DNA from: Nitrosospira multiformis ATCC 25196
Lineage (GTDB): Bacteria > Pseudomonadota > Gammaproteobacteria > Burkholderiales > Nitrosomonadaceae
Direction: 5' to 3'
Length of the DNA: 32,000 nt
NCBI RefSeq assembly: GCF_000196355.1
Contig: NC_007614.1
Span: 2,220,001 to 2,252,000, forward strand
Part shown: positions 1-32,000 of the stretch, piece after piece
How the letters are laid out: each line of letters starts with the position of its first letter
Position numbering within the stretch: the first letter of the stretch is position 1
Position numbers and translations under genes: made by a program
The notes under the pieces: generated by a model
The model's database searches: none
Seen by the model: only the letters and a program-made list of their open reading frames with translations
What the model was told of the DNA's origin: nothing

Positions 1-542
1 ACTCCCCCCTGCATATTGAAAAGACAACAGTAGAACCGGACGTCATCTTACTTAAAGCACGCCATATCGCTATTGGACTTCAGTACATCCTGGACTCTGG
101 TACAAGGGAAACAAGACGCGGGTTCTCGGCTTTATCAAGCAGGGCCGAAAGTGATCAAGGTGCCGAGGGTATGCGATCAGTTCTCAGGAAAGGATGGTGG
201 GATAAAGGCCAACACGTACCTCGGACTTGCTGCTTCCATTCGAGTACTTTGTTTTTCCTTGCAAAACAGTCTCATTCATCGACCTCCGGCTTTCAGTGGG
301 AGGGCATGCCGCATCCTATGCAAGCGGTCCTGTGGTTCTGGCAACAGGAGTGCCCTCAGCTGCAGAGTCTCTGGAGTACGGGAAAGGGGATATTACAACG
401 CACTGCTCCCGAAACCGACTCACTGTTGGATGCGGCTACAGAGGGTGCGGAACCGATTCATGCAGAATTCCTGCACTTCGCACCCTGAAAAGAAAATCGC
501 CTAGCGCAATAGCACATAGGCGACTGACTATACTACTTGAAC

Positions 543-592
543 TGGCGCGTCCGGCAGGATTGGAACCCACGGCTCCAGTTCGTAGCCGATTT
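543..592 (-). pseudogene. tRNA-Arg(ACG)-like 3' half (anticodon arm to CCA) with no matching 5' half
   Basis: The minus strand reads tcggCTACGAActgga-gccGTGGGTTCCAATCCTGC-cggacgc-g-CCA. The anticodon loop is CU-ACG-AA. The T-arm is GTGGG/TTCCAAT/CCTGC, with two G.U pairs and a C where a purine is usual. The acceptor 3' strand and an encoded CCA end at 543-545. The anticodon arm matches the E. coli tRNA-Arg(ACG) arm as I remember it. The complementary 5' acceptor strand (gcgtccg) is absent in 593-640. Confidence 0.45.
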
Positions 593-716
593 GCTGAACC
601 GGTATTTTTTGTTTCCATACGTTAAGTATTTAACGGTAAAACCTCTCTTGTATTGTTATTCTACCTACTCGTTTCTCTCCTCCAAACAGGGAAGCGATTG
701 CGGTAAACTCACCCCT

Positions 717-742
717 GGCCCGGCGTTCGTCCGGGCCTTTTT
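717..742 (+). terminator. Rho-independent terminator
   Basis: ggcccgg (717-723) and ccgggcc (731-737) form a 7-bp GC stem around loop cgttcgt, followed by TTTTT (738-742). Confidence 0.6.
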
Positions 743-1188
743 ATTGAACCCATCCAGCCTTGAATTACTGGTCTTCTTTTCCTGTCTTTGAATTGCAGAC
801 GAGCAACGGTTTAAATCGCCGTGATTCGGGTGACGGCGCGGATGACGCTGCTGCTTCCCTCTGGCAGGTTAGAGAGATATGCATTACTGCGTCCAATCCA
901 GCTTTAGCCAGGAAAGAAGAACGCCATTTCCCCCGTCCTCATAACAGCAATGGGATTACCCCTATATTCTCCCTTTCTATTTCACATAAGTGAAATATGA
1001 TTGACTTCAATGTGGGATTCACCCCGACTTACTGTCGGGCCCACATTCTTGCTTACGCTGCAATCAATTCTCCTCACTGAGACTGCCCTATACCGAGGCT
1101 TGCTGATCCGGTTTGTGTCATATCAGAGCTGGACACGGTAAGTTCGCATCGTCCCGAATTTTAGGGGTAGGATAAACAAAGACGAATC

Positions 1189-1701
1189 ATGGAAAATGAT
1201 GCAAATTTAAAGAAGAAAATCAGCTTCGAGAAGGAACAAGATTCGAACGTTTCAAATCTGTCAGATGAAGAGTTTCATCAGTCCTGCCAGATACTCACCA
1301 AGGTTCTTGCCACACTGCCCCCCAAGAGACAAAGGGAACTTTTTGGGTTGCTACAAATTCTCGCGGAAGATGGCACTTCCCAAAAACAGCAATCCTCGGT
1401 TAGGCCGCTAGCTGAAAAAATAGTGGCCACGGTATGTAGAGACGATCATTCATCGCGGCCTCTTCCATACCATCCGGAACGCAGAATCTCCGATAGGCGA
1501 CGTAGCGATCGACGTCAAAGTGATCAGGGAAAACGGTTATGCAACGCTGGAACTCCATGGACGTCAGAGGACATCCAGATACTGGAGATCATGGCAAAAC
1601 AAGGGATTCCGCATAGACGGATCGCATTGAAGCTCGGCAGGACTTCCACGGCAGTCGAAGCAAAAGCCAGGACACTGAACGTCCCCTTGTCCGATGAGTA
1701 G
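1189..1701 (+). CDS. Hypothetical protein with C-terminal GcrA/Myb-like helix-turn-helix and a short SDRR repeat
   Basis: This 170-aa ORF is the only long ORF in the first 2.7 kb. The C-terminus WTSEDIQILEIMAKQGIPHRRIALKLGRTSTAVEAKARTLNV resembles the GcrA/SANT-Myb type HTH (W-T-x-E...L...G.S...IA..LG.t.nAV..K). The middle carries RRISDRRRSDRRQSD. Codons look A/T-richer than in neighbouring genes. The RBS is weak. Confidence 0.5.
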   Translation: MENDANLKKKISFEKEQDSNVSNLSDEEFHQSCQILTKVLATLPPKRQRELFGLLQILAEDGTSQKQQSSVRPLAEKIVATVCRDDHSSRPLPYHPERRISDRRRSDRRQSDQGKRLCNAGTPWTSEDIQILEIMAKQGIPHRRIALKLGRTSTAVEAKARTLNVPLSDE

Positions 1702-1910
1702 TTTTTTTATTGTACTGTACTGGCTGTTTCTCTACCCTTTCACTCCCTGGTTGTCGCCCAAAACGGCTAATAACCATCTGGGGGTTTCCGCACCCGAACT
1801 TGCGAATGCCTCATAACTGATTTACATCAATTTGAGGGGCCGGGAATCCTGTATCTTATTATCTGGCAACCCGTTCTGGTGGTTTTTTGTTGCCCTCCAC
1901 TCTTCCGACA

Positions 1911-1936
1911 ATAAGCACCAAAAATAAGCACCAAAA
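1911..1936. repeat. Perfect tandem duplication of a 13-nt unit (ataagcaccaaaa x2)
   Basis: Read directly: 1911-1923 is identical to 1924-1936. Confidence 0.9.
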
Positions 1937-2074
1937 ATCCGGTTCTAATCGGCCGATGGAAGCTTTACTGCTGAGCTATGATAGCCATGCGGTTAGTAGC
2001 TACCATCACTGCCGCTTCCGGGCTCTTTCTCCTTCTTTTGAGACCTGGGTTTATGATGTAGTGGACTCTCCTTT

Positions 2075-2101
2075 GCCCGGCTCACCGCCGGGCCTTTTCT
2101 T
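2075..2101 (+). terminator. Rho-independent terminator similar in sequence to the one at 717-742
   Basis: gcccggc (2075-2081) and gccgggc (2087-2093) form a stem around loop tcacc, followed by cTTTTcTT. It shares gcccggc...ccgggcctttt with the 717-742 hairpin. Confidence 0.55.
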
Positions 2102-2656
2102 CCTTATTGCCTTGGCGCAGACCTGCAGCCGACTGACTCGTGTTTGTACCAACTCCCTGCTTCCTGATTTCTGCCGCCATGCCACTAGAGAAAAGGAGGA
2201 ATTAAAGGATTAAGGGATTCACCTTCTCAGATAATTATAAACAAGTTGCTTAAGGCAATAACTACGCTACCAATCCGATCTAATCCCTGTTCCCTTTTCT
2301 CCTTTTCTTTTCAACTGCTTTTTGAGCATCGCTTCTTCCTGTTTACGCTACGCCCCCTCATCGTCACTAATCTGTTCTTTCTCCTCCCGCATCGCCTGAA
2401 CGCCTAACGCCTACTCCCTGCACTCGTCCCGTCTGGGCCGGCTGGGATTGGCTTTAAGGGCATAGTCGTAAAGATCGCTTTCAGCGAGGCCTGGAAGCCG
2501 TAGCCAACCAGTTCGTCTTCCTTTTAGGATCGGCGCCGGCACTATTTGTGCTGCAAGGTTGCCCACAAGTTTCTCAGCTTTTCCTTCCATTTGGGGACTT
2601 CTTCCTCTCCCAGAATCAGCTAAATCCTATCTTTGGAAAATTCATATCCATTCCTC

Positions 2657-2711
2657 TTGTAATGTCTTTATTGAGGGCATAGAATAAAATCAGACTGATC
2701 GGTCTGTTTTT
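2657..2711 (+). promoter_or_regulatory. Sigma70-like promoter followed by a hairpin/palindrome at the predicted start site (candidate TetR operator or attenuator)
   Basis: TTGTAA (2657-2662), a 17-nt spacer, then TAGAAT (2680-2685). Next comes cagac-tgatcg-gtctg (2691-2706) plus T5 (2707-2711). The element lies about 30 nt upstream of the SD of the small ORF that precedes tetR. Confidence 0.35.
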
Positions 2712-2737
2712 GATGGCACTCTGGATGGAGGTGAATA

Positions 2738-2905
2738 ATGAGAGTGAAATGCGTGAATGGAATTGATGTCGACCGGTTGCGGGCAACACGGGAAATTCGC
2801 CTGGATGCTGGCAGGATCGCGAGAAAAATCAGGAAACAATTAGCAGAGGGGAGCGTCCCGGGCCGAGCAAAACCCCATCAATCCATGCAGATCCTGGAGG
2901 AATAG
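2738..2905 (+). CDS. 55-codon ORF whose N-terminus resembles the start of OsmC-family proteins; possibly a truncated remnant
   Basis: A strong SD (GGAGGTG) lies 5 nt upstream of the ATG at 2738. MRVKCVNGIDVDRLRATREI resembles the 'NG(V/I)D(V/L)..L..T' N-terminal pattern of OsmC-like proteins as I remember it. The rest is basic and unlike OsmC. The ORF ends 5 nt before the tetR ATG. It is below the 60-aa cutoff of the ORF track. Confidence 0.3.
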   Translation: MRVKCVNGIDVDRLRATREIRLDAGRIARKIRKQLAEGSVPGRAKPHQSMQILEE

Positions 2906-2909
2906 GCCG

Positions 2910-3542
2910 ATGAAGGAAGCTCGCAAATCGATCGAGGAAAAACTGCTTTTGGCCGCGCGCCGCCTGTTCTGCCGTGCCGGGATCCATGCGACAGGCGTTA
3001 CGCGGATTCTCGAGGAAGCGGGTGTGGCACGCGCCAGCCTCTATACCCACTACGGCTCAAAGGAAAATCTGCTCAAGGCGGTGTTCGATACGGAAGCGAA
3101 CATGTGGTTTCACTGGTTCGACCTGGACCTGCCACATCTCAAGTGTTCCCCCCGGGAGCGCATCCTGGCCCTGTTCGATCTGCTGGAGAAATGGTTCGCA
3201 AAAGAAGACTTCTTTGGCTGCGTATTCATCAATGCCGTAGCGGAACACGAAAAGGATAGCCGCTGGGTAAAGGATATAGCCAGTGCGTACCGGGATCAAA
3301 TAATTGACCGGCTGAGGTCACTGGTTGTGGAAAGCGGAGCCAAGGATCCCGATATGCTCACTCAGAAACTGGGCCTGATCATCGAAGGTGCGATCGTAAC
3401 CGCTATGGTCACTCAAAATAGCCAGCCCGCCTATATCGCACGGCTTGCCGCTGAGGACATTCTACGCTGTATGGAGTATACCCTCTCTCCAGCGGAGAAT
3501 TCTGCATCATCCGCTGCGCCTGCCTCCATGGAACCGGTTTAG
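2910..3542 (+). CDS. TetR/AcrR family transcriptional regulator
   Basis: 210 aa. The N-terminal HTH GIHATGVTRILEEAGVARASLYTHYGSKENLLKAVF is typical of the TetR_N domain. An SD (ggagga) precedes the ATG. Confidence 0.9.
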   Translation: MKEARKSIEEKLLLAARRLFCRAGIHATGVTRILEEAGVARASLYTHYGSKENLLKAVFDTEANMWFHWFDLDLPHLKCSPRERILALFDLLEKWFAKEDFFGCVFINAVAEHEKDSRWVKDIASAYRDQIIDRLRSLVVESGAKDPDMLTQKLGLIIEGAIVTAMVTQNSQPAYIARLAAEDILRCMEYTLSPAENSASSAAPASMEPV

Positions 3543-3562
3543 TCGAATTACGGGAGAAGTCA

Positions 3563-4201
3563 ATGGATAGCATTTGGGCAAATTTATCGACAGGGATGCG
3601 GCGTTTTCTGGCTCTGATCGGATCTCTCGCGGTTATCGTGGCAGTCGGTTTGCAGTTTCACGTGAGCTCTCAGGGGGATCAGTCAAACACCTATCCGAAG
3701 GGTTTTCGCGGAGGCACATGCACCATAGAGTCCGACTCCCTGGTCATCGGCTATTCGGGTTATTTCATCCCAGGAGACTATGAAATCCCTGAAGACGCAA
3801 CAGGCGCGATGTCTGTCCCTGTCCTGTGCGGAAAAATACCCAGCCCCGGAGTTCTGGATGTCACGATTGATCTTCTTTATCCGGAATCGGCGCGCGAATG
3901 GCTGCTGACCATGGCGCTTACAAAAATGGAAGGCGGCATGCCATCGAACACACTGCTGGCGATTCCTTCGAGAACGTACGAGTCCGGCACCATTACCCAG
4001 GTATTGCGTATCGCCGAATTGGGGGAATACAGGCTTTATCTATCCGGCAAGGATCGGAATCAGACTGATTTCACGCTGGAAATCCCCATCACCGTGGGAA
4101 CGCCATGGTACGAGGGTGTTGCTCAATTCTGGCCCATGTTCGTTCTGATGGTGGCGGCAATTCTTTATCAGGCTTTCAGAAAACTCCGACTACTTAAATA
4201 A
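3563..4201 (+). CDS. Hypothetical protein with N- and C-terminal transmembrane segments and a roughly 150-aa exported middle domain
   Basis: 212 aa. Hydrophobic segments are FLALIGSLAVIVAVGL near the N-terminus and FWPMFVLMVAAILYQAF at the C-terminus. An SD (gggaga) precedes 3563, 20 nt after the tetR stop. I recognise no family. Confidence 0.55.
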   Translation: MDSIWANLSTGMRRFLALIGSLAVIVAVGLQFHVSSQGDQSNTYPKGFRGGTCTIESDSLVIGYSGYFIPGDYEIPEDATGAMSVPVLCGKIPSPGVLDVTIDLLYPESAREWLLTMALTKMEGGMPSNTLLAIPSRTYESGTITQVLRIAELGEYRLYLSGKDRNQTDFTLEIPITVGTPWYEGVAQFWPMFVLMVAAILYQAFRKLRLLK

Positions 4202-4223
4202 ATACAACCGGAGGATTCCCGGA

Positions 4224-5019
4224 ATGGCAGGTTATGTTGGCGATGTCGCCATTGCGTATGATCGCGATCTCGGGCCCGTGCTTTTCGAGCACTATGCTAT
4301 TGACATCGCAAGGCGCGCAACCGAAGGATCAGTCCGCCACATGCTTGAAATCGCGGCAGGGACGGGAATAGTCACCCGGCCAATTGCGTAACGTACTCCC
4401 CAAGGATGCGCTGCTTACGGCAGTCGACATCAGCGATTCCATGATGGACGTCGCGCGCGCAAAGTTTCTTCCCCACGAGCAGGTCACGTTCCAGGTTGCG
4501 GATGCTACGACATTGCCTTTCGAAAATGAGGCGTTCGATGCGGTGGTCTGCCAGTTCGGTGTGATGTTCTTCGATAAAGATACGGCATTTCGCGAGGCAT
4601 ACCGGACATTGGGGCGTGGAGGGCGCTACTTGTTCAGCGTCTGGGATTCGCGGCGCTATAATCCCTTTGCCAGTCTGGCTTTCGAAGTGCTGAAGCAGTT
4701 CTTTCCACTAAACCCGCCCAGATTCCTTGAGGCTCCCGTTTCCTCATTCGAGATCGATCCCATCAAGGAGGCGCTTATCCAATCAGGTTTCGAGCGGATT
4801 GTCATCTCGGTTCAGGGACGGGAACACGATATTCTGGATGTGCGGACCTTCGCGCGAGGGTTGGTGTTCAGTCCCGTCATCGAGGAAATCAGAGAGCGGG
4901 GCGGAGTGGAGCCGGAGGATATAATCGCGGCATTGGCGGAAGCACTGAAAAGAGAGTATGGCTCACGCCCTACGCGTTATCCAATGCAGGCCATACTGTT
5001 CGAGGCGGAAAAGCCTTGA
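4224..5019 (+). pseudogene. Class I SAM-dependent methyltransferase interrupted by a +1 frameshift near 4377-4381
   Basis: The frame from ATG 4224 (SD ggagga upstream) gives MAGYVGDVAIAYDRDLGPVLFEHYAIDIARRATEGSVRHMLEIAAGTGIVTRPIA*, with SAM motif I LEIAAGTG, and stops at 4389-4391. The protein continues in the next frame as (Q)LRNVLPKDALLTAVDISDSMMDVARAKF... to 5019. Removing one C from 'acccggcc' restores ...GIVTRQLRNVLPKD..., a normal single-domain enzyme. Confidence 0.75.
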
Positions 5020-5074
5020 GCTGCAATTCCGGTCACACTTCGCCAGGTTCGTCAGGTTCAGGAATTCATTCTCG

Positions 5075-7261
5075 TTATTTCACCTTCATTCCGGGGCGCG
5101 CACCTTCATCGGGAGAAAGCAGATAAGGGCCTTCACCGTCTCCCGCAGCCAGTACCATTCCTTCGGATATACCGAATTTCATCTTGCGCGGTGCGAGGTT
5201 GGCAACCATGACCGTGAGGCGTCCCTTGAGCTGTCCGGGATCATAAGCTGATTTTATGCCTGCAAATACTGTTCGCTGTTCCGAAGCGACATCCAGGGTT
5301 AGCTTGAGCAGCTTGTCGGCGCCCGGCACGTGCTCCGCATCGAGGATTTTCGCGACCCTGAGATCAATCTTGCCGAAATCCTCGATGGAGATGGTCGACG
5401 CGCTGGCTTGGCCTGCTTCTCCTTCTTTTGCCGGGGCGGGTGTGGTGGAAGAGTTTTTTTCCATGGTTTCTACAGCTTGTGCAACCTGCTGTGACTTTGC
5501 GGGTGCCAGGCTTTCCTTGTTTGCATGGGTAAGCATTTCGATCTGCTTCGGATCGATCCGGGTCATCAAGTGCTGGTAATCATTGATCCGATGTCCGTCC
5601 GGCAATAACCTGTGCTGCGAGTTTGCATCCTTCCATGTAAGAGGATCTAGTCCCAGGAACTGCTCCGCTTCCATTGCAAGCTTCGGCAGCACAGGTTTCA
5701 GATACACCGTCAGCATCCGGAACATATTCAACGCGACGCTGCATACTTCATGCAATTCCCTGTCGTTCCTGCTGTCTTTCGCCAGTACCCAGGGTTTCAT
5801 CCGATCCACATATTGGTTGGCCACATCGGCCGCCGACATGATTTCCTTGATCGCTTTACTGTACTCCCTGCGTTCATAGAAATTTGCGATGGACATATGA
5901 CGGCCGAGAAAAGTATCTCCCTCTCCCAGTTCGCAAAAAAGAAACTGATTGAACCATTTCCGGCTCGCTTCCGAAACATTGTGTGTAAGCTCGCCCCCGA
6001 ATTTTTTGGTGATGAACCCTGCGCATCTGCTGGCGATATTGACATATTTCCCTACCAGATCGCTGTTCACGCGCGCGACAAAATCCTCGAAGCTGAGATC
6101 GATATCCTCCATGCTGTCGTTGAGTTTGGCAGCGTAGTAATAACGCAACCATTCCGGATTCAGTCCTTGCTTCAGATAGCTCTCAGCAGTGATGAAAGTC
6201 CCCCTGGATTTGGACATTTTCTGGCCGTTGACGGTTAGAAACCCGTGAGCATAAATCTGAGTAGGGGTGCGATATCCCGAGAATTCCAGCATCGCCGGCC
6301 AGAACAGGGCGTGAAAGTAGAGAATATCCTTCCCTATGAAATGCACCATTTCCGTATTGCCACCAGGACGGAGGAATTCATCGATCTCGGCCTGGGTTCG
6401 CTGGTTCTGCTTGAAGTAATTCTTGAAACTGCCGAAATAACCGACCGGCGCATCCAGCCAGACATAGAAAAATTTCTTTCCGCCGGTACGTGGAATAGGG
6501 AAGCCGAAATAGGGCGCATCCCGCGAGATATCCCAGTCCACGAGACCCGCTGAAAGCCACTCGTTCATTTTATTGGCAGCTTCAGGTTGAAGTCGCGGTC
6601 TCGTTTCCAAGGCGACGCCGGGCTGAGCCGGGATGGATTCAAAAATCCAGTTTTTGAGGAAAGCCTCGCAACGCACATCCGAAAGTTTGAAGAAATAGTG
6701 ATTCGAAGTGCGGCGCTCCGGTCGGGCGCCGGAGACGGCAGAGTAGGGACTGATCAGGTCGGTTGGCAGATAGGTGGCTCCGCAAGCCTCACAGGAATCT
6801 CCATACTGGTCTCCGGCATGACATCTGGGGCATTCGCCCTTGATGTACCGATCCGGCAGAAACATCTGCTTGACCGGATCATAAAACTGTTCCACCGAAC
6901 GTTTGGCAATCAGCTCCCCTGCCCTGAGCTGACGGTAGATATCTTCGCAAAACGCCTGATTCTCGGGCGAATCGGTAGTGTAATAGTGATCGAAGCCAAT
7001 ATGGAAACCATCGAAATCCGTCTTATGCTCATGCCATACGCGGTCTATCAGCTGTCGCGGAGTGATGCCTTCCTGTTCTGCGCGAAGCATGATCGGCGTG
7101 CCATGTGCGTCGTCGGCGCAAACATAATGGACCTCGTGCTCTTGCATTTTCTGGAAACGAACCCAGATGTCAGTCTGGATGTACTCCACCAGATGGCCGA
7201 GATGGATGCTGCCGTTGGCATAAGGGAGGGCCGAGGTGACGAGGATTTTTCGTTTGTTCAT
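5075..7261 (-). CDS. metG: Methionine--tRNA ligase
   Basis: [23 protein letters not shown] carries the HIGH motif, and KMSKS is present. A zinc knuckle CPRC...CEAC is present. The C-terminal tRNA-binding domain reads DLRVAKI...KLLKL. I chose the start at the second Met (7261), not ORF-track 7312. Confidence 0.95.
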
Positions 7262-7665
7262 CAAGCGATTGAGAAAGGGGTTCGGAATGACGCAAAACGA
7301 TGATTGTAACAAACTGTGGGGCTTGCGGTCTTTGGGGCTGACGAAAAGGATTTCCAGACCCCGGATTTCCAGCCCTCTGACTCATTTCTGTTTACCTTCC
7401 TGCGGTCTTTGACGGATTTATCCTGATGGCGTTCGTGTCTTCGACAAATCTGACCCCGAGCACGAGTCGAGGCTCGATCTCTCGATGATCGAGACTCAGG
7501 GCGAACAGGGATGAAGGGCTCCTGGCGCATAGGGGAGGAAAGCGTGAAGTCGAGAGGGAGAAGGTTTAGGGAGGACGGGGCAAAAGGTCGTCTGACGGTA
7601 TGGGCAGCAATACCCGCTACTCGCAGCGGTATCCACCCAGCATAACGCCAGAAATCCATTCCGCC

Positions 7666-8706
7666 TCAGGGGAGGGAAACGTTCCCTTTTTTCGGAATGA
7701 GCACTGCCGCGCCTGTCAGCTTTCCTTCCCGCAATCTTGTCAAAGCCGTATTCGCTTCGCCGAGCGGAAAGGATTCCGTAGTCACGTGGATTGGCACTTG
7801 CGCTGCCAGCTTTAAAAATTCCTCACCATCCTGACGGGTAAGATTGGCAACGGAAACCAGACGTTTTTCCCGCCACAGGATGTCATAAGGAAAAGCGGGA
7901 ATGTCACTCATGTGAATTCCTCCGCAGACGACGATTCCACCGGGACAAACAGCGCGCAGAGCGATAGGCACAAGAGCTCCTGCCGGAGCGAAGATGATCG
8001 CCGCATCGAGTTCTTCCGGGGGCATCGTATCCGAACTGCCCACCCAGTCTGCGCCCATCTTGTGGGCGAATTCCTGGGCGGCCGCATCACCGGGGCGTGT
8101 AAATGCAAAAAGTCTGCACCCTTGATAATGCAGAATTTGAGCGACAATGTGGGCGGCGGCGCCAAAGCCGTAGATACCTACCCGTTCGGCATTGCCGGTC
8201 ATCTTGAGCGCGCGGTAGCCGATCAATCCGGCGCACAGCAGCGGGGCAGCTTCCAGGTCGCTATAACGGTCCGGAATGCGAAAACAATAGCGGGCGTCTG
8301 CGACCGTATATTCCGCGTAACCGCCGTCGATCTGATAACCGGTGAATCTGGCATTCGGGCACAGGTTTTCCCGTCCCTCGAGACAATAGCGGCAATGACC
8401 GCATGTCCAGCCCAGCCAGGGAATACCGATCCTGTCTCCCACTGCGAAATCCCGAACATCCGCTCCGCGTGCAATTACGCGTCCAACGATTTCATGCCCC
8501 GGGATAATAGGCAGTTTCGGATGAGGCAGTTCACCGTCCACTACGTGCAGGTCGGTGCGGCAGACTGCACACGCTGCAATCTCGATCAATAACTGATCAG
8601 GACCCGGCCGGGGGCGCGGGATACGGCGCACTTGAACCTTTTCTCGGGGCGCATCCAGCACCATTGCCTGCATCAAGCCATCTTGGTTTTGCATGGCCAT
8701 TCTCAA
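7666..8706 (-). CDS. Zinc-dependent alcohol dehydrogenase family protein
   Basis: GHEIVG and the structural zinc cysteines CGHCRYCLEGRENLC are present, as is the Rossmann motif GIYGFGAAAH. The start is uncertain: TTG 8706, ATG 8700 or ATG 8673. Confidence 0.9.
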   Translation of the reverse strand: MRMAMQNQDGLMQAMVLDAPREKVQVRRIPRPRPGPDQLLIEIAACAVCRTDLHVVDGELPHPKLPIIPGHEIVGRVIARGADVRDFAVGDRIGIPWLGWTCGHCRYCLEGRENLCPNARFTGYQIDGGYAEYTVADARYCFRIPDRYSDLEAAPLLCAGLIGYRALKMTGNAERVGIYGFGAAAHIVAQILHYQGCRLFAFTRPGDAAAQEFAHKMGADWVGSSDTMPPEELDAAIIFAPAGALVPIALRAVCPGGIVVCGGIHMSDIPAFPYDILWREKRLVSVANLTRQDGEEFLKLAAQVPIHVTTESFPLGEANTALTRLREGKLTGAAVLIPKKGNVSLP

Positions 8707-8719
8707 AAAAACAGAAAGC

Positions 8720-9829
8720 TCAAGATGCTGAACCTCCCCCTACAGTAGCAGTTCTATCGACCCAATGTGGTGGCACAAGGATGCGTCCCTTCAAGCCCAT
8801 GCTTGAATAATCTTGCAGCACCGCTTCGGAAATCTGATGCAAGGACTCCGGCTTGCATAAGGCGACGCACGCGCCTCCAAAGCCTGCTCCTGTCAAGCGC
8901 GCTCCATAAACATCAGGATGAGCCTGAAGCAGGGTCACCAATTGATCAAGTTGGGGAACCGAGACCTCATAATCGTCGCGCAAACTGGTATGGGATGCGT
9001 TCATCAGCATCCCGAACTCCGCGGCGTTGTTGCATTCCGCCGCCCGCAGCACGCGCGCGTTCTCGCTTACGATATGGCGTACCCGGCGGCCCAGCGGCTC
9101 AGGCAAAGCGTCCGCCAGTGAAATGTCATGGACTTCGCGAAGTGATTGCACTCCAAGTTGATGTGCCGCCTCTTCACACTCTGTCCGGCGCTGATTGTAA
9201 CCGCTTGTCGCAAGCGTGCGGACAACGCCTGAATCAAGTACCAGCACAGCCGAAGCAGGCGGTAAGGGAACCAGGCGCCGCTCAAGCGTAAGGGTATCCA
9301 GCAGCAAGGCCTCTCTGGTTCCCGCAAGGCTCGATGCCATCTGATCCATGATGCCACAGCGCACTCCTGCGTACTGGATTTCTGCGCGCTGAGCAAGTTG
9401 TGCGATTTGCACATCATCCAGGGGGAAACCGGTCAGCGCACGCAGGACTCGCAACGTCGCTACCTCAAGCGCTGCACTGGAGGATAGCCCTGCTCCCATC
9501 GGCACATCTGATTGAATGTAGATATCCAGCACCGGCACCTTCATCCCAACCGCGCGAGCTTCCATCAAACATCCATATACGTAGGTGGCGAAGTGCTCAG
9601 TTGGAGATTTGCCGAGAGTAAAGTAAACGATGTCATCGAGCATTTCCGAATACAATGCGTATTGCTTGCTGTTGCTATGGCTCATGCTGACACTCGTCTG
9701 CTGCTCGATTGCAATCGGCAGTACATAACCTCCGTTGTAGTCAGTATGCTCTCCCAGCAGGTTAACGCGGCCTGGGGCGCGTGCCACAAACTCAGGCGAA
9801 TCTCCAAATACAGACTCGAAACTGCTCAC
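8720..9829 (-). CDS. galK: Galactokinase
   Basis: The galactokinase signature GRVNLLGEHTDYNGG and the GHMP motif PMGAGLSSSAA are present. The GTG start has GGAGG 5 nt upstream. Confidence 0.93.
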   Translation of the reverse strand: MSSFESVFGDSPEFVARAPGRVNLLGEHTDYNGGYVLPIAIEQQTSVSMSHSNSKQYALYSEMLDDIVYFTLGKSPTEHFATYVYGCLMEARAVGMKVPVLDIYIQSDVPMGAGLSSSAALEVATLRVLRALTGFPLDDVQIAQLAQRAEIQYAGVRCGIMDQMASSLAGTREALLLDTLTLERRLVPLPPASAVLVLDSGVVRTLATSGYNQRRTECEEAAHQLGVQSLREVHDISLADALPEPLGRRVRHIVSENARVLRAAECNNAAEFGMLMNASHTSLRDDYEVSVPQLDQLVTLLQAHPDVYGARLTGAGFGGACVALCKPESLHQISEAVLQDYSSMGLKGRILVPPHWVDRTATVGGGSAS

Positions 9830-9926
9830 CCCGCCTCCATAAAATCCGGGTTGCGTTGCCTGTCTCTCCGATTTCGAGCCTCAAAGCAAATTCCGGATCG
9901 ATTGCCGGAAGAACGGCGGAATATAT

Positions 9927-11009
9927 TCATTCGACAGTAACCTCTACCTGCTGAAGCTCGCGCGCTTTTTCCTCAGGCAACGCGTCCATCGCAAAGAAGC
10001 CTGCTGCAATTTCAGTTCCTGCAAGATATTTGAGCCGCTCACGGGTGCGATAGGGGGGGTAGAATTCTGCGTGCAGGTGCGCTTCGGGATGGGCTTTTCC
10101 ATCAACCGGGGCCTGGTACCACGCCATCAGGTAGGGAAAAGGCCTCTGCCAGAGGCCATCATACTTGAGCAGAACCGTTTTCAATGCCCGCGCCAGGTCT
10201 AACCGTTGATCTGGCGTGAGGTGGACAAAGCTTTCAACCGGTTCCGTCGGGGCAAGCCAGACTTCGTACGGATAACGCGCGCATACCGGGACGAAGGCAA
10301 CAGCGTGTTCACCCTCATAAAGCATGCGTACACCCGCCTCCCGCTCCGCGATAATGAAGTCCTGCAGCACCCCACTTCCCCTCGCTTCATAGTAGTGTTG
10401 TGCCTCCTGCTGCATGCGGCTGGGGACAGGCGGCACCAGGGGGTAGGCGTAGATTTGACCATGGGGATGATGCAGCGTTACACCAACCTCCGCACCCCGG
10501 TTCTCGAATGGCAGTACATATGCAATATCCTCTCGCCGCGCCATCACAGCGGTACGCTCTGCCCATACTTCCATCAATAATTCGATGTGAGCGAGCGACA
10601 AGGCACCCAGCGAAGCTTTGGCGTCTTTCGTAAAAACTACTACCTCACAATGCCCTACAGCCGGCGCGCTTGGCACGATAAGCGAGGGAGGGTCTCCTAT
10701 TGGCCCCAGGGACGGGAAACGGTTGTCGAAGACAGCCACATCCCAGTTTCCGGCAGGCACTTCGGTAGGGTGAGACGGATCAGTTGTTATGCCGAGCGGG
10801 TTATATTCAGGGGGTGGCAGGAACGTCCGCCCCTGCCGATACGCTGCATACGTCACCCACTCTCCGCGTAACGGGTGCCATCTGAGGTGAGGATACGCGT
10901 TCAGCGGCTCCGTGAAAGGGCTGGGCGCAACGATATCAGGATTAATAGCCTCCCGGGAATACAGAATCAGCCGACGGCCATCCGGCTTGGTGAGCTCAAG
11001 CGAATACAC
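9927..11009 (-). CDS. galT: Galactose-1-phosphate uridylyltransferase
   Basis: The active-site motif [11 protein letters not shown] (H-x-H-x-Q) is present and the length is 360 aa. The GTG start directly abuts the upstream stop codon (TAG|GTG). Confidence 0.9.
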
Positions 11010-12791
11010 CTAAACACCCCCGGGTATATAGGTGGGCGAGATGCGCGTGACGCGGGCGATTTGCTCAATGGGAATCTTGGGAGTACGATCCGCGCACAGC
11101 AGTCCGTTCGCTTCCTGAAAGGTATCGGCAAACTGGGTATAGCAAAAGCCGCTGAAGAGAGCCGTATGAATCACTGTATGCATCAACTCGGCATACATAC
11201 GCGCAAATTCCTCTTCGGCGTGGGCAACAGTATAGCCCCAAGTATGCTCGACGCCGGGTTGCGGGCACTTGGCGAAAGCAATCCCCCCGAATTCGCTTAA
11301 CATGATCGGCTGGCCTCGATGCGGGTAGCCATCAAGGGTGAGAATCCGCCCCCCCGGGCGCCGACGGTCGAACAACTGTTCAGGTTTTATTTCGGCGCCA
11401 TAACGCTGGCGCAGATGTTCAATGTTTGCGTCATAATCGTGAATACCGATGATATCCGTAGCACTGCTTTCCCATCCATCGTTGCCGATTACCGGGCGCG
11501 TCGCATCCAGGGTTTTGGTCAAGTGATATAGTGCCTCGACAGCGTGCCGCTGTTTACGGACCGCGGTAAGTTCCGGTACTCCCCAGGATTCATTGAAAGG
11601 TACCCATACAATGACGCAGGGATGGCTGTAATCCCGCTCGATGGCCTCCGTCCATTCCCGCACCATCCTCTTGATGGCGCTGCGGGTGAAGCGATATGCG
11701 GAAGGCATTTCTTCCCATACCATCAGCCCGAGCCTGTCCGCCCAATAAAGATAGCGCGGGTCCTCTATCTTTTGATGCTTGCGCACCCCGTTGAAGCCCA
11801 TTGCCTTTGCAAGTTCCACATCGCCTCGCAGGGCGTCGTCGCTTGGCGCAGCCAGCAGCGTCTCCGGCCAGTAGCCCTGGTCAAGCACGAGCCTCAGCGT
11901 GTAGGGACGACCGTTCAGCATGAAGCGGTCGCGCAGGATGTTGACGGAACGCATTGCAGTGTAGGAGATGAACTCGTCGACCACCTCCTCGCCCCGCATC
12001 AGTCGTACAACAGCATCGATCAAGGTGGGACGTTCCGGGCTCCATAGCAACTCATTACGAAAATCATCAATTCCAGGGTCAGACAATATGATGACGCGGT
12101 CTACTTCCCGTTCGACTACCCGATAGCGGTCATGCGCGAGCAACTGCTCCCCGTGGCGCAAGCATACGTCTACTGCCAGTTCGTCGGCCTCTTCTCCTAT
12201 TACGCGCGCTTCGAAGCCTATCGCATATATCTCGACCTGGGGCGTCCACCGAATCTTTTCAATGTAATTTTCGGATACCCGCTCGATCCAGACCATCTGC
12301 CAGATGCCAGTGGTACGGGGATACCAGATGGCATGAGGCTCGAGCTGCCAATCCTGCTTTCCACGCGGTTTGGCCAGCTCGTGCGGATCGTCCTCCACCT
12401 GTACCGTCACCTTCTGTTTTCCGGATGGATCGAGCAGAGGGGTGATGTCCCCCCAGAATGGAGTATGCCCCCCTTCGTGGCTGGCGGCAAAACGACCGTT
12501 GACCCATACCTTTGCGGAGTAGTCCACGGCACCGAAATGCAGGATTACCCGCTCCGAGGAGGGCTCGAAATCAAAATCGCGCTCATACCAGCAGAGTGAA
12601 TGAAAACTGCGGTCACCGATTCCGCTTGCCTCGGATTCGGGTGGAAACGGCACGATGATTTCCATCGGCCAGGATTCTATCTGAGAGGGGTGAGTAAAAG
12701 TACGCGCCTCGTCGTAGCGAAAGCGCCAGACTCCGTTGAGCGAGGTCCAATTGGAGCGCTGCATCTGCGGTCGAGGGTGCGCGAACTTCAA
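11010..12791 (-). CDS. Glycoside hydrolase family 2 (beta-galactosidase/beta-glucuronidase-like)
   Basis: 593 aa. The N-terminus is HPRPQMQRSNWTSLNGVWRF. The acid/base motif is FNESWG and the nucleophile region is MLSEFGG. The TTG start has AGGAGG 8 nt upstream. Confidence 0.85.
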   Translation of the reverse strand: MKFAHPRPQMQRSNWTSLNGVWRFRYDEARTFTHPSQIESWPMEIIVPFPPESEASGIGDRSFHSLCWYERDFDFEPSSERVILHFGAVDYSAKVWVNGRFAASHEGGHTPFWGDITPLLDPSGKQKVTVQVEDDPHELAKPRGKQDWQLEPHAIWYPRTTGIWQMVWIERVSENYIEKIRWTPQVEIYAIGFEARVIGEEADELAVDVCLRHGEQLLAHDRYRVVEREVDRVIILSDPGIDDFRNELLWSPERPTLIDAVVRLMRGEEVVDEFISYTAMRSVNILRDRFMLNGRPYTLRLVLDQGYWPETLLAAPSDDALRGDVELAKAMGFNGVRKHQKIEDPRYLYWADRLGLMVWEEMPSAYRFTRSAIKRMVREWTEAIERDYSHPCVIVWVPFNESWGVPELTAVRKQRHAVEALYHLTKTLDATRPVIGNDGWESSATDIIGIHDYDANIEHLRQRYGAEIKPEQLFDRRRPGGRILTLDGYPHRGQPIMLSEFGGIAFAKCPQPGVEHTWGYTVAHAEEEFARMYAELMHTVIHTALFSGFCYTQFADTFQEANGLLCADRTPKIPIEQIARVTRISPTYIPGGV

Positions 12792-12908
12792 TGCATTCTC
12801 CTCCTAAAGCGCTGCATGCTTGCTCGTCATTGGAGACGAGCGGCTACTCAGGTATGACTGATCTGATATCTGATGGGATAGAGGACTACAGGATAAGTAT
12901 AGTAGATA

Positions 12909-12968
12909 GCGACAGTCTCATCGACAATTGGCTTGGTTAACTCTTAGCCTCGATGAATCACTGTCGAC
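12909..12968. repeat. Imperfect inverted repeat (about 14-16 nt arms, about 25-nt spacer) just downstream of the tRNA-Ser 3' end
   Basis: gcgacagtctcatcgac (12909-12925) faces tcgatgaatcactgtcgac (12950-12968). The arms share gacagt..catcga. Confidence 0.6.
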
Positions 12969-12982
12969 TGCTTTGGGTGGGG

Positions 12983-13075
12983 TGGCGGAGAGAGAGGGAT
13001 TCGAACCCTCGATAAGCTTTTTGAGCCTATACTCCCTTAGCAGGGGAGCGCCTTCGACCACTCGGCCATCTCTCC
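12983..13075 (-). tRNA. tRNA-Ser (anticodon GCU)
   Basis: The minus strand reads GGAGAGATGGCCGAGTGGTCGAAGGCGCTCCCCTGCTAAGGGAG...long variable arm...GAGGGTTCGAATCCCTCTCTCTCCGCCA. The cloverleaf is complete, the anticodon loop is CT-GCT-AA, and the CCA is encoded. Confidence 0.95.
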
Positions 13076-13153
13076 AACAAAGCCGCACTAGGATAGCGGT
13101 TTAGAACTCCTGGGTCAAACAAAGGTTATGAAAGGGACCGGTAAGCGGAATAT

Positions 13154-14383
13154 TCATGATATCTGATCGAGTTCGAATACCTTGTGCAAGACACGTACCG
13201 CCAACTCCATGTATTTTTCATCCACGACTACTGAAATCTTGATTTCAGAGGTGGAGATCATCTGGATATTGATGCCCTCTTCGGCCAGCGTACGGAACAT
13301 TCTGCTGGCAATGCCCACATGCGAACGCATGCCGACGCCCACTACCGAGACTTTCGCGATTCTGTCGCCTCCGATCACACCCCGGGCACCGATATGAGGC
13401 TGCACCTGATTTTTCAGGATATCCATCGTTCTCGCAAATTCATTGCGATTCACGGTAAATGAAAAATCGGTCATGCCATCGTGGCCGACATTCTGGATGA
13501 TCATGTCTACATCGATATTTGCCTCCGCCACGGGACCGAGAATCTGATAGGCGATACCGGGACGGTCCGGCACACCCAGCACCGTAATCTTGGCTTCGTC
13601 ACGATTGAATGCGATGCCTGAAATAATCGCCCGTTCCATGTTTTTCTCTTCCTCGAAAGTGATGAGGGTACCTTCTCCTTCTTCCTCGAAACTGGAGAGC
13701 ACCCGCAATTTAACCTTGTATTTACCCGCGAACTCCACCGCGCGGATTTGCAGCACCTTGGAACCGAGGCTTGCCATTTCAAGCATTTCTTCAAAGGTAA
13801 CAGTCTTGAGTTTGCGCGCTTCGGGCACAATTCGGGGATCGGTCGTGTAAACTCCGTCTACATCCGTATAGATCTGGCATTCATCCGCCTTGAGCGCTGC
13901 CGCGAGGGCCACAGCCGTGGTGTCGGAACCTCCCCGGCCCAATGTTGTGATACTCCCCGCCTCGTCCACTCCCTGAAAGCCCGCTACTGCCACCACGTAT
14001 CCCGCATCGAGATCGGCGCGTATCCTGTCTTCATCGATTTTGAGTATGCGCGCCTTGGTATAGGCACTATCGGTGTGAATGCGCACCTGGGCACCGGTGT
14101 AGCTCTTCGCCTTGATGCCCAGATCCATCAGCGCCATTGACAGCAGAGCGACAGAAACCTGCTCCCCGGTGGAAACCATGACATCCAGCTCCCGGGGATC
14201 CGGATGGGCCTGGAATTCCCGGGCCAGCGCAATAAGACGATTTGTCTCTCCGCTCATGGCGGATACCACGACCACCACCCGATCGCCCCGGGCCTGGAAT
14301 CTCGCCACCCGGCGCGCAACATTCTTGATGCGCTCCGTGCTGCCCACCGATGTGCCGCCGTATTTTTGAACGATAAATGTCAC
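13154..14383 (-). CDS. lysC: Aspartate kinase
   Basis: [11 protein letters not shown] lies at the N-terminus and ACT domains at the C-terminus. I placed the start at GTG 14383 ([10 protein letters not shown]), which is typical for the family. The ORF-track TTG at 14422 would add 13 aa. Confidence 0.93.
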
Positions 14384-14755
14384 GATAACCTGCTTAACTG
14401 GGAATGGCAAAGCCGTGGACAAAATGCCATATGTCGGATCAATTCAGGGGATTAAAGTCCTGGCATGGATATTGTGTTCGAATTTTACCTTATTACCGGA
14501 AAGAAAACCCGAGAACCTTTACAGAAGCTTTTTCCAGGTTCCATGATATGCAAAATGATAAAAGGGAATATCCCAGGATATTGACGTAGGTCAAATGCAG
14601 GGCCTGGAGTCGTTCCATTCAGGGAAAACCTGATTGATTCAGGGGTTTCTTAATACTTGCATAGAATAAAAAAACAAATTAAATTTATGTATGTGCAATA
14701 CTCCTATAACATAAAAGCGCGTCTATTCTAACTCCATAACCTGTCGGGATGCCCC

Positions 14756-15043
14756 ATGAAACTCTTCGAAGAAATATCCAATCCTCGTGAAATTCGGCGC
14801 AAGCTGGGTCTCAATCAGCATGATTTCTGGAGCAAGGTCGGCGTCACCCAAAGCGGCGGCTCCCGTTATGAGAGTGGACGAAATATGCCTAGGCCGGTAA
14901 GGGAACTGGTACGGCTGGTGCATATCGAGCATATCGATCTTTCCAAGATCAAGAAAGACGATCTCGCGGTTGCGGCCTTGCTGAAAAGCAAGGATCCCGA
15001 GCTGTACAAGAGTCTGAAGAAAGCCTCCAAGGCCAAGCAGTAG
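14756..15043 (+). CDS. XRE-family helix-turn-helix protein (95 aa)
   Basis: REIRRKLGLNQHDFWSKVGVTQSGGSRYESGRNMP matches the XRE/Cro HTH pattern. The C-terminal tail is lysine-rich. An AT-rich promoter-like region lies upstream (TTGCAT-17-TAAATT around 14658-14686). Confidence 0.75.
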   Translation: MKLFEEISNPREIRRKLGLNQHDFWSKVGVTQSGGSRYESGRNMPRPVRELVRLVHIEHIDLSKIKKDDLAVAALLKSKDPELYKSLKKASKAKQ

Positions 15044-15111
15044 GGACAATACCGGAGACCTGTCCAGATCACTGCTCAAGCTTCATCGGAGAATCAGGAA
15101 GGAGAAATCAG

Positions 15112-15915
15112 CTATGGATTCAGCTTTACAGCGAGTCCCCGGCGTCTTATTTGTTCCGAAAATGCCTCCATCCACTCCTGCCTGATCTTCGTCAGCCGAG
15201 AGGCTTCCGGCTGCAAGGATGGACGCGCAAGACCGTACAGAAGCACCCCTTCGAGTGCTCCCCCCTCGCTCAGAAATTCCTCGATAAATCTCAAATACGC
15301 TTCAGATTCATTTCTGGAAGGTGGCATTCCGTCGATCTGAAATACACAGGTCTGCAACCATGTAGGGCACAGGGATGCGGACAGTTGCAGATTCCTGCGC
15401 ATCTTTTTCAAACTCATGCGCGTGTTATTGATCAGCTGCCTTCCTTCACGGGTAACGCTGTCCAGCTTGAACCATACTTCGCCATTGAGGGTTGCCATCC
15501 GGCTCAACCCGCGCTGGACACTGTCGCGATCTATCAGACTGCCATTTGTGATCAATACCAGCTTAAGCGCTTCGGGCAGCTCGAAATCGGCTTTTACCCG
15601 TCCGAGCAGTTCGATGACCTGCTCGAATTCCCTGGCGCTGGTCGACTCGCCATTGCCGGATAAAGCGATATCATGGAGATGTCTTGCCTCAGCAGGTACC
15701 TGTCTTTGCATGAAATCGCCATATACGATTTCGTGCAACAAAGCCCGCAACTCGGCTTCAAGTTTTGCCAGGTCAATCGCGGGGGCAGTGCCTCGCGAGA
15801 GATTCGGCACCTGACAGTAGATGCAACGCCAGTTACATGCATTGTTCGGATTAAGATTGATTCCGATCGACACACCGCCGGCACGACGCGAAATAACGGG
15901 ATAAACATAGGTCAT
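15112..15915 (-). CDS. Radical SAM protein of unassigned function; not QueE-like by its N-terminus
   Basis: MTYVYPVISRRAGGVSIGINLNPNNACNWRCIYCQV carries the CxxxCxxC cluster motif at residues 29-36. I chose the start at Met 15915. ORF-track 16044 would overlap queD. Confidence 0.8.
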   Translation of the reverse strand: MTYVYPVISRRAGGVSIGINLNPNNACNWRCIYCQVPNLSRGTAPAIDLAKLEAELRALLHEIVYGDFMQRQVPAEARHLHDIALSGNGESTSAREFEQVIELLGRVKADFELPEALKLVLITNGSLIDRDSVQRGLSRMATLNGEVWFKLDSVTREGRQLINNTRMSLKKMRRNLQLSASLCPTWLQTCVFQIDGMPPSRNESEAYLRFIEEFLSEGGALEGVLLYGLARPSLQPEASRLTKIRQEWMEAFSEQIRRRGLAVKLNP

Positions 15916-15988
15916 CCCGGTTATATCGCGGCTATGATCTGCTACATCCAATCGTTTGGAAATTTGCTGCAATGCTACAATCCCGATA

Positions 15989-16438
15989 ATGTTGATTACA
16001 CGCAGGCTGGAATTCGACGCCGGCCATCGTATACCTTCCCACAAGAGCCAGTGCCGGCATCTGCACGGCCATCGTTACGCCATAGAAATTACCCTGTCAG
16101 GCGAAATTATCACTGAGCCTGGCATCTCCGAGCAAGGCATGGTCATGGATTATTCGGAGGTCAAACGCATTGCGAAAGAAGTGCTGGTGGATAAATGGGA
16201 CCATGCGTTCCTTGCCTATGCGGAAGACCACAAGTTGCTGGAATTCCTCCAATCCCTCGAAGACCACAAAACCGTGGTGCTGGATACGCCCCCCACGGCG
16301 GAAAACCTGGCTCTGACCGCTTTCTACATACTCGATGAAGCATATCAGGATCGCTATGGCAATCATCTAAGGCTGGAGCAAGTGCGCCTGTTCGAAACCC
16401 CCAACTGCTGGGCGGATGCGGTGCGAGGACAACCCTGA
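15989..16438 (+). CDS. queD: 6-carboxy-5,6,7,8-tetrahydropterin synthase (6-pyruvoyl-tetrahydropterin synthase family)
   Basis: MLITRRLEFDAGHRIPSHKSQCRHLHGHRY carries the zinc-binding His residues and the C-x3-H-G-H motif characteristic of QueD. Confidence 0.85.
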   Translation: MLITRRLEFDAGHRIPSHKSQCRHLHGHRYAIEITLSGEIITEPGISEQGMVMDYSEVKRIAKEVLVDKWDHAFLAYAEDHKLLEFLQSLEDHKTVVLDTPPTAENLALTAFYILDEAYQDRYGNHLRLEQVRLFETPNCWADAVRGQP

Positions 16439-16621
16439 TTGTTCCCCTATCCCATGTCACCTGTTTGATGATGATCACAACATGGCAATAACCGGAACAG
16501 GCATTTATGAAATCAAGAGGATTGAGACTACCGGTTTTGAAGGCGGGGAATCTTCTCTTCGTTGCAACCGCACATGCTTTTTTTGCTAACATGACATGGC
16601 GAGTAACCACTGAGGATTGAA

Positions 16622-17098
16622 ATGCTGAATCAACCCGTTCCCGATTTTGAACTTCCTTCGACCAGTAATAAGACATTTCGTTTATCCGCAACCCGTGAAA
16701 AGAACCTGGTCATCTATTTCTATCCAAAGGATGATACGCCGGGATGCACCACCGAAGGCCAGGAATTCCGGGATGCTTACACCGAATTTACCGATGCCGA
16801 TTGCGACATAGTGGGTATTTCGCGTGACAACATCAAGTCTCATGAGAAATTCAAGGCAAAAATGAATTTTCCGTTCGAATTGCTGAGCGACACGGACGAG
16901 ACGGTTTGCAACCTGTTCGGGGTGATGAAGATGAAAAACATGTACGGTAAGCAGGTTCGTGGCATCGATCGGAGCACATTCGTGGTCGACACCAAAGGGA
17001 TACTCCGGCGCGAATGGCGAAGTGTCAAAGTGACGGGGCATGTCCAGGAAGTCCTGGAGTTTGTGAAAACCCTGCCCAACGAGAATCATGAGTCCTAG
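16622..17098 (+). CDS. bcp: Thiol peroxidase / peroxiredoxin Bcp
   Basis: The sequence FYPKDDTPGCTTEG and a length of 158 aa fit the family. Confidence 0.9.
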   Translation: MLNQPVPDFELPSTSNKTFRLSATREKNLVIYFYPKDDTPGCTTEGQEFRDAYTEFTDADCDIVGISRDNIKSHEKFKAKMNFPFELLSDTDETVCNLFGVMKMKNMYGKQVRGIDRSTFVVDTKGILRREWRSVKVTGHVQEVLEFVKTLPNENHES

Positions 17099-18539
17099 AA
17101 AGCCGAGATCTCCCACGGCTCCCAATTCATCTGCTTCCATCGCTCCGATCCCCCGTCTGATGCCCAAGCTGTTTGTGCTCGACAGCAACGTGCTCATGCA
17201 CGACCCCACCAGCCTGTTCCGCTTTCAGGAACATGACATCTATATCACGATGACAACGCTGGAGGAACTCGACAACAACAAGAAAGGGATGTCGGAGGTT
17301 GCCCGCAATGCACGTCAAACAAGCCGTTTTCTGGATGAAATCGTCAGCAGCGCGATAACCGATATTGACGAAGGCATTTCTTTACAGTTGCATGGCACCA
17401 AGAATGCAACCGGCAGGCTGTTCCTCCAGACGCAGGCGATCACGAACGTCTTGCCGGTATATCTGGCAAGCGGCAGCGCGGACAACCAGATTATCGGAGC
17501 AGTCAAGTTTTTGCACGATACCCACCAGAACCGCGTGGTCACACTGGTTTCCAAAGACATCAACATGCGGATCAAGGCGCGAGCCTTGGGGCTGGCAGCG
17601 GAGGACTATTTCAATGACAAGGTTCTGGAAGACACTGATGTCCTCTTCTCAGGCATCCAGGAACTGCCAGAGGATTTCTGGGATGAACACGGCAAGGACA
17701 TGGAGTCCTGGCAGCAGTCGGGGCAGACATTTTATCGTGTGACCGGCCCCCTTGCCGGGGGTTTTGTAATCAATCAATTCGTCTATCTGGAGCATGACAA
17801 ACCGTTTTACGCGCAGGTCAAGGAGACTAGCGGAAGAACTGCCGTTCTGCAGACGCTGAAAGATTATACTCATCAAAAGAACAATGTGTGGGGCATCACG
17901 GCGCGGAATCGCGAGCAGAATTTCGCGTTCAACCTGCTGATGAACCCGGAAGTGGATTTCGTCACCCTGCTGGGGCAGGCAGGTACCGGCAAGACGTTGC
18001 TTACACTGGCAGCAGGTCTGATGCAGACACTGGAGCACAAGGTATACTCCGAAATCATCATGACGCGCGTGACGGTGCCAGTGGGGGAGGATATCGGATT
18101 TCTGCCCGGAACCGAGGAAGAAAAGATGACTCCCTGGATGGGGGCACTGGAAGACAACCTGGACGTGCTCAACAAGACGGATAGCAGCGCCGGAGAATGG
18201 GGACGAGCAGCGACGCTCGATCTGATTCGCTCCCGCATCAAGATAAAATCGCTCAACTTCATGCGCGGGCGCACTTTCATCAATAAGTTCCTGATAATCG
18301 ACGAAGCGCAGAACCTGACACCCAAGCAGATGAAAACGCTTATTACCCGTGCCGGCCCTGCCACAAAGGTCGTGTGCCTGGGTAACATCGCGCAGATAGA
18401 TACGCCCTACTTGTCGGAGGGAAGCTCAGGGTTGACCTACGTGGTGGACCGGTTCAAGGGATGGAATCACAGCGGGCACGTCACGCTGCAACGTGGTGAG
18501 CGTTCCAGACTGGCGGATTATGCTGCAGAGATACTATAA
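17088..18539 (+). CDS. PhoH-like ATPase with N-terminal PIN domain (YlaK-like)
   Basis: The PIN start is LFVLDSNVLMHDP...LEELD. The Walker A motif is GQAGTGKT and the Walker B region is LIIDEAQN. ATG 17088 overlaps the bcp stop by 11 nt. An alternative start at 17160 (MPKLFVLD) matches family N-termini better. Confidence 0.9.
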   Translation: MSPRKPRSPTAPNSSASIAPIPRLMPKLFVLDSNVLMHDPTSLFRFQEHDIYITMTTLEELDNNKKGMSEVARNARQTSRFLDEIVSSAITDIDEGISLQLHGTKNATGRLFLQTQAITNVLPVYLASGSADNQIIGAVKFLHDTHQNRVVTLVSKDINMRIKARALGLAAEDYFNDKVLEDTDVLFSGIQELPEDFWDEHGKDMESWQQSGQTFYRVTGPLAGGFVINQFVYLEHDKPFYAQVKETSGRTAVLQTLKDYTHQKNNVWGITARNREQNFAFNLLMNPEVDFVTLLGQAGTGKTLLTLAAGLMQTLEHKVYSEIIMTRVTVPVGEDIGFLPGTEEEKMTPWMGALEDNLDVLNKTDSSAGEWGRAATLDLIRSRIKIKSLNFMRGRTFINKFLIIDEAQNLTPKQMKTLITRAGPATKVVCLGNIAQIDTPYLSEGSSGLTYVVDRFKGWNHSGHVTLQRGERSRLADYAAEIL

Positions 18540-18685
18540 GCACTATCGCTGACAAGAGCCCGGACACCTTTTCCGCTCCTGGCAGTGGGTCAAGCGAGCA
18601 GGATAAGTCGTGGTCGTCAGGCGGCCCTGACCTGCACTCCCGAAAGTTTAGCCTGACAATAGCGAAAGATAGTTGAACCGTAGTC

Positions 18686-20098
18686 TCAATAATGACCTGC
18701 TCTGGCGTAGCTTTCGAATCGGGTATATTCGCCCAGAAAAGTCAGATCGACCTTGCCGATCGGTCCATTCCTCTGCTTTCCTATAATGATTTCGGCGATT
18801 CCCTTGTCCGGTGTCTCCGGGTTATAAACTTCGTCCCGATAGATGAAAAGAATCAGATCGGCATCCTGTTCGATCGCACCGGACTCGCGCAGATCGGACA
18901 TAACGGGACGCTTGTTCGGACGCTGCTCAAGACTTCGATTCAACTGGGATAACGCGACAACGGGCACATGCAGTTCTTTTGCCAGTGCCTTGAGGGAGCG
19001 GGATATTTCGGAAATCTCCGTTGCGCGGTTCTCGCCCTGGCCGGCGGCGGACATCAACTGGAGATAATCCACCACGATCAAGCCCAGTTCCCCATGCTGG
19101 CGATGCAGCCGGCGCGCGCGCGCCCTTAATTCCAGGGCATTCAAAGCGGCACTTTCGTCAATAAAAAGCGGAGCGTCGTTCAGCTTGCCAAGCGCATGCG
19201 TCAGGCGGGACCAATCCTCGTCCAGCAGGCGGCCGGTACGCACCTTGTGCTGATCCAGCTTTCCGACGGAGCCCAGCATACGCATCGCCAGTTGCGCGCC
19301 TCCCATTTCCATGCTGAATACCGCTACCGGTTTTTGGAGCGTGAGTGCAACATGTTCGGCAATATTGAGCGAAAAGGCGGTTTTGCCCATCGATGGCCGA
19401 CCCGCAACAATGACAAGATCCCCCGGCTGAAAGCCCGAAGTCTTTTCATCCAGATCATGGAAGCCGGTTGCGATTCCGGTAACATCGCTTTGATTATCCT
19501 GGTTGTAGAGCGTCTCTATACGCTCCACGACCTCCTTCAGCAGCGGCTGAATGTCGATAAAACCCTGCTTGCCTCGCGCACCTGCCTCGGCAATTTCAAA
19601 AACCCTGGCCTCGGCTTCATCCAGCAGCGTGGCGGCTGAACGCCCAGCAGGGTTGTATGCCGAATCCGTGATGTCGGTCCCCACCTGGGCAAGCTTGCGC
19701 ATGATTGCGCGCTCGCGCACGATTTCCGCATAGCGGCGGATATTTGCAGCCGAAGGCGTATTCTGTACGAGGATCCCCACGTAAGCGAGCCCCCCAGCCC
19801 CCTGCAATTCCGCGGATATTTCAAGTGATTCCGCTACCGTGATGACATCGGCCGGTTTGCTGTGCTCGACCAGTTTGCAGATATGGCGGTAGATGAGCTT
19901 GTGATCCTGCCGGTAGAAGTCATCTTCCGTGATCACGTCCGCTACCTTATCCCATGCGTGATTGTCCAGCATCAATCCGCCCAATACCGATTGCTCTGCT
20001 TCAACCGAATGCGGGGGCAATTTGTATGATTCGAGTAATTGCTCGTTTGAAGCTGCCGTTACAAATTGAGGCATGGAGTTACGTGACGTTACAGGCAT
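18686..20098 (-). CDS. dnaB: Replicative DNA helicase
   Basis: The N-terminus contains PPHSVEAEQSVLGG and the Walker A motif is GRPSMGKT. The length is 470 aa. Confidence 0.97.
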   Translation of the reverse strand: MPVTSRNSMPQFVTAASNEQLLESYKLPPHSVEAEQSVLGGLMLDNHAWDKVADVITEDDFYRQDHKLIYRHICKLVEHSKPADVITVAESLEISAELQGAGGLAYVGILVQNTPSAANIRRYAEIVRERAIMRKLAQVGTDITDSAYNPAGRSAATLLDEAEARVFEIAEAGARGKQGFIDIQPLLKEVVERIETLYNQDNQSDVTGIATGFHDLDEKTSGFQPGDLVIVAGRPSMGKTAFSLNIAEHVALTLQKPVAVFSMEMGGAQLAMRMLGSVGKLDQHKVRTGRLLDEDWSRLTHALGKLNDAPLFIDESAALNALELRARARRLHRQHGELGLIVVDYLQLMSAAGQGENRATEISEISRSLKALAKELHVPVVALSQLNRSLEQRPNKRPVMSDLRESGAIEQDADLILFIYRDEVYNPETPDKGIAEIIIGKQRNGPIGKVDLTFLGEYTRFESYARAGHY

Positions 20099-20130
20099 GT
20101 CTGGATTTTAACACTGTTGCAATGAGCCAG

Positions 20131-20164
20131 AAATCAAAAAGGGCTGTTGCCAGCCCCTTTTGAA
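20131..20164 (-). terminator. Rho-independent terminator downstream of rplI
   Basis: The minus strand reads aaaagGGGCTG-gcaa-CAGCCC-tttttgattt, starting about 25 nt after the rplI stop. Confidence 0.6.
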
Positions 20165-20185
20165 AATCAAAAGACAGACCCCTTT

Positions 20186-20641
20186 TCAGGAGACCGATTC
20201 ACCCAGAACAGATACGATGATATGCGCAGCCACATCGGTATGCAGCACGATGGTTACCGGATGATCGCCCACCTGCTTCAATGAACCCTGAGGCATGCGT
20301 ATCATGGATCTTTCAACTTCAAAACCTTGGGCCTTCAGCGCATCCTCGATATCTGCATTGGTCACTGAACCGAACAGCTTACCGTCCACCCCTGCCTTTT
20401 GAGTAACCTGCAGCATCAATCCTTCCAGCTTGGCAGCACGGGCCTGGGCCGCAGCCAGGATATCCGCCTGGGTTTTCTCCAGTTCCGCGCGCTTTGACTC
20501 GAACTCGGCAACGGCCGCCTGGGTAGCGCGCTTTGCCTTGCCCTGCGGGATAAGGAAATTCCGTGCGTAACCGTTTTTAACCTTTACAACATCGCCCAGT
20601 TGGCCCAGGTTGACAACTTTCTCCATCAGTATGATCTGCAT
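20186..20641 (-). CDS. rplI: 50S ribosomal protein L9
   Basis: The N-terminus is [36 protein letters not shown]. Confidence 0.97.
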
Positions 20642-20652
20642 ATCGACTCTCC

Positions 20653-20937
20653 TCAGTGCAAATCGGTATAAGGAAGCAATGCCAGAAAGCGGGCGCGCTC
20701 CACGGCAGTACTCAGTTGACGCTGGTACCTGGACTTCGTCCCCGTTATGCGCGCCGGAATGATCTTGCCGTTCTCGTTGATGAAATCCTTCAATAACTCA
20801 ATGTCCTTGTAATCGACTGTTTTGATGCCTTCCGCAGTAAAACGGCAGAATTTCCTGCGTTTGAATAAAGGGCGGTTGGCCTTCTTGTCCTTATCCTTGT
20901 CCTTACCGTCCTTACGTTTAGAAATAAAACGAGCCAT
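20653..20937 (-). CDS. rpsR: 30S ribosomal protein S18
   Basis: The sequence contains [13 protein letters not shown]...ARITGT..RYQRQL. The N-terminal extension is K/D-rich. Confidence 0.95.
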
Positions 20938-20968
20938 AATTTTTTCCTGTCTGTAAATAAAGATCCAT

Positions 20969-21265
20969 TTAGATGGGATCGATCCGGTTTACATGCAGCG
21001 CCAACTGCAAACTCATGCGGCTTTTTCTTGCAAGAAACCCGGCGAGCCTTACTGTCGCCCCTGGAGTCAGGCCTGCAGCAATCTCGGCGATCTGCGCCAA
21101 GGCTACGGCAGAAACTTCACACTCCACCCACCTTGGCTTCCCCGCCTCGACTTGGCGCGAAACGTGTCTGATCTTGAGTTCGACTACTGCCACTCCGGCC
21201 GGGCTATAACGCAAGCTGCCGATTTCTGTAACCGTTCCGCAAATTTCAGTCCGATTGCAATCCAA
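20969..21265 (-). CDS. priB: Primosomal replication protein N (PriB)
   Basis: This 98-aa SSB-fold-like protein sits between rpsF and rpsR, the conserved beta/gamma-proteobacterial position. Confidence 0.85.
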
Positions 21266-21277
21266 CGACTTGGCAGC

Positions 21278-21655
21278 CTAGGTTGCAAGCGTGGTTTCCT
21301 TGGCTTCCTCTGCGGGCTGCGGAGCGGATTTGGCCTTCTCTTCGCGCATCATGGGTGAGGGTGCAGTAACCGGCTCATCCATTTTGAGGGTAAGGTGGCG
21401 CAATATGGCGTCATTGAATTTGAATGCGTGCTCCAGCTCGTCCAGTGTTTCCTGATCACATTCAATGTTCATGAGCACATAATGTGCCTTGTGAACCTTC
21501 TGGATCAGGTACGCGAGCTGGCGCCGTCCCCAATCTTCCAGGCGATGCACTTGCCCGTTTCTGGCGGTCACGATGTTGCGATACCGTTCGATCATTGCGG
21601 ATACCTGCTCGCTTTGATCGGGATGAACAATGAATACAATTTCGTAATGTCGCAT
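21278..21655 (-). CDS. rpsF: 30S ribosomal protein S6
   Basis: The N-terminus is [18 protein letters not shown]...WGRRQLAY. Confidence 0.97.
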
Positions 21656-21729
21656 GCAGTCTCCTTATGGGTAAAGCCTCCCATGATGCGAACACGGTGA
21701 GGCAAGGTCGAGTGTTTCAAGAGGCCGGT

Positions 21730-21758
21730 ACTATACTCAACCCGCTGGAAAATATCAA
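21730..21758 (-). promoter_or_regulatory. Sigma70 promoter of the rpsF operon
   Basis: The minus strand reads TTGATA (21758-21753), a 17-nt spacer, then TATAGT (21735-21730). This leaves a leader of about 70 nt before the rpsF ATG. Confidence 0.55.
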
Positions 21759-21845
21759 TTTTGATCGGGGTCATAGGAGAAGAGTTAATATTTGTTTCCC
21801 GGTGCGTGCTGCGGCGAAAAAGTGAGGCAGGGCGCGAACTAGGGG

Positions 21846-22595
21846 TCAGCCGGCCTTGGGGGCATATCTCTGGCGGTGCGTTTCAAACAGGCAAATACCC
21901 GCGCTCACGGAAACGTTGAGACTTTCCACGCTACCCAGCATGGGAATCGAAACAAGCTGATCGCAGTTTTCCCGCGTCAGCCGCCGCATTCCTTTTTCTT
22001 CCGAACCCAGTACCCATGCGATGGGTCCAGCAAGCTGGAGGACGCCAAGCTGGGTATCGGCATCGGCAGCCGTTCCCAGGACCGTTACTCCCCGCTGCTT
22101 CAATCCGCGCAGGGTACGGGCGAGATTCGTCACGGAAATATAGGGAACGTTATCGGCCGCGCCGCTTGCCACCTTGTGCACGGCAGCGGTGAGACCCACC
22201 GCGCGGTCTTTCGGCGCAATCACAGCATGAACACCGAAAGCATCTGCAACACGCAGGCAGGCACCGAGATTATGAGGATCCTGGATACCATCCAGCACCA
22301 GAAGCAGCGCGGGCTCAGCGAGGGTGTCGAGCACATCGTCGATATCCACATACGCCCGGGCGGAGTCGATACGCGCGACTACCCCCTGGTGCCGGGCATT
22401 GCCCGCCAAAGCCATGAGCCTCGCATTGTCGCATGCAATCAAGCGTATGTCCTGGGCTTCCGCCAACGCCGCCAGATCGCGGGCGCGTTGATCTCTTCGC
22501 TCCGCATCGAGGAAAACCTCCCTGACGCTGGCCGCATTCTGCCGCAACCGACTGGTAATTGCATGAAAACCGAATATAAAACGTGAGCCGGACAT
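21846..22595 (-). CDS. rlmB: 23S rRNA (guanosine-2'-O)-methyltransferase RlmB (SpoU/TrmH family)
   Basis: [24 protein letters not shown] and SLNVSVSAG are the SpoU motifs. The gene lies downstream of rnr, as is usual. Confidence 0.9.
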
Positions 22596-22654
22596 CTATA
22601 GTAACGAGTAATTGCAGAAAATGATAAGCGGGGACTGGACATTCATCGCGGAAA

Positions 22655-24862
22655 TCAACTCACTGCCTCGGTTTTTATTTTCCCCGCATCCTGGGCATTT
22701 TCAGCGAGCACGAAATCTATCTTGCTGGATTCCAGATCGACTCGAACCAGCCTGACTCTGAGCCGGTCACCCAGGCGGTAGCGCTTCCCCGTGCGCTCCC
22801 CCAGCAACATATGCCTGACCGCGTCAAAATGGAAATAATCGCTGGGCAGTTCTGAAACATGCACGAGTCCCTCGACATAAATTCCGTCCAGCGCCACAAA
22901 AAGACCAAAACCGGCGACCCCACTGACGACTCCCTCAAAGCATTCTCCGATTCTGTCCTGCATGTAATAGCACTTGAGCCACGCTTCGACATCGCGCGTG
23001 GCCTCGTCCGCGCGGCGCTCCGTCTGCGAACAATGCTCGCCCAGTTCGTGCCAGTTGCCGGGAGAGTATGCTGCCTTGTTCAGGACAGCCTTGATGGCTC
23101 GATGGACGAGGAGATCGGGATAACGCCTGATGGGGGATGTAAAGTGTGTATAGGATTCATAGGCCAGGCCGAAATGGCCAACGTTGTCGGGACTGTACAC
23201 TGCCTGGCGCAAGGATCGAAGCATCACGGTCTGCAACAGCTGCGCATCGGGCCGATCCTTTATTGTAGATAACGTACGAGCGTAATCTTTCGCCCTGGGG
23301 TTATCCCCCCCACCTAACTGAACACCGAATTCCTTGAGAAAATCACGCAGAGCGGCCAGTTTTTCCGGCGTCGGACCTTCATGGACCCGATAGAGAGTCG
23401 CCTGCTTGTGTTTCTGCAGAAAATCGGAGGCACATACATTGGCGGCGAGCATGCATTCTTCGATGATGCGATGCGCGTCGTTACGTTGTATCGGCAGGAT
23501 GCGCTCGATTTTGCCCTCATCGTTGAAGATCATGCGCGTTTCGATCGTTTCAAAATCAATTGCCCCCCGCAGATTTCGCGCTTTCAGCAATACCTTGAAT
23601 AATTTGTAGAGCAACTGGATGTGCGGCAAGAGATCCTTATATTGTTTCGCTTCCTCTCCCTTAGAATTCTCCAGCATGGCCGCCACTTTTGTATAGGTAA
23701 GCCGGGCGTGAGAAAACATGACTGCGGGATAAAAACGATAGCCCTTGAAGTCACCTGCAAAATCCAGGCTTATTTCGCACACCATGGATAAGCGATCTAC
23801 CTCCGGGTTGAGAGAACAGAGCCCGTTCGATAGCGCTTCCGGCAGCATGGGGATAACCCGCCGCGGAAAATAGACGGAATTTCCACGATTGTATGCCTCC
23901 TGATCGAGAGCGTCGCCCGGCTTTACATAATGGCTGACGTCGGCGATGGCGACATAAAGCTTGTAATCCTTTCCGTCACGCTCGCAATATACGGCGTCGT
24001 CGAAATCCCGGGCAGTTTCGCCGTCTATCGTCACCAGCGGAAGGTGACGAAGGTCTTCTCTCTTGATCAGGTCTTTTTTTAACACCTTGGATGGAAGACG
24101 TGCCGAAAGTTTTTCCACTTCCTGTGGAAACTGGTAAGGCAAGTCGTGCTTGCGAAGCGCGATTTCGATCTCCATTCCGGGGGCCGTGTAGTCGCCCAAA
24201 ATCTCGATGATGCGCCCAATAGGCTGGGCATGTTTACTCGGCTGCTGGAGGATTTCCACGATGACCACCTGGCCTGCCCTTGCATTCATCGATTCTTCTC
24301 GGGGAATCAGAATGTCCTGGCTGATACGTCTATTCTCCGCCTCCACGTAAAGAATTCCGTGATCCGCATGTAATCGTCCCACCAACTGCGTTACTGCGCG
24401 CTCCAGCACCTCTACGATGGCTCCCTCCCGGCGGCCTCGCCGGTCAACCCCGATTTCACGCACCATCACGCGGTCGCCATGCAGCGCCTTGCGCATTTCT
24501 TTGGCACTCAAAAACAAATCGGGACTGCCATCGTCAGGTATCAGAAAACCAAATTCATCCGGGTGACCCTGAACCTTGCCTTTGATAAGAGCGAGCTTCT
24601 CCACCATGCAGATATCGCCCTTCCGGTTGCGCATGATCTGGCCTTCGCGCAACATGGCAGAAAGACGGCGGCTGAAGATCTCGCCTTCTTCTTCGGTGAT
24701 TCCGAGCAGGTTCTGCAATGCTTCCTCGGGTACGGGAACGCCTTGCTCTTCGAGTATCTGGAGTATGAATTCCCGGCTAGGCAGCGCATGCCCATAATGC
24801 TCTTTTTCCCGTTCAAGATAAGGGTCAAGCTTGCGGAGCTTTTGTTTCTTCTTGATTGTCAA
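22655..24862 (-). CDS. rnr: Ribonuclease R
   Basis: The N-terminus is HTH/cold-shock-like. The RNB domain reads TIDGETARDFDDAVY. The C-terminal S1 domain reads EGVVSGVAGFGLFVAL. The TTG start has AGGAAA upstream. Confidence 0.95.
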   Translation of the reverse strand: MTIKKKQKLRKLDPYLEREKEHYGHALPSREFILQILEEQGVPVPEEALQNLLGITEEEGEIFSRRLSAMLREGQIMRNRKGDICMVEKLALIKGKVQGHPDEFGFLIPDDGSPDLFLSAKEMRKALHGDRVMVREIGVDRRGRREGAIVEVLERAVTQLVGRLHADHGILYVEAENRRISQDILIPREESMNARAGQVVIVEILQQPSKHAQPIGRIIEILGDYTAPGMEIEIALRKHDLPYQFPQEVEKLSARLPSKVLKKDLIKREDLRHLPLVTIDGETARDFDDAVYCERDGKDYKLYVAIADVSHYVKPGDALDQEAYNRGNSVYFPRRVIPMLPEALSNGLCSLNPEVDRLSMVCEISLDFAGDFKGYRFYPAVMFSHARLTYTKVAAMLENSKGEEAKQYKDLLPHIQLLYKLFKVLLKARNLRGAIDFETIETRMIFNDEGKIERILPIQRNDAHRIIEECMLAANVCASDFLQKHKQATLYRVHEGPTPEKLAALRDFLKEFGVQLGGGDNPRAKDYARTLSTIKDRPDAQLLQTVMLRSLRQAVYSPDNVGHFGLAYESYTHFTSPIRRYPDLLVHRAIKAVLNKAAYSPGNWHELGEHCSQTERRADEATRDVEAWLKCYYMQDRIGECFEGVVSGVAGFGLFVALDGIYVEGLVHVSELPSDYFHFDAVRHMLLGERTGKRYRLGDRLRVRLVRVDLESSKIDFVLAENAQDAGKIKTEAVS

Positions 24863-24918
24863 AGCTGATTTCCTATAGAATTGCGCCTCTGTCCCATCGT
24901 TGGACAGATTCGCTCATT

Positions 24919-25005
24919 GCCCAGATGGCGGAATTGGTAGACGCACTAGGTTCAGGTCCTAGCGGTGGCAACACTGTGGAGGTTCGAGTCCTCTTCTGGG
25001 CACCA
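24919..25005 (+). tRNA. tRNA-Leu (anticodon CAG)
   Basis: GCCCAGATGGCGGAATTGGTAGACGCACTAGGTTCAGGTCCTAG...GGAGGTTCGAGTCCTCTTCTGGGCACCA. The anticodon loop is TT-CAG-GT, the variable arm is long, and the CCA is encoded. Confidence 0.95.
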
Positions 25006-25189
25006 ATCAAAACATTTCCGCAGATTCCACCTGTACTGACTGTACCGGCCCAAAAGGCACAAGGAGTGCTGCTTTTCTCAGTATAGCAGGACAGCGCATC
25101 GCATTCCGGAATTACCCCTGCTATCCCTTTTCCCCTTAGTTACGCTCAGGCTCTGCGGTGCGATTTTAGCCAGAAGATGCCAAGGAATA

Positions 25190-25215
25190 GATAGCTGTAA
25201 AATTTTACAGCTATC
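25190..25215. promoter_or_regulatory. 26-bp perfect palindrome with a CTG-N10-CAG core (lux-box-like)
   Basis: GATAGCTGTAAAA|TTTTACAGCTATC is exactly self-complementary. The inner 20 bp AGCTGTAAAATTTTACAGCT matches 14/20 positions of the V. fischeri lux box ACCTGTAGGATCGTACAGGT as I remember it. Confidence 0.5.
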
Positions 25216-25672
25216 CACGCCCTGCGATCTGTTGTCTCATAACATGCTCCTGTGCCAAAAGAAATGAGACTCTGACTACCGCAACAGGTTGTCTTGCTGC
25301 ACATGAATGACGCTTTGGCGAATCCGGAAGGCAATGTGTTTCATCCGACACCAGAAGGCGCAGGTAGGCATGCTCGATAAGCTGATTGGGATAACTGGCT
25401 GGTAAAGTGAATCCGATTCTCGCCGTTAAAGACTTGTGTTCAAGAAGTCCAGCTTGCGTTTCTATCATGATCCGTAAATATATTCCAGCTGGGCTGTTAT
25501 CTTTGGTTACGAACTCTGGCAAGGGATCCAATAAGGCGAAAACAACGAGATTCTACCGGGAAAGCAAGGATATTCTGACGAAAATCCCTGCTGGCACGCC
25601 GCTCGAATTATCCCCTCCGGGGGCGATTTTAAATTCTTTCGACTTGAATTACAGTTGCTTGAGCTCATCCAG

Positions 25673-26455
25673 ATGAACGATATTGTGACCGCCTTTAACG
25701 AATATTTCGAAGTTGTCGACGCCGACACTCCGGAGCGATTGCAGGATGTATTTCGCCTTCGTTACCAAGTGCTCTGTATCGAGCAGCGTCTGCCTGGATT
25801 TGAAGCTTCACGCTATCCTGATGGGTGCGAATGTGACAGTTACGATGCTCATTCCTCTCATATGCTTCTTCGTCACCGTCCATCCGGCGATTTTGTCGGA
25901 ACCGCTCGCCTGATACTCCCGGATCCGCTGACTCCCGAAAAACCCTTTCCTATCGAACAGCATGCGCAACTGGATCCATTTTTCAATATCAACCGGTTAC
26001 CTCGGCAACATGCAGCCGAAGTATCTCGCCTGCTCGTCGTACGCCGATTCAGGCGGCGTAAAGGGGATAGCGGCGGGCCAGAAAATGAAATAGTTGTTGA
26101 AGACAGAGCTATAGAAAAACCACGCCGCTTCCCTCACCCGGTCCTCGCGCTTGCTGTTGGCCTGATCCGCATGTCCGCTGCTCATCACATAACTCATTGG
26201 CTATCGATCATGGACCCTGCCCTGAACAGGCTGTTAACCCTCTATGGGCTCCAGCACGATCCCGTGGGCCCATTGATTGAGCATCACGGTCAGCGTCGAC
26301 CTTATCACGTCGACTTGTCCGCCATGTTGAACAGAATGCATGAAAGTCATCCTCTGATTTGGGAACTTGTTACTGATTTCGGCAGGAGCCTGCCAGCACC
26401 TCCAGGGTCGGCTCCAGTACCTATCTCCACCGTTCTTGCTGATATTGAAAAATAA
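25673..26455 (+). CDS. LuxI-superfamily/GNAT acyltransferase resembling the PEP-CTERM/exosortase-associated N-acyl amino acid synthase family
   Basis: FNEYFEVVDADT...VFRLRYQVLCIEQ...E.DSYD.HS.HMLLRHRPSGDFVGTARL...AAEVSRLLVVRRFRRR fits the pattern I recall for the exosortase-associated acyltransferase family (TIGR03694-like). I chose the start at ATG 25673; the ORF track uses TTG 25655. Confidence 0.7.
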   Translation: MNDIVTAFNEYFEVVDADTPERLQDVFRLRYQVLCIEQRLPGFEASRYPDGCECDSYDAHSSHMLLRHRPSGDFVGTARLILPDPLTPEKPFPIEQHAQLDPFFNINRLPRQHAAEVSRLLVVRRFRRRKGDSGGPENEIVVEDRAIEKPRRFPHPVLALAVGLIRMSAAHHITHWLSIMDPALNRLLTLYGLQHDPVGPLIEHHGQRRPYHVDLSAMLNRMHESHPLIWELVTDFGRSLPAPPGSAPVPISTVLADIEK

Positions 26456-26609
26456 TAATCGCATATTCGCGGCCCTTCATCTAGCCCGCCTTCGCGAGTT
26501 ATCGTCTATCGCTAGTTCTCATTCCGAAAGTCCAAACACTCGATCCCCGCAAGGATAAGACTGCTCAAACCATTCAAGCACGCATATTCCTGTCGGGTGA
26601 GTAAAAATT

Positions 26610-27059
26610 GTGACAATTAAAATAAAAATCGGTCATCTGATTTCGTCTATATGCCTGCTACTCGGCCTTTTATTCATGGCGGGTAAAACGTGCGCAGTCG
26701 AGCCCTACGAGATCATCACGAACTCGGGCGTCCACGAAAAAACCCTTTCCAAGAACGCCTTGCGCGCCATATTCGGCATGCGCCTGCATACATGGCCGGA
26801 CGGCAGTCCCATTCATGTGTTCGTACTTCCGGATGAAGCCCCCCTGCACATCGCGTTCTCCAAGGAAAAACTGAATGTTTTTCCCTATCAACTCCGCGCA
26901 GCATGGGACCGGCTGGTGTTCTCGGGTACAGGACAGGCACCGGAAACAGTCGCTTCTCCAGAGGAGATGCTTGCAAAAGTCGGTAGCACACCCGGAGCAA
27001 TTGGCTATTTAACCCGATCCAGAATGGATGGCAGTGTAAATGTTCTACACGTCAAGTAA
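26610..27059 (+). CDS. Small secreted PstS/PBP-like-2 domain protein (149 aa, about half the size of a periplasmic binding protein)
   Basis: The signal peptide is ...LLGLLFMAGKTCA|VEP. LRAIFGMRLHTWPDGSPIHVF...VGSTPGAIGYL fits the phosphate-binding-protein-like fold motif (PGAIGY). The start codon is GTG. Confidence 0.7.
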   Translation: MTIKIKIGHLISSICLLLGLLFMAGKTCAVEPYEIITNSGVHEKTLSKNALRAIFGMRLHTWPDGSPIHVFVLPDEAPLHIAFSKEKLNVFPYQLRAAWDRLVFSGTGQAPETVASPEEMLAKVGSTPGAIGYLTRSRMDGSVNVLHVK

Positions 27060-28287
27060 CCCCATTCCCCGCTGTTTGACGCGAGCGATTATCCGGCTCG
27101 TCGTGGTGGGTGCTGCCCTTTCGAATTGTATTGCTTACGCGCAAAAACTGCCGATTCCCCAGAACCTGCCGAACAACCTGCAAATACATGGTTTTGTTAG
27201 CCAGAGTTGGCTCAAGAGCACGGACAACAATAACGTTTTCGGGAAAAGCAGTTCCGATAGTGGAAGTTTTGACTTCAGGGAATTGGGACTGAATGCTTCC
27301 ATGAGGCCCAAGCCCAACCTCCAGTTTTCGGCTCAGATGATTTCCCGCACTGCGGGAAAAGGAAGTCCGGGCAATATCCGGTTCGATTACGGATTCATCG
27401 ATTATGCGTTTCTATCGGAAGAAAACAGCAAGATAGGAATACGCCTGGGCAGGATGAAGAATCCGCTCGGCTTTTACAACGACACACGCGACGTTCCCTT
27501 CACGCGGCCCAGCATACTTTTACCTCAATCCATCTACTTCGATCGCACGCGCAAATTGGGGATTGCAGCAGATGGGGTACATTTATACGGTGAATACCGT
27601 TTCGAGCACGGCGTCCTGTCTTTTCAGGGTGGACCGGTACGTCCACTAGTCAGAGGTGCTGAAGCAGAAGTAGCGCTGTTGGGCCAGGGGATGCCAGGCC
27701 ATCTTGCTCCAGACATCTCCTATATTGGCCGTATAAGCTACGAACTCGACGAGGGCCGGCTTCGTTTTGCAGTCAGCGGAACGAATTTGAACATAGATTA
27801 TGACCCCGCAAGCGGGGACCGGCTTGGCGCGGGCTCAATTCGCTTTACACCTCTCATTTTCTCCGCGCAATATAACGCAGAACGCTGGAGTTTCACTTCG
27901 GAATACGCGATACGCCATTTCGAATATAAAAATTTTGGCAGGGCGGCCCTCAATCTGGATTTCTTTGGCGAAAGCTATTACCTTCAGGGAGCTTATCGAA
28001 TCACGCCGGAATTGGAAGCGATCGCTCGCTACGACGTACTGTATACGGACAGTAATGACCGCAGCGGAAAAAAATGGGCAGCGGCTACAGGCGGCGATCC
28101 GCATCGGCGGTTTGCTAAAGACATTACCGTAGGGTTGCGCTGGAACGTCACGCCTGAGTTCATGTTGCGCGCCGAGTATCACCGCGTGAACGGAACAGGC
28201 TGGCTTTCGACTCTTGACAATCCCAATTCGGGAGACCTTTCACCGCATTGGAATCTGTTTTCCATTCTCGGCTCCTACCGGTTCTAG
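27040..28287 (+). CDS. Outer-membrane beta-barrel (porin-like) protein
   Basis: The signal peptide ends ...AALSNCIAYA|Q. Alternating beta-strand-like sequence runs throughout. The C-terminal signature is ...LGSYRF. ATG 27040 overlaps the upstream gene by 20 nt. In-frame TTG 27076 would give a more typical signal peptide. Confidence 0.7.
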   Translation: MFYTSSNPIPRCLTRAIIRLVVVGAALSNCIAYAQKLPIPQNLPNNLQIHGFVSQSWLKSTDNNNVFGKSSSDSGSFDFRELGLNASMRPKPNLQFSAQMISRTAGKGSPGNIRFDYGFIDYAFLSEENSKIGIRLGRMKNPLGFYNDTRDVPFTRPSILLPQSIYFDRTRKLGIAADGVHLYGEYRFEHGVLSFQGGPVRPLVRGAEAEVALLGQGMPGHLAPDISYIGRISYELDEGRLRFAVSGTNLNIDYDPASGDRLGAGSIRFTPLIFSAQYNAERWSFTSEYAIRHFEYKNFGRAALNLDFFGESYYLQGAYRITPELEAIARYDVLYTDSNDRSGKKWAAATGGDPHRRFAKDITVGLRWNVTPEFMLRAEYHRVNGTGWLSTLDNPNSGDLSPHWNLFSILGSYRF

Positions 28288-28289
28288 AC

Positions 28290-31217
28290 ATGCTGCAGGA
28301 TAAGTATTTTCATAATCAGGCTATGCAGAGAAATGGAGCGATAGCACCTGAAAAGCCCCAAAAATTTCTGGGACTGAAATGGAAAGTTTTGTTGCTGAGC
28401 AGCCTTATACTGATTGCCATCGTAGTCTCATTCACTGGGATTACCTATCTGAGCCTGATGGATGACTTCGAGAGCCAGAGAAATGCCCAGCACCAGCGCT
28501 ATGCCAAGGAAGTTGAAGGACTGATCGACCAGGTTTCGATAAATTTGCATCAACTCGCCGGATTGATTCCTTTCCTGGAAGGAATGGATAAAAGTCTGCT
28601 CTCAGGTAACAAGGAATACGTCACCCAAGCATTTGATCCATATTGGTCGCCTTTGCAACTCAATAAAGGTATCGAATTGCTGCGTTTTTACGATAGCTCA
28701 AACCAGCAATTGGCAGGATGGGGAACTTCCCAGCCTAATACTTACGACGCATTGATGTCAGCCTGGGTGCACGAGGTGAATGCCCAGGAAAAGCCGATGA
28801 GCCATCTCAGCTGCCCCACCAGCTGCATGCAGTTTGCCGTGGCACCCTTGCTCGTGGAAGGTAACAACGTCGGCGTGATCGTCATCGGAACGCCCCTGGT
28901 CGATGTGATTCTGGGTTTCAAGGATATCTCGGGTGCCGATATCGCATTGCTGGTGAGGGAAAAAGGCGATTTGCCCGAAAGCAACAAGGTGAAAATTGCA
29001 AACTGGGATGTCACGCTTGCGGCACACAGCAGGGAAATGAACATTACTGTTCTGGATGAAGTTGCAGCGAATTATCCGGACCTGGAGAGTCTGGAGGAGG
29101 GCATCCTGGTTTCGTGGCACGATAGACACCTCCAGATAAAGCCGCTGTTTCTGGAGAGAATGGCCGTGTCGGAAGATGGTGCTCGCTTCATGGTTGTAAC
29201 TGACATCACCTCCACGATCCGCACCATTCACAGCTCGACCCAGCAAAACATGATAATCGGCGTGGTCGGGCTCATATTCTCTGAAATACTGCTGTTCATC
29301 ATTCTCACCAAGCCACTGTCGAGGCTCAAGCACATCGTTTTTACTCTCCCTCTTCTGGCCCGCAGCAGTTTCAAGAATTTTCGCCTGGAGCTTCGCTCTG
29401 CCGGCCAGAAACGATGGATGAAAGATGAAATTGACCTGCTGGATGAAACAGCGGTGGCCCTGTCACATCAACTGGAGAAGCTCGAGGATCAGGTGGCGGA
29501 CAGGACCCGTATACTGGCCAGCAAGATGGACGAGCTAAGCAAGGAGAGGGATTTCATTAACAATCTGCTGGACATTGCGCAAGTAATCGTAATCACGCAA
29601 AAGGCGGATGGCGAGATTCTCACACTCAATGCCTATGGTGAAACGCTTATTCAGTATACGGAAAAAGAACTGCAGGGAACGCCCTTTCTCCATCTTCTGG
29701 CACTCGATGGAAATCTGCACGACCTTCCCGTTCACCTGGAAGAGGTGCGGTGCCAACGAAGAGACCAGCTTCGGCACGAAGCGAATGTCGTATGCAAGGA
29801 TGCTTCCATTCGTAATATTCTGTGGCTGCATTCACGCCTCACCCGGCACAGCGAGGATGACCCCGCAATGTTATCGGTGGGTCTCGACATGACGGAACAC
29901 AAGCGTGCTGAAGGGCGTCTTGCCTGGCTGGCGGATCATGATCCGCTCACGGATCTTTTCAATCGCCGCCGCTTCCAGGAAGAACTGGAACAGATGCTGA
30001 ATCTTGCCGCGCGTTACGGGTACTCGGGAGCCTTGCTCTTTTTTGACCTTGATCAGTTCAAATACATCAACGATACCAGCGGGCATCAGGCGGGGGATGC
30101 CTTGCTTAAAATGGTCGCGCGTCTGCTGCTTGGCAATATTCGCAGCGTCGACATACTTGGCCGCCTGGGAGGCGATGAATTCGCAGTGATTTTGCCCCAA
30201 ACGACAGCCGAAGGGGCGATAGAAGTGGCAAAAAATACGCTTGCGAGCCTGAATCAGGGAAAGATTACGATAAATGGTCGCACTCATAAAGCGTCAGCCA
30301 GCGTCGGTATCGCACTTTTTCCGGAGCACGGCAGCAATGTCCATGATCTCCTGGCCGCAGCCGATCTCGCCATGTATCAGGCAAAGGAAGCCGGACGAGG
30401 AGGATGGCATTTGTTTTCTGACGAAGAGAAAACACGTGAACGCATGCATACTCTTGTCTATTGGAAGGAGAAGATTGAGTATGCTCTTTCACACGAACGT
30501 TTCCTGTTCTATTTCCAGCCCATCATGCATGTTCGACGCAGGACCATCGATCATTACGAGGTGCTGCTTCGCATGATCGACAATGATGGAACTGTTCTTG
30601 CACCCCAGTTTTTCATCCCCGCCGCGGAACAGACAGGTCTTATTCATGCCATCGACCATATGGTTTTACGTAAATCCATTGCGCAATCAGCTGAAATACA
30701 ACGCGCCGGTCAGTGCATCCGTTTTTCCATAAACTTGTCGGCGCATGCATTTCACGATCCGGAACTGCTGCCGATACTGAAAGATGCATTTGCCGAGTAT
30801 GGCGCGGATCCATCGAATTTCATGTTTGAAATAACCGAGACAGCAGCGCTTGAGGATTTGCCCGCGGCGCGGGAACTCATGGAGATGATTAAAAAGCTGG
30901 GCTGCAGTTTCACGCTGGATGATTTCGGTGTCGGTTTCTCCTCCTTCTATTACATCCGGCAACTGCCGATCGATGTTGTAAAGATCGATGGCTCCTTCAT
31001 ACGAAATCTGGCAGACAGCCCCGATGACCAAATACTGGTGCAGGCTTTGTGCGATGTGGCAAGGGGATTCGGAAAGAAGACAACGGCGGAGTTCGTGGAA
31101 AATGCAGCGACCTTTTCAATCCTTGAGAAAATGCAGATCGACTATGCCCAGGGATTTTTGATTGGAACGCCTTCTCCCGCTTATGACACATCGTTCAGCG
31201 ATTTCGCGAAGATGTGA
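28290..31217 (+). CDS. Transmembrane sensor with periplasmic domain, PAS, GGDEF and EAL domains (dual diguanylate cyclase/phosphodiesterase)
   Basis: TM1 is VLLLSSLILIAIVVSF, followed by a periplasmic region of about 270 aa and TM2 IIGVVGLIFSEILLFIIL. The GGDEF motif is intact (RLGGDEFAV), with the I-site RSVD 5 aa upstream. EAL motifs are EVLLR, FQPI, EITE, DDFGVGFSS, KIDGSF and QGF. I chose the start at ATG 28290, 2 nt after the porin stop; the ORF track uses 28248. Confidence 0.9.
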   Translation: MLQDKYFHNQAMQRNGAIAPEKPQKFLGLKWKVLLLSSLILIAIVVSFTGITYLSLMDDFESQRNAQHQRYAKEVEGLIDQVSINLHQLAGLIPFLEGMDKSLLSGNKEYVTQAFDPYWSPLQLNKGIELLRFYDSSNQQLAGWGTSQPNTYDALMSAWVHEVNAQEKPMSHLSCPTSCMQFAVAPLLVEGNNVGVIVIGTPLVDVILGFKDISGADIALLVREKGDLPESNKVKIANWDVTLAAHSREMNITVLDEVAANYPDLESLEEGILVSWHDRHLQIKPLFLERMAVSEDGARFMVVTDITSTIRTIHSSTQQNMIIGVVGLIFSEILLFIILTKPLSRLKHIVFTLPLLARSSFKNFRLELRSAGQKRWMKDEIDLLDETAVALSHQLEKLEDQVADRTRILASKMDELSKERDFINNLLDIAQVIVITQKADGEILTLNAYGETLIQYTEKELQGTPFLHLLALDGNLHDLPVHLEEVRCQRRDQLRHEANVVCKDASIRNILWLHSRLTRHSEDDPAMLSVGLDMTEHKRAEGRLAWLADHDPLTDLFNRRRFQEELEQMLNLAARYGYSGALLFFDLDQFKYINDTSGHQAGDALLKMVARLLLGNIRSVDILGRLGGDEFAVILPQTTAEGAIEVAKNTLASLNQGKITINGRTHKASASVGIALFPEHGSNVHDLLAAADLAMYQAKEAGRGGWHLFSDEEKTRERMHTLVYWKEKIEYALSHERFLFYFQPIMHVRRRTIDHYEVLLRMIDNDGTVLAPQFFIPAAEQTGLIHAIDHMVLRKSIAQSAEIQRAGQCIRFSINLSAHAFHDPELLPILKDAFAEYGADPSNFMFEITETAALEDLPAARELMEMIKKLGCSFTLDDFGVGFSSFYYIRQLPIDVVKIDGSFIRNLADSPDDQILVQALCDVARGFGKKTTAEFVENAATFSILEKMQIDYAQGFLIGTPSPAYDTSFSDFAKM

Positions 31218-31311
31218 CGGAAGCCGTGCTCTGGCATGCCGGGAATGCATGAAGAAAACAAGCTTTTGGTCTCGCACCCGCCCTCGCCATCTTTTGCAGC
31301 ACACTCATCTT

Positions 31312-32000
31312 TCACGCTTCATCCGGCTCGGGATCATCCGCAAACTCCACTTTTGGCTCGCTATCTGACGGGCCCTCTTCCTGACCTTCCCTAGGGCCAG
31401 TGTGGCCGGGAATTTTTGGAGTTGTGCACGCAACATCCGCGTTTTGTGCCCTATTGCGCAGCGCATGGTCCATCAATACCAGCGCCAGCATTGCTTCCGC
31501 AATGGGCGTAGCCCGGATACCGACACAGGGGTCATGTCTTCCATGAGTTTCCACTATTGCCGGATTGCCCATCTTGTCTACTGAGCGGCGCGGCAGACGT
31601 ATGCTTGAAGTGGGCTTGACGGCGATATTCACCACGATATCCTGACCGGTGGAAATCCCGCCCAATATGCCTCCCGCATTATTGCTGAGAAAACCCCCGG
31701 GACTGATTTCATCGGAGTGCTCCGTTCCCTTCTGACTTACAGAAGCAAATCCAGCTCCGATTTCGACGCCTTTAACGGCGTTGATGCTCATCATGCCATA
31801 GGCGATTTCGGCATCGAGGCGATCATATACAGGTTCGCCCCACCCCACGGGCACACCTTCGGCAACCACACGAATCCTGGCGCCCACCGAGTCGCCCGAT
31901 TTCCGCAGTTTGTCCATGAATTCTTCCAGGCTGGGCACGATGTCCGGGTCAGCCGAAAAAAAGGGATTCTCACCCACTGCTTCCCATTGTTTGAATGGAA
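31312..32000 (-). CDS. aroC: Chorismate synthase (C-terminal part; the 5' end lies beyond the window)
   Basis: The sequence contains [19 protein letters not shown] and [16 protein letters not shown]. The frame stays open to position 32000. Confidence 0.93.

Follow-up and report, generated by a model that had tools for sequence, protein, structure and literature searches.

Palindrome in the gap between tRNA-Leu and an acyltransferase operon

What is the function of a perfect palindrome that lies between a tRNA gene and an acyltransferase operon in Nitrosospira multiformis? In the window (the whole 32-kb stretch of DNA analysed here), GATAGCTGTAAAATTTTACAGCTATC is its own reverse complement over 26 bp, at precisely the position and with precisely the sequence given in an earlier note on this DNA (Table 1). 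It contains AGCTGTAAAATTTTACAGCT, a perfect dyad forming an inverted repeat of about 20 bp with CTG-N10-CAG geometry. Perfect palindromes of 26 bp are expected by chance at about 5e-4 per 32 kb. No further copy of GATAGCTGTAAAATTTTACAGCTATC with up to three mismatches was found elsewhere in the 32-kb window, nor in 100 shuffles, and the site is the only CTGT-N8-ACAG in the whole 32 kb.

The palindrome lies 458 bp before the ATG of the acyltransferase gene, in a gap that was described as gene-free, with about 460 bp to that ATG, and our searches agree. Rfam, at the gathering threshold and at E<=10, returned no family in the gap region other than tRNA, and the two longest ORFs of the gap had no Pfam or NCBIfam match. 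A hidden protein gene was considered and rejected, as six-frame stop-to-stop segments of 22 leaders yielded no conserved ORF. Apparent conserved peptides in this comparison derive only from the DNA of the palindrome and of a second conserved element (block 2), and the long stop-free stretches of the longer leaders look random. Between the tRNA gene and the palindrome, GGCACAAGGAGTGCT followed by GCTTTTCTCA reads as a terminator-like hairpin with a T-rich tail in a pattern scan (consensus match only); it lies 110 nt before the palindrome and is the likelier terminator of tRNA-Leu.

The downstream gene encodes a PEP-CTERM/exosortase-associated acyltransferase, an N-acyl amino acid synthase (NAS). 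It scored 301.7 bits against TIGR03694 (cut-off 111.95), covering model positions 2-239 of 241, and also matched Pfam Acetyltransf_5. Against Pfam Autoind_synth, where the match was confined to the N-terminal 60 residues, it reached 20.1 bits, below the threshold of 24. NAS, which the earlier note had assigned to the LuxI superfamily, is by these models a superfamily relative and, by the Pfam threshold, not a member of the LuxI family. The genes for a PBP-like protein, a porin-like protein and a dCache_3-GGDEF-EAL protein are co-conserved with the NAS gene in synteny, and the porin-like gene overlaps both of its neighbours.

Table 1 Coordinates and supporting evidence of the features in the N. 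multiformis window.
Feature	Position	Strand	Evidence
tRNA-Leu (anticodon CAG), left border of the gap	24919-25005	+	ARAGORN; Rfam tRNA 53.8 bits
Terminator-like hairpin with T-rich tail, 3' of tRNA-Leu	25056-25080	+	Pattern scan, consensus match only
26-bp perfect palindrome, proposed operator	25190-25215	.	Presence, invariance in relatives, lux-box matrix
Flank TyCAyG directly after the core, putative -35 position	25214-25220	+	22-locus alignment; -35 reading inferred
Block 2, ATCyGTTGTCTyATArC	25227-25243	+	22-locus alignment
Block 3 in the leader, GGTAAAGTGAATCCGATTCTCGCCGTTAAAG	25401-25431	+	Sequence conservation
PEP-CTERM/exosortase-associated acyltransferase (NAS)	25673-26455	+	TIGR03694
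Small PBP-like periplasmic protein	26610-27059	+	Pfam PBP_like_2 26.9 bits, borderline; synteny
Porin-like outer-membrane protein	27040-28287	+	Pfam Porin_O_P 26.6 bits; synteny
dCache_3-GGDEF-EAL protein (c-di-GMP turnover), last gene of the unit	28248-31217	+	Pfam, NCBIfam; synteny

The palindrome core is invariant across the genus

The outer GA...TC that completes the 26 bp is peculiar to the N. multiformis strain. The full palindrome is thus perfect here, as the earlier note had it, but relatives keep only the inner 22 bp (25192-25213, TAGCTGTAAAATTTTACAGCTA). This core, TAGCTGTAA-N4-TTACAGCTA, is invariant in about 35 syntenic Nitrosospira/Nitrosovibrio loci, although part of this invariance is ascertainment, since strict pattern scans return perfect sites only. 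Three of the syntenic loci were found through the synthase protein, independently of the palindrome pattern, and the named Nitrosospira/Nitrosovibrio isolates among the synthase matches (Nv6, Nl5, N. tenuis) were all in the pattern scan too. In the alignment of 22 loci, from which the conservation of blocks and flanks was also read, the four central bases are the only varying positions of the 22-mer, with variants that include AATC and AGAT. Across the same syntenic loci the acyltransferase is just 58-93% identical and the leader, 430-900 bp long, is otherwise scrambled and unalignable. In relatives that carry the same acyltransferase, then, the core stays unchanged while its flanks diverge, and this supports the view that the palindrome is under strong sequence-specific constraint and behaves as a protein operator.

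Across the genus the genes keep the order RNase R, tRNA-Leu, synthase operon, aroC, and no integrase or mobility gene is found among them. The syntenic loci have tRNA-Leu at a variable distance from the palindrome, 187 to about 610 bp. When close strains are compared, nucleotide identity drops to 41-75% in the leader and synthase gene, between flanks that are 85-100% identical, and in some of these comparisons the drop starts just past block 2.

The 22-mer was also found outside this synteny. In a second clade the synthase cluster adjoins thiamine and glyoxalase genes, and two of the five loci carry TACCTGTAAT[AT]TCTTACAGCTA with TTGTCTAATGrC, 224-284 bp ahead of the first synthase gene (present at L085 and L087, absent at L086, L088 and L089). 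Recurrence before the synthase in this different context supports the view that the palindrome is tied to the synthase gene and not to the tRNA. At three loci (L039, L044, L081) the 22-mer lies about 155 bp before genes that encode a PAS histidine kinase and a regulator like CheY, on the side divergent from exbB-exbD-tonB. It further precedes genes for a PAS kinase and for a NarL-type regulator (L016) and occurs between ubiH and dusB (L025, L074). As the 22-mer is unchanged across the genus before the synthase operon and a few other genes, it is almost certainly a docking site for a dimeric regulator.

The core resembles lux boxes

The earlier note had called the core lux-box-like and found it to agree with the V. 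fischeri lux box at 14/20 positions; against the published luxI box of strain MJ1, ACCTGTAGGATCGTACAGGT, this count is exact. The likeness was also borne out quantitatively. On a matrix derived from the 44 boxes of a published compilation (PMC8553950, Suppl. Table 3) the 22-mer sites score 18.6-19.4 bits, and real boxes have a leave-one-out median of 14.3. The window's own copy scores 18.6 bits, the runner-up in the window 11.0 (7.6 bits lower), and the maximum in shuffles was 16.3.

The site shares with the V. fischeri box, and with LuxR-type operators, the 20-bp dyad with CTG-N10-CAG and TGT-N8-ACA spacing, and in both cases the gene that follows belongs to the LuxI/NAS acyltransferase superfamily. 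They differ in that the Nitrosospira gene does not encode an AHL synthase of the LuxI family, that conservation in Nitrosospira spans 22 bp rather than the 20 bp of the lux-box dyad, and that the palindrome lies 430-900 bp from the ATG whereas classical luxI boxes lie about 60-100 bp from it. The closest published boxes are those of afeI in Acidithiobacillus ferrooxidans (AGCTGTCAACCTTGACAGCT) and aidA in Ralstonia solanacearum (ACCTGTTTACTTTTACAGCT), each identical at 16/20 positions. Both share the outer AGCTGT...ACAGCT arms with the palindrome and differ in the central 8 bp, and both precede AHL-regulated genes of characterised LuxI/R systems.

A direct link of the core to luxR is seen in Xanthomonadales. 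At one locus (L084) CCCTGTAAGAATTTACAGCTG overlaps the stop codon of luxR, about 60 bp upstream of luxI. At seven further Xanthomonadales loci, which lack luxI, a Dokdonella-type box, AAGCTGTAAGAACTTACAGCTA, directly follows luxR homologues that are just 51-61% identical to one another. The CTGTAA-N4-TTACAG core of these boxes is identical to that of Nitrosospira, the Dokdonella box matching all 18 specified bases, and a conserved -10-like element follows at a constant distance, as in Nitrosospira. Adjacency to luxI or luxR, which is common for lux boxes without being obligatory, is found in Xanthomonadales only; the Nitrosospira site has no luxR nearby, its neighbours being tRNA-Leu and the TIGR03694 acyltransferase.

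Promoter-like elements beside the palindrome

Two conserved elements follow the core (Table 1). The hexamer CATAAC (25238-25243), at the end of block 2 and 24 nt past the 22-bp core, is a candidate -10 element. Its general form, YATARC, recurs at this constant 24-nt spacing (offset 25-30) at the NAS sites, at the kinase sites L039, L044 and L081 and at the dusB sites L025 and L074; the chance of YATARC at that offset is about 1/512 per independent locus. Similarly, a flank resembling TyCAyG is also present at independent PAS-kinase sites, and the TTGTCTAATGrC of the clade-2 sites L085 and L087 is the counterpart of block 2. YATARC lacks the T at -7, and a simple sigma-70 scan called no promoter at block 2.

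A lux box typically overlaps or abuts the -35 region, with its centre at about -40 to -65. If YATARC is the -10 element, the dyad centre would lie near -47 in three independent kinds of locus, against -42.5 in V. fischeri. YATARC lies on the side of the downstream gene in the acyltransferase and kinase contexts. At L025 and L074 it lies on the side away from dusB, and the match at L016 is weak, so the direction of the promoter is tentative. The central asymmetry (AATC) was tried as an orientation marker and rejected, because at L016 and L025 it conflicts with the side on which block 2 lies. Eight other readings of the palindrome or block 2 (sigma-54, FliA, IHF, Fis, DnaA box, TyrR, LacI/Cra and LysR), judged by eye against consensus sequences, were likewise discarded for wrong spacing or missing key bases. 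Further down the leader, block 3 reads TAAAG-N16-CGTT, at a variable spacing of 160-440 nt to the palindrome and 190-350 nt to the ATG, and is possibly a second promoter or a regulatory site.

A proposed lux-type operator and its likely regulator

Taken with the genomic contexts, these features point to a lux-type operator of a dimeric regulator before the NAS/c-di-GMP operon, with a LuxR-family protein as the most likely binder, a reading to which we give about an even chance. A homodimeric helix-turn-helix regulator would bind the 22-bp dyad; it would most likely belong to the LuxR family (GerE-type HTH), NmuR being an example. An NmuI/NmuR system has been reported in N. multiformis, with NmuR as the acyl-homoserine-lactone receptor (PMC13188143, a review). 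We infer that the bound dimer activates, rather than represses, a weak promoter immediately beside the site, with TyCAyG at -35, YATARC as the -10 element and a start near 25250. The transcript would then run through the long, poorly conserved leader into NAS and on through the PBP, porin and dCache-GGDEF/EAL genes, which would be co-transcribed. The same regulator may govern a small regulon that includes the PAS histidine kinase/response regulator pair.

Several observations count against a LuxR operator. The 430-900 bp between the palindrome and the start codon of the synthase far exceed the distance in classical luxI promoters, and block 3 may be the synthase gene's own promoter. No LuxR-family gene was found among the main ORFs of the window, as the earlier note had it, or in the fetched Nitrosospira loci, and local tblastn with LasR and the Dokdonella LuxR returned nothing in these loci. 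The best 120 relatives of the box-adjacent Xanthomonadales LuxR come from Xanthomonadales and one Desulfuromonas, with no named Nitrosospira among them. The missing T at -7 of YATARC, the negative sigma-70 scan, the tentative promoter direction and the share of ascertainment in the invariance weigh on the same side, as does the score on a LexA matrix that is discussed below.

Other explanations of the palindrome

Two of the alternatives do not involve a regulator; of these, the earlier note had raised a tRNA-Leu terminator and a recombination site at an island border. In one, the palindrome acts at the RNA level, as a terminator or processing signal of tRNA-Leu or as a stem-loop in the 5'-UTR. 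The predicted hairpin is indeed stable (11-bp stem, 4-nt loop, -17.2 kcal/mol, z = -5.3) and its four loop bases are the sole varying positions. However, neither strand has the U-tract of an intrinsic terminator, a separate terminator-like hairpin lies at 25056-25080, the distance to the tRNA varies from locus to locus and other sites have no tRNA at all, which together contradict the tRNA-Leu terminator. An invariant stem is by itself no evidence against pairing; nevertheless, more than 40 copies of the stem hold no compensatory change, which argues for a sequence-specific rather than a structural constraint, and we consider an RNA-level role very unlikely. In the other, the palindrome is a recombination or attachment site at the border of a tRNA-linked island. 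The adjoining tRNA gene and the mosaic right-hand segment between close strains would suit it. It is contradicted by the gene order, which is conserved genus-wide and includes neither an integrase nor a mobility gene, and by the occurrence of the 22-mer at loci that lack a tRNA; in addition, the tRNA 3' end was not seen repeated, and a second copy is absent from the right boundary of the variable segment. A recombination site is therefore the least probable explanation of all, and scarcely credible.

More serious are the explanations that replace the binder. LexA of Betaproteobacteria recognises CTGT-N8-ACAG, and at a LexA (SOS) box it could hold in check a small unannotated transcript of the gap that is inducible by DNA damage. 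The palindrome shares the CTGT-N8-ACAG frame and A/T-rich spacer of the E. coli consensus, TACTGTATATATATACAGTA, perfectly so in its dyad. A LexA matrix made from 19 E. coli boxes gives it 16.5-18.1 bits, where those boxes themselves span 6.7-27.5 bits with a median of 20.2, and it is the sole such site in the window; this score also weighs against the LuxR operator. Neither recA nor lexA lies in the Nitrosospira loci covered here. On the lux matrix, by comparison, canonical SOS boxes reach 7-10 bits, against 18.6-19.4 for the 22-mer. The contexts do not fit LexA either. None of the five gene contexts holds a DNA-repair or SOS gene, the nearest coding sequences being the synthase (458 bp off), sensor kinases, exbB and dusB, and no conserved small ORF lies beside the site. 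At all independent Nitrosospira loci CTGT is invariably preceded by AG, where the LexA consensus has TA, and it continues as CTGTAA instead of the usual CTGTAT. The Xanthomonadales counterpart sits in a luxR-luxI spacer. Finally, the second element places the site upstream of the -35 of a promoter directed towards the gene, which suits activation and not repression by LexA. We regard a LexA box as improbable. A higher, though still low, likelihood attaches to an operator with the architecture of the LuxR model (a dyad beside a promoter) in which only the binder and the signal differ, namely a GerE/NarL-type response regulator, as at the NpAV site, or an unlinked TetR-type or other repressor. 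The NpAV site lies 231 bp before genes for a PAS-HisKA_3 kinase and a Response_reg-GerE regulator, a typical autoregulated arrangement, but a perfect site before that pair occurs in this one genome alone. The half-sites TGTAAG/CTTACA are those of the GacA/UvrY upstream activating sequence (TGTAAG-N6-CTTACA, with the GacA box as TGT-N12-ACA), found here in the AATC and AGAT variants, and GacA/UvrY belong to the GerE-type HTH family; their hexamers are 6 nt apart, whereas those of the palindrome are 2 nt apart. Rfam detected no Rsm/Csr-type RNA downstream of the palindrome. No AHL-type LuxR was tied to Nitrosospira in the loci and relatives searched, and the regulon members seen, namely sensor kinases, exbBD-tonB and a c-di-GMP enzyme, do not by themselves point to quorum sensing. 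Against such a regulator stand the dyad geometry (TGT-N8-ACA, CTG-N10-CAG), which is that of a lux box and not of a GacA box, the matrix score above the median of real lux boxes, and the linkage of the same core to luxR/luxI in Xanthomonadales.

Consequences of the proposed lux-type operator

A genus-wide invariant operator before a synthase/c-di-GMP operon and a sensor kinase offers a directly testable handle on their regulation. Should the binder prove to be a LuxR protein, AHL signalling would gain a link with a second acylated class of molecules; any other binder would define a new regulator that has the specificity of a lux box. A near-identical AGCTGTAA...TTACAGCT upstream of nmuI would favour the LuxR reading. 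Equally, recA/lexA operators of the form TACTGTAT...ATACAGTA, differing at the invariant flank positions, would speak against LexA.

PEP-CTERM-associated N-acyl amino acid synthases are widespread. A more speculative extension of the lux-type operator, which we think improbable, is that NAS is itself a signal synthase and the palindrome its autoinduction box. In that case the N-acyl amino acid (or an AHL) would be perceived by a receptor, of the LuxR type or another, which would induce the synthase, the periplasmic binding protein, the porin and the dCache-GGDEF/EAL enzyme, so that in ammonia oxidisers a non-AHL acyl signal would be coupled to c-di-GMP and to the biology of PEP-CTERM proteins and exopolysaccharide. 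The sharp divergence of synthase alleles between near-identical strains would then mark signal 'pherotypes'.

A single-copy palindrome upstream of an N-acyl amino acid synthase gene

The sequence GATAGCTGTAAAATTTTACAGCTATC, located upstream of the N-acyl amino acid synthase (NAS) gene, is an exact palindrome over 26 bp, and a sequence check upheld the self-complementarity claimed by the earlier note as well as the borders of the gap between tRNA-Leu and the acyltransferase. The palindrome is single-copy in the window with up to 3 mismatches permitted and is the sole occurrence of CTGT-N8-ACAG in the 32 kb (chance expectation for such palindromes ~5e-4). Family searches (Pfam / NCBIfam) with the two longest ORFs of the gap gave no match, and an Rfam search recovered the tRNA alone.

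Features of the gap upstream of NAS (window positions)
Feature	Position	Remark
tRNA-Leu(CAG)	24919-25005	left edge of gap
Terminator-like hairpin	25056-25080	
26-bp palindrome	25190-25215	
22-bp core	25192-25213	inner 22 bp of the palindrome
Block 2, ATCyGTTGTCTyATArC	25227-25243	distance to core fixed
Block 3, GATAAAGTGaAGCnGATTCyCGCCGTTAA (window sequence GGTAAAGTGAATCCGATTCTCGCCGTTAAAG)	25401-25431	conserved 30-nt island
Acyltransferase (NAS) ATG	25673	right edge of gap

The acyltransferase, whose protein is 100% identical to one of Nitrosospira multiformis, scores 301.7 bits against TIGR03694 "PEP-CTERM/exosortase system-associated acyltransferase" (cut-off 111.95) and is named "N-acyl amino acid synthase, NAS" by several sources. 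Its score against Pfam Autoind_synth is 20.1, below the threshold of 24. Judged by these profiles it is a relative within the LuxI superfamily, as had been proposed, and not a LuxI member. The gene order runs dnaB, rplI, rpsR, priB, rpsF, rlmB, rnr (RNase R, minus strand), tRNA-Leu, the gap and NAS; on the 3' side of NAS, after 155 bp, follow three mutually overlapping genes for a small PBP-like protein, a porin-like protein and a dCache_3-GGDEF-EAL protein, and then aroC (minus strand). The same order is found where NAS shares only 68-80% identity. Despite this conserved synteny, the region right of the site is mosaic between strains.

This mosaic showed as an allelic hot spot when window positions 25250-26600 were compared with seven N. 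multiformis-like loci (L020, L021, L023, L030, L056, L062 and L067). It comprises NAS and 150 bp 3' of it, with sharp edges at about 25700 and about 26600. Inside these edges identity drops to 41-75% for nucleotides and 62-65% for the protein, against 85-100% for nucleotides and 92-97% for proteins in the flanks to either side. The leader (25250-25650) comes in two haplotypes, and which of them a strain has is independent of its NAS allele.

Conservation of the site with NAS

The earlier note had suggested looking for the palindrome in relatives carrying the same acyltransferase. Three orthologous loci were obtained via the NAS protein, independently of any DNA pattern, and the 22-bp core TAGCTGTAAAATTTTACAGCTA is kept in 3/3 (in L007 with one central substitution), within surrounding DNA that is hardly alignable. 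Searching one genome per species with the pattern TAGCTGTAANNNNTTACAGCTA matched 39 loci, 19 of which come from Nitrosospira, Nitrosovibrio or betaproteobacterial MAGs and have the site between RNase R/tRNA-Leu and NAS; a metagenome scan added 13 loci of this type. Over the syntenic loci the core is under sequence-specific constraint, with variation confined to the central four bases (AATT, AATC, AGAT), and its flanks are conserved as AATwnn (left) and TyCAyG (right); the outer GA/TC of the 26-mer was found in the N. multiformis window strain only. Pattern scans retrieve perfect matches only, so the invariance of the core is partly ascertainment, a concern offset by the presence of the site in the protein-retrieved loci and by the recovery of every named isolate among the NAS hits in the pattern scan too. 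Spacing among loci is 430-900 bp from site to NAS ATG and 187 to about 610 bp from tRNA to site.

Block 3 has variable spacing between species, both to the palindrome and to the ATG. It reads TAAAG-N16-CGTT, which resembles ECF/PvdS-type promoters, and might act as an additional point of control closer to the gene. No conserved ORF was found in the leaders.

The site is linked to NAS in a second context. In clade 2 (MAGs labelled Nitrosospira sp. by NCBI) the NAS cluster lies at a different chromosomal position, adjoining thiamine and glyoxalase genes, in the order glyoxalase, NAS1, NAS2, PBP, porin, dCache-PAS-GGDEF-EAL, with about 700 bp of non-coding DNA between the tandem NAS1 and NAS2. 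Two of the five clade-2 loci (L085/L087) have, 224-284 bp upstream of NAS1, TACCTGTAAT[AT]TCTTACAGCTA with TTGTCTAATGrC following at unchanged spacing; the segment of about 200 bp holding this box and block 2 is missing from the other three (L086/L088/L089). This second placement links the element with the expression of NAS, not with the tRNA or RNase R.

Additional sites and a promoter-like architecture

Searching for further copies, as had been advised, recovered the identical 22-mer at other Nitrosospira loci, which would make up a small regulon. In L039, L044 and L081 it precedes, by about 155 bp, a multi-PAS histidine kinase and CheY-like regulator, a unit divergent from exbB-exbD-tonB; in L016 it precedes a PAS-HisKA_3 kinase and Response_reg-GerE regulator by 231 bp; and in L025 and L074 it lies between ubiH and dusB. 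A second element, the YATARC contained in block 2, recurs as CATAGC, CATAGT or TATAGC exactly 24 nt 3' of the core in the kinase and dusB sites, with a chance of roughly 1/512 per independent locus. This architecture looks like a promoter, with TyCAyG at the -35 position and YATARC as a weak -10, which would put the centre of the dyad at about -47. The putative promoter would face the downstream gene at the NAS and kinase sites. Its direction is not settled, since in L025/L074 the second element is on the opposite side from dusB and the match in L016 is weak. A generic sigma-70 scan called no promoter at the site.

In L016 (Nitrosospira sp. NpAV, L016:2376-2417) the dyad is 32 bp long (TTTGATAGCTGTAAAATCTTACAGCTATCAAA), with flgL on one side and the PAS kinase/NarL-type regulator operon on the other; the pattern scan gave no perfect site at the NpAV NAS locus. 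On an unrelated metagenome contig of 44% G+C (L075:2131-2243), TAGCTGTAATTAATTACAGCTA occurs twice, 91 bp apart, within a tandem repeat.

A candidate lux-type operator and its alternatives

The site was scored with a matrix of the 44 lux boxes tabulated in Supplementary Table 3 of PMC8553950, real boxes being scored leave-one-out. It reached 18.6 bits (AATC variant, 19.4), compared with a leave-one-out median of 14.3, 11.0 for the runner-up in the window and a shuffled-window maximum of 16.3. The nearest published boxes, afeI and aidA, are identical to the site at 16/20 positions, and the 14/20 identity to the V. fischeri lux box was reproduced with the MJ1 box. Hits outside Nitrosospira lend independent support. 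Dokdonella and related Xanthomonadales (L018, L032, L055, L059, L065) have this 22-mer 45-160 bp past the stop of an Autoind_bind-GerE LuxR gene. Three further loci encode LuxR homologues with 51% (L082), 55% (L083) and 47% (L084) identity to that of L018. L082 and L083 keep AAGCTGTAAGAACT[TG]ACAGCTA; L084 retains luxI, and its CCCTGTAAGAATTTACAGCTG overlaps the stop of luxR and precedes the luxI ATG by about 60 bp, as autoinduction boxes classically do. Judged by this linkage to luxR and luxI, at least one lineage uses CTGTAA-N4-TTACAG as a genuine lux-type box.

NmuI/NmuR has been reported in N. multiformis (PMC13188143). No LuxR-family gene was found among the main ORFs of the window, in agreement with the earlier note, or in any fetched Nitrosospira locus, and none of the best 120 relatives of the Dokdonella LuxR is named as a Nitrosospira protein. 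The idea of a lux-type operator, which led the earlier note, is the best-supported reading but unproven. The site would be an operator of a known sort in an unusual setting, before a PEP-CTERM-associated NAS and a c-di-GMP module.

The main rival is binding by another dimeric regulator, such as a NarL-type response regulator. A LexA box is a minor rival: CTGT-N8-ACAG is the frame of LexA boxes too, and a LexA matrix (19 E. coli boxes) gives the site 16.5-18.1 bits, where real boxes score 6.7-27.5 (median 20.2). However, 0/5 gene contexts are SOS contexts, AG invariably precedes CTGT where LexA prefers TA, and the arm is CTGTAA instead of CTGTAT. The position upstream of the -35 of the putative gene-ward promoter and the luxR/luxI association in Xanthomonadales also argue against LexA. 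As RNA the palindrome would form a stable hairpin (-17.2 kcal/mol). The earlier suggestion of a U-tract-less tRNA-Leu terminator was rejected, as there is no U-tract, a separate terminator-like hairpin is present, the tRNA spacing is variable and other sites have no tRNA. A recombination site at a tRNA-linked island border, also suggested earlier, was discarded on genus-wide synteny, the absence of mobility genes and the lack of a second site copy.

In Dokdonella-type Xanthomonadales that have lost luxI (L018:960-1132, L032, L055, L065, L082:5107-5285, L083:4740-4915), a conserved cATgCT element comes after the kept lux box, then a long hairpin (about 55 nt) in which several base changes are compensatory, and then a T-rich run. 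The hairpin had no match in Rfam; it may represent a small RNA under LuxR control, or just the terminator of luxR.

Proposed mechanism

The analysis demonstrates the site itself, the constraint on its sequence, its linkage to NAS, its recurrence at a set distance from a second element and its likeness to lux boxes; which protein binds, whether it activates or represses, where transcription starts and how far the operon reaches are inferred. In the proposed model, a regulator carrying a LuxR-type HTH would bind the 22-bp dyad as a homodimer and recruit RNA polymerase to the adjoining weak promoter, with a start near 25250. The long-leader transcript would take in NAS and probably also the PBP-porin-GGDEF/EAL genes. 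We regard as quite improbable an autoinduction circuit that runs on a non-AHL acyl signal and has synthase alleles specific to each strain.

In two close strains (L001:12618-15546 and L003) the dCache-GGDEF-EAL gene is called as two ORFs (331 + 655 aa). The counterpart is one ORF of 975-989 aa (28248-31217 in the window), and the two-ORF call may reflect a frameshift or an assembly error.

Follow-up and report, generated by a model that had tools for sequence, protein, structure and literature searches.

The locus raises the question of whether an acyltransferase gene of Nitrosospira multiformis ATCC 25196 and the three-gene operon downstream of it form one circuit, in which a self-made signal is converted into c-di-GMP turnover, or are neighbours with separate tasks. 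The window, i.e., the whole stretch of 32,000 nucleotides analysed here, carries all four ORFs on the + strand between 25655 and 31217, as originally predicted, and profile searches of the four proteins bore out the domain assignments that had been made from the letters alone. The boundaries were also correctly placed in Nitrosospira: on the left lies a tRNA-Leu(CAG) (24919..25005, +), detected by ARAGORN and matched by the Rfam tRNA family with 53.8 bits, and on the right aroC, encoding chorismate synthase (31312..32000, -), which continues beyond the window end; Chorismate_synt occupies the same position in N. briensis. The genes do not, however, fill this interval, because about 650 nt after the tRNA (25006..25654) contain no gene or RNA family recognised by Pfam or Rfam: the Rfam search gave zero family matches, the ORFs 25211-25531 (-) and 25407-25676 (+) had no Pfam match, and a convincing sigma-54 or sigma-70 site was not found. 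This region differs among N. multiformis strains through insertions and deletions, and positions 25200-25600 share 39-60% identity with the corresponding DNA of loci L007 and L009.

The first gene (25655..26455, +; TTG start at 25655 or ATG at 25673) is predicted to encode an acyltransferase of the N-acyl amino acid synthase (NAS) type from the LuxI/GNAT superfamily, with 301.6 bits on TIGR03694 (cut-off 112) and 53.4 bits on Acetyltransf_5. On the profile of the LuxI family itself (Autoind_synth), it reached 20 bits, under the cut-off of 24. The closest solved relative is the LuxI-type synthase RpaI (6wn0, E 3e-5), and a weak similarity to the ornithine-lipid enzyme OlsB was also detected. 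A search for hydrophobic segments found none, and the enzyme is therefore probably cytoplasmic. Craig, Cherry and Brady reportedly described the PEP-CTERM/exosortase-associated N-acyl amino acid synthases, TIGR03694, in 2011. Two reports summarise the production of long-chain N-acyl amino acids by members of this family on expression in E. coli (PMC9762135, PMC4897644), and the physiological role of such members has been called unclear (PMC4897644). In Methylomonas LW13, a mutant in a PEP-CTERM-associated synthase lacked a polysaccharide band (PMC11072679), which we count in favour of a signal circuit.

The 154-nt gap described downstream of this gene was confirmed (26456..26609); it lies inside the swapped cassette discussed below, and a scan for terminator-like sites found none in it. 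The equivalent spacer in Nitrosomonas loci measures roughly 0-35 nt or is replaced by an overlap of the ORFs. The gene that follows (26610..27059, +) is predicted to encode a secreted, single-lobe (lobe II) PstS-like periplasmic protein of 149 amino acids, with a signal peptide at the N-terminus that ends in an AxA-type site and a mature form of about 120 amino acids. Its PBP_like_2 match covers only profile positions 96-187 of 267 (26.9 bits against a cut-off of 27) and PDB PstS chains align with it over PstS residues ~84-204; because of this partial coverage, the binder is taken as one lobe of a two-lobe binding protein. PstS-type proteins are its only detectable relatives, from which it differs in having lobe II only and in scoring at or below the family threshold. 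At E<=1e-30, the binder family numbers 231 representative clusters, of which nearly all have 130-200 amino acids. Structure prediction of the binder was unreliable (pLDDT 49.6). No ABC transporter genes, as in phosphate uptake, were adjacent to the operon. A single lobe cannot close on a ligand like two-lobe binding proteins do, which argues against a signal circuit.

The third gene (27040..28287, +) encodes a protein of 415 amino acids with a signal peptide and a C-terminus ending in YRF. It overlaps the binder gene by 20 nt and, with the likely sensor start, is separated from the sensor gene by 2 nt, in agreement with the tight operon junctions described originally. Porin_O_P matches the protein weakly and over only the C-terminal quarter of the profile. 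The AlphaFold2 model (pLDDT 79.6, pTM 0.77) is a barrel of 16 strands, for which Foldseek returned Omp32, PorB, OmpF, and OprP with E-values of 1e-13 to 1e-10; OprP gave both the best Pfam match and the top query-normalised TM-score (0.60, 2o4v). The claim of an outer-membrane beta-barrel thus stands, with the fold specified by the model as that of a general or anion porin, and a long near-invariant segment at residues ~141-175 is possibly a constriction loop. The model is not that of a FadL/OmpW-type lipid channel. It is doubtful that the barrel conducts a hydrophobic acylated signal, as was proposed, because the porin fold is not among the folds known to carry hydrophobic molecules; a hydrophilic channel of the modelled kind would be a poor route for a long-chain lipid, and this too argues against a signal circuit.

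These properties of the porin and the binder bring in a different reading, which we regard as unlikely. The pair would capture an exogenous hydrophilic solute, e.g., an anion, and report it to the GGDEF-EAL enzyme, while the acyltransferase would be a co-selected output or partner and not the signal source, its product being, e.g., a biosurfactant or aminolipid for the same matrix or floc programme. The modelled porin fold fits hydrophilic solutes, and the nearest families of binder and porin are those of phosphate uptake (PstS, OprP). However, the phosphate-binding Ser-Gly-Thr motif of PstS was absent from the binder alignments at both candidate positions, the mapping of which is uncertain.

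The last and largest gene (28248..31217, +) is predicted to encode an inner-membrane c-di-GMP enzyme with the order transmembrane segment, dCache_3, transmembrane segment, linker, PAS, GGDEF, and EAL. Translation could begin at TTG 28248 (989 amino acids) or at ATG 28290, 2 nt past the barrel stop; the latter is the likely start and gives 975 amino acids. The periplasmic domain of the original prediction was found between the two transmembrane or hydrophobic segments and could be refined to dCache_3 (28485..29141, +; PF14827, 65.5 bits; residues 80-298 of the 989-amino acid form). The PAS match is weak. The GGDEF domain (29931..30398, +; PF00990, 162.9 bits) retains an intact GGDEF motif together with an RxxD I-site; it contains RSVDILGRLGGDEF, in which RSVD-x5-GGDEF represents the I-site plus the active site. 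The EAL domain (30471..31172, +; PF00563, 228.3 bits) retains the catalytic motifs EVLLR, EITE, DDFG, KID, EFVE, and QGF. In a test of four motifs on 62 full-length homologues, GG[DE]EF, I-site plus GG[DE]EF, E[AVI]LxR, and DDFG were all present in every sequence (62/62).

The link between the acyltransferase and the operon was initially drawn from adjacency. The simplest objection is that the adjacency reflects shared ancestry or chance and that the acyltransferase serves only a distant PEP-CTERM/exosortase system. TIGR03694 was defined through co-occurrence with exosortase genomes, EpsH is present elsewhere in the genomes of N. multiformis and N. europaea, and the 154-nt spacer lies within a recombination cassette, all of which would fit this objection. 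No exosortase gene was found nearby in the annotated contexts, including the 32-kb window. The published link of these synthases with exosortase is one of phylogenetic co-occurrence, whereas here a full-score member of the family has a c-di-GMP sensor operon as its physical neighbour.

Comparison of loci revealed that the synthase gene was adjacent to binder-porin-sensor in all 78 informative genome loci, i.e., those with enough upstream DNA, and in each of them (78/78) a TIGR03694 homologue lay directly upstream on the same strand; an adjacent synthase was also found in 49 of 57 informative metagenome loci, although the loci in these counts are not phylogenetically independent samples. The genome loci came from Nitrosospira, Nitrosovibrio, Nitrosomonas, one Sideroxydans, and one Burkholderiales MAG, and a single family, Nitrosomonadaceae, accounts for most of the sampled loci, a point in favour of mere shared ancestry. 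The flanking genes rnr and aroC are kept only in Nitrosospira and Nitrosovibrio, and because other lineages have other flanks, the linkage is not merely inherited synteny. In addition, at least five kinds of arrangement were found (upstream, downstream, divergent, convergent, and tandem copies): Halomonas sp. PA16-9 has the order binder-porin-sensor-TIGR03694, locus L099 has sensor-binder-porin with a convergent TIGR03694 gene, L100 has TIGR03694 divergent from the operon, and in seven loci the synthase is present as two or three tandem copies. In three loci (L097, L156, and L176), a FeeM-family N-acyl amino acid synthase stands in place of TIGR03694, the L097 enzyme scoring 101 bits on PF21926 with no TIGR03694 match; the conserved feature is the kind of enzyme. 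Co-conservation, differing flanks, and several gene orders and strands across Beta- and Gammaproteobacteria therefore back the link, and the permuted orders in Gammaproteobacteria and the substitution by another synthase family leave the absence of a functional link strongly disfavoured already and very improbable in our estimate. The same observations weigh against the capture of an external solute: one would not expect an unrelated effector to remain adjacent through at least five rearrangements, even in opposite-strand arrangements without co-transcription, or to give way to another synthase family with the same chemistry.

The linkage is strong and rearrangement-proof, yet not universal. 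Eight informative metagenome operons, plus L098, have no adjacent synthase, L133 has binder-porin-synthase with the sensor not nearby, and an Alteromonas plasmid carries TIGR03694 without the operon; each of these cases argues against a signal circuit. So do more distant porin and half-binder pairs, which lack a synthase and have chemoreceptors and other c-di-GMP enzymes as their partners: in Pseudomonas, Massilia, Burkholderia, and Caballeronia, such pairs accompany chemoreceptors, cyclases, and EAL proteins, and in Pseudoalteromonas and Alteromonas no transducer was identified for them. Both the eight close operons and these distant pairs are as expected if the porin and binder report an external solute.

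Comparison between strains revealed a divergence island over the acyltransferase gene and its 3' spacer (~25700..26600, with edges resolved to about 50 nt for strains Nl7 and Nl18). DNA identity to Nl7, Nl18, and MAG L007 was 62-68% inside the island against 90-98% in its flanks. Between strains, the acyltransferase gene had a dS of 2.2-2.4 and a dN of 0.27 (dN/dS ~0.1), as compared to a dS of 0.18-0.23 for the three downstream genes. Among pairs with sensors at least 95% identical, synthase identity was bimodal, either 62-65% or 87-99%. This pattern shows that the synthase gene and its 3' spacer are exchanged as a cassette between closely related strains, and that the island consists of old alleles exchanged through recombination; such a cassette-swap, bimodal pattern is typical of signal or recognition loci. 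Between ATCC 25196 and Nl7, identity is ~63% for the synthase as against 98% for the mature binder and 98% for the periplasmic domain of the sensor, and receptor specificity therefore does not obviously track the synthase allele, a point against a signal circuit. This near-identity across the swap is a further point for an external solute as the ligand.

The original prediction knew of no characterised system with this composition, and thereby overlooked ScrABC of Vibrio parahaemolyticus, as well as NspS-MbaA and RpfF-RpfR. In ScrABC, a single operon holds the genes for a signal synthase, a periplasmic binding protein, and a GGDEF-EAL enzyme, and the binder-signal complex toggles the membrane GGDEF-EAL enzyme between cyclase and phosphodiesterase (PMC11315295; PMC8050422, Table 1). 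The likeness lies in an extracellular-signal enzyme, a periplasmic binder, and a GGDEF-EAL protein with a dCache-like periplasmic domain at one locus. The parts differ, with no family common to binder and ScrB or to synthase and ScrA in the comparison of these two pairs: ScrA is of the aminotransferase type and the synthase studied here an acyltransferase of the LuxI/GNAT type, ScrB has both lobes of an SBP_bac_3 protein and the binder a single PstS-like lobe, and ScrABC lacks a porin gene. In NspS-MbaA of Vibrio cholerae and Sinorhizobium meliloti, a periplasmic binder encoded next to a GGDEF-EAL gene likewise controls the bifunctional output, and hence biofilm; the binder, NspS, is of the two-lobe PotD-like kind with a polyamine as ligand, a porin gene is lacking at the locus, and the cited papers mention no gene for a signal synthase there (PMC8079147, PMC8967002, PMC9993111). 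A further precedent is LuxP, which binds the dCache-like domain of LuxQ (PMC8050422). In the BDSF system of Burkholderia cenocepacia, the gene of the lipid-signal synthase RpfF adjoins that of the PAS-GGDEF-EAL receptor RpfR (PMC6361424, PMC3703271). There too, the signal is converted directly into c-di-GMP turnover, but the signal is a cis-2 fatty acid made by RpfF, which belongs to the crotonase family. The PAS domain by which RpfR directly senses the signal is cytoplasmic, and the system has neither periplasmic binder nor porin.

In Pseudomonas and E. coli, the operon of the YfiBNR (TpbB) system combines genes for an outer-membrane protein, a small regulator in the periplasm, and a cyclase in the inner membrane. 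A reading that resembles YfiBNR or RcsF-porin stress sensors, and that we consider quite improbable, would have the acyltransferase make a membrane aminolipid or lyso-lipid instead of a diffusible signal, with the porin-binder pair monitoring lipid status in the outer membrane or periplasm and feeding back on c-di-GMP. The layout over three compartments is like that of YfiB, YfiR, and YfiN, the similarity to OlsB and the partitioning of long-chain N-acyl amino acids into membranes are consistent with it, and binder, porin, and synthase stay together without the sensor in L133. However, YfiB belongs with the OmpA/Pal-like lipoproteins, YfiR with DUF4154, and YfiN lacks an EAL domain, and none of these families was matched in the module: the Pfam search gave no YfiR/DUF4154 match for the binder, and the barrel is not of the OmpA/Pal lipoprotein type. 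YfiBNR also lacks a signal synthase, and it is simpler to account for the replacement of the synthase cassette with a social signal than with a housekeeping lipid.

We therefore give roughly even chances to the four genes being a ScrABC-like circuit from quorum signal to c-di-GMP, assembled from non-homologous parts. The cytoplasmic TIGR03694 enzyme would use acyl-ACP and an amino acid to make an N-acyl amino acid or a closely related N-acyl amide, which would exit the cell. The product of the cell itself or of its neighbours would then enter the periplasm, possibly via the dedicated porin, and would there be the putative ligand of the single-lobe PstS-like protein, which might bind it on its own, as a dimer, or jointly with the dCache_3 domain. 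With information presumably flowing from product to binder to sensor, the loaded binder would alter the dCache_3-PAS-GGDEF-EAL enzyme and shift the balance of c-di-GMP synthesis and breakdown, the sign of this response being only inferred, and this balance would decide between matrix or floc formation and dispersal. Because the synthase gene nearly always adjoins the genes of the porin, the half-size binder, and the c-di-GMP enzyme, these results suggest that ammonia-oxidising bacteria, and some of their relatives, couple a self-made chemical signal directly to the control of biofilms.

All four of the expected co-oriented open reading frames are present in the interval that tRNA-Leu(CAG) at 24919-25005 and minus-strand aroC (from 31312) enclose. 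The first, starting at 25655 or 25673 and ending at 26455, encodes a TIGR03694-type acyltransferase and is separated by a 154-nt gap, without a terminator-like site, from the second (26610-27059), which encodes a protein with a signal peptide and a partial PBP_like_2 match (the binder). The third (27040-28287) overlaps the second by 20 nt and encodes a barrel with a C-terminal ...YRF, while the fourth, starting either at ATG 28290, 2 nt past the barrel stop, or at TTG 28248, and running to 31217, encodes a sensor with the order transmembrane segment, dCache_3, transmembrane segment, PAS, GGDEF and EAL. The remaining window is occupied by housekeeping genes: metG, a GH2/galT/galK group, the genes for aspartokinase and PhoH and, by synteny, dnaB, rpsF-priB-rpsR-rplI, rlmB and rnr. 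No exosortase or PEP-CTERM locus was found within the 32-kb window; EpsH homologues of N. multiformis (Nmul_A2521) and N. europaea (NE1797) are listed elsewhere in those genomes (Haft et al., 2006). The stretch of approximately 650 nt on the 3' side of the tRNA (25006-25654) showed no recognisable gene or RNA; its 106-aa ORF (25211-25531, minus strand) had no family match, and the small ORFs of the tRNA-synthase spacer and of related loci gave zero Pfam matches. This stretch is indel-variable among strains, with 39-60% identity at 25200-25600 to the homologous loci L007 and L009 and, since it adjoins a tRNA, it may be the remnant of an integration or recombination site. An Rfam search over 24800-27100 returned the tRNA only, with no riboswitch or other RNA family; sigma-70 and terminator scans gave no more sites than shuffled sequence, and the sigma-54 consensus was neither enriched in the window nor conserved upstream of the synthase (1 of 78 loci).

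Profile searches confirmed the first product as an acyltransferase, a full-score member of TIGR03694 (301.6 bits, with a cut-off of 111.95; residues 12-245 align to positions 2-239 of a 241-position profile), the family named PEP-CTERM/exosortase system-associated acyltransferase (N-acyl amino acid synthase). The protein also matches Acetyltransf_5, is sub-threshold for FeeM, and no hydrophobic segment was found in it. A LuxI-type AHL synthase was rejected, as Autoind_synth (PF00765) reached 20.0 bits against a cut-off of 24 over the N-terminal 60 residues only. The nearest solved relative by sequence was the LuxI-type synthase RpaI (6wn0, E 3e-5), and the kinship with LuxI lies at superfamily level only. 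Production of N-acyl amino acids with long chains is reported for other TIGR03694 members in passages of PMC9762135 and PMC4897644 that cite Craig 2011, and the physiological role of these synthases was still described as "not clear" in a 2016 paper (PMC4897644).

At the other end of the gene group, domain search bore out the predicted layout and motifs of a GGDEF (with I-site)-EAL-PAS sensor with a periplasmic domain (GGDEF 162.9 bits, EAL 228.3 bits). Relative to the residues that define a bifunctional enzyme (GGDEF plus an RxxD I-site; EAL residues ExLxR, N, ExxE, DDFG, KxD, E and Q), the window sensor carries RSVD-x5-GGDEF, EVLLR, EITE, DDFG, KID, EFVE and QGF, and the four motifs tested across homologues were present in 62/62 full-length sequences; the I-site and the GGDEF and EAL catalytic motifs are intact. 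The periplasmic domain matches dCache_3 (PF14827; 65.5 bits with the cut-off at 25.7, over residues 80-298 of the 989-aa form) and lies between two hydrophobic segments, which in the 975-aa form span residues 26-58 and 319-346. Judged from its sequence, gene 4 encodes an ordinary bifunctional-type GGDEF-EAL protein with dCache_3 input. A sensor split into two ORFs was observed in one homologous locus (L017, 11467-14542), where a pseudogene or a MAG assembly error is possible. An MscS-type mechanosensitive channel gene lies directly 3' of the sensor in two unrelated contexts (loci L087/L088; locus L098, 9644-12562).

The binder is, as proposed originally, a half-size secreted PstS-like protein, with a signal peptide included in its 149 aa and a one-lobe match to PBP_like_2. 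The two-lobe PstS/PBP_like_2 architecture was rejected, with profile positions 96-187 of 267 alone matched and 26.9 bits against a cut-off of 27. Because of this partial match, and because PstS structures align with the binder over their residues ~84-204, it represents just one lobe, lobe II, of a binding protein that normally has two. The motif R-x3-SGTGQAP is invariant in the binder, and two mappings onto PstS chains placed the canonical phosphate site of lobe II, Arg ... Ser-Gly-Thr, at other residues; an AlphaFold2 model built from 23 close homologues was unreliable (pLDDT 49.6). At E<=1e-30 the family comprises 231 representative clusters (50% identity), a figure that rises to 1475 at E<=1e-10; it is consistently short, nearly all of the best 150 members having 130-200 aa.

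The AlphaFold2 model of the third product (pLDDT 79.6, pTM 0.77) has 16 strands in a predicted porin fold, in agreement with the expected outer-membrane beta-barrel, and a near-invariant long segment (...NPLGFYNDTRDVPFTRPSILLPQSIYFDRTR...) lies between strands 5 and 6. In Foldseek comparisons the model grouped with the general/anion-selective porins Omp32, PorB, OmpF and OprP (E 1e-13 to 1e-10). A FadL- or OmpW-type channel for hydrophobic compounds was rejected, since the model does not group with these. This grouping makes the carriage of long-chain lipids by the barrel less plausible, and the original view of the barrel as the conduit of a hydrophobic acylated signal is weakened. The OprO/OprP profile (PF07396) was matched at 26.6 bits against a cut-off of 20.9, but at positions 239-346 of 370 only; it matched 14 of 25 barrel homologues, and OprP is one among many porins resembling the model. 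Genes 2 and 3 are not strict members of PstS or OprP, and PDB sequence searches gave nothing useful for the barrel or the periplasmic sensor domain. In locus L079 (10775-11386) the barrel is truncated, which may reflect a pseudogene or a MAG assembly error. The fold of the barrel is compatible with a rival explanation, namely that porin and binder together detect a hydrophilic solute from outside and that the synthase acts as a co-selected effector.

The linkage of the synthase, formerly deduced from adjacency alone, is now supported by co-conservation of the acyltransferase and the operon formed by genes 2-4 in 78/78 genome and 49/57 metagenome informative loci; the sampled loci come mostly from one bacterial family and are not independent of each other. 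The genome sample was obtained by a binder-alignment scan of one genome per species, which found relatives in 435 species genomes; among the best 80 loci kept, all 78 with enough upstream DNA had, on the same strand, a TIGR03694 homologue as the immediate upstream neighbour. Flanking rnr and aroC were restricted to Nitrosospira and Nitrosovibrio, and other flanks were found in Nitrosomonas, in one Sideroxydans and one Burkholderiales MAG, and in further MAGs. Roughly 0-35 nt separate the synthase stop from the binder start in Nitrosomonas, which gives the four genes the look of a single operon there. Two or three tandem synthase copies precede the operon in L058 (2015-5892), L062, L072, L082 and L086-L088, and in the five loci compared these copies were mutually 76-83% identical; such loci occur in some freshwater and groundwater lineages. 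Immediately upstream of the module in L001 (6206-9050; MAG GCA_040960315.1) lie a canonical LuxR/LuxI pair, an unknown protein of 141 aa and a stand-alone EAL protein; two types of acyl-signal synthase and two c-di-GMP enzymes are clustered there.

Other arrangements were also detected. The order is binder-porin-sensor-TIGR03694 in Halomonas sp. PA16-9 (Gammaproteobacteria; synthase 192.9 bits), sensor-binder-porin with a convergent TIGR03694 gene in L099, and binder-porin-sensor with a divergent one in L100. At the gammaproteobacterial-type loci L097 (14688-15404), L156 and L176 (both 12698-13420), binder, porin and sensor are followed by a FeeM-family synthase, which in L097 scored 101 bits with PF21926 and had zero TIGR03694 match; the enzyme type is kept in these three loci and the family has changed. 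In the metagenome sample, from a scan seeded with distant binders, the synthase was upstream in 46 of the 57 informative loci, downstream in three and absent in eight, and the five synthase-less operons that were annotated had unrelated housekeeping flanks. Clustering of barrel sequences placed every locus with an upstream synthase in one large clade, and the other arrangements and the synthase-less operons in more distant clusters. Conversely, TIGR03694 occurs without the operon on an Alteromonas mediterranea plasmid. The stable core is therefore the three-gene operon, to which the synthase is linked frequently but not obligatorily. A rival explanation, that synthase and operon have no functional link, is now strongly disfavoured. 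The 6.4-kb contig L133 carries binder, porin and acyltransferase (2299-5034) with no GGDEF-EAL sensor, flanked by genes for a TonB-like protein, an FAD oxidase and a ThiF-nitroreductase protein. On this hint, the closest tie of the synthase may be with the pair of porin and binder.

More distant binders (28-31% identity, 135-145 aa) also adjoin porins, on plasmids and in various gene orders; the loci L092-L096 and L091 belong, respectively, to plasmids of Burkholderia, Massilia, Pseudoalteromonas, Caballeronia, Pseudomonas aeruginosa and Alteromonas. No synthase or acyltransferase was found at these six loci, and four of them also adjoin a chemoreceptor, cyclase or large EAL protein: a chemoreceptor on the P. 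aeruginosa plasmid, a chemoreceptor and a cyclase in Massilia, and an EAL protein of ~1090 aa in Burkholderia and Caballeronia. No transducer was identified at the Pseudoalteromonas and Alteromonas loci, whose binders have either a porin or an unassigned protein beside them. Since the distant pairs adjoin transducers of other outputs, the combination of porin and single-lobe binder looks like a general, undescribed input device, of which the synthase-linked operons are one branch. On the Alteromonas macleodii plasmid pKD01 (L091, 8052-12333), a type IV CRISPR-Cas cluster (csf1-5) lies beside the half-binder and porin-like pair, a proximity that is probably incidental.

Comparison among close relatives revealed an island of divergence at ~25700-26600, covering gene 1 and its 3' spacer, with 62-68% DNA identity to the N. 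multiformis-group loci L006-L008, whereas the flanks and the operon were 90-98% identical to the same genomes; a shallower island (74-80%) was seen against a fourth genome (L009). Synonymous divergence was saturated in the synthase (dS 2.2-2.4) and was 0.18-0.23 in the three downstream genes, with a synthase dN/dS of ~0.1. The variants are therefore old, functional alleles that homologous recombination has exchanged as a cassette between close strains, not products of fast local evolution or decay. Bimodal values of synthase identity (62-65% or 87-99%) were found among all locus pairs with sensors at least 95% identical, also in Nitrosomonas (L041 compared with L071, L079 and L084). No locus pair had a synthase identity more than 8 points above its sensor identity, as recent inter-species transfer would produce.

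In some pairs, the raised divergence reaches into the binder and the 3' half of the porin gene and, to a weaker degree, into the periplasmic domain of the sensor. Among pairs with cytoplasmic sensor regions at least 93% identical, mean identities of binder, porin and periplasmic domain were, respectively, 88.6, 81.8, and 87.1% for different-allele pairs and 95.2, 91.9, and 91.9% for same-allele pairs, in groups that also differ in background divergence and consist of non-independent pairs. ATCC 25196 and the N. multiformis-group strain Nl7 provide a counter-example, with synthases ~63% identical and both mature binders and periplasmic domains 98% identical. For these reasons co-diversification with the synthase allele is suggestive but confounded, and co-evolution is not claimed.

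The best-supported interpretation of this computational analysis is a circuit that resembles the ScrABC system of Vibrio parahaemolyticus in its working. An N-acyl amino acid would be the synthase product; its detection in the periplasm would fall to the single-lobe binder, perhaps with the dCache_3 domain as partner, and the GGDEF-EAL enzyme would turn detection into c-di-GMP turnover. The analysis itself shows the parts with their motifs and export signals, the predicted porin fold, the linkage and the allele replacement, whereas we infer which ligand is bound, what the porin does and which sign the response has. Quorum-sensing synthase-receptor pairs typically remain adjacent, in tandem, convergent or divergent orientation, and tend to diversify as alleles. 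The ScrABC-like interpretation is supported by both habits, by the use of dCache-like domains as docking sites for binding proteins in LuxP-LuxQ and NspS-MbaA (PMC8050422, PMC8079147), and by the precedent of RpfF-RpfR, where a lipid-signal synthase lies beside its GGDEF-EAL receptor (PMC6361424). In ScrABC, the S-signal made by ScrA is bound by periplasmic ScrB, and the resulting complex turns the GGDEF-EAL protein ScrC from a cyclase into a phosphodiesterase (PMC11315295; PMC8050422). Both systems encode together a synthase, a periplasmic binder and a GGDEF-EAL enzyme with a dCache-like periplasmic domain. However, the window synthase and binder have no match to the aminotransferase (ScrA) or SBP_bac_3 (ScrB) families, and ScrABC lacks the dedicated porin and the single-lobe binder that the window module has; the likeness is in way of working, not ancestry. 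A further rival is that the module monitors envelope lipids in a manner resembling YfiBNR, with which it shares the layout of outer-membrane, periplasmic and inner-membrane components, but the window binder has no DUF4154 (YfiR) match at E<=0.1 and the barrel is a 415-aa porin fold without a lipobox, unlike the OmpA/Pal-like lipoprotein YfiB.

The circuit logic is already known from ScrABC, which the original remark that no characterised system of this composition was known overlooks. As far as checked, three things are undescribed: how the module is composed, how broadly it is conserved in nitrifiers, and the way in which its synthase alleles behave as cassettes. A literature search, which excluded the 2011 paper defining the synthase-exosortase link, found no work linking N-acyl amino acid synthases with GGDEF/c-di-GMP enzymes, nor any on such synthases with exosortase and diguanylate cyclase, and neither porins nor the outer membrane come up in a review from 2021 on receptors that depend on binding proteins.

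For the PEP-CTERM-associated N-acyl amino acid synthases, whose physiological role has been a question since 2011, this locus offers a concrete, testable partner: a dedicated sensing route from the periplasm to c-di-GMP. Very few circuits that lead directly from a self-made signal to c-di-GMP turnover are known (ScrABC, RpfF-RpfR), and to these it would contribute a new chemistry and an architecture of four parts. More broadly, the pair of porin and single-lobe binder beside transducers of several kinds points to sensory input devices of a class not recognised so far. The cassette-like replacement of synthase alleles suggests strain-level social structure. A bolder and, in our judgement, rather unlikely reading is that the swapped alleles are signal "dialects", so that the differing N-acyl amino acids of strains set c-di-GMP in kin only. 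If true, these would act via porin, half-binder and dCache_3 as a pherotype system wired straight to a second messenger instead of a transcription factor, and the porin and single-lobe binder would be a general, undescribed input for chemoreceptors and c-di-GMP enzymes across Proteobacteria. The module occurs in ammonia oxidisers, which drive the nitrification of soils and wastewater plants, settings in which the formation of flocs and biofilms has practical weight, and such dialects would mean strain-level control of both within one nitrifier species.

Follow-up and report, generated by a model that had tools for sequence, protein, structure and literature searches.

A widely conserved cassette of a single-lobe PstS-like protein, a porin and a GGDEF–EAL sensor as a candidate route of signal perception

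The chromosome of Nitrosospira multiformis encodes a small secreted protein with a single PstS-type lobe, an outer-membrane porin and an inner-membrane GGDEF–EAL sensor in immediate succession, behind the gene for a synthase of N-acyl amino acids. This cassette is widely conserved and undescribed, with no published account found in the literature searched. We establish below its gene content, folds, motif integrity, synteny and permutations. On this basis we propose, with about even confidence, that the porin and the single-lobe protein, acting as a co-receptor, feed the c-di-GMP sensor, and that the product of the synthase would be the most likely signal in nitrifiers and many other carriers. 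Beyond an individual signaling system, a natural free-standing lobe of a periplasmic binding protein (PBP), whatever its ligand, bears on the evolution of the two-lobed binding proteins and on co-receptor function.

Gene order and conservation

The features of the 32,000-nucleotide stretch of DNA analyzed here (the window) that bear on the cassette are the following:

25190..25215, no strand: 26-nt perfect palindrome (GATAGCTGTAAAATTTTACAGCTATC; core CTG-N10-CAG), upstream of the synthase gene by about 460 nt
25655..26455, + strand: PEP-CTERM/exosortase-associated N-acyl amino acid synthase (TIGR03694), the fourth conserved cassette member
26610..27059, + strand: small secreted protein of 149 aa, GTG start; single-lobe PstS-like (type II PBP lobe), putative periplasmic co-receptor
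27040..28287, + strand: porin-like outer-membrane protein of 415 aa, ATG start, C-terminal YRF; 16-strand β-barrel, distant OprO/OprP relative
28290..31217, + strand: inner-membrane sensor of 975 aa; TM1, periplasmic dCache_3, TM2, linker, PAS-like region, GGDEF, EAL
28485..29141, + strand: periplasmic dCache_3 domain of the sensor (Pfam PF14827), residues 80-298 in TTG-start numbering
29571..29813, + strand: PAS-like cytoplasmic region of the sensor, a weak, sub-threshold match (Pfam PAS 16.4 bits against a cut-off of 22.6)
29931..30398, + strand: GGDEF domain of the sensor; GGDEF motif intact, I-site of the RxxD type (RSVD)
30471..31172, + strand: EAL domain of the sensor, with EVL, EITE, DDFG, KID and QG motifs

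The initial annotation had reported three tightly packed open reading frames, and its coordinates and junctions all hold. The porin gene either overlaps the small gene by 20 nt, if it starts at the ATG at 27040, or follows it after a 16-nt gap, if it starts at the TTG at 27076; we favor the overlapping ATG because the homologues share the N-terminus MYxRSN. The sensor ATG lies 2 nt past the porin stop codon. A similar packing is seen elsewhere: when starts are assigned by a simple start-codon rule, 134 of 142 loci have a porin gene that begins within the small gene, and 96 of 117 have a porin-to-sensor gap of 0–30 nt. As judged from these junctions, co-translation of the three genes is plausible.

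The triad is conserved well outside this genome, contrary to an outcome named beforehand as refuting the earlier reading. Among 80 distant metagenome loci, 59 of 60 have the porin gene next after the small gene, and 46 of 53 have the sensor gene next. The order synthase, small protein, porin, sensor is retained in every sufficiently long locus of the Nitrosomonadaceae, with outer flanking genes that differ between genera, and all four genes recur in a Nitrospiria MAG (with the synthase ahead of the triad) and in a JGI metagenome contig. Halomonas shows a permuted order, in which the synthase lies downstream of the sensor. One locus (L113) carries a tandem duplicate of the synthase, small-protein and porin genes before a single sensor gene. 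Altogether, the triad arrangement is present in more than 140 non-identical loci and is far from chance.

The porin and small-protein pair also occurs in other company. In Nitrosococcus, Alteromonas and Pseudoalteromonas it is found with or without the synthase and with no adjacent sensor; Nitrosococcus halophilus, for example, has the synthase, the small protein and the porin but no sensor. At about 30% identity to the small protein, more distant relatives adjoin weakly related barrels ending in FVF. In Burkholderia such a relative and its barrel are followed by a PAS-GAF-GGDEF-EAL protein, and in Massilia and Ideonella by methyl-accepting chemotaxis proteins. That the pair also accompanies chemoreceptors, or stands without any sensor, suggests a role in ligand entry and presentation rather than the sequestration of a YfiR-style repressor.

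We further examined co-variation as partial correlations of pairwise distances, with the catalytic region controlled for. The values are 0.68 for the small protein and the porin, 0.68 for the small protein and the periplasmic domain, and 0.72 for the porin and the periplasmic domain, as against 0.40 for the small protein and the PAS region, although mirror-tree correlations of this kind can come from shared rate variation without physical contact. Co-variation is thus stronger among the three extracytoplasmic parts than between them and the cytoplasmic PAS region, which fits the idea that the lobe needs a partner.

Domain architecture of the three envelope proteins

The small protein has a hydrophobic N-terminal signal segment (residues 7-30) and no lipobox. 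It was initially described as a secreted protein spanning about half of a PstS fold and bearing a PGAIGY motif; secretion, the single lobe and the motif are borne out by our analysis, but the "half" proves to be a complete unit. The Pfam PBP_like_2 profile matches it at the border of significance (26.9 bits, where the cut-off is 27) and only over profile positions 96-187 of 267. Its AF2 model (pLDDT 94) retrieves PstS structures as the top 36 Foldseek matches in the PDB, with a TM-score of 0.62 when normalized to the query and 0.36 when normalized to the target, which indicates one lobe of PstS; in HMM alignments it corresponds to PstS residues from about 78 to 187. We are therefore confident that the predicted structure represents a whole PstS lobe in one unbroken stretch and not a truncated fragment. 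The two-lobed, hinged Venus flytrap is absent by profile coverage, TM-scores and family lengths alike, while the one-lobe fold and the xPGAIGY hinge-strand motif of PstS are both present; TPGAIGY (residues 127-133) aligns with (s/t)PGAI(s)Y in both 4exl and 4ecf. When 1twy is aligned by profile, its TREASSGT falls opposite LpddsplH in the family consensus, and by this alignment the canonical lobe-II phosphate ligands, namely the arginine and the Ser-Gly-Thr helix cap, are replaced in the family.

The family of the small protein comprises 5115 representatives at 50% identity (profile matches with E of 0.001 or better), and nearly all of the best 150 of these are 140-200 aa long. Neither Pfam nor NCBIfam has a dedicated model for it. 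With 28% of its columns at 90% identity or above, the small protein is better conserved than the dCache_3 domain of the sensor.

The outer-membrane component was originally described as a full β-barrel ending in YRF rather than an OmpA/Pal-like lipoprotein, and the 16-strand AF2 model (pLDDT 76) agrees. The protein has a signal-like N-terminal segment; a lipobox and an OmpA C-terminal domain are both lacking, and the Pfam OmpA_membrane score of 20.6 bits is below the cut-off. Its match to Pfam Porin_O_P (PF07396) is weak, with 26.6 bits for the whole protein against a cut-off of 20.9 and no single stretch that passes, and the NCBIfam scan returned no match. The homologues bear source names such as "OprO/OprP family porin" or "porin", many with a precomputed PF07396 match, and Foldseek matches of the model are to general porins, OprP (2o4v, query-normalized TM-score 0.58) and AlgE. 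An arginine-rich internal loop, at about residues 135-171, is highly conserved, though modeled with low confidence, and R135, R138, K140, R150, R156, R169 and R171 are invariant in the alignment. Such a loop is expected of a substrate channel rather than of a sequestering lipoprotein. The OprO/OprP porins themselves are 16-strand barrels that owe their anion selectivity to an arginine ladder or lysine cluster.

The sensor is anchored by two transmembrane segments (residues 26-58 and 319-344) with about 260 periplasmic residues between them, and its dCache_3, GGDEF and EAL domains score 65.5, 162.9 and 228.3 bits with Pfam, respectively. The dCache_3 domain is poorly conserved, with 8% of columns at 90% identity, so that a fixed docking surface on it is not obvious. 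It does contain a C-x3-C pair (SCPTSC), in which both cysteines are conserved at 90% or above across 104 sensors. The PAS region is weak or faint in the homologues, too. Among 112 unique sensors the GGDEF motif reads GGDEF in 94 and GSDEF in 14, with RxxD present in 106 of 108, and in the EAL domain E[VA]L and DDFG are each present in 105 of 112. Thus, a protein that had been annotated as a cyclase carries both catalytic motif sets intact, as do about 95% of its 112 orthologues, and from these motifs it appears to be of the dual diguanylate cyclase/phosphodiesterase type.

The associated N-acyl amino acid synthase

The synthase gene lies just outside the coordinates of the initial annotation, which missed it. 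Its product belongs to TIGR03694 (301.6 bits over positions 2-239 of a 241-position model, the cut-off being 111.95), also matches Pfam Acetyltransf_5, and has a weak PDB match to 6wn0, the 4-coumaroyl-HSL synthase; the true start is likely the ATG at 25673. All 74 loci of the Nitrosomonadaceae, and 29 of 68 distant ones, have the gene directly upstream of the small gene. In the other 39 of the 68 it is absent within 8 kb; hence, the synthase product cannot be a universal ligand, unless the gene is elsewhere or the signal comes from neighboring cells.

According to PMC4897644 and PMC7293339, which cite the work, Craig et al. 2011 tied this acyltransferase family to PEP-CTERM/exosortase systems. 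Published lists count Nitrosomonas, Nitrosococcus and N. multiformis, with N. europaea and N. oceani named, as positive for PEP-CTERM/EpsH (PMC1569441), and in Methylomonas LW13 disruption of a synthase homologue abolished a polysaccharide band (PMC11072679). The 32-kb window itself has no genes for the exosortase EpsH or for PEP-CTERM proteins. In the literature searched, which does not extend to the 2011 paper, there is no described receptor or response pathway for N-acyl amino acid lipids, nor a published link of the TIGR03694 synthase to a cassette of porin, PBP lobe and GGDEF–EAL protein.

Models for the cassette and comparison with known systems

For the cassette we infer protein–protein contacts, a ligand, a direction of regulation and a downstream target along these lines. 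The dedicated OprO/P-like porin would admit a specific, probably anionic, small molecule across the outer membrane. The secreted lobe may then serve as a periplasmic co-receptor, which either hands this ligand on to dCache_3 or makes up a full binding site together with that domain, whereupon the sensor would shift the balance between synthesis by its GGDEF and breakdown by its EAL domain. In the nitrifiers and many other carriers the most likely signal would be the acyl-amino-acid product of the synthase or a derivative thereof, giving an autocrine, quorum-like loop that might tune c-di-GMP and, through it, the production of exopolysaccharide and of the PEP-CTERM matrix. Against this proposal, long-chain acyl amino acids are hydrophobic, and their more usual route through the outer membrane would be FadL-type channels rather than a porin; the sensor-less loci of Nitrosococcus, Alteromonas and Pseudoalteromonas likewise count against it.

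The nearest functional model, by analogy, is NspS–MbaA of Vibrio cholerae, in which a binding protein reportedly conveys the presence of a small molecule to the enzyme and alters c-di-GMP turnover (PMC8079147, PMC5646818). As in that system, the gene of a secreted PBP-fold protein adjoins that of an inner-membrane GGDEF–EAL protein with a periplasmic domain. Yet NspS is a full two-lobed, PotD-like protein as against the single PstS-type lobe found here, and NspS–MbaA has neither the dedicated porin nor the signal synthase of our cassette, the periplasmic domain of which is a dCache_3. Apart from GGDEF and EAL, the partners of the two systems share no detectable homology. The path from an outer-membrane channel through a periplasmic binding protein to a transmembrane transducer is shared with LamB–MalE–Tar and other binding-protein-dependent receptors (LuxP–LuxQ, TorT–TorS), and the Massilia and Ideonella variants literally use chemoreceptors. 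Those receptors rely on complete Venus flytraps, which in most cases serve ABC transporters as well; unlike them, the cassette has no transporter, its lobe is single and its three genes form one operon.

The parallel drawn at the outset was with YfiBNR (TpbB/HmsCDE), where proteins of the periplasm, the outer membrane and the inner membrane control c-di-GMP. The three compartments do correspond, but Pfam and NCBIfam reveal none of the YfiBNR family features. The small protein has no YfiR-family match in either collection, only the borderline PBP_like_2 match, and the DgcN/YfiN model NF007423 reaches 159 bits on the sensor, against a cut-off of 325, over the GGDEF region only. YfiB is a Pal/OmpA-like lipoprotein, and YfiN is a GGDEF protein with a periplasmic PAS-like domain and a HAMP domain but no EAL. 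In contrast, the cassette has a different gene order, a porin as outer-membrane partner, and a sensor with a dCache_3 periplasmic domain and an added EAL.

An envelope-stress switch of the YfiBNR kind would have the small protein constitutively repress (or activate) the sensor until the outer-membrane protein sequesters it on perturbation, with no ligand involved. The matching compartments, the tight coupling of the genes and the co-variation of the three extracytoplasmic parts speak for it, as does the plausible need of a single lobe for a protein partner; the conserved periplasmic C-x3-C of the sensor could, moreover, respond to redox or envelope state. We nonetheless consider this switch improbable, as homology to YfiR, YfiB and YfiN does not go beyond a generic GGDEF, and the outer-membrane component, an integral porin, has the invariant arginine-rich loop typical of a solute channel and lacks both a lipobox and a periplasmic peptidoglycan-binding domain. 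The pairing of porin and small protein with chemoreceptors, or with the signal synthase and no sensor, would also be unexpected for a sensor-specific repressor. The same sensor-less locus of Nitrosococcus halophilus, the duplication of synthase, small protein and porin as a unit in L113, and the synthase in all Nitrosomonadaceae loci could instead point to export or handling of the synthase product. The small protein would carry freshly synthesized N-acyl amino acids over the periplasm and the barrel would release them on the cell surface as a surfactant, matrix lipid or signal, with the sensor as no more than a co-regulated neighbor or a monitor of periplasmic load. To this we assign a low probability: more than half of the distant loci are triads with no synthase within 8 kb, the chemoreceptors joined to the pair in distant variants are receivers and not exporters, the PstS-type lobe is a polar-ligand fold rather than a known lipid-carrier fold, and the cassette encodes no inner-membrane exporter.

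The OprP/OprO and PstS uptake pair provides the nearest relatives, in sequence and structure, of the porin and the small protein. One could envisage a sensor of phosphate-type anions derived from this pair, in which the porin admits phosphate, pyrophosphate, phosphonate or the like, the lobe binds it and the sensor couples nutrient status to c-di-GMP, the synthase being unrelated. The nearest relatives of both extracytoplasmic proteins, which belong to phosphate-uptake families (PBP_like_2/PstS and Porin_O_P/OprP), and the porin loop rich in invariant arginine and lysine would agree with this. However, the PstS lobe-II ligands (R...SSGT in 1twy) align to LPDD.PLH, so that the canonical half-site is lost and the second lobe is lacking altogether, the vicinity has no pst or pho genes, and the persistent link to a lipid-amino-acid synthase is left unexplained; we regard such an anion sensor as quite improbable. 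The cassette also departs from the uptake pair in its one lobe, replaced phosphate ligands, weak porin match, signaling output and lack of a PstCAB transporter.

Returning to the proposal that the porin and the lobe feed the sensor, the cassette would supply a concrete candidate perception pathway of porin, periplasmic lobe and c-di-GMP enzyme. Its carriers include the ammonia oxidizers Nitrosospira, Nitrosomonas and Nitrosococcus, whose capacity to aggregate and to form biofilms bears on wastewater treatment and on the loss of nitrogen from soil. A bolder and rather unlikely extension is that the lobe and its private porin constitute a new portable input module for GGDEF–EAL enzymes or chemoreceptors, with a binding site split with a partner or formed by a homodimer as a proto-Venus-flytrap, and that long-chain N-acyl amino acids represent an unrecognized class of autoinducers, whose periplasmic sensing might act via c-di-GMP on aggregation and matrix in nitrifiers and other PEP-CTERM bacteria.

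Finally, the palindrome at 25190..25215 is a candidate operator. In 29 Nitrosospira/Nitrosovibrio loci the same box occupies the corresponding place upstream, although the DNA around it is not alignable, and we tentatively assign it to the cassette.

Components of the cassette

The three ORFs that the initial annotation placed at 26610–31217, encoding a periplasmic protein, an outer-membrane protein and an inner-membrane cyclase, are all present. The three-gene operon that it described stands as a triad, to which a fourth conserved gene has to be added immediately 5′ of it, outside that interval. The four genes, hereinafter the cassette, are as follows:

25655–26455 (+): acyltransferase of the TIGR03694 family (hereinafter synthase)
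26610–27059 (+): small protein, 149 aa, N-terminal hydrophobic signal segment, without a lipobox
27040–28287 (+): outer-membrane protein (hereinafter porin), 415 aa, signal-like N-terminus, C-terminal YRF
28290–31217 (+): sensor, ATG start 2 nt past the porin stop codon

The best database matches assign the window to Nitrosospira multiformis or a close relative, with 90% identity in the case of the small protein and 99% in that of the porin. The porin ATG at 27040 yields a 20-nt overlap with the small-protein gene; there is an alternative TTG start at 27076, but the overlapping ATG is favored because the N-terminus “MYxRSN” is common to the homologues. With the most upstream ATG taken as the porin start, the end of the small-protein gene is overlapped by the porin gene in 134 of 142 non-identical loci, most commonly by 32 nt, and the gap between porin and sensor is 0–30 nt in 96 of 117 loci. 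Across the window, Rfam at gathering thresholds recovered two tRNAs only and no riboswitch, and a scan for promoters and terminators returned sites no more numerous than in shuffled sequence.

The synthase scores 301.6 bits against the TIGR03694 model of PEP-CTERM/exosortase system-associated acyltransferases (cut-off 111.95), and additionally matches the Pfam Acetyltransf_5 domain and, weakly, a LuxI-type synthase in the PDB. Upstream of it lie a tRNA-Leu(CAG) (24919–25005, +), whose position between RNase R and the cassette is conserved across Nitrosospira, and a perfect 26-nt palindrome, GATAGCTGTAAAATTTTACAGCTATC (25190–25215), with a lux-box-like CTG-N10-CAG core, about 190 nt past the tRNA and about 460 nt ahead of the acyltransferase start. 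The same box is found at the corresponding place upstream in 29 Nitrosospira/Nitrosovibrio loci, in which the rest of the intergenic DNA is unalignable, and is absent in Nitrosomonas loci. The palindrome is a candidate operator to which a dimeric regulator might bind.

The small protein was earlier described as about half of the PstS-type binding fold, PstS being a two-lobed phosphate-binding protein. The Pfam PBP_like_2 model matches it at 26.9 bits (cut-off 27) over profile positions 96–187 of 267 only, and the profile of its family aligns with residues about 78–187 of the 265-aa PstS structures. Its AlphaFold2 model (pLDDT 94, from a 58-sequence alignment) retrieves PstS-type proteins as the top Foldseek matches, with a TM-score of 0.62 normalized to the query and 0.36 to the target. 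Based on the profile alignment, model and TM-scores, we conclude that the half-fold corresponds to one PstS lobe, modeled as whole and contiguous (the middle lobe of a type II fold), and that the gene is not broken. An exhaustive profile search recovered 5115 family representatives at 50% identity (E ≤ 0.001), 232 of them with E ≤ 1e-30; nearly all of the best 150 of the 5115 are 140–200 aa long. A search of the family for Rosetta-stone fusions yielded none that was useful, the few long members (211–295 aa) adding only low-complexity Pro/Ala/Ser tails or N-terminal extensions, and NCBIfam has no model matching the small protein. PstS-like lobe-II phosphate ligands are not retained, with the TREASSGT of 1twy aligning with LPDD-PLH in the family. 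The most conserved motif, FPYQLRxxWDRLVFSGTGQAP, lies in a helix without a PstS counterpart; a structure-guided alignment with PstS places its FSGTGQAP portion in an inserted helix specific to the family. The same alignment puts the SGT cap at P78-L79-H80, ruling out FSGTG as the PstS phosphate loop. A lipoprotein was likewise rejected given the missing lipobox.

The outer-membrane β-barrel ending in YRF proposed by the initial annotation is borne out by a porin-like model of 16 strands (pLDDT 76), which resembles general porins, OprP (TMq 0.58) and AlgE in structure searches. Pfam Porin_O_P gives a weak match (26.6 bits), and its homologues carry the source names “OprO/OprP family porin” or “porin”. 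A large share of the invariant sequence falls in the longest non-strand segment (residues about 140–176), and the invariant residues include R135, R138, K140, R150, R156, R169 and R171. This Arg/Lys loop, which is modeled at low confidence, would look like a solute-selective constriction loop.

The sensor comprises a TM segment, a periplasmic dCache_3 domain, a second TM segment, a PAS-like region (a weak, sub-threshold match), GGDEF and EAL. Its motifs are all present (RSVD and GGDEF; EVL, EITE, DDFG, KID and QG). Among 112 non-identical orthologues, GGDEF occurs in 94 and GSDEF in 14, and E[VA]L and DDFG in 105 each, while RxxD is found in 106 of the 108 with a recognizable motif. Hence, the inner-membrane cyclase of the initial annotation holds as a GGDEF protein with two TM segments, but it also carries EAL with intact motifs and, by its sequence, is of the dual cyclase/phosphodiesterase type. 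No sequence relative of the periplasmic domain was found in the PDB. A C-x3-C pair (SCPTSC, window 28800–28830) is among the few dCache_3 positions conserved at ≥90% across 104 sensors, and could form a structural disulfide or respond to redox state.

Conservation and portability

Outside its source genome, our survey found the triad in Nitrosomonadaceae, a Nitrospiria MAG, Halomonas and distant metagenome loci. Scanning a single genome for each species with a search alignment of 10 sequences gave 80 Nitrosomonadaceae-set loci, from Nitrosospira, Nitrosovibrio and Nitrosomonas together with one Sideroxydans MAG and two Burkholderiales MAGs. In these, the porin follows the small gene directly in 69/73, the sensor follows the porin in 63/68, and the synthase lies directly upstream in 74/74; by tblastn, the order acyltransferase, small protein, porin, sensor holds in all sufficiently long contigs. 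A further 80 distant metagenome loci, from a scan seeded with a distant small-protein subfamily and annotated with HMMs built in this analysis, give 59/60, 46/53 and 29/68, respectively; the spacing thresholds used account for part of the misses. Among the 53 distant loci with room for a sensor, it lies elsewhere in the locus in two and is lacking in four; in loci L110, L119, L153 and L164 it is upstream on the opposite strand. As the RNase R and chorismate synthase flanks are retained in Nitrosospira and Nitrosovibrio only, the conserved unit is the four genes themselves. Cluster names added no further taxa.

Several loci depart from the standard arrangement. The Nitrospiria MAG (L081) has the same four genes and, upstream of them, a second dCache_3-PAS-GGDEF-EAL sensor paralogue (3430–6321), separated from the acyltransferase gene by about 0.9 kb that includes a YCII-family gene. 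Halomonas sp. PA16-9 (L167, NZ_CP040452.1, 5776–11255) shows the permuted order small protein, porin, sensor, acyltransferase; its replicon, of 1.8 Mb, is almost unannotated in the plasmid collection. In a JGI metagenome contig the triad is preceded by two synthase genes, and the metagenome locus L113 (3928–12172) carries a tandem double of synthase, small protein and porin (copy-to-copy identity 49%, 61% and 66%, respectively), after which come a porin fragment and just one sensor. Nitrosococcus halophilus codes for synthase, small protein and porin without an adjacent sensor.

Relatives of the small protein at ~30% identity were found by tblastn among plasmids and chromids, each adjoining a protein of 375–400 aa that ends in ...YVF, ...DFVF or ...DVVF. 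The porin HMM weakly matches four of five such neighbors (E 4e-8 to 2e-6), the Ideonella one giving no match (E 0.26); the Pseudoalteromonas neighbor is also a member of Pfam Porin_4. In Burkholderia sp. PAMC 26561 the barrel and small protein precede a PAS-GAF-GGDEF-EAL protein. On plasmids of Massilia putida (L171, 4788–9510) and Ideonella dechloratans (L172, 4677–10607), the small-protein relative lies between a DFVF-ending β-barrel protein and a methyl-accepting chemotaxis protein, with a cyclase or cyclase/phosphodiesterase (PAS-GGDEF or MASE11-PAS-GGDEF-EAL) coming next; the periplasmic regions of these chemoreceptors have no Pfam match. Alteromonas and Pseudoalteromonas have the small protein and porin only. 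Hence, the deepest unit is the pair of porin and lobe, which serves different transducers.

We also compared pairwise distances across 104 non-identical loci, controlling for those of the GGDEF-EAL region. The partial correlations (small protein versus porin, 0.68; small protein versus periplasmic domain, 0.68; porin versus periplasmic domain, 0.72; small protein versus PAS region, 0.40) are no more than suggestive, as rate variation common to the proteins could yield the same pattern. Columns conserved at ≥90% make up 28% of the small protein, 24% each of the porin and catalytic region, and 8% of the periplasmic sensor domain.

Proposed function and alternatives

The best-supported reading of the cassette is a sensory input module. 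The dedicated porin would let in a specific solute, and the single-lobe protein might act as a periplasmic co-receptor contacting the extracytoplasmic domain of the transducer. The output would be a shift in the balance of c-di-GMP synthesis and breakdown, whose direction and downstream target we can only infer. Since the synthase gene is recurrent, permuted and co-duplicated, its putative N-acyl amino acid product is the leading candidate for the ligand in synthase-carrying lineages. The distribution of the synthase family follows that of PEP-CTERM/exosortase genomes (Craig et al. 2011, as cited in PMC4897644 and PMC7293339); when the homologue was disrupted in Methylomonas LW13, a polysaccharide band was lost (PMC11072679); and the PEP-CTERM/EpsH-positive list includes Nitrosomonas europaea and Nitrosococcus oceani, with an N. 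multiformis protein as the top EpsH match of that survey (PMC1569441). These published findings speak for a connection with matrix production. The weak points of the sensory reading are the many loci without a synthase, the need for a hydrophobic acyl amino acid to enter by a porin, which is not its usual route, and the genomes without an adjacent sensor (Nitrosococcus halophilus, Alteromonas and Pseudoalteromonas).

The architecture was initially likened to YfiBNR, and a sequestration switch of that kind has the three compartments in common with the cassette; however, Pfam and NCBIfam reveal no YfiR, YfiB or YfiN family feature, and the porin character, the synthase and the chemoreceptor variants would be left unexplained. 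A role of the cassette in exporting what the synthase makes would agree with the Nitrosococcus locus and with the duplication in L113, but not with the many synthase-less, sensor-containing loci or the chemoreceptor variants. The ancestry of both extracytoplasmic proteins is compatible with a sensor of phosphate-type anions, against which stand the loss of the canonical phosphate site in the small protein and the failure to find pho or pst genes nearby.

NspS–MbaA is a known case of a membrane GGDEF-EAL enzyme controlled through a binding protein. The novelty here lies in a single lobe that stands on its own, a porin private to the system, a synthase that is often encoded alongside, and portability to chemoreceptors. 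Full-text literature searches turned up no account of the cassette, though the neighboring genes may have been mentioned before.

Other features of the window

The remainder of the window was rejected as a PEP-CTERM context, as it consists of housekeeping genes and a gal cluster. The latter (7666–12791, −) codes for a GH2 glycosidase, galactose-1-phosphate uridylyltransferase, galactokinase and a zinc alcohol-dehydrogenase-like protein, a Leloir-type galactose pathway that is unexpected for a chemolithoautotrophic ammonia oxidizer and may serve in recycling exopolysaccharide sugars. A tRNA-Ser(GCT) lies at 12983–13075 (−), and 17088–18539 (+) encodes a 483-aa fusion of a PIN domain to a PhoH-like ATPase.
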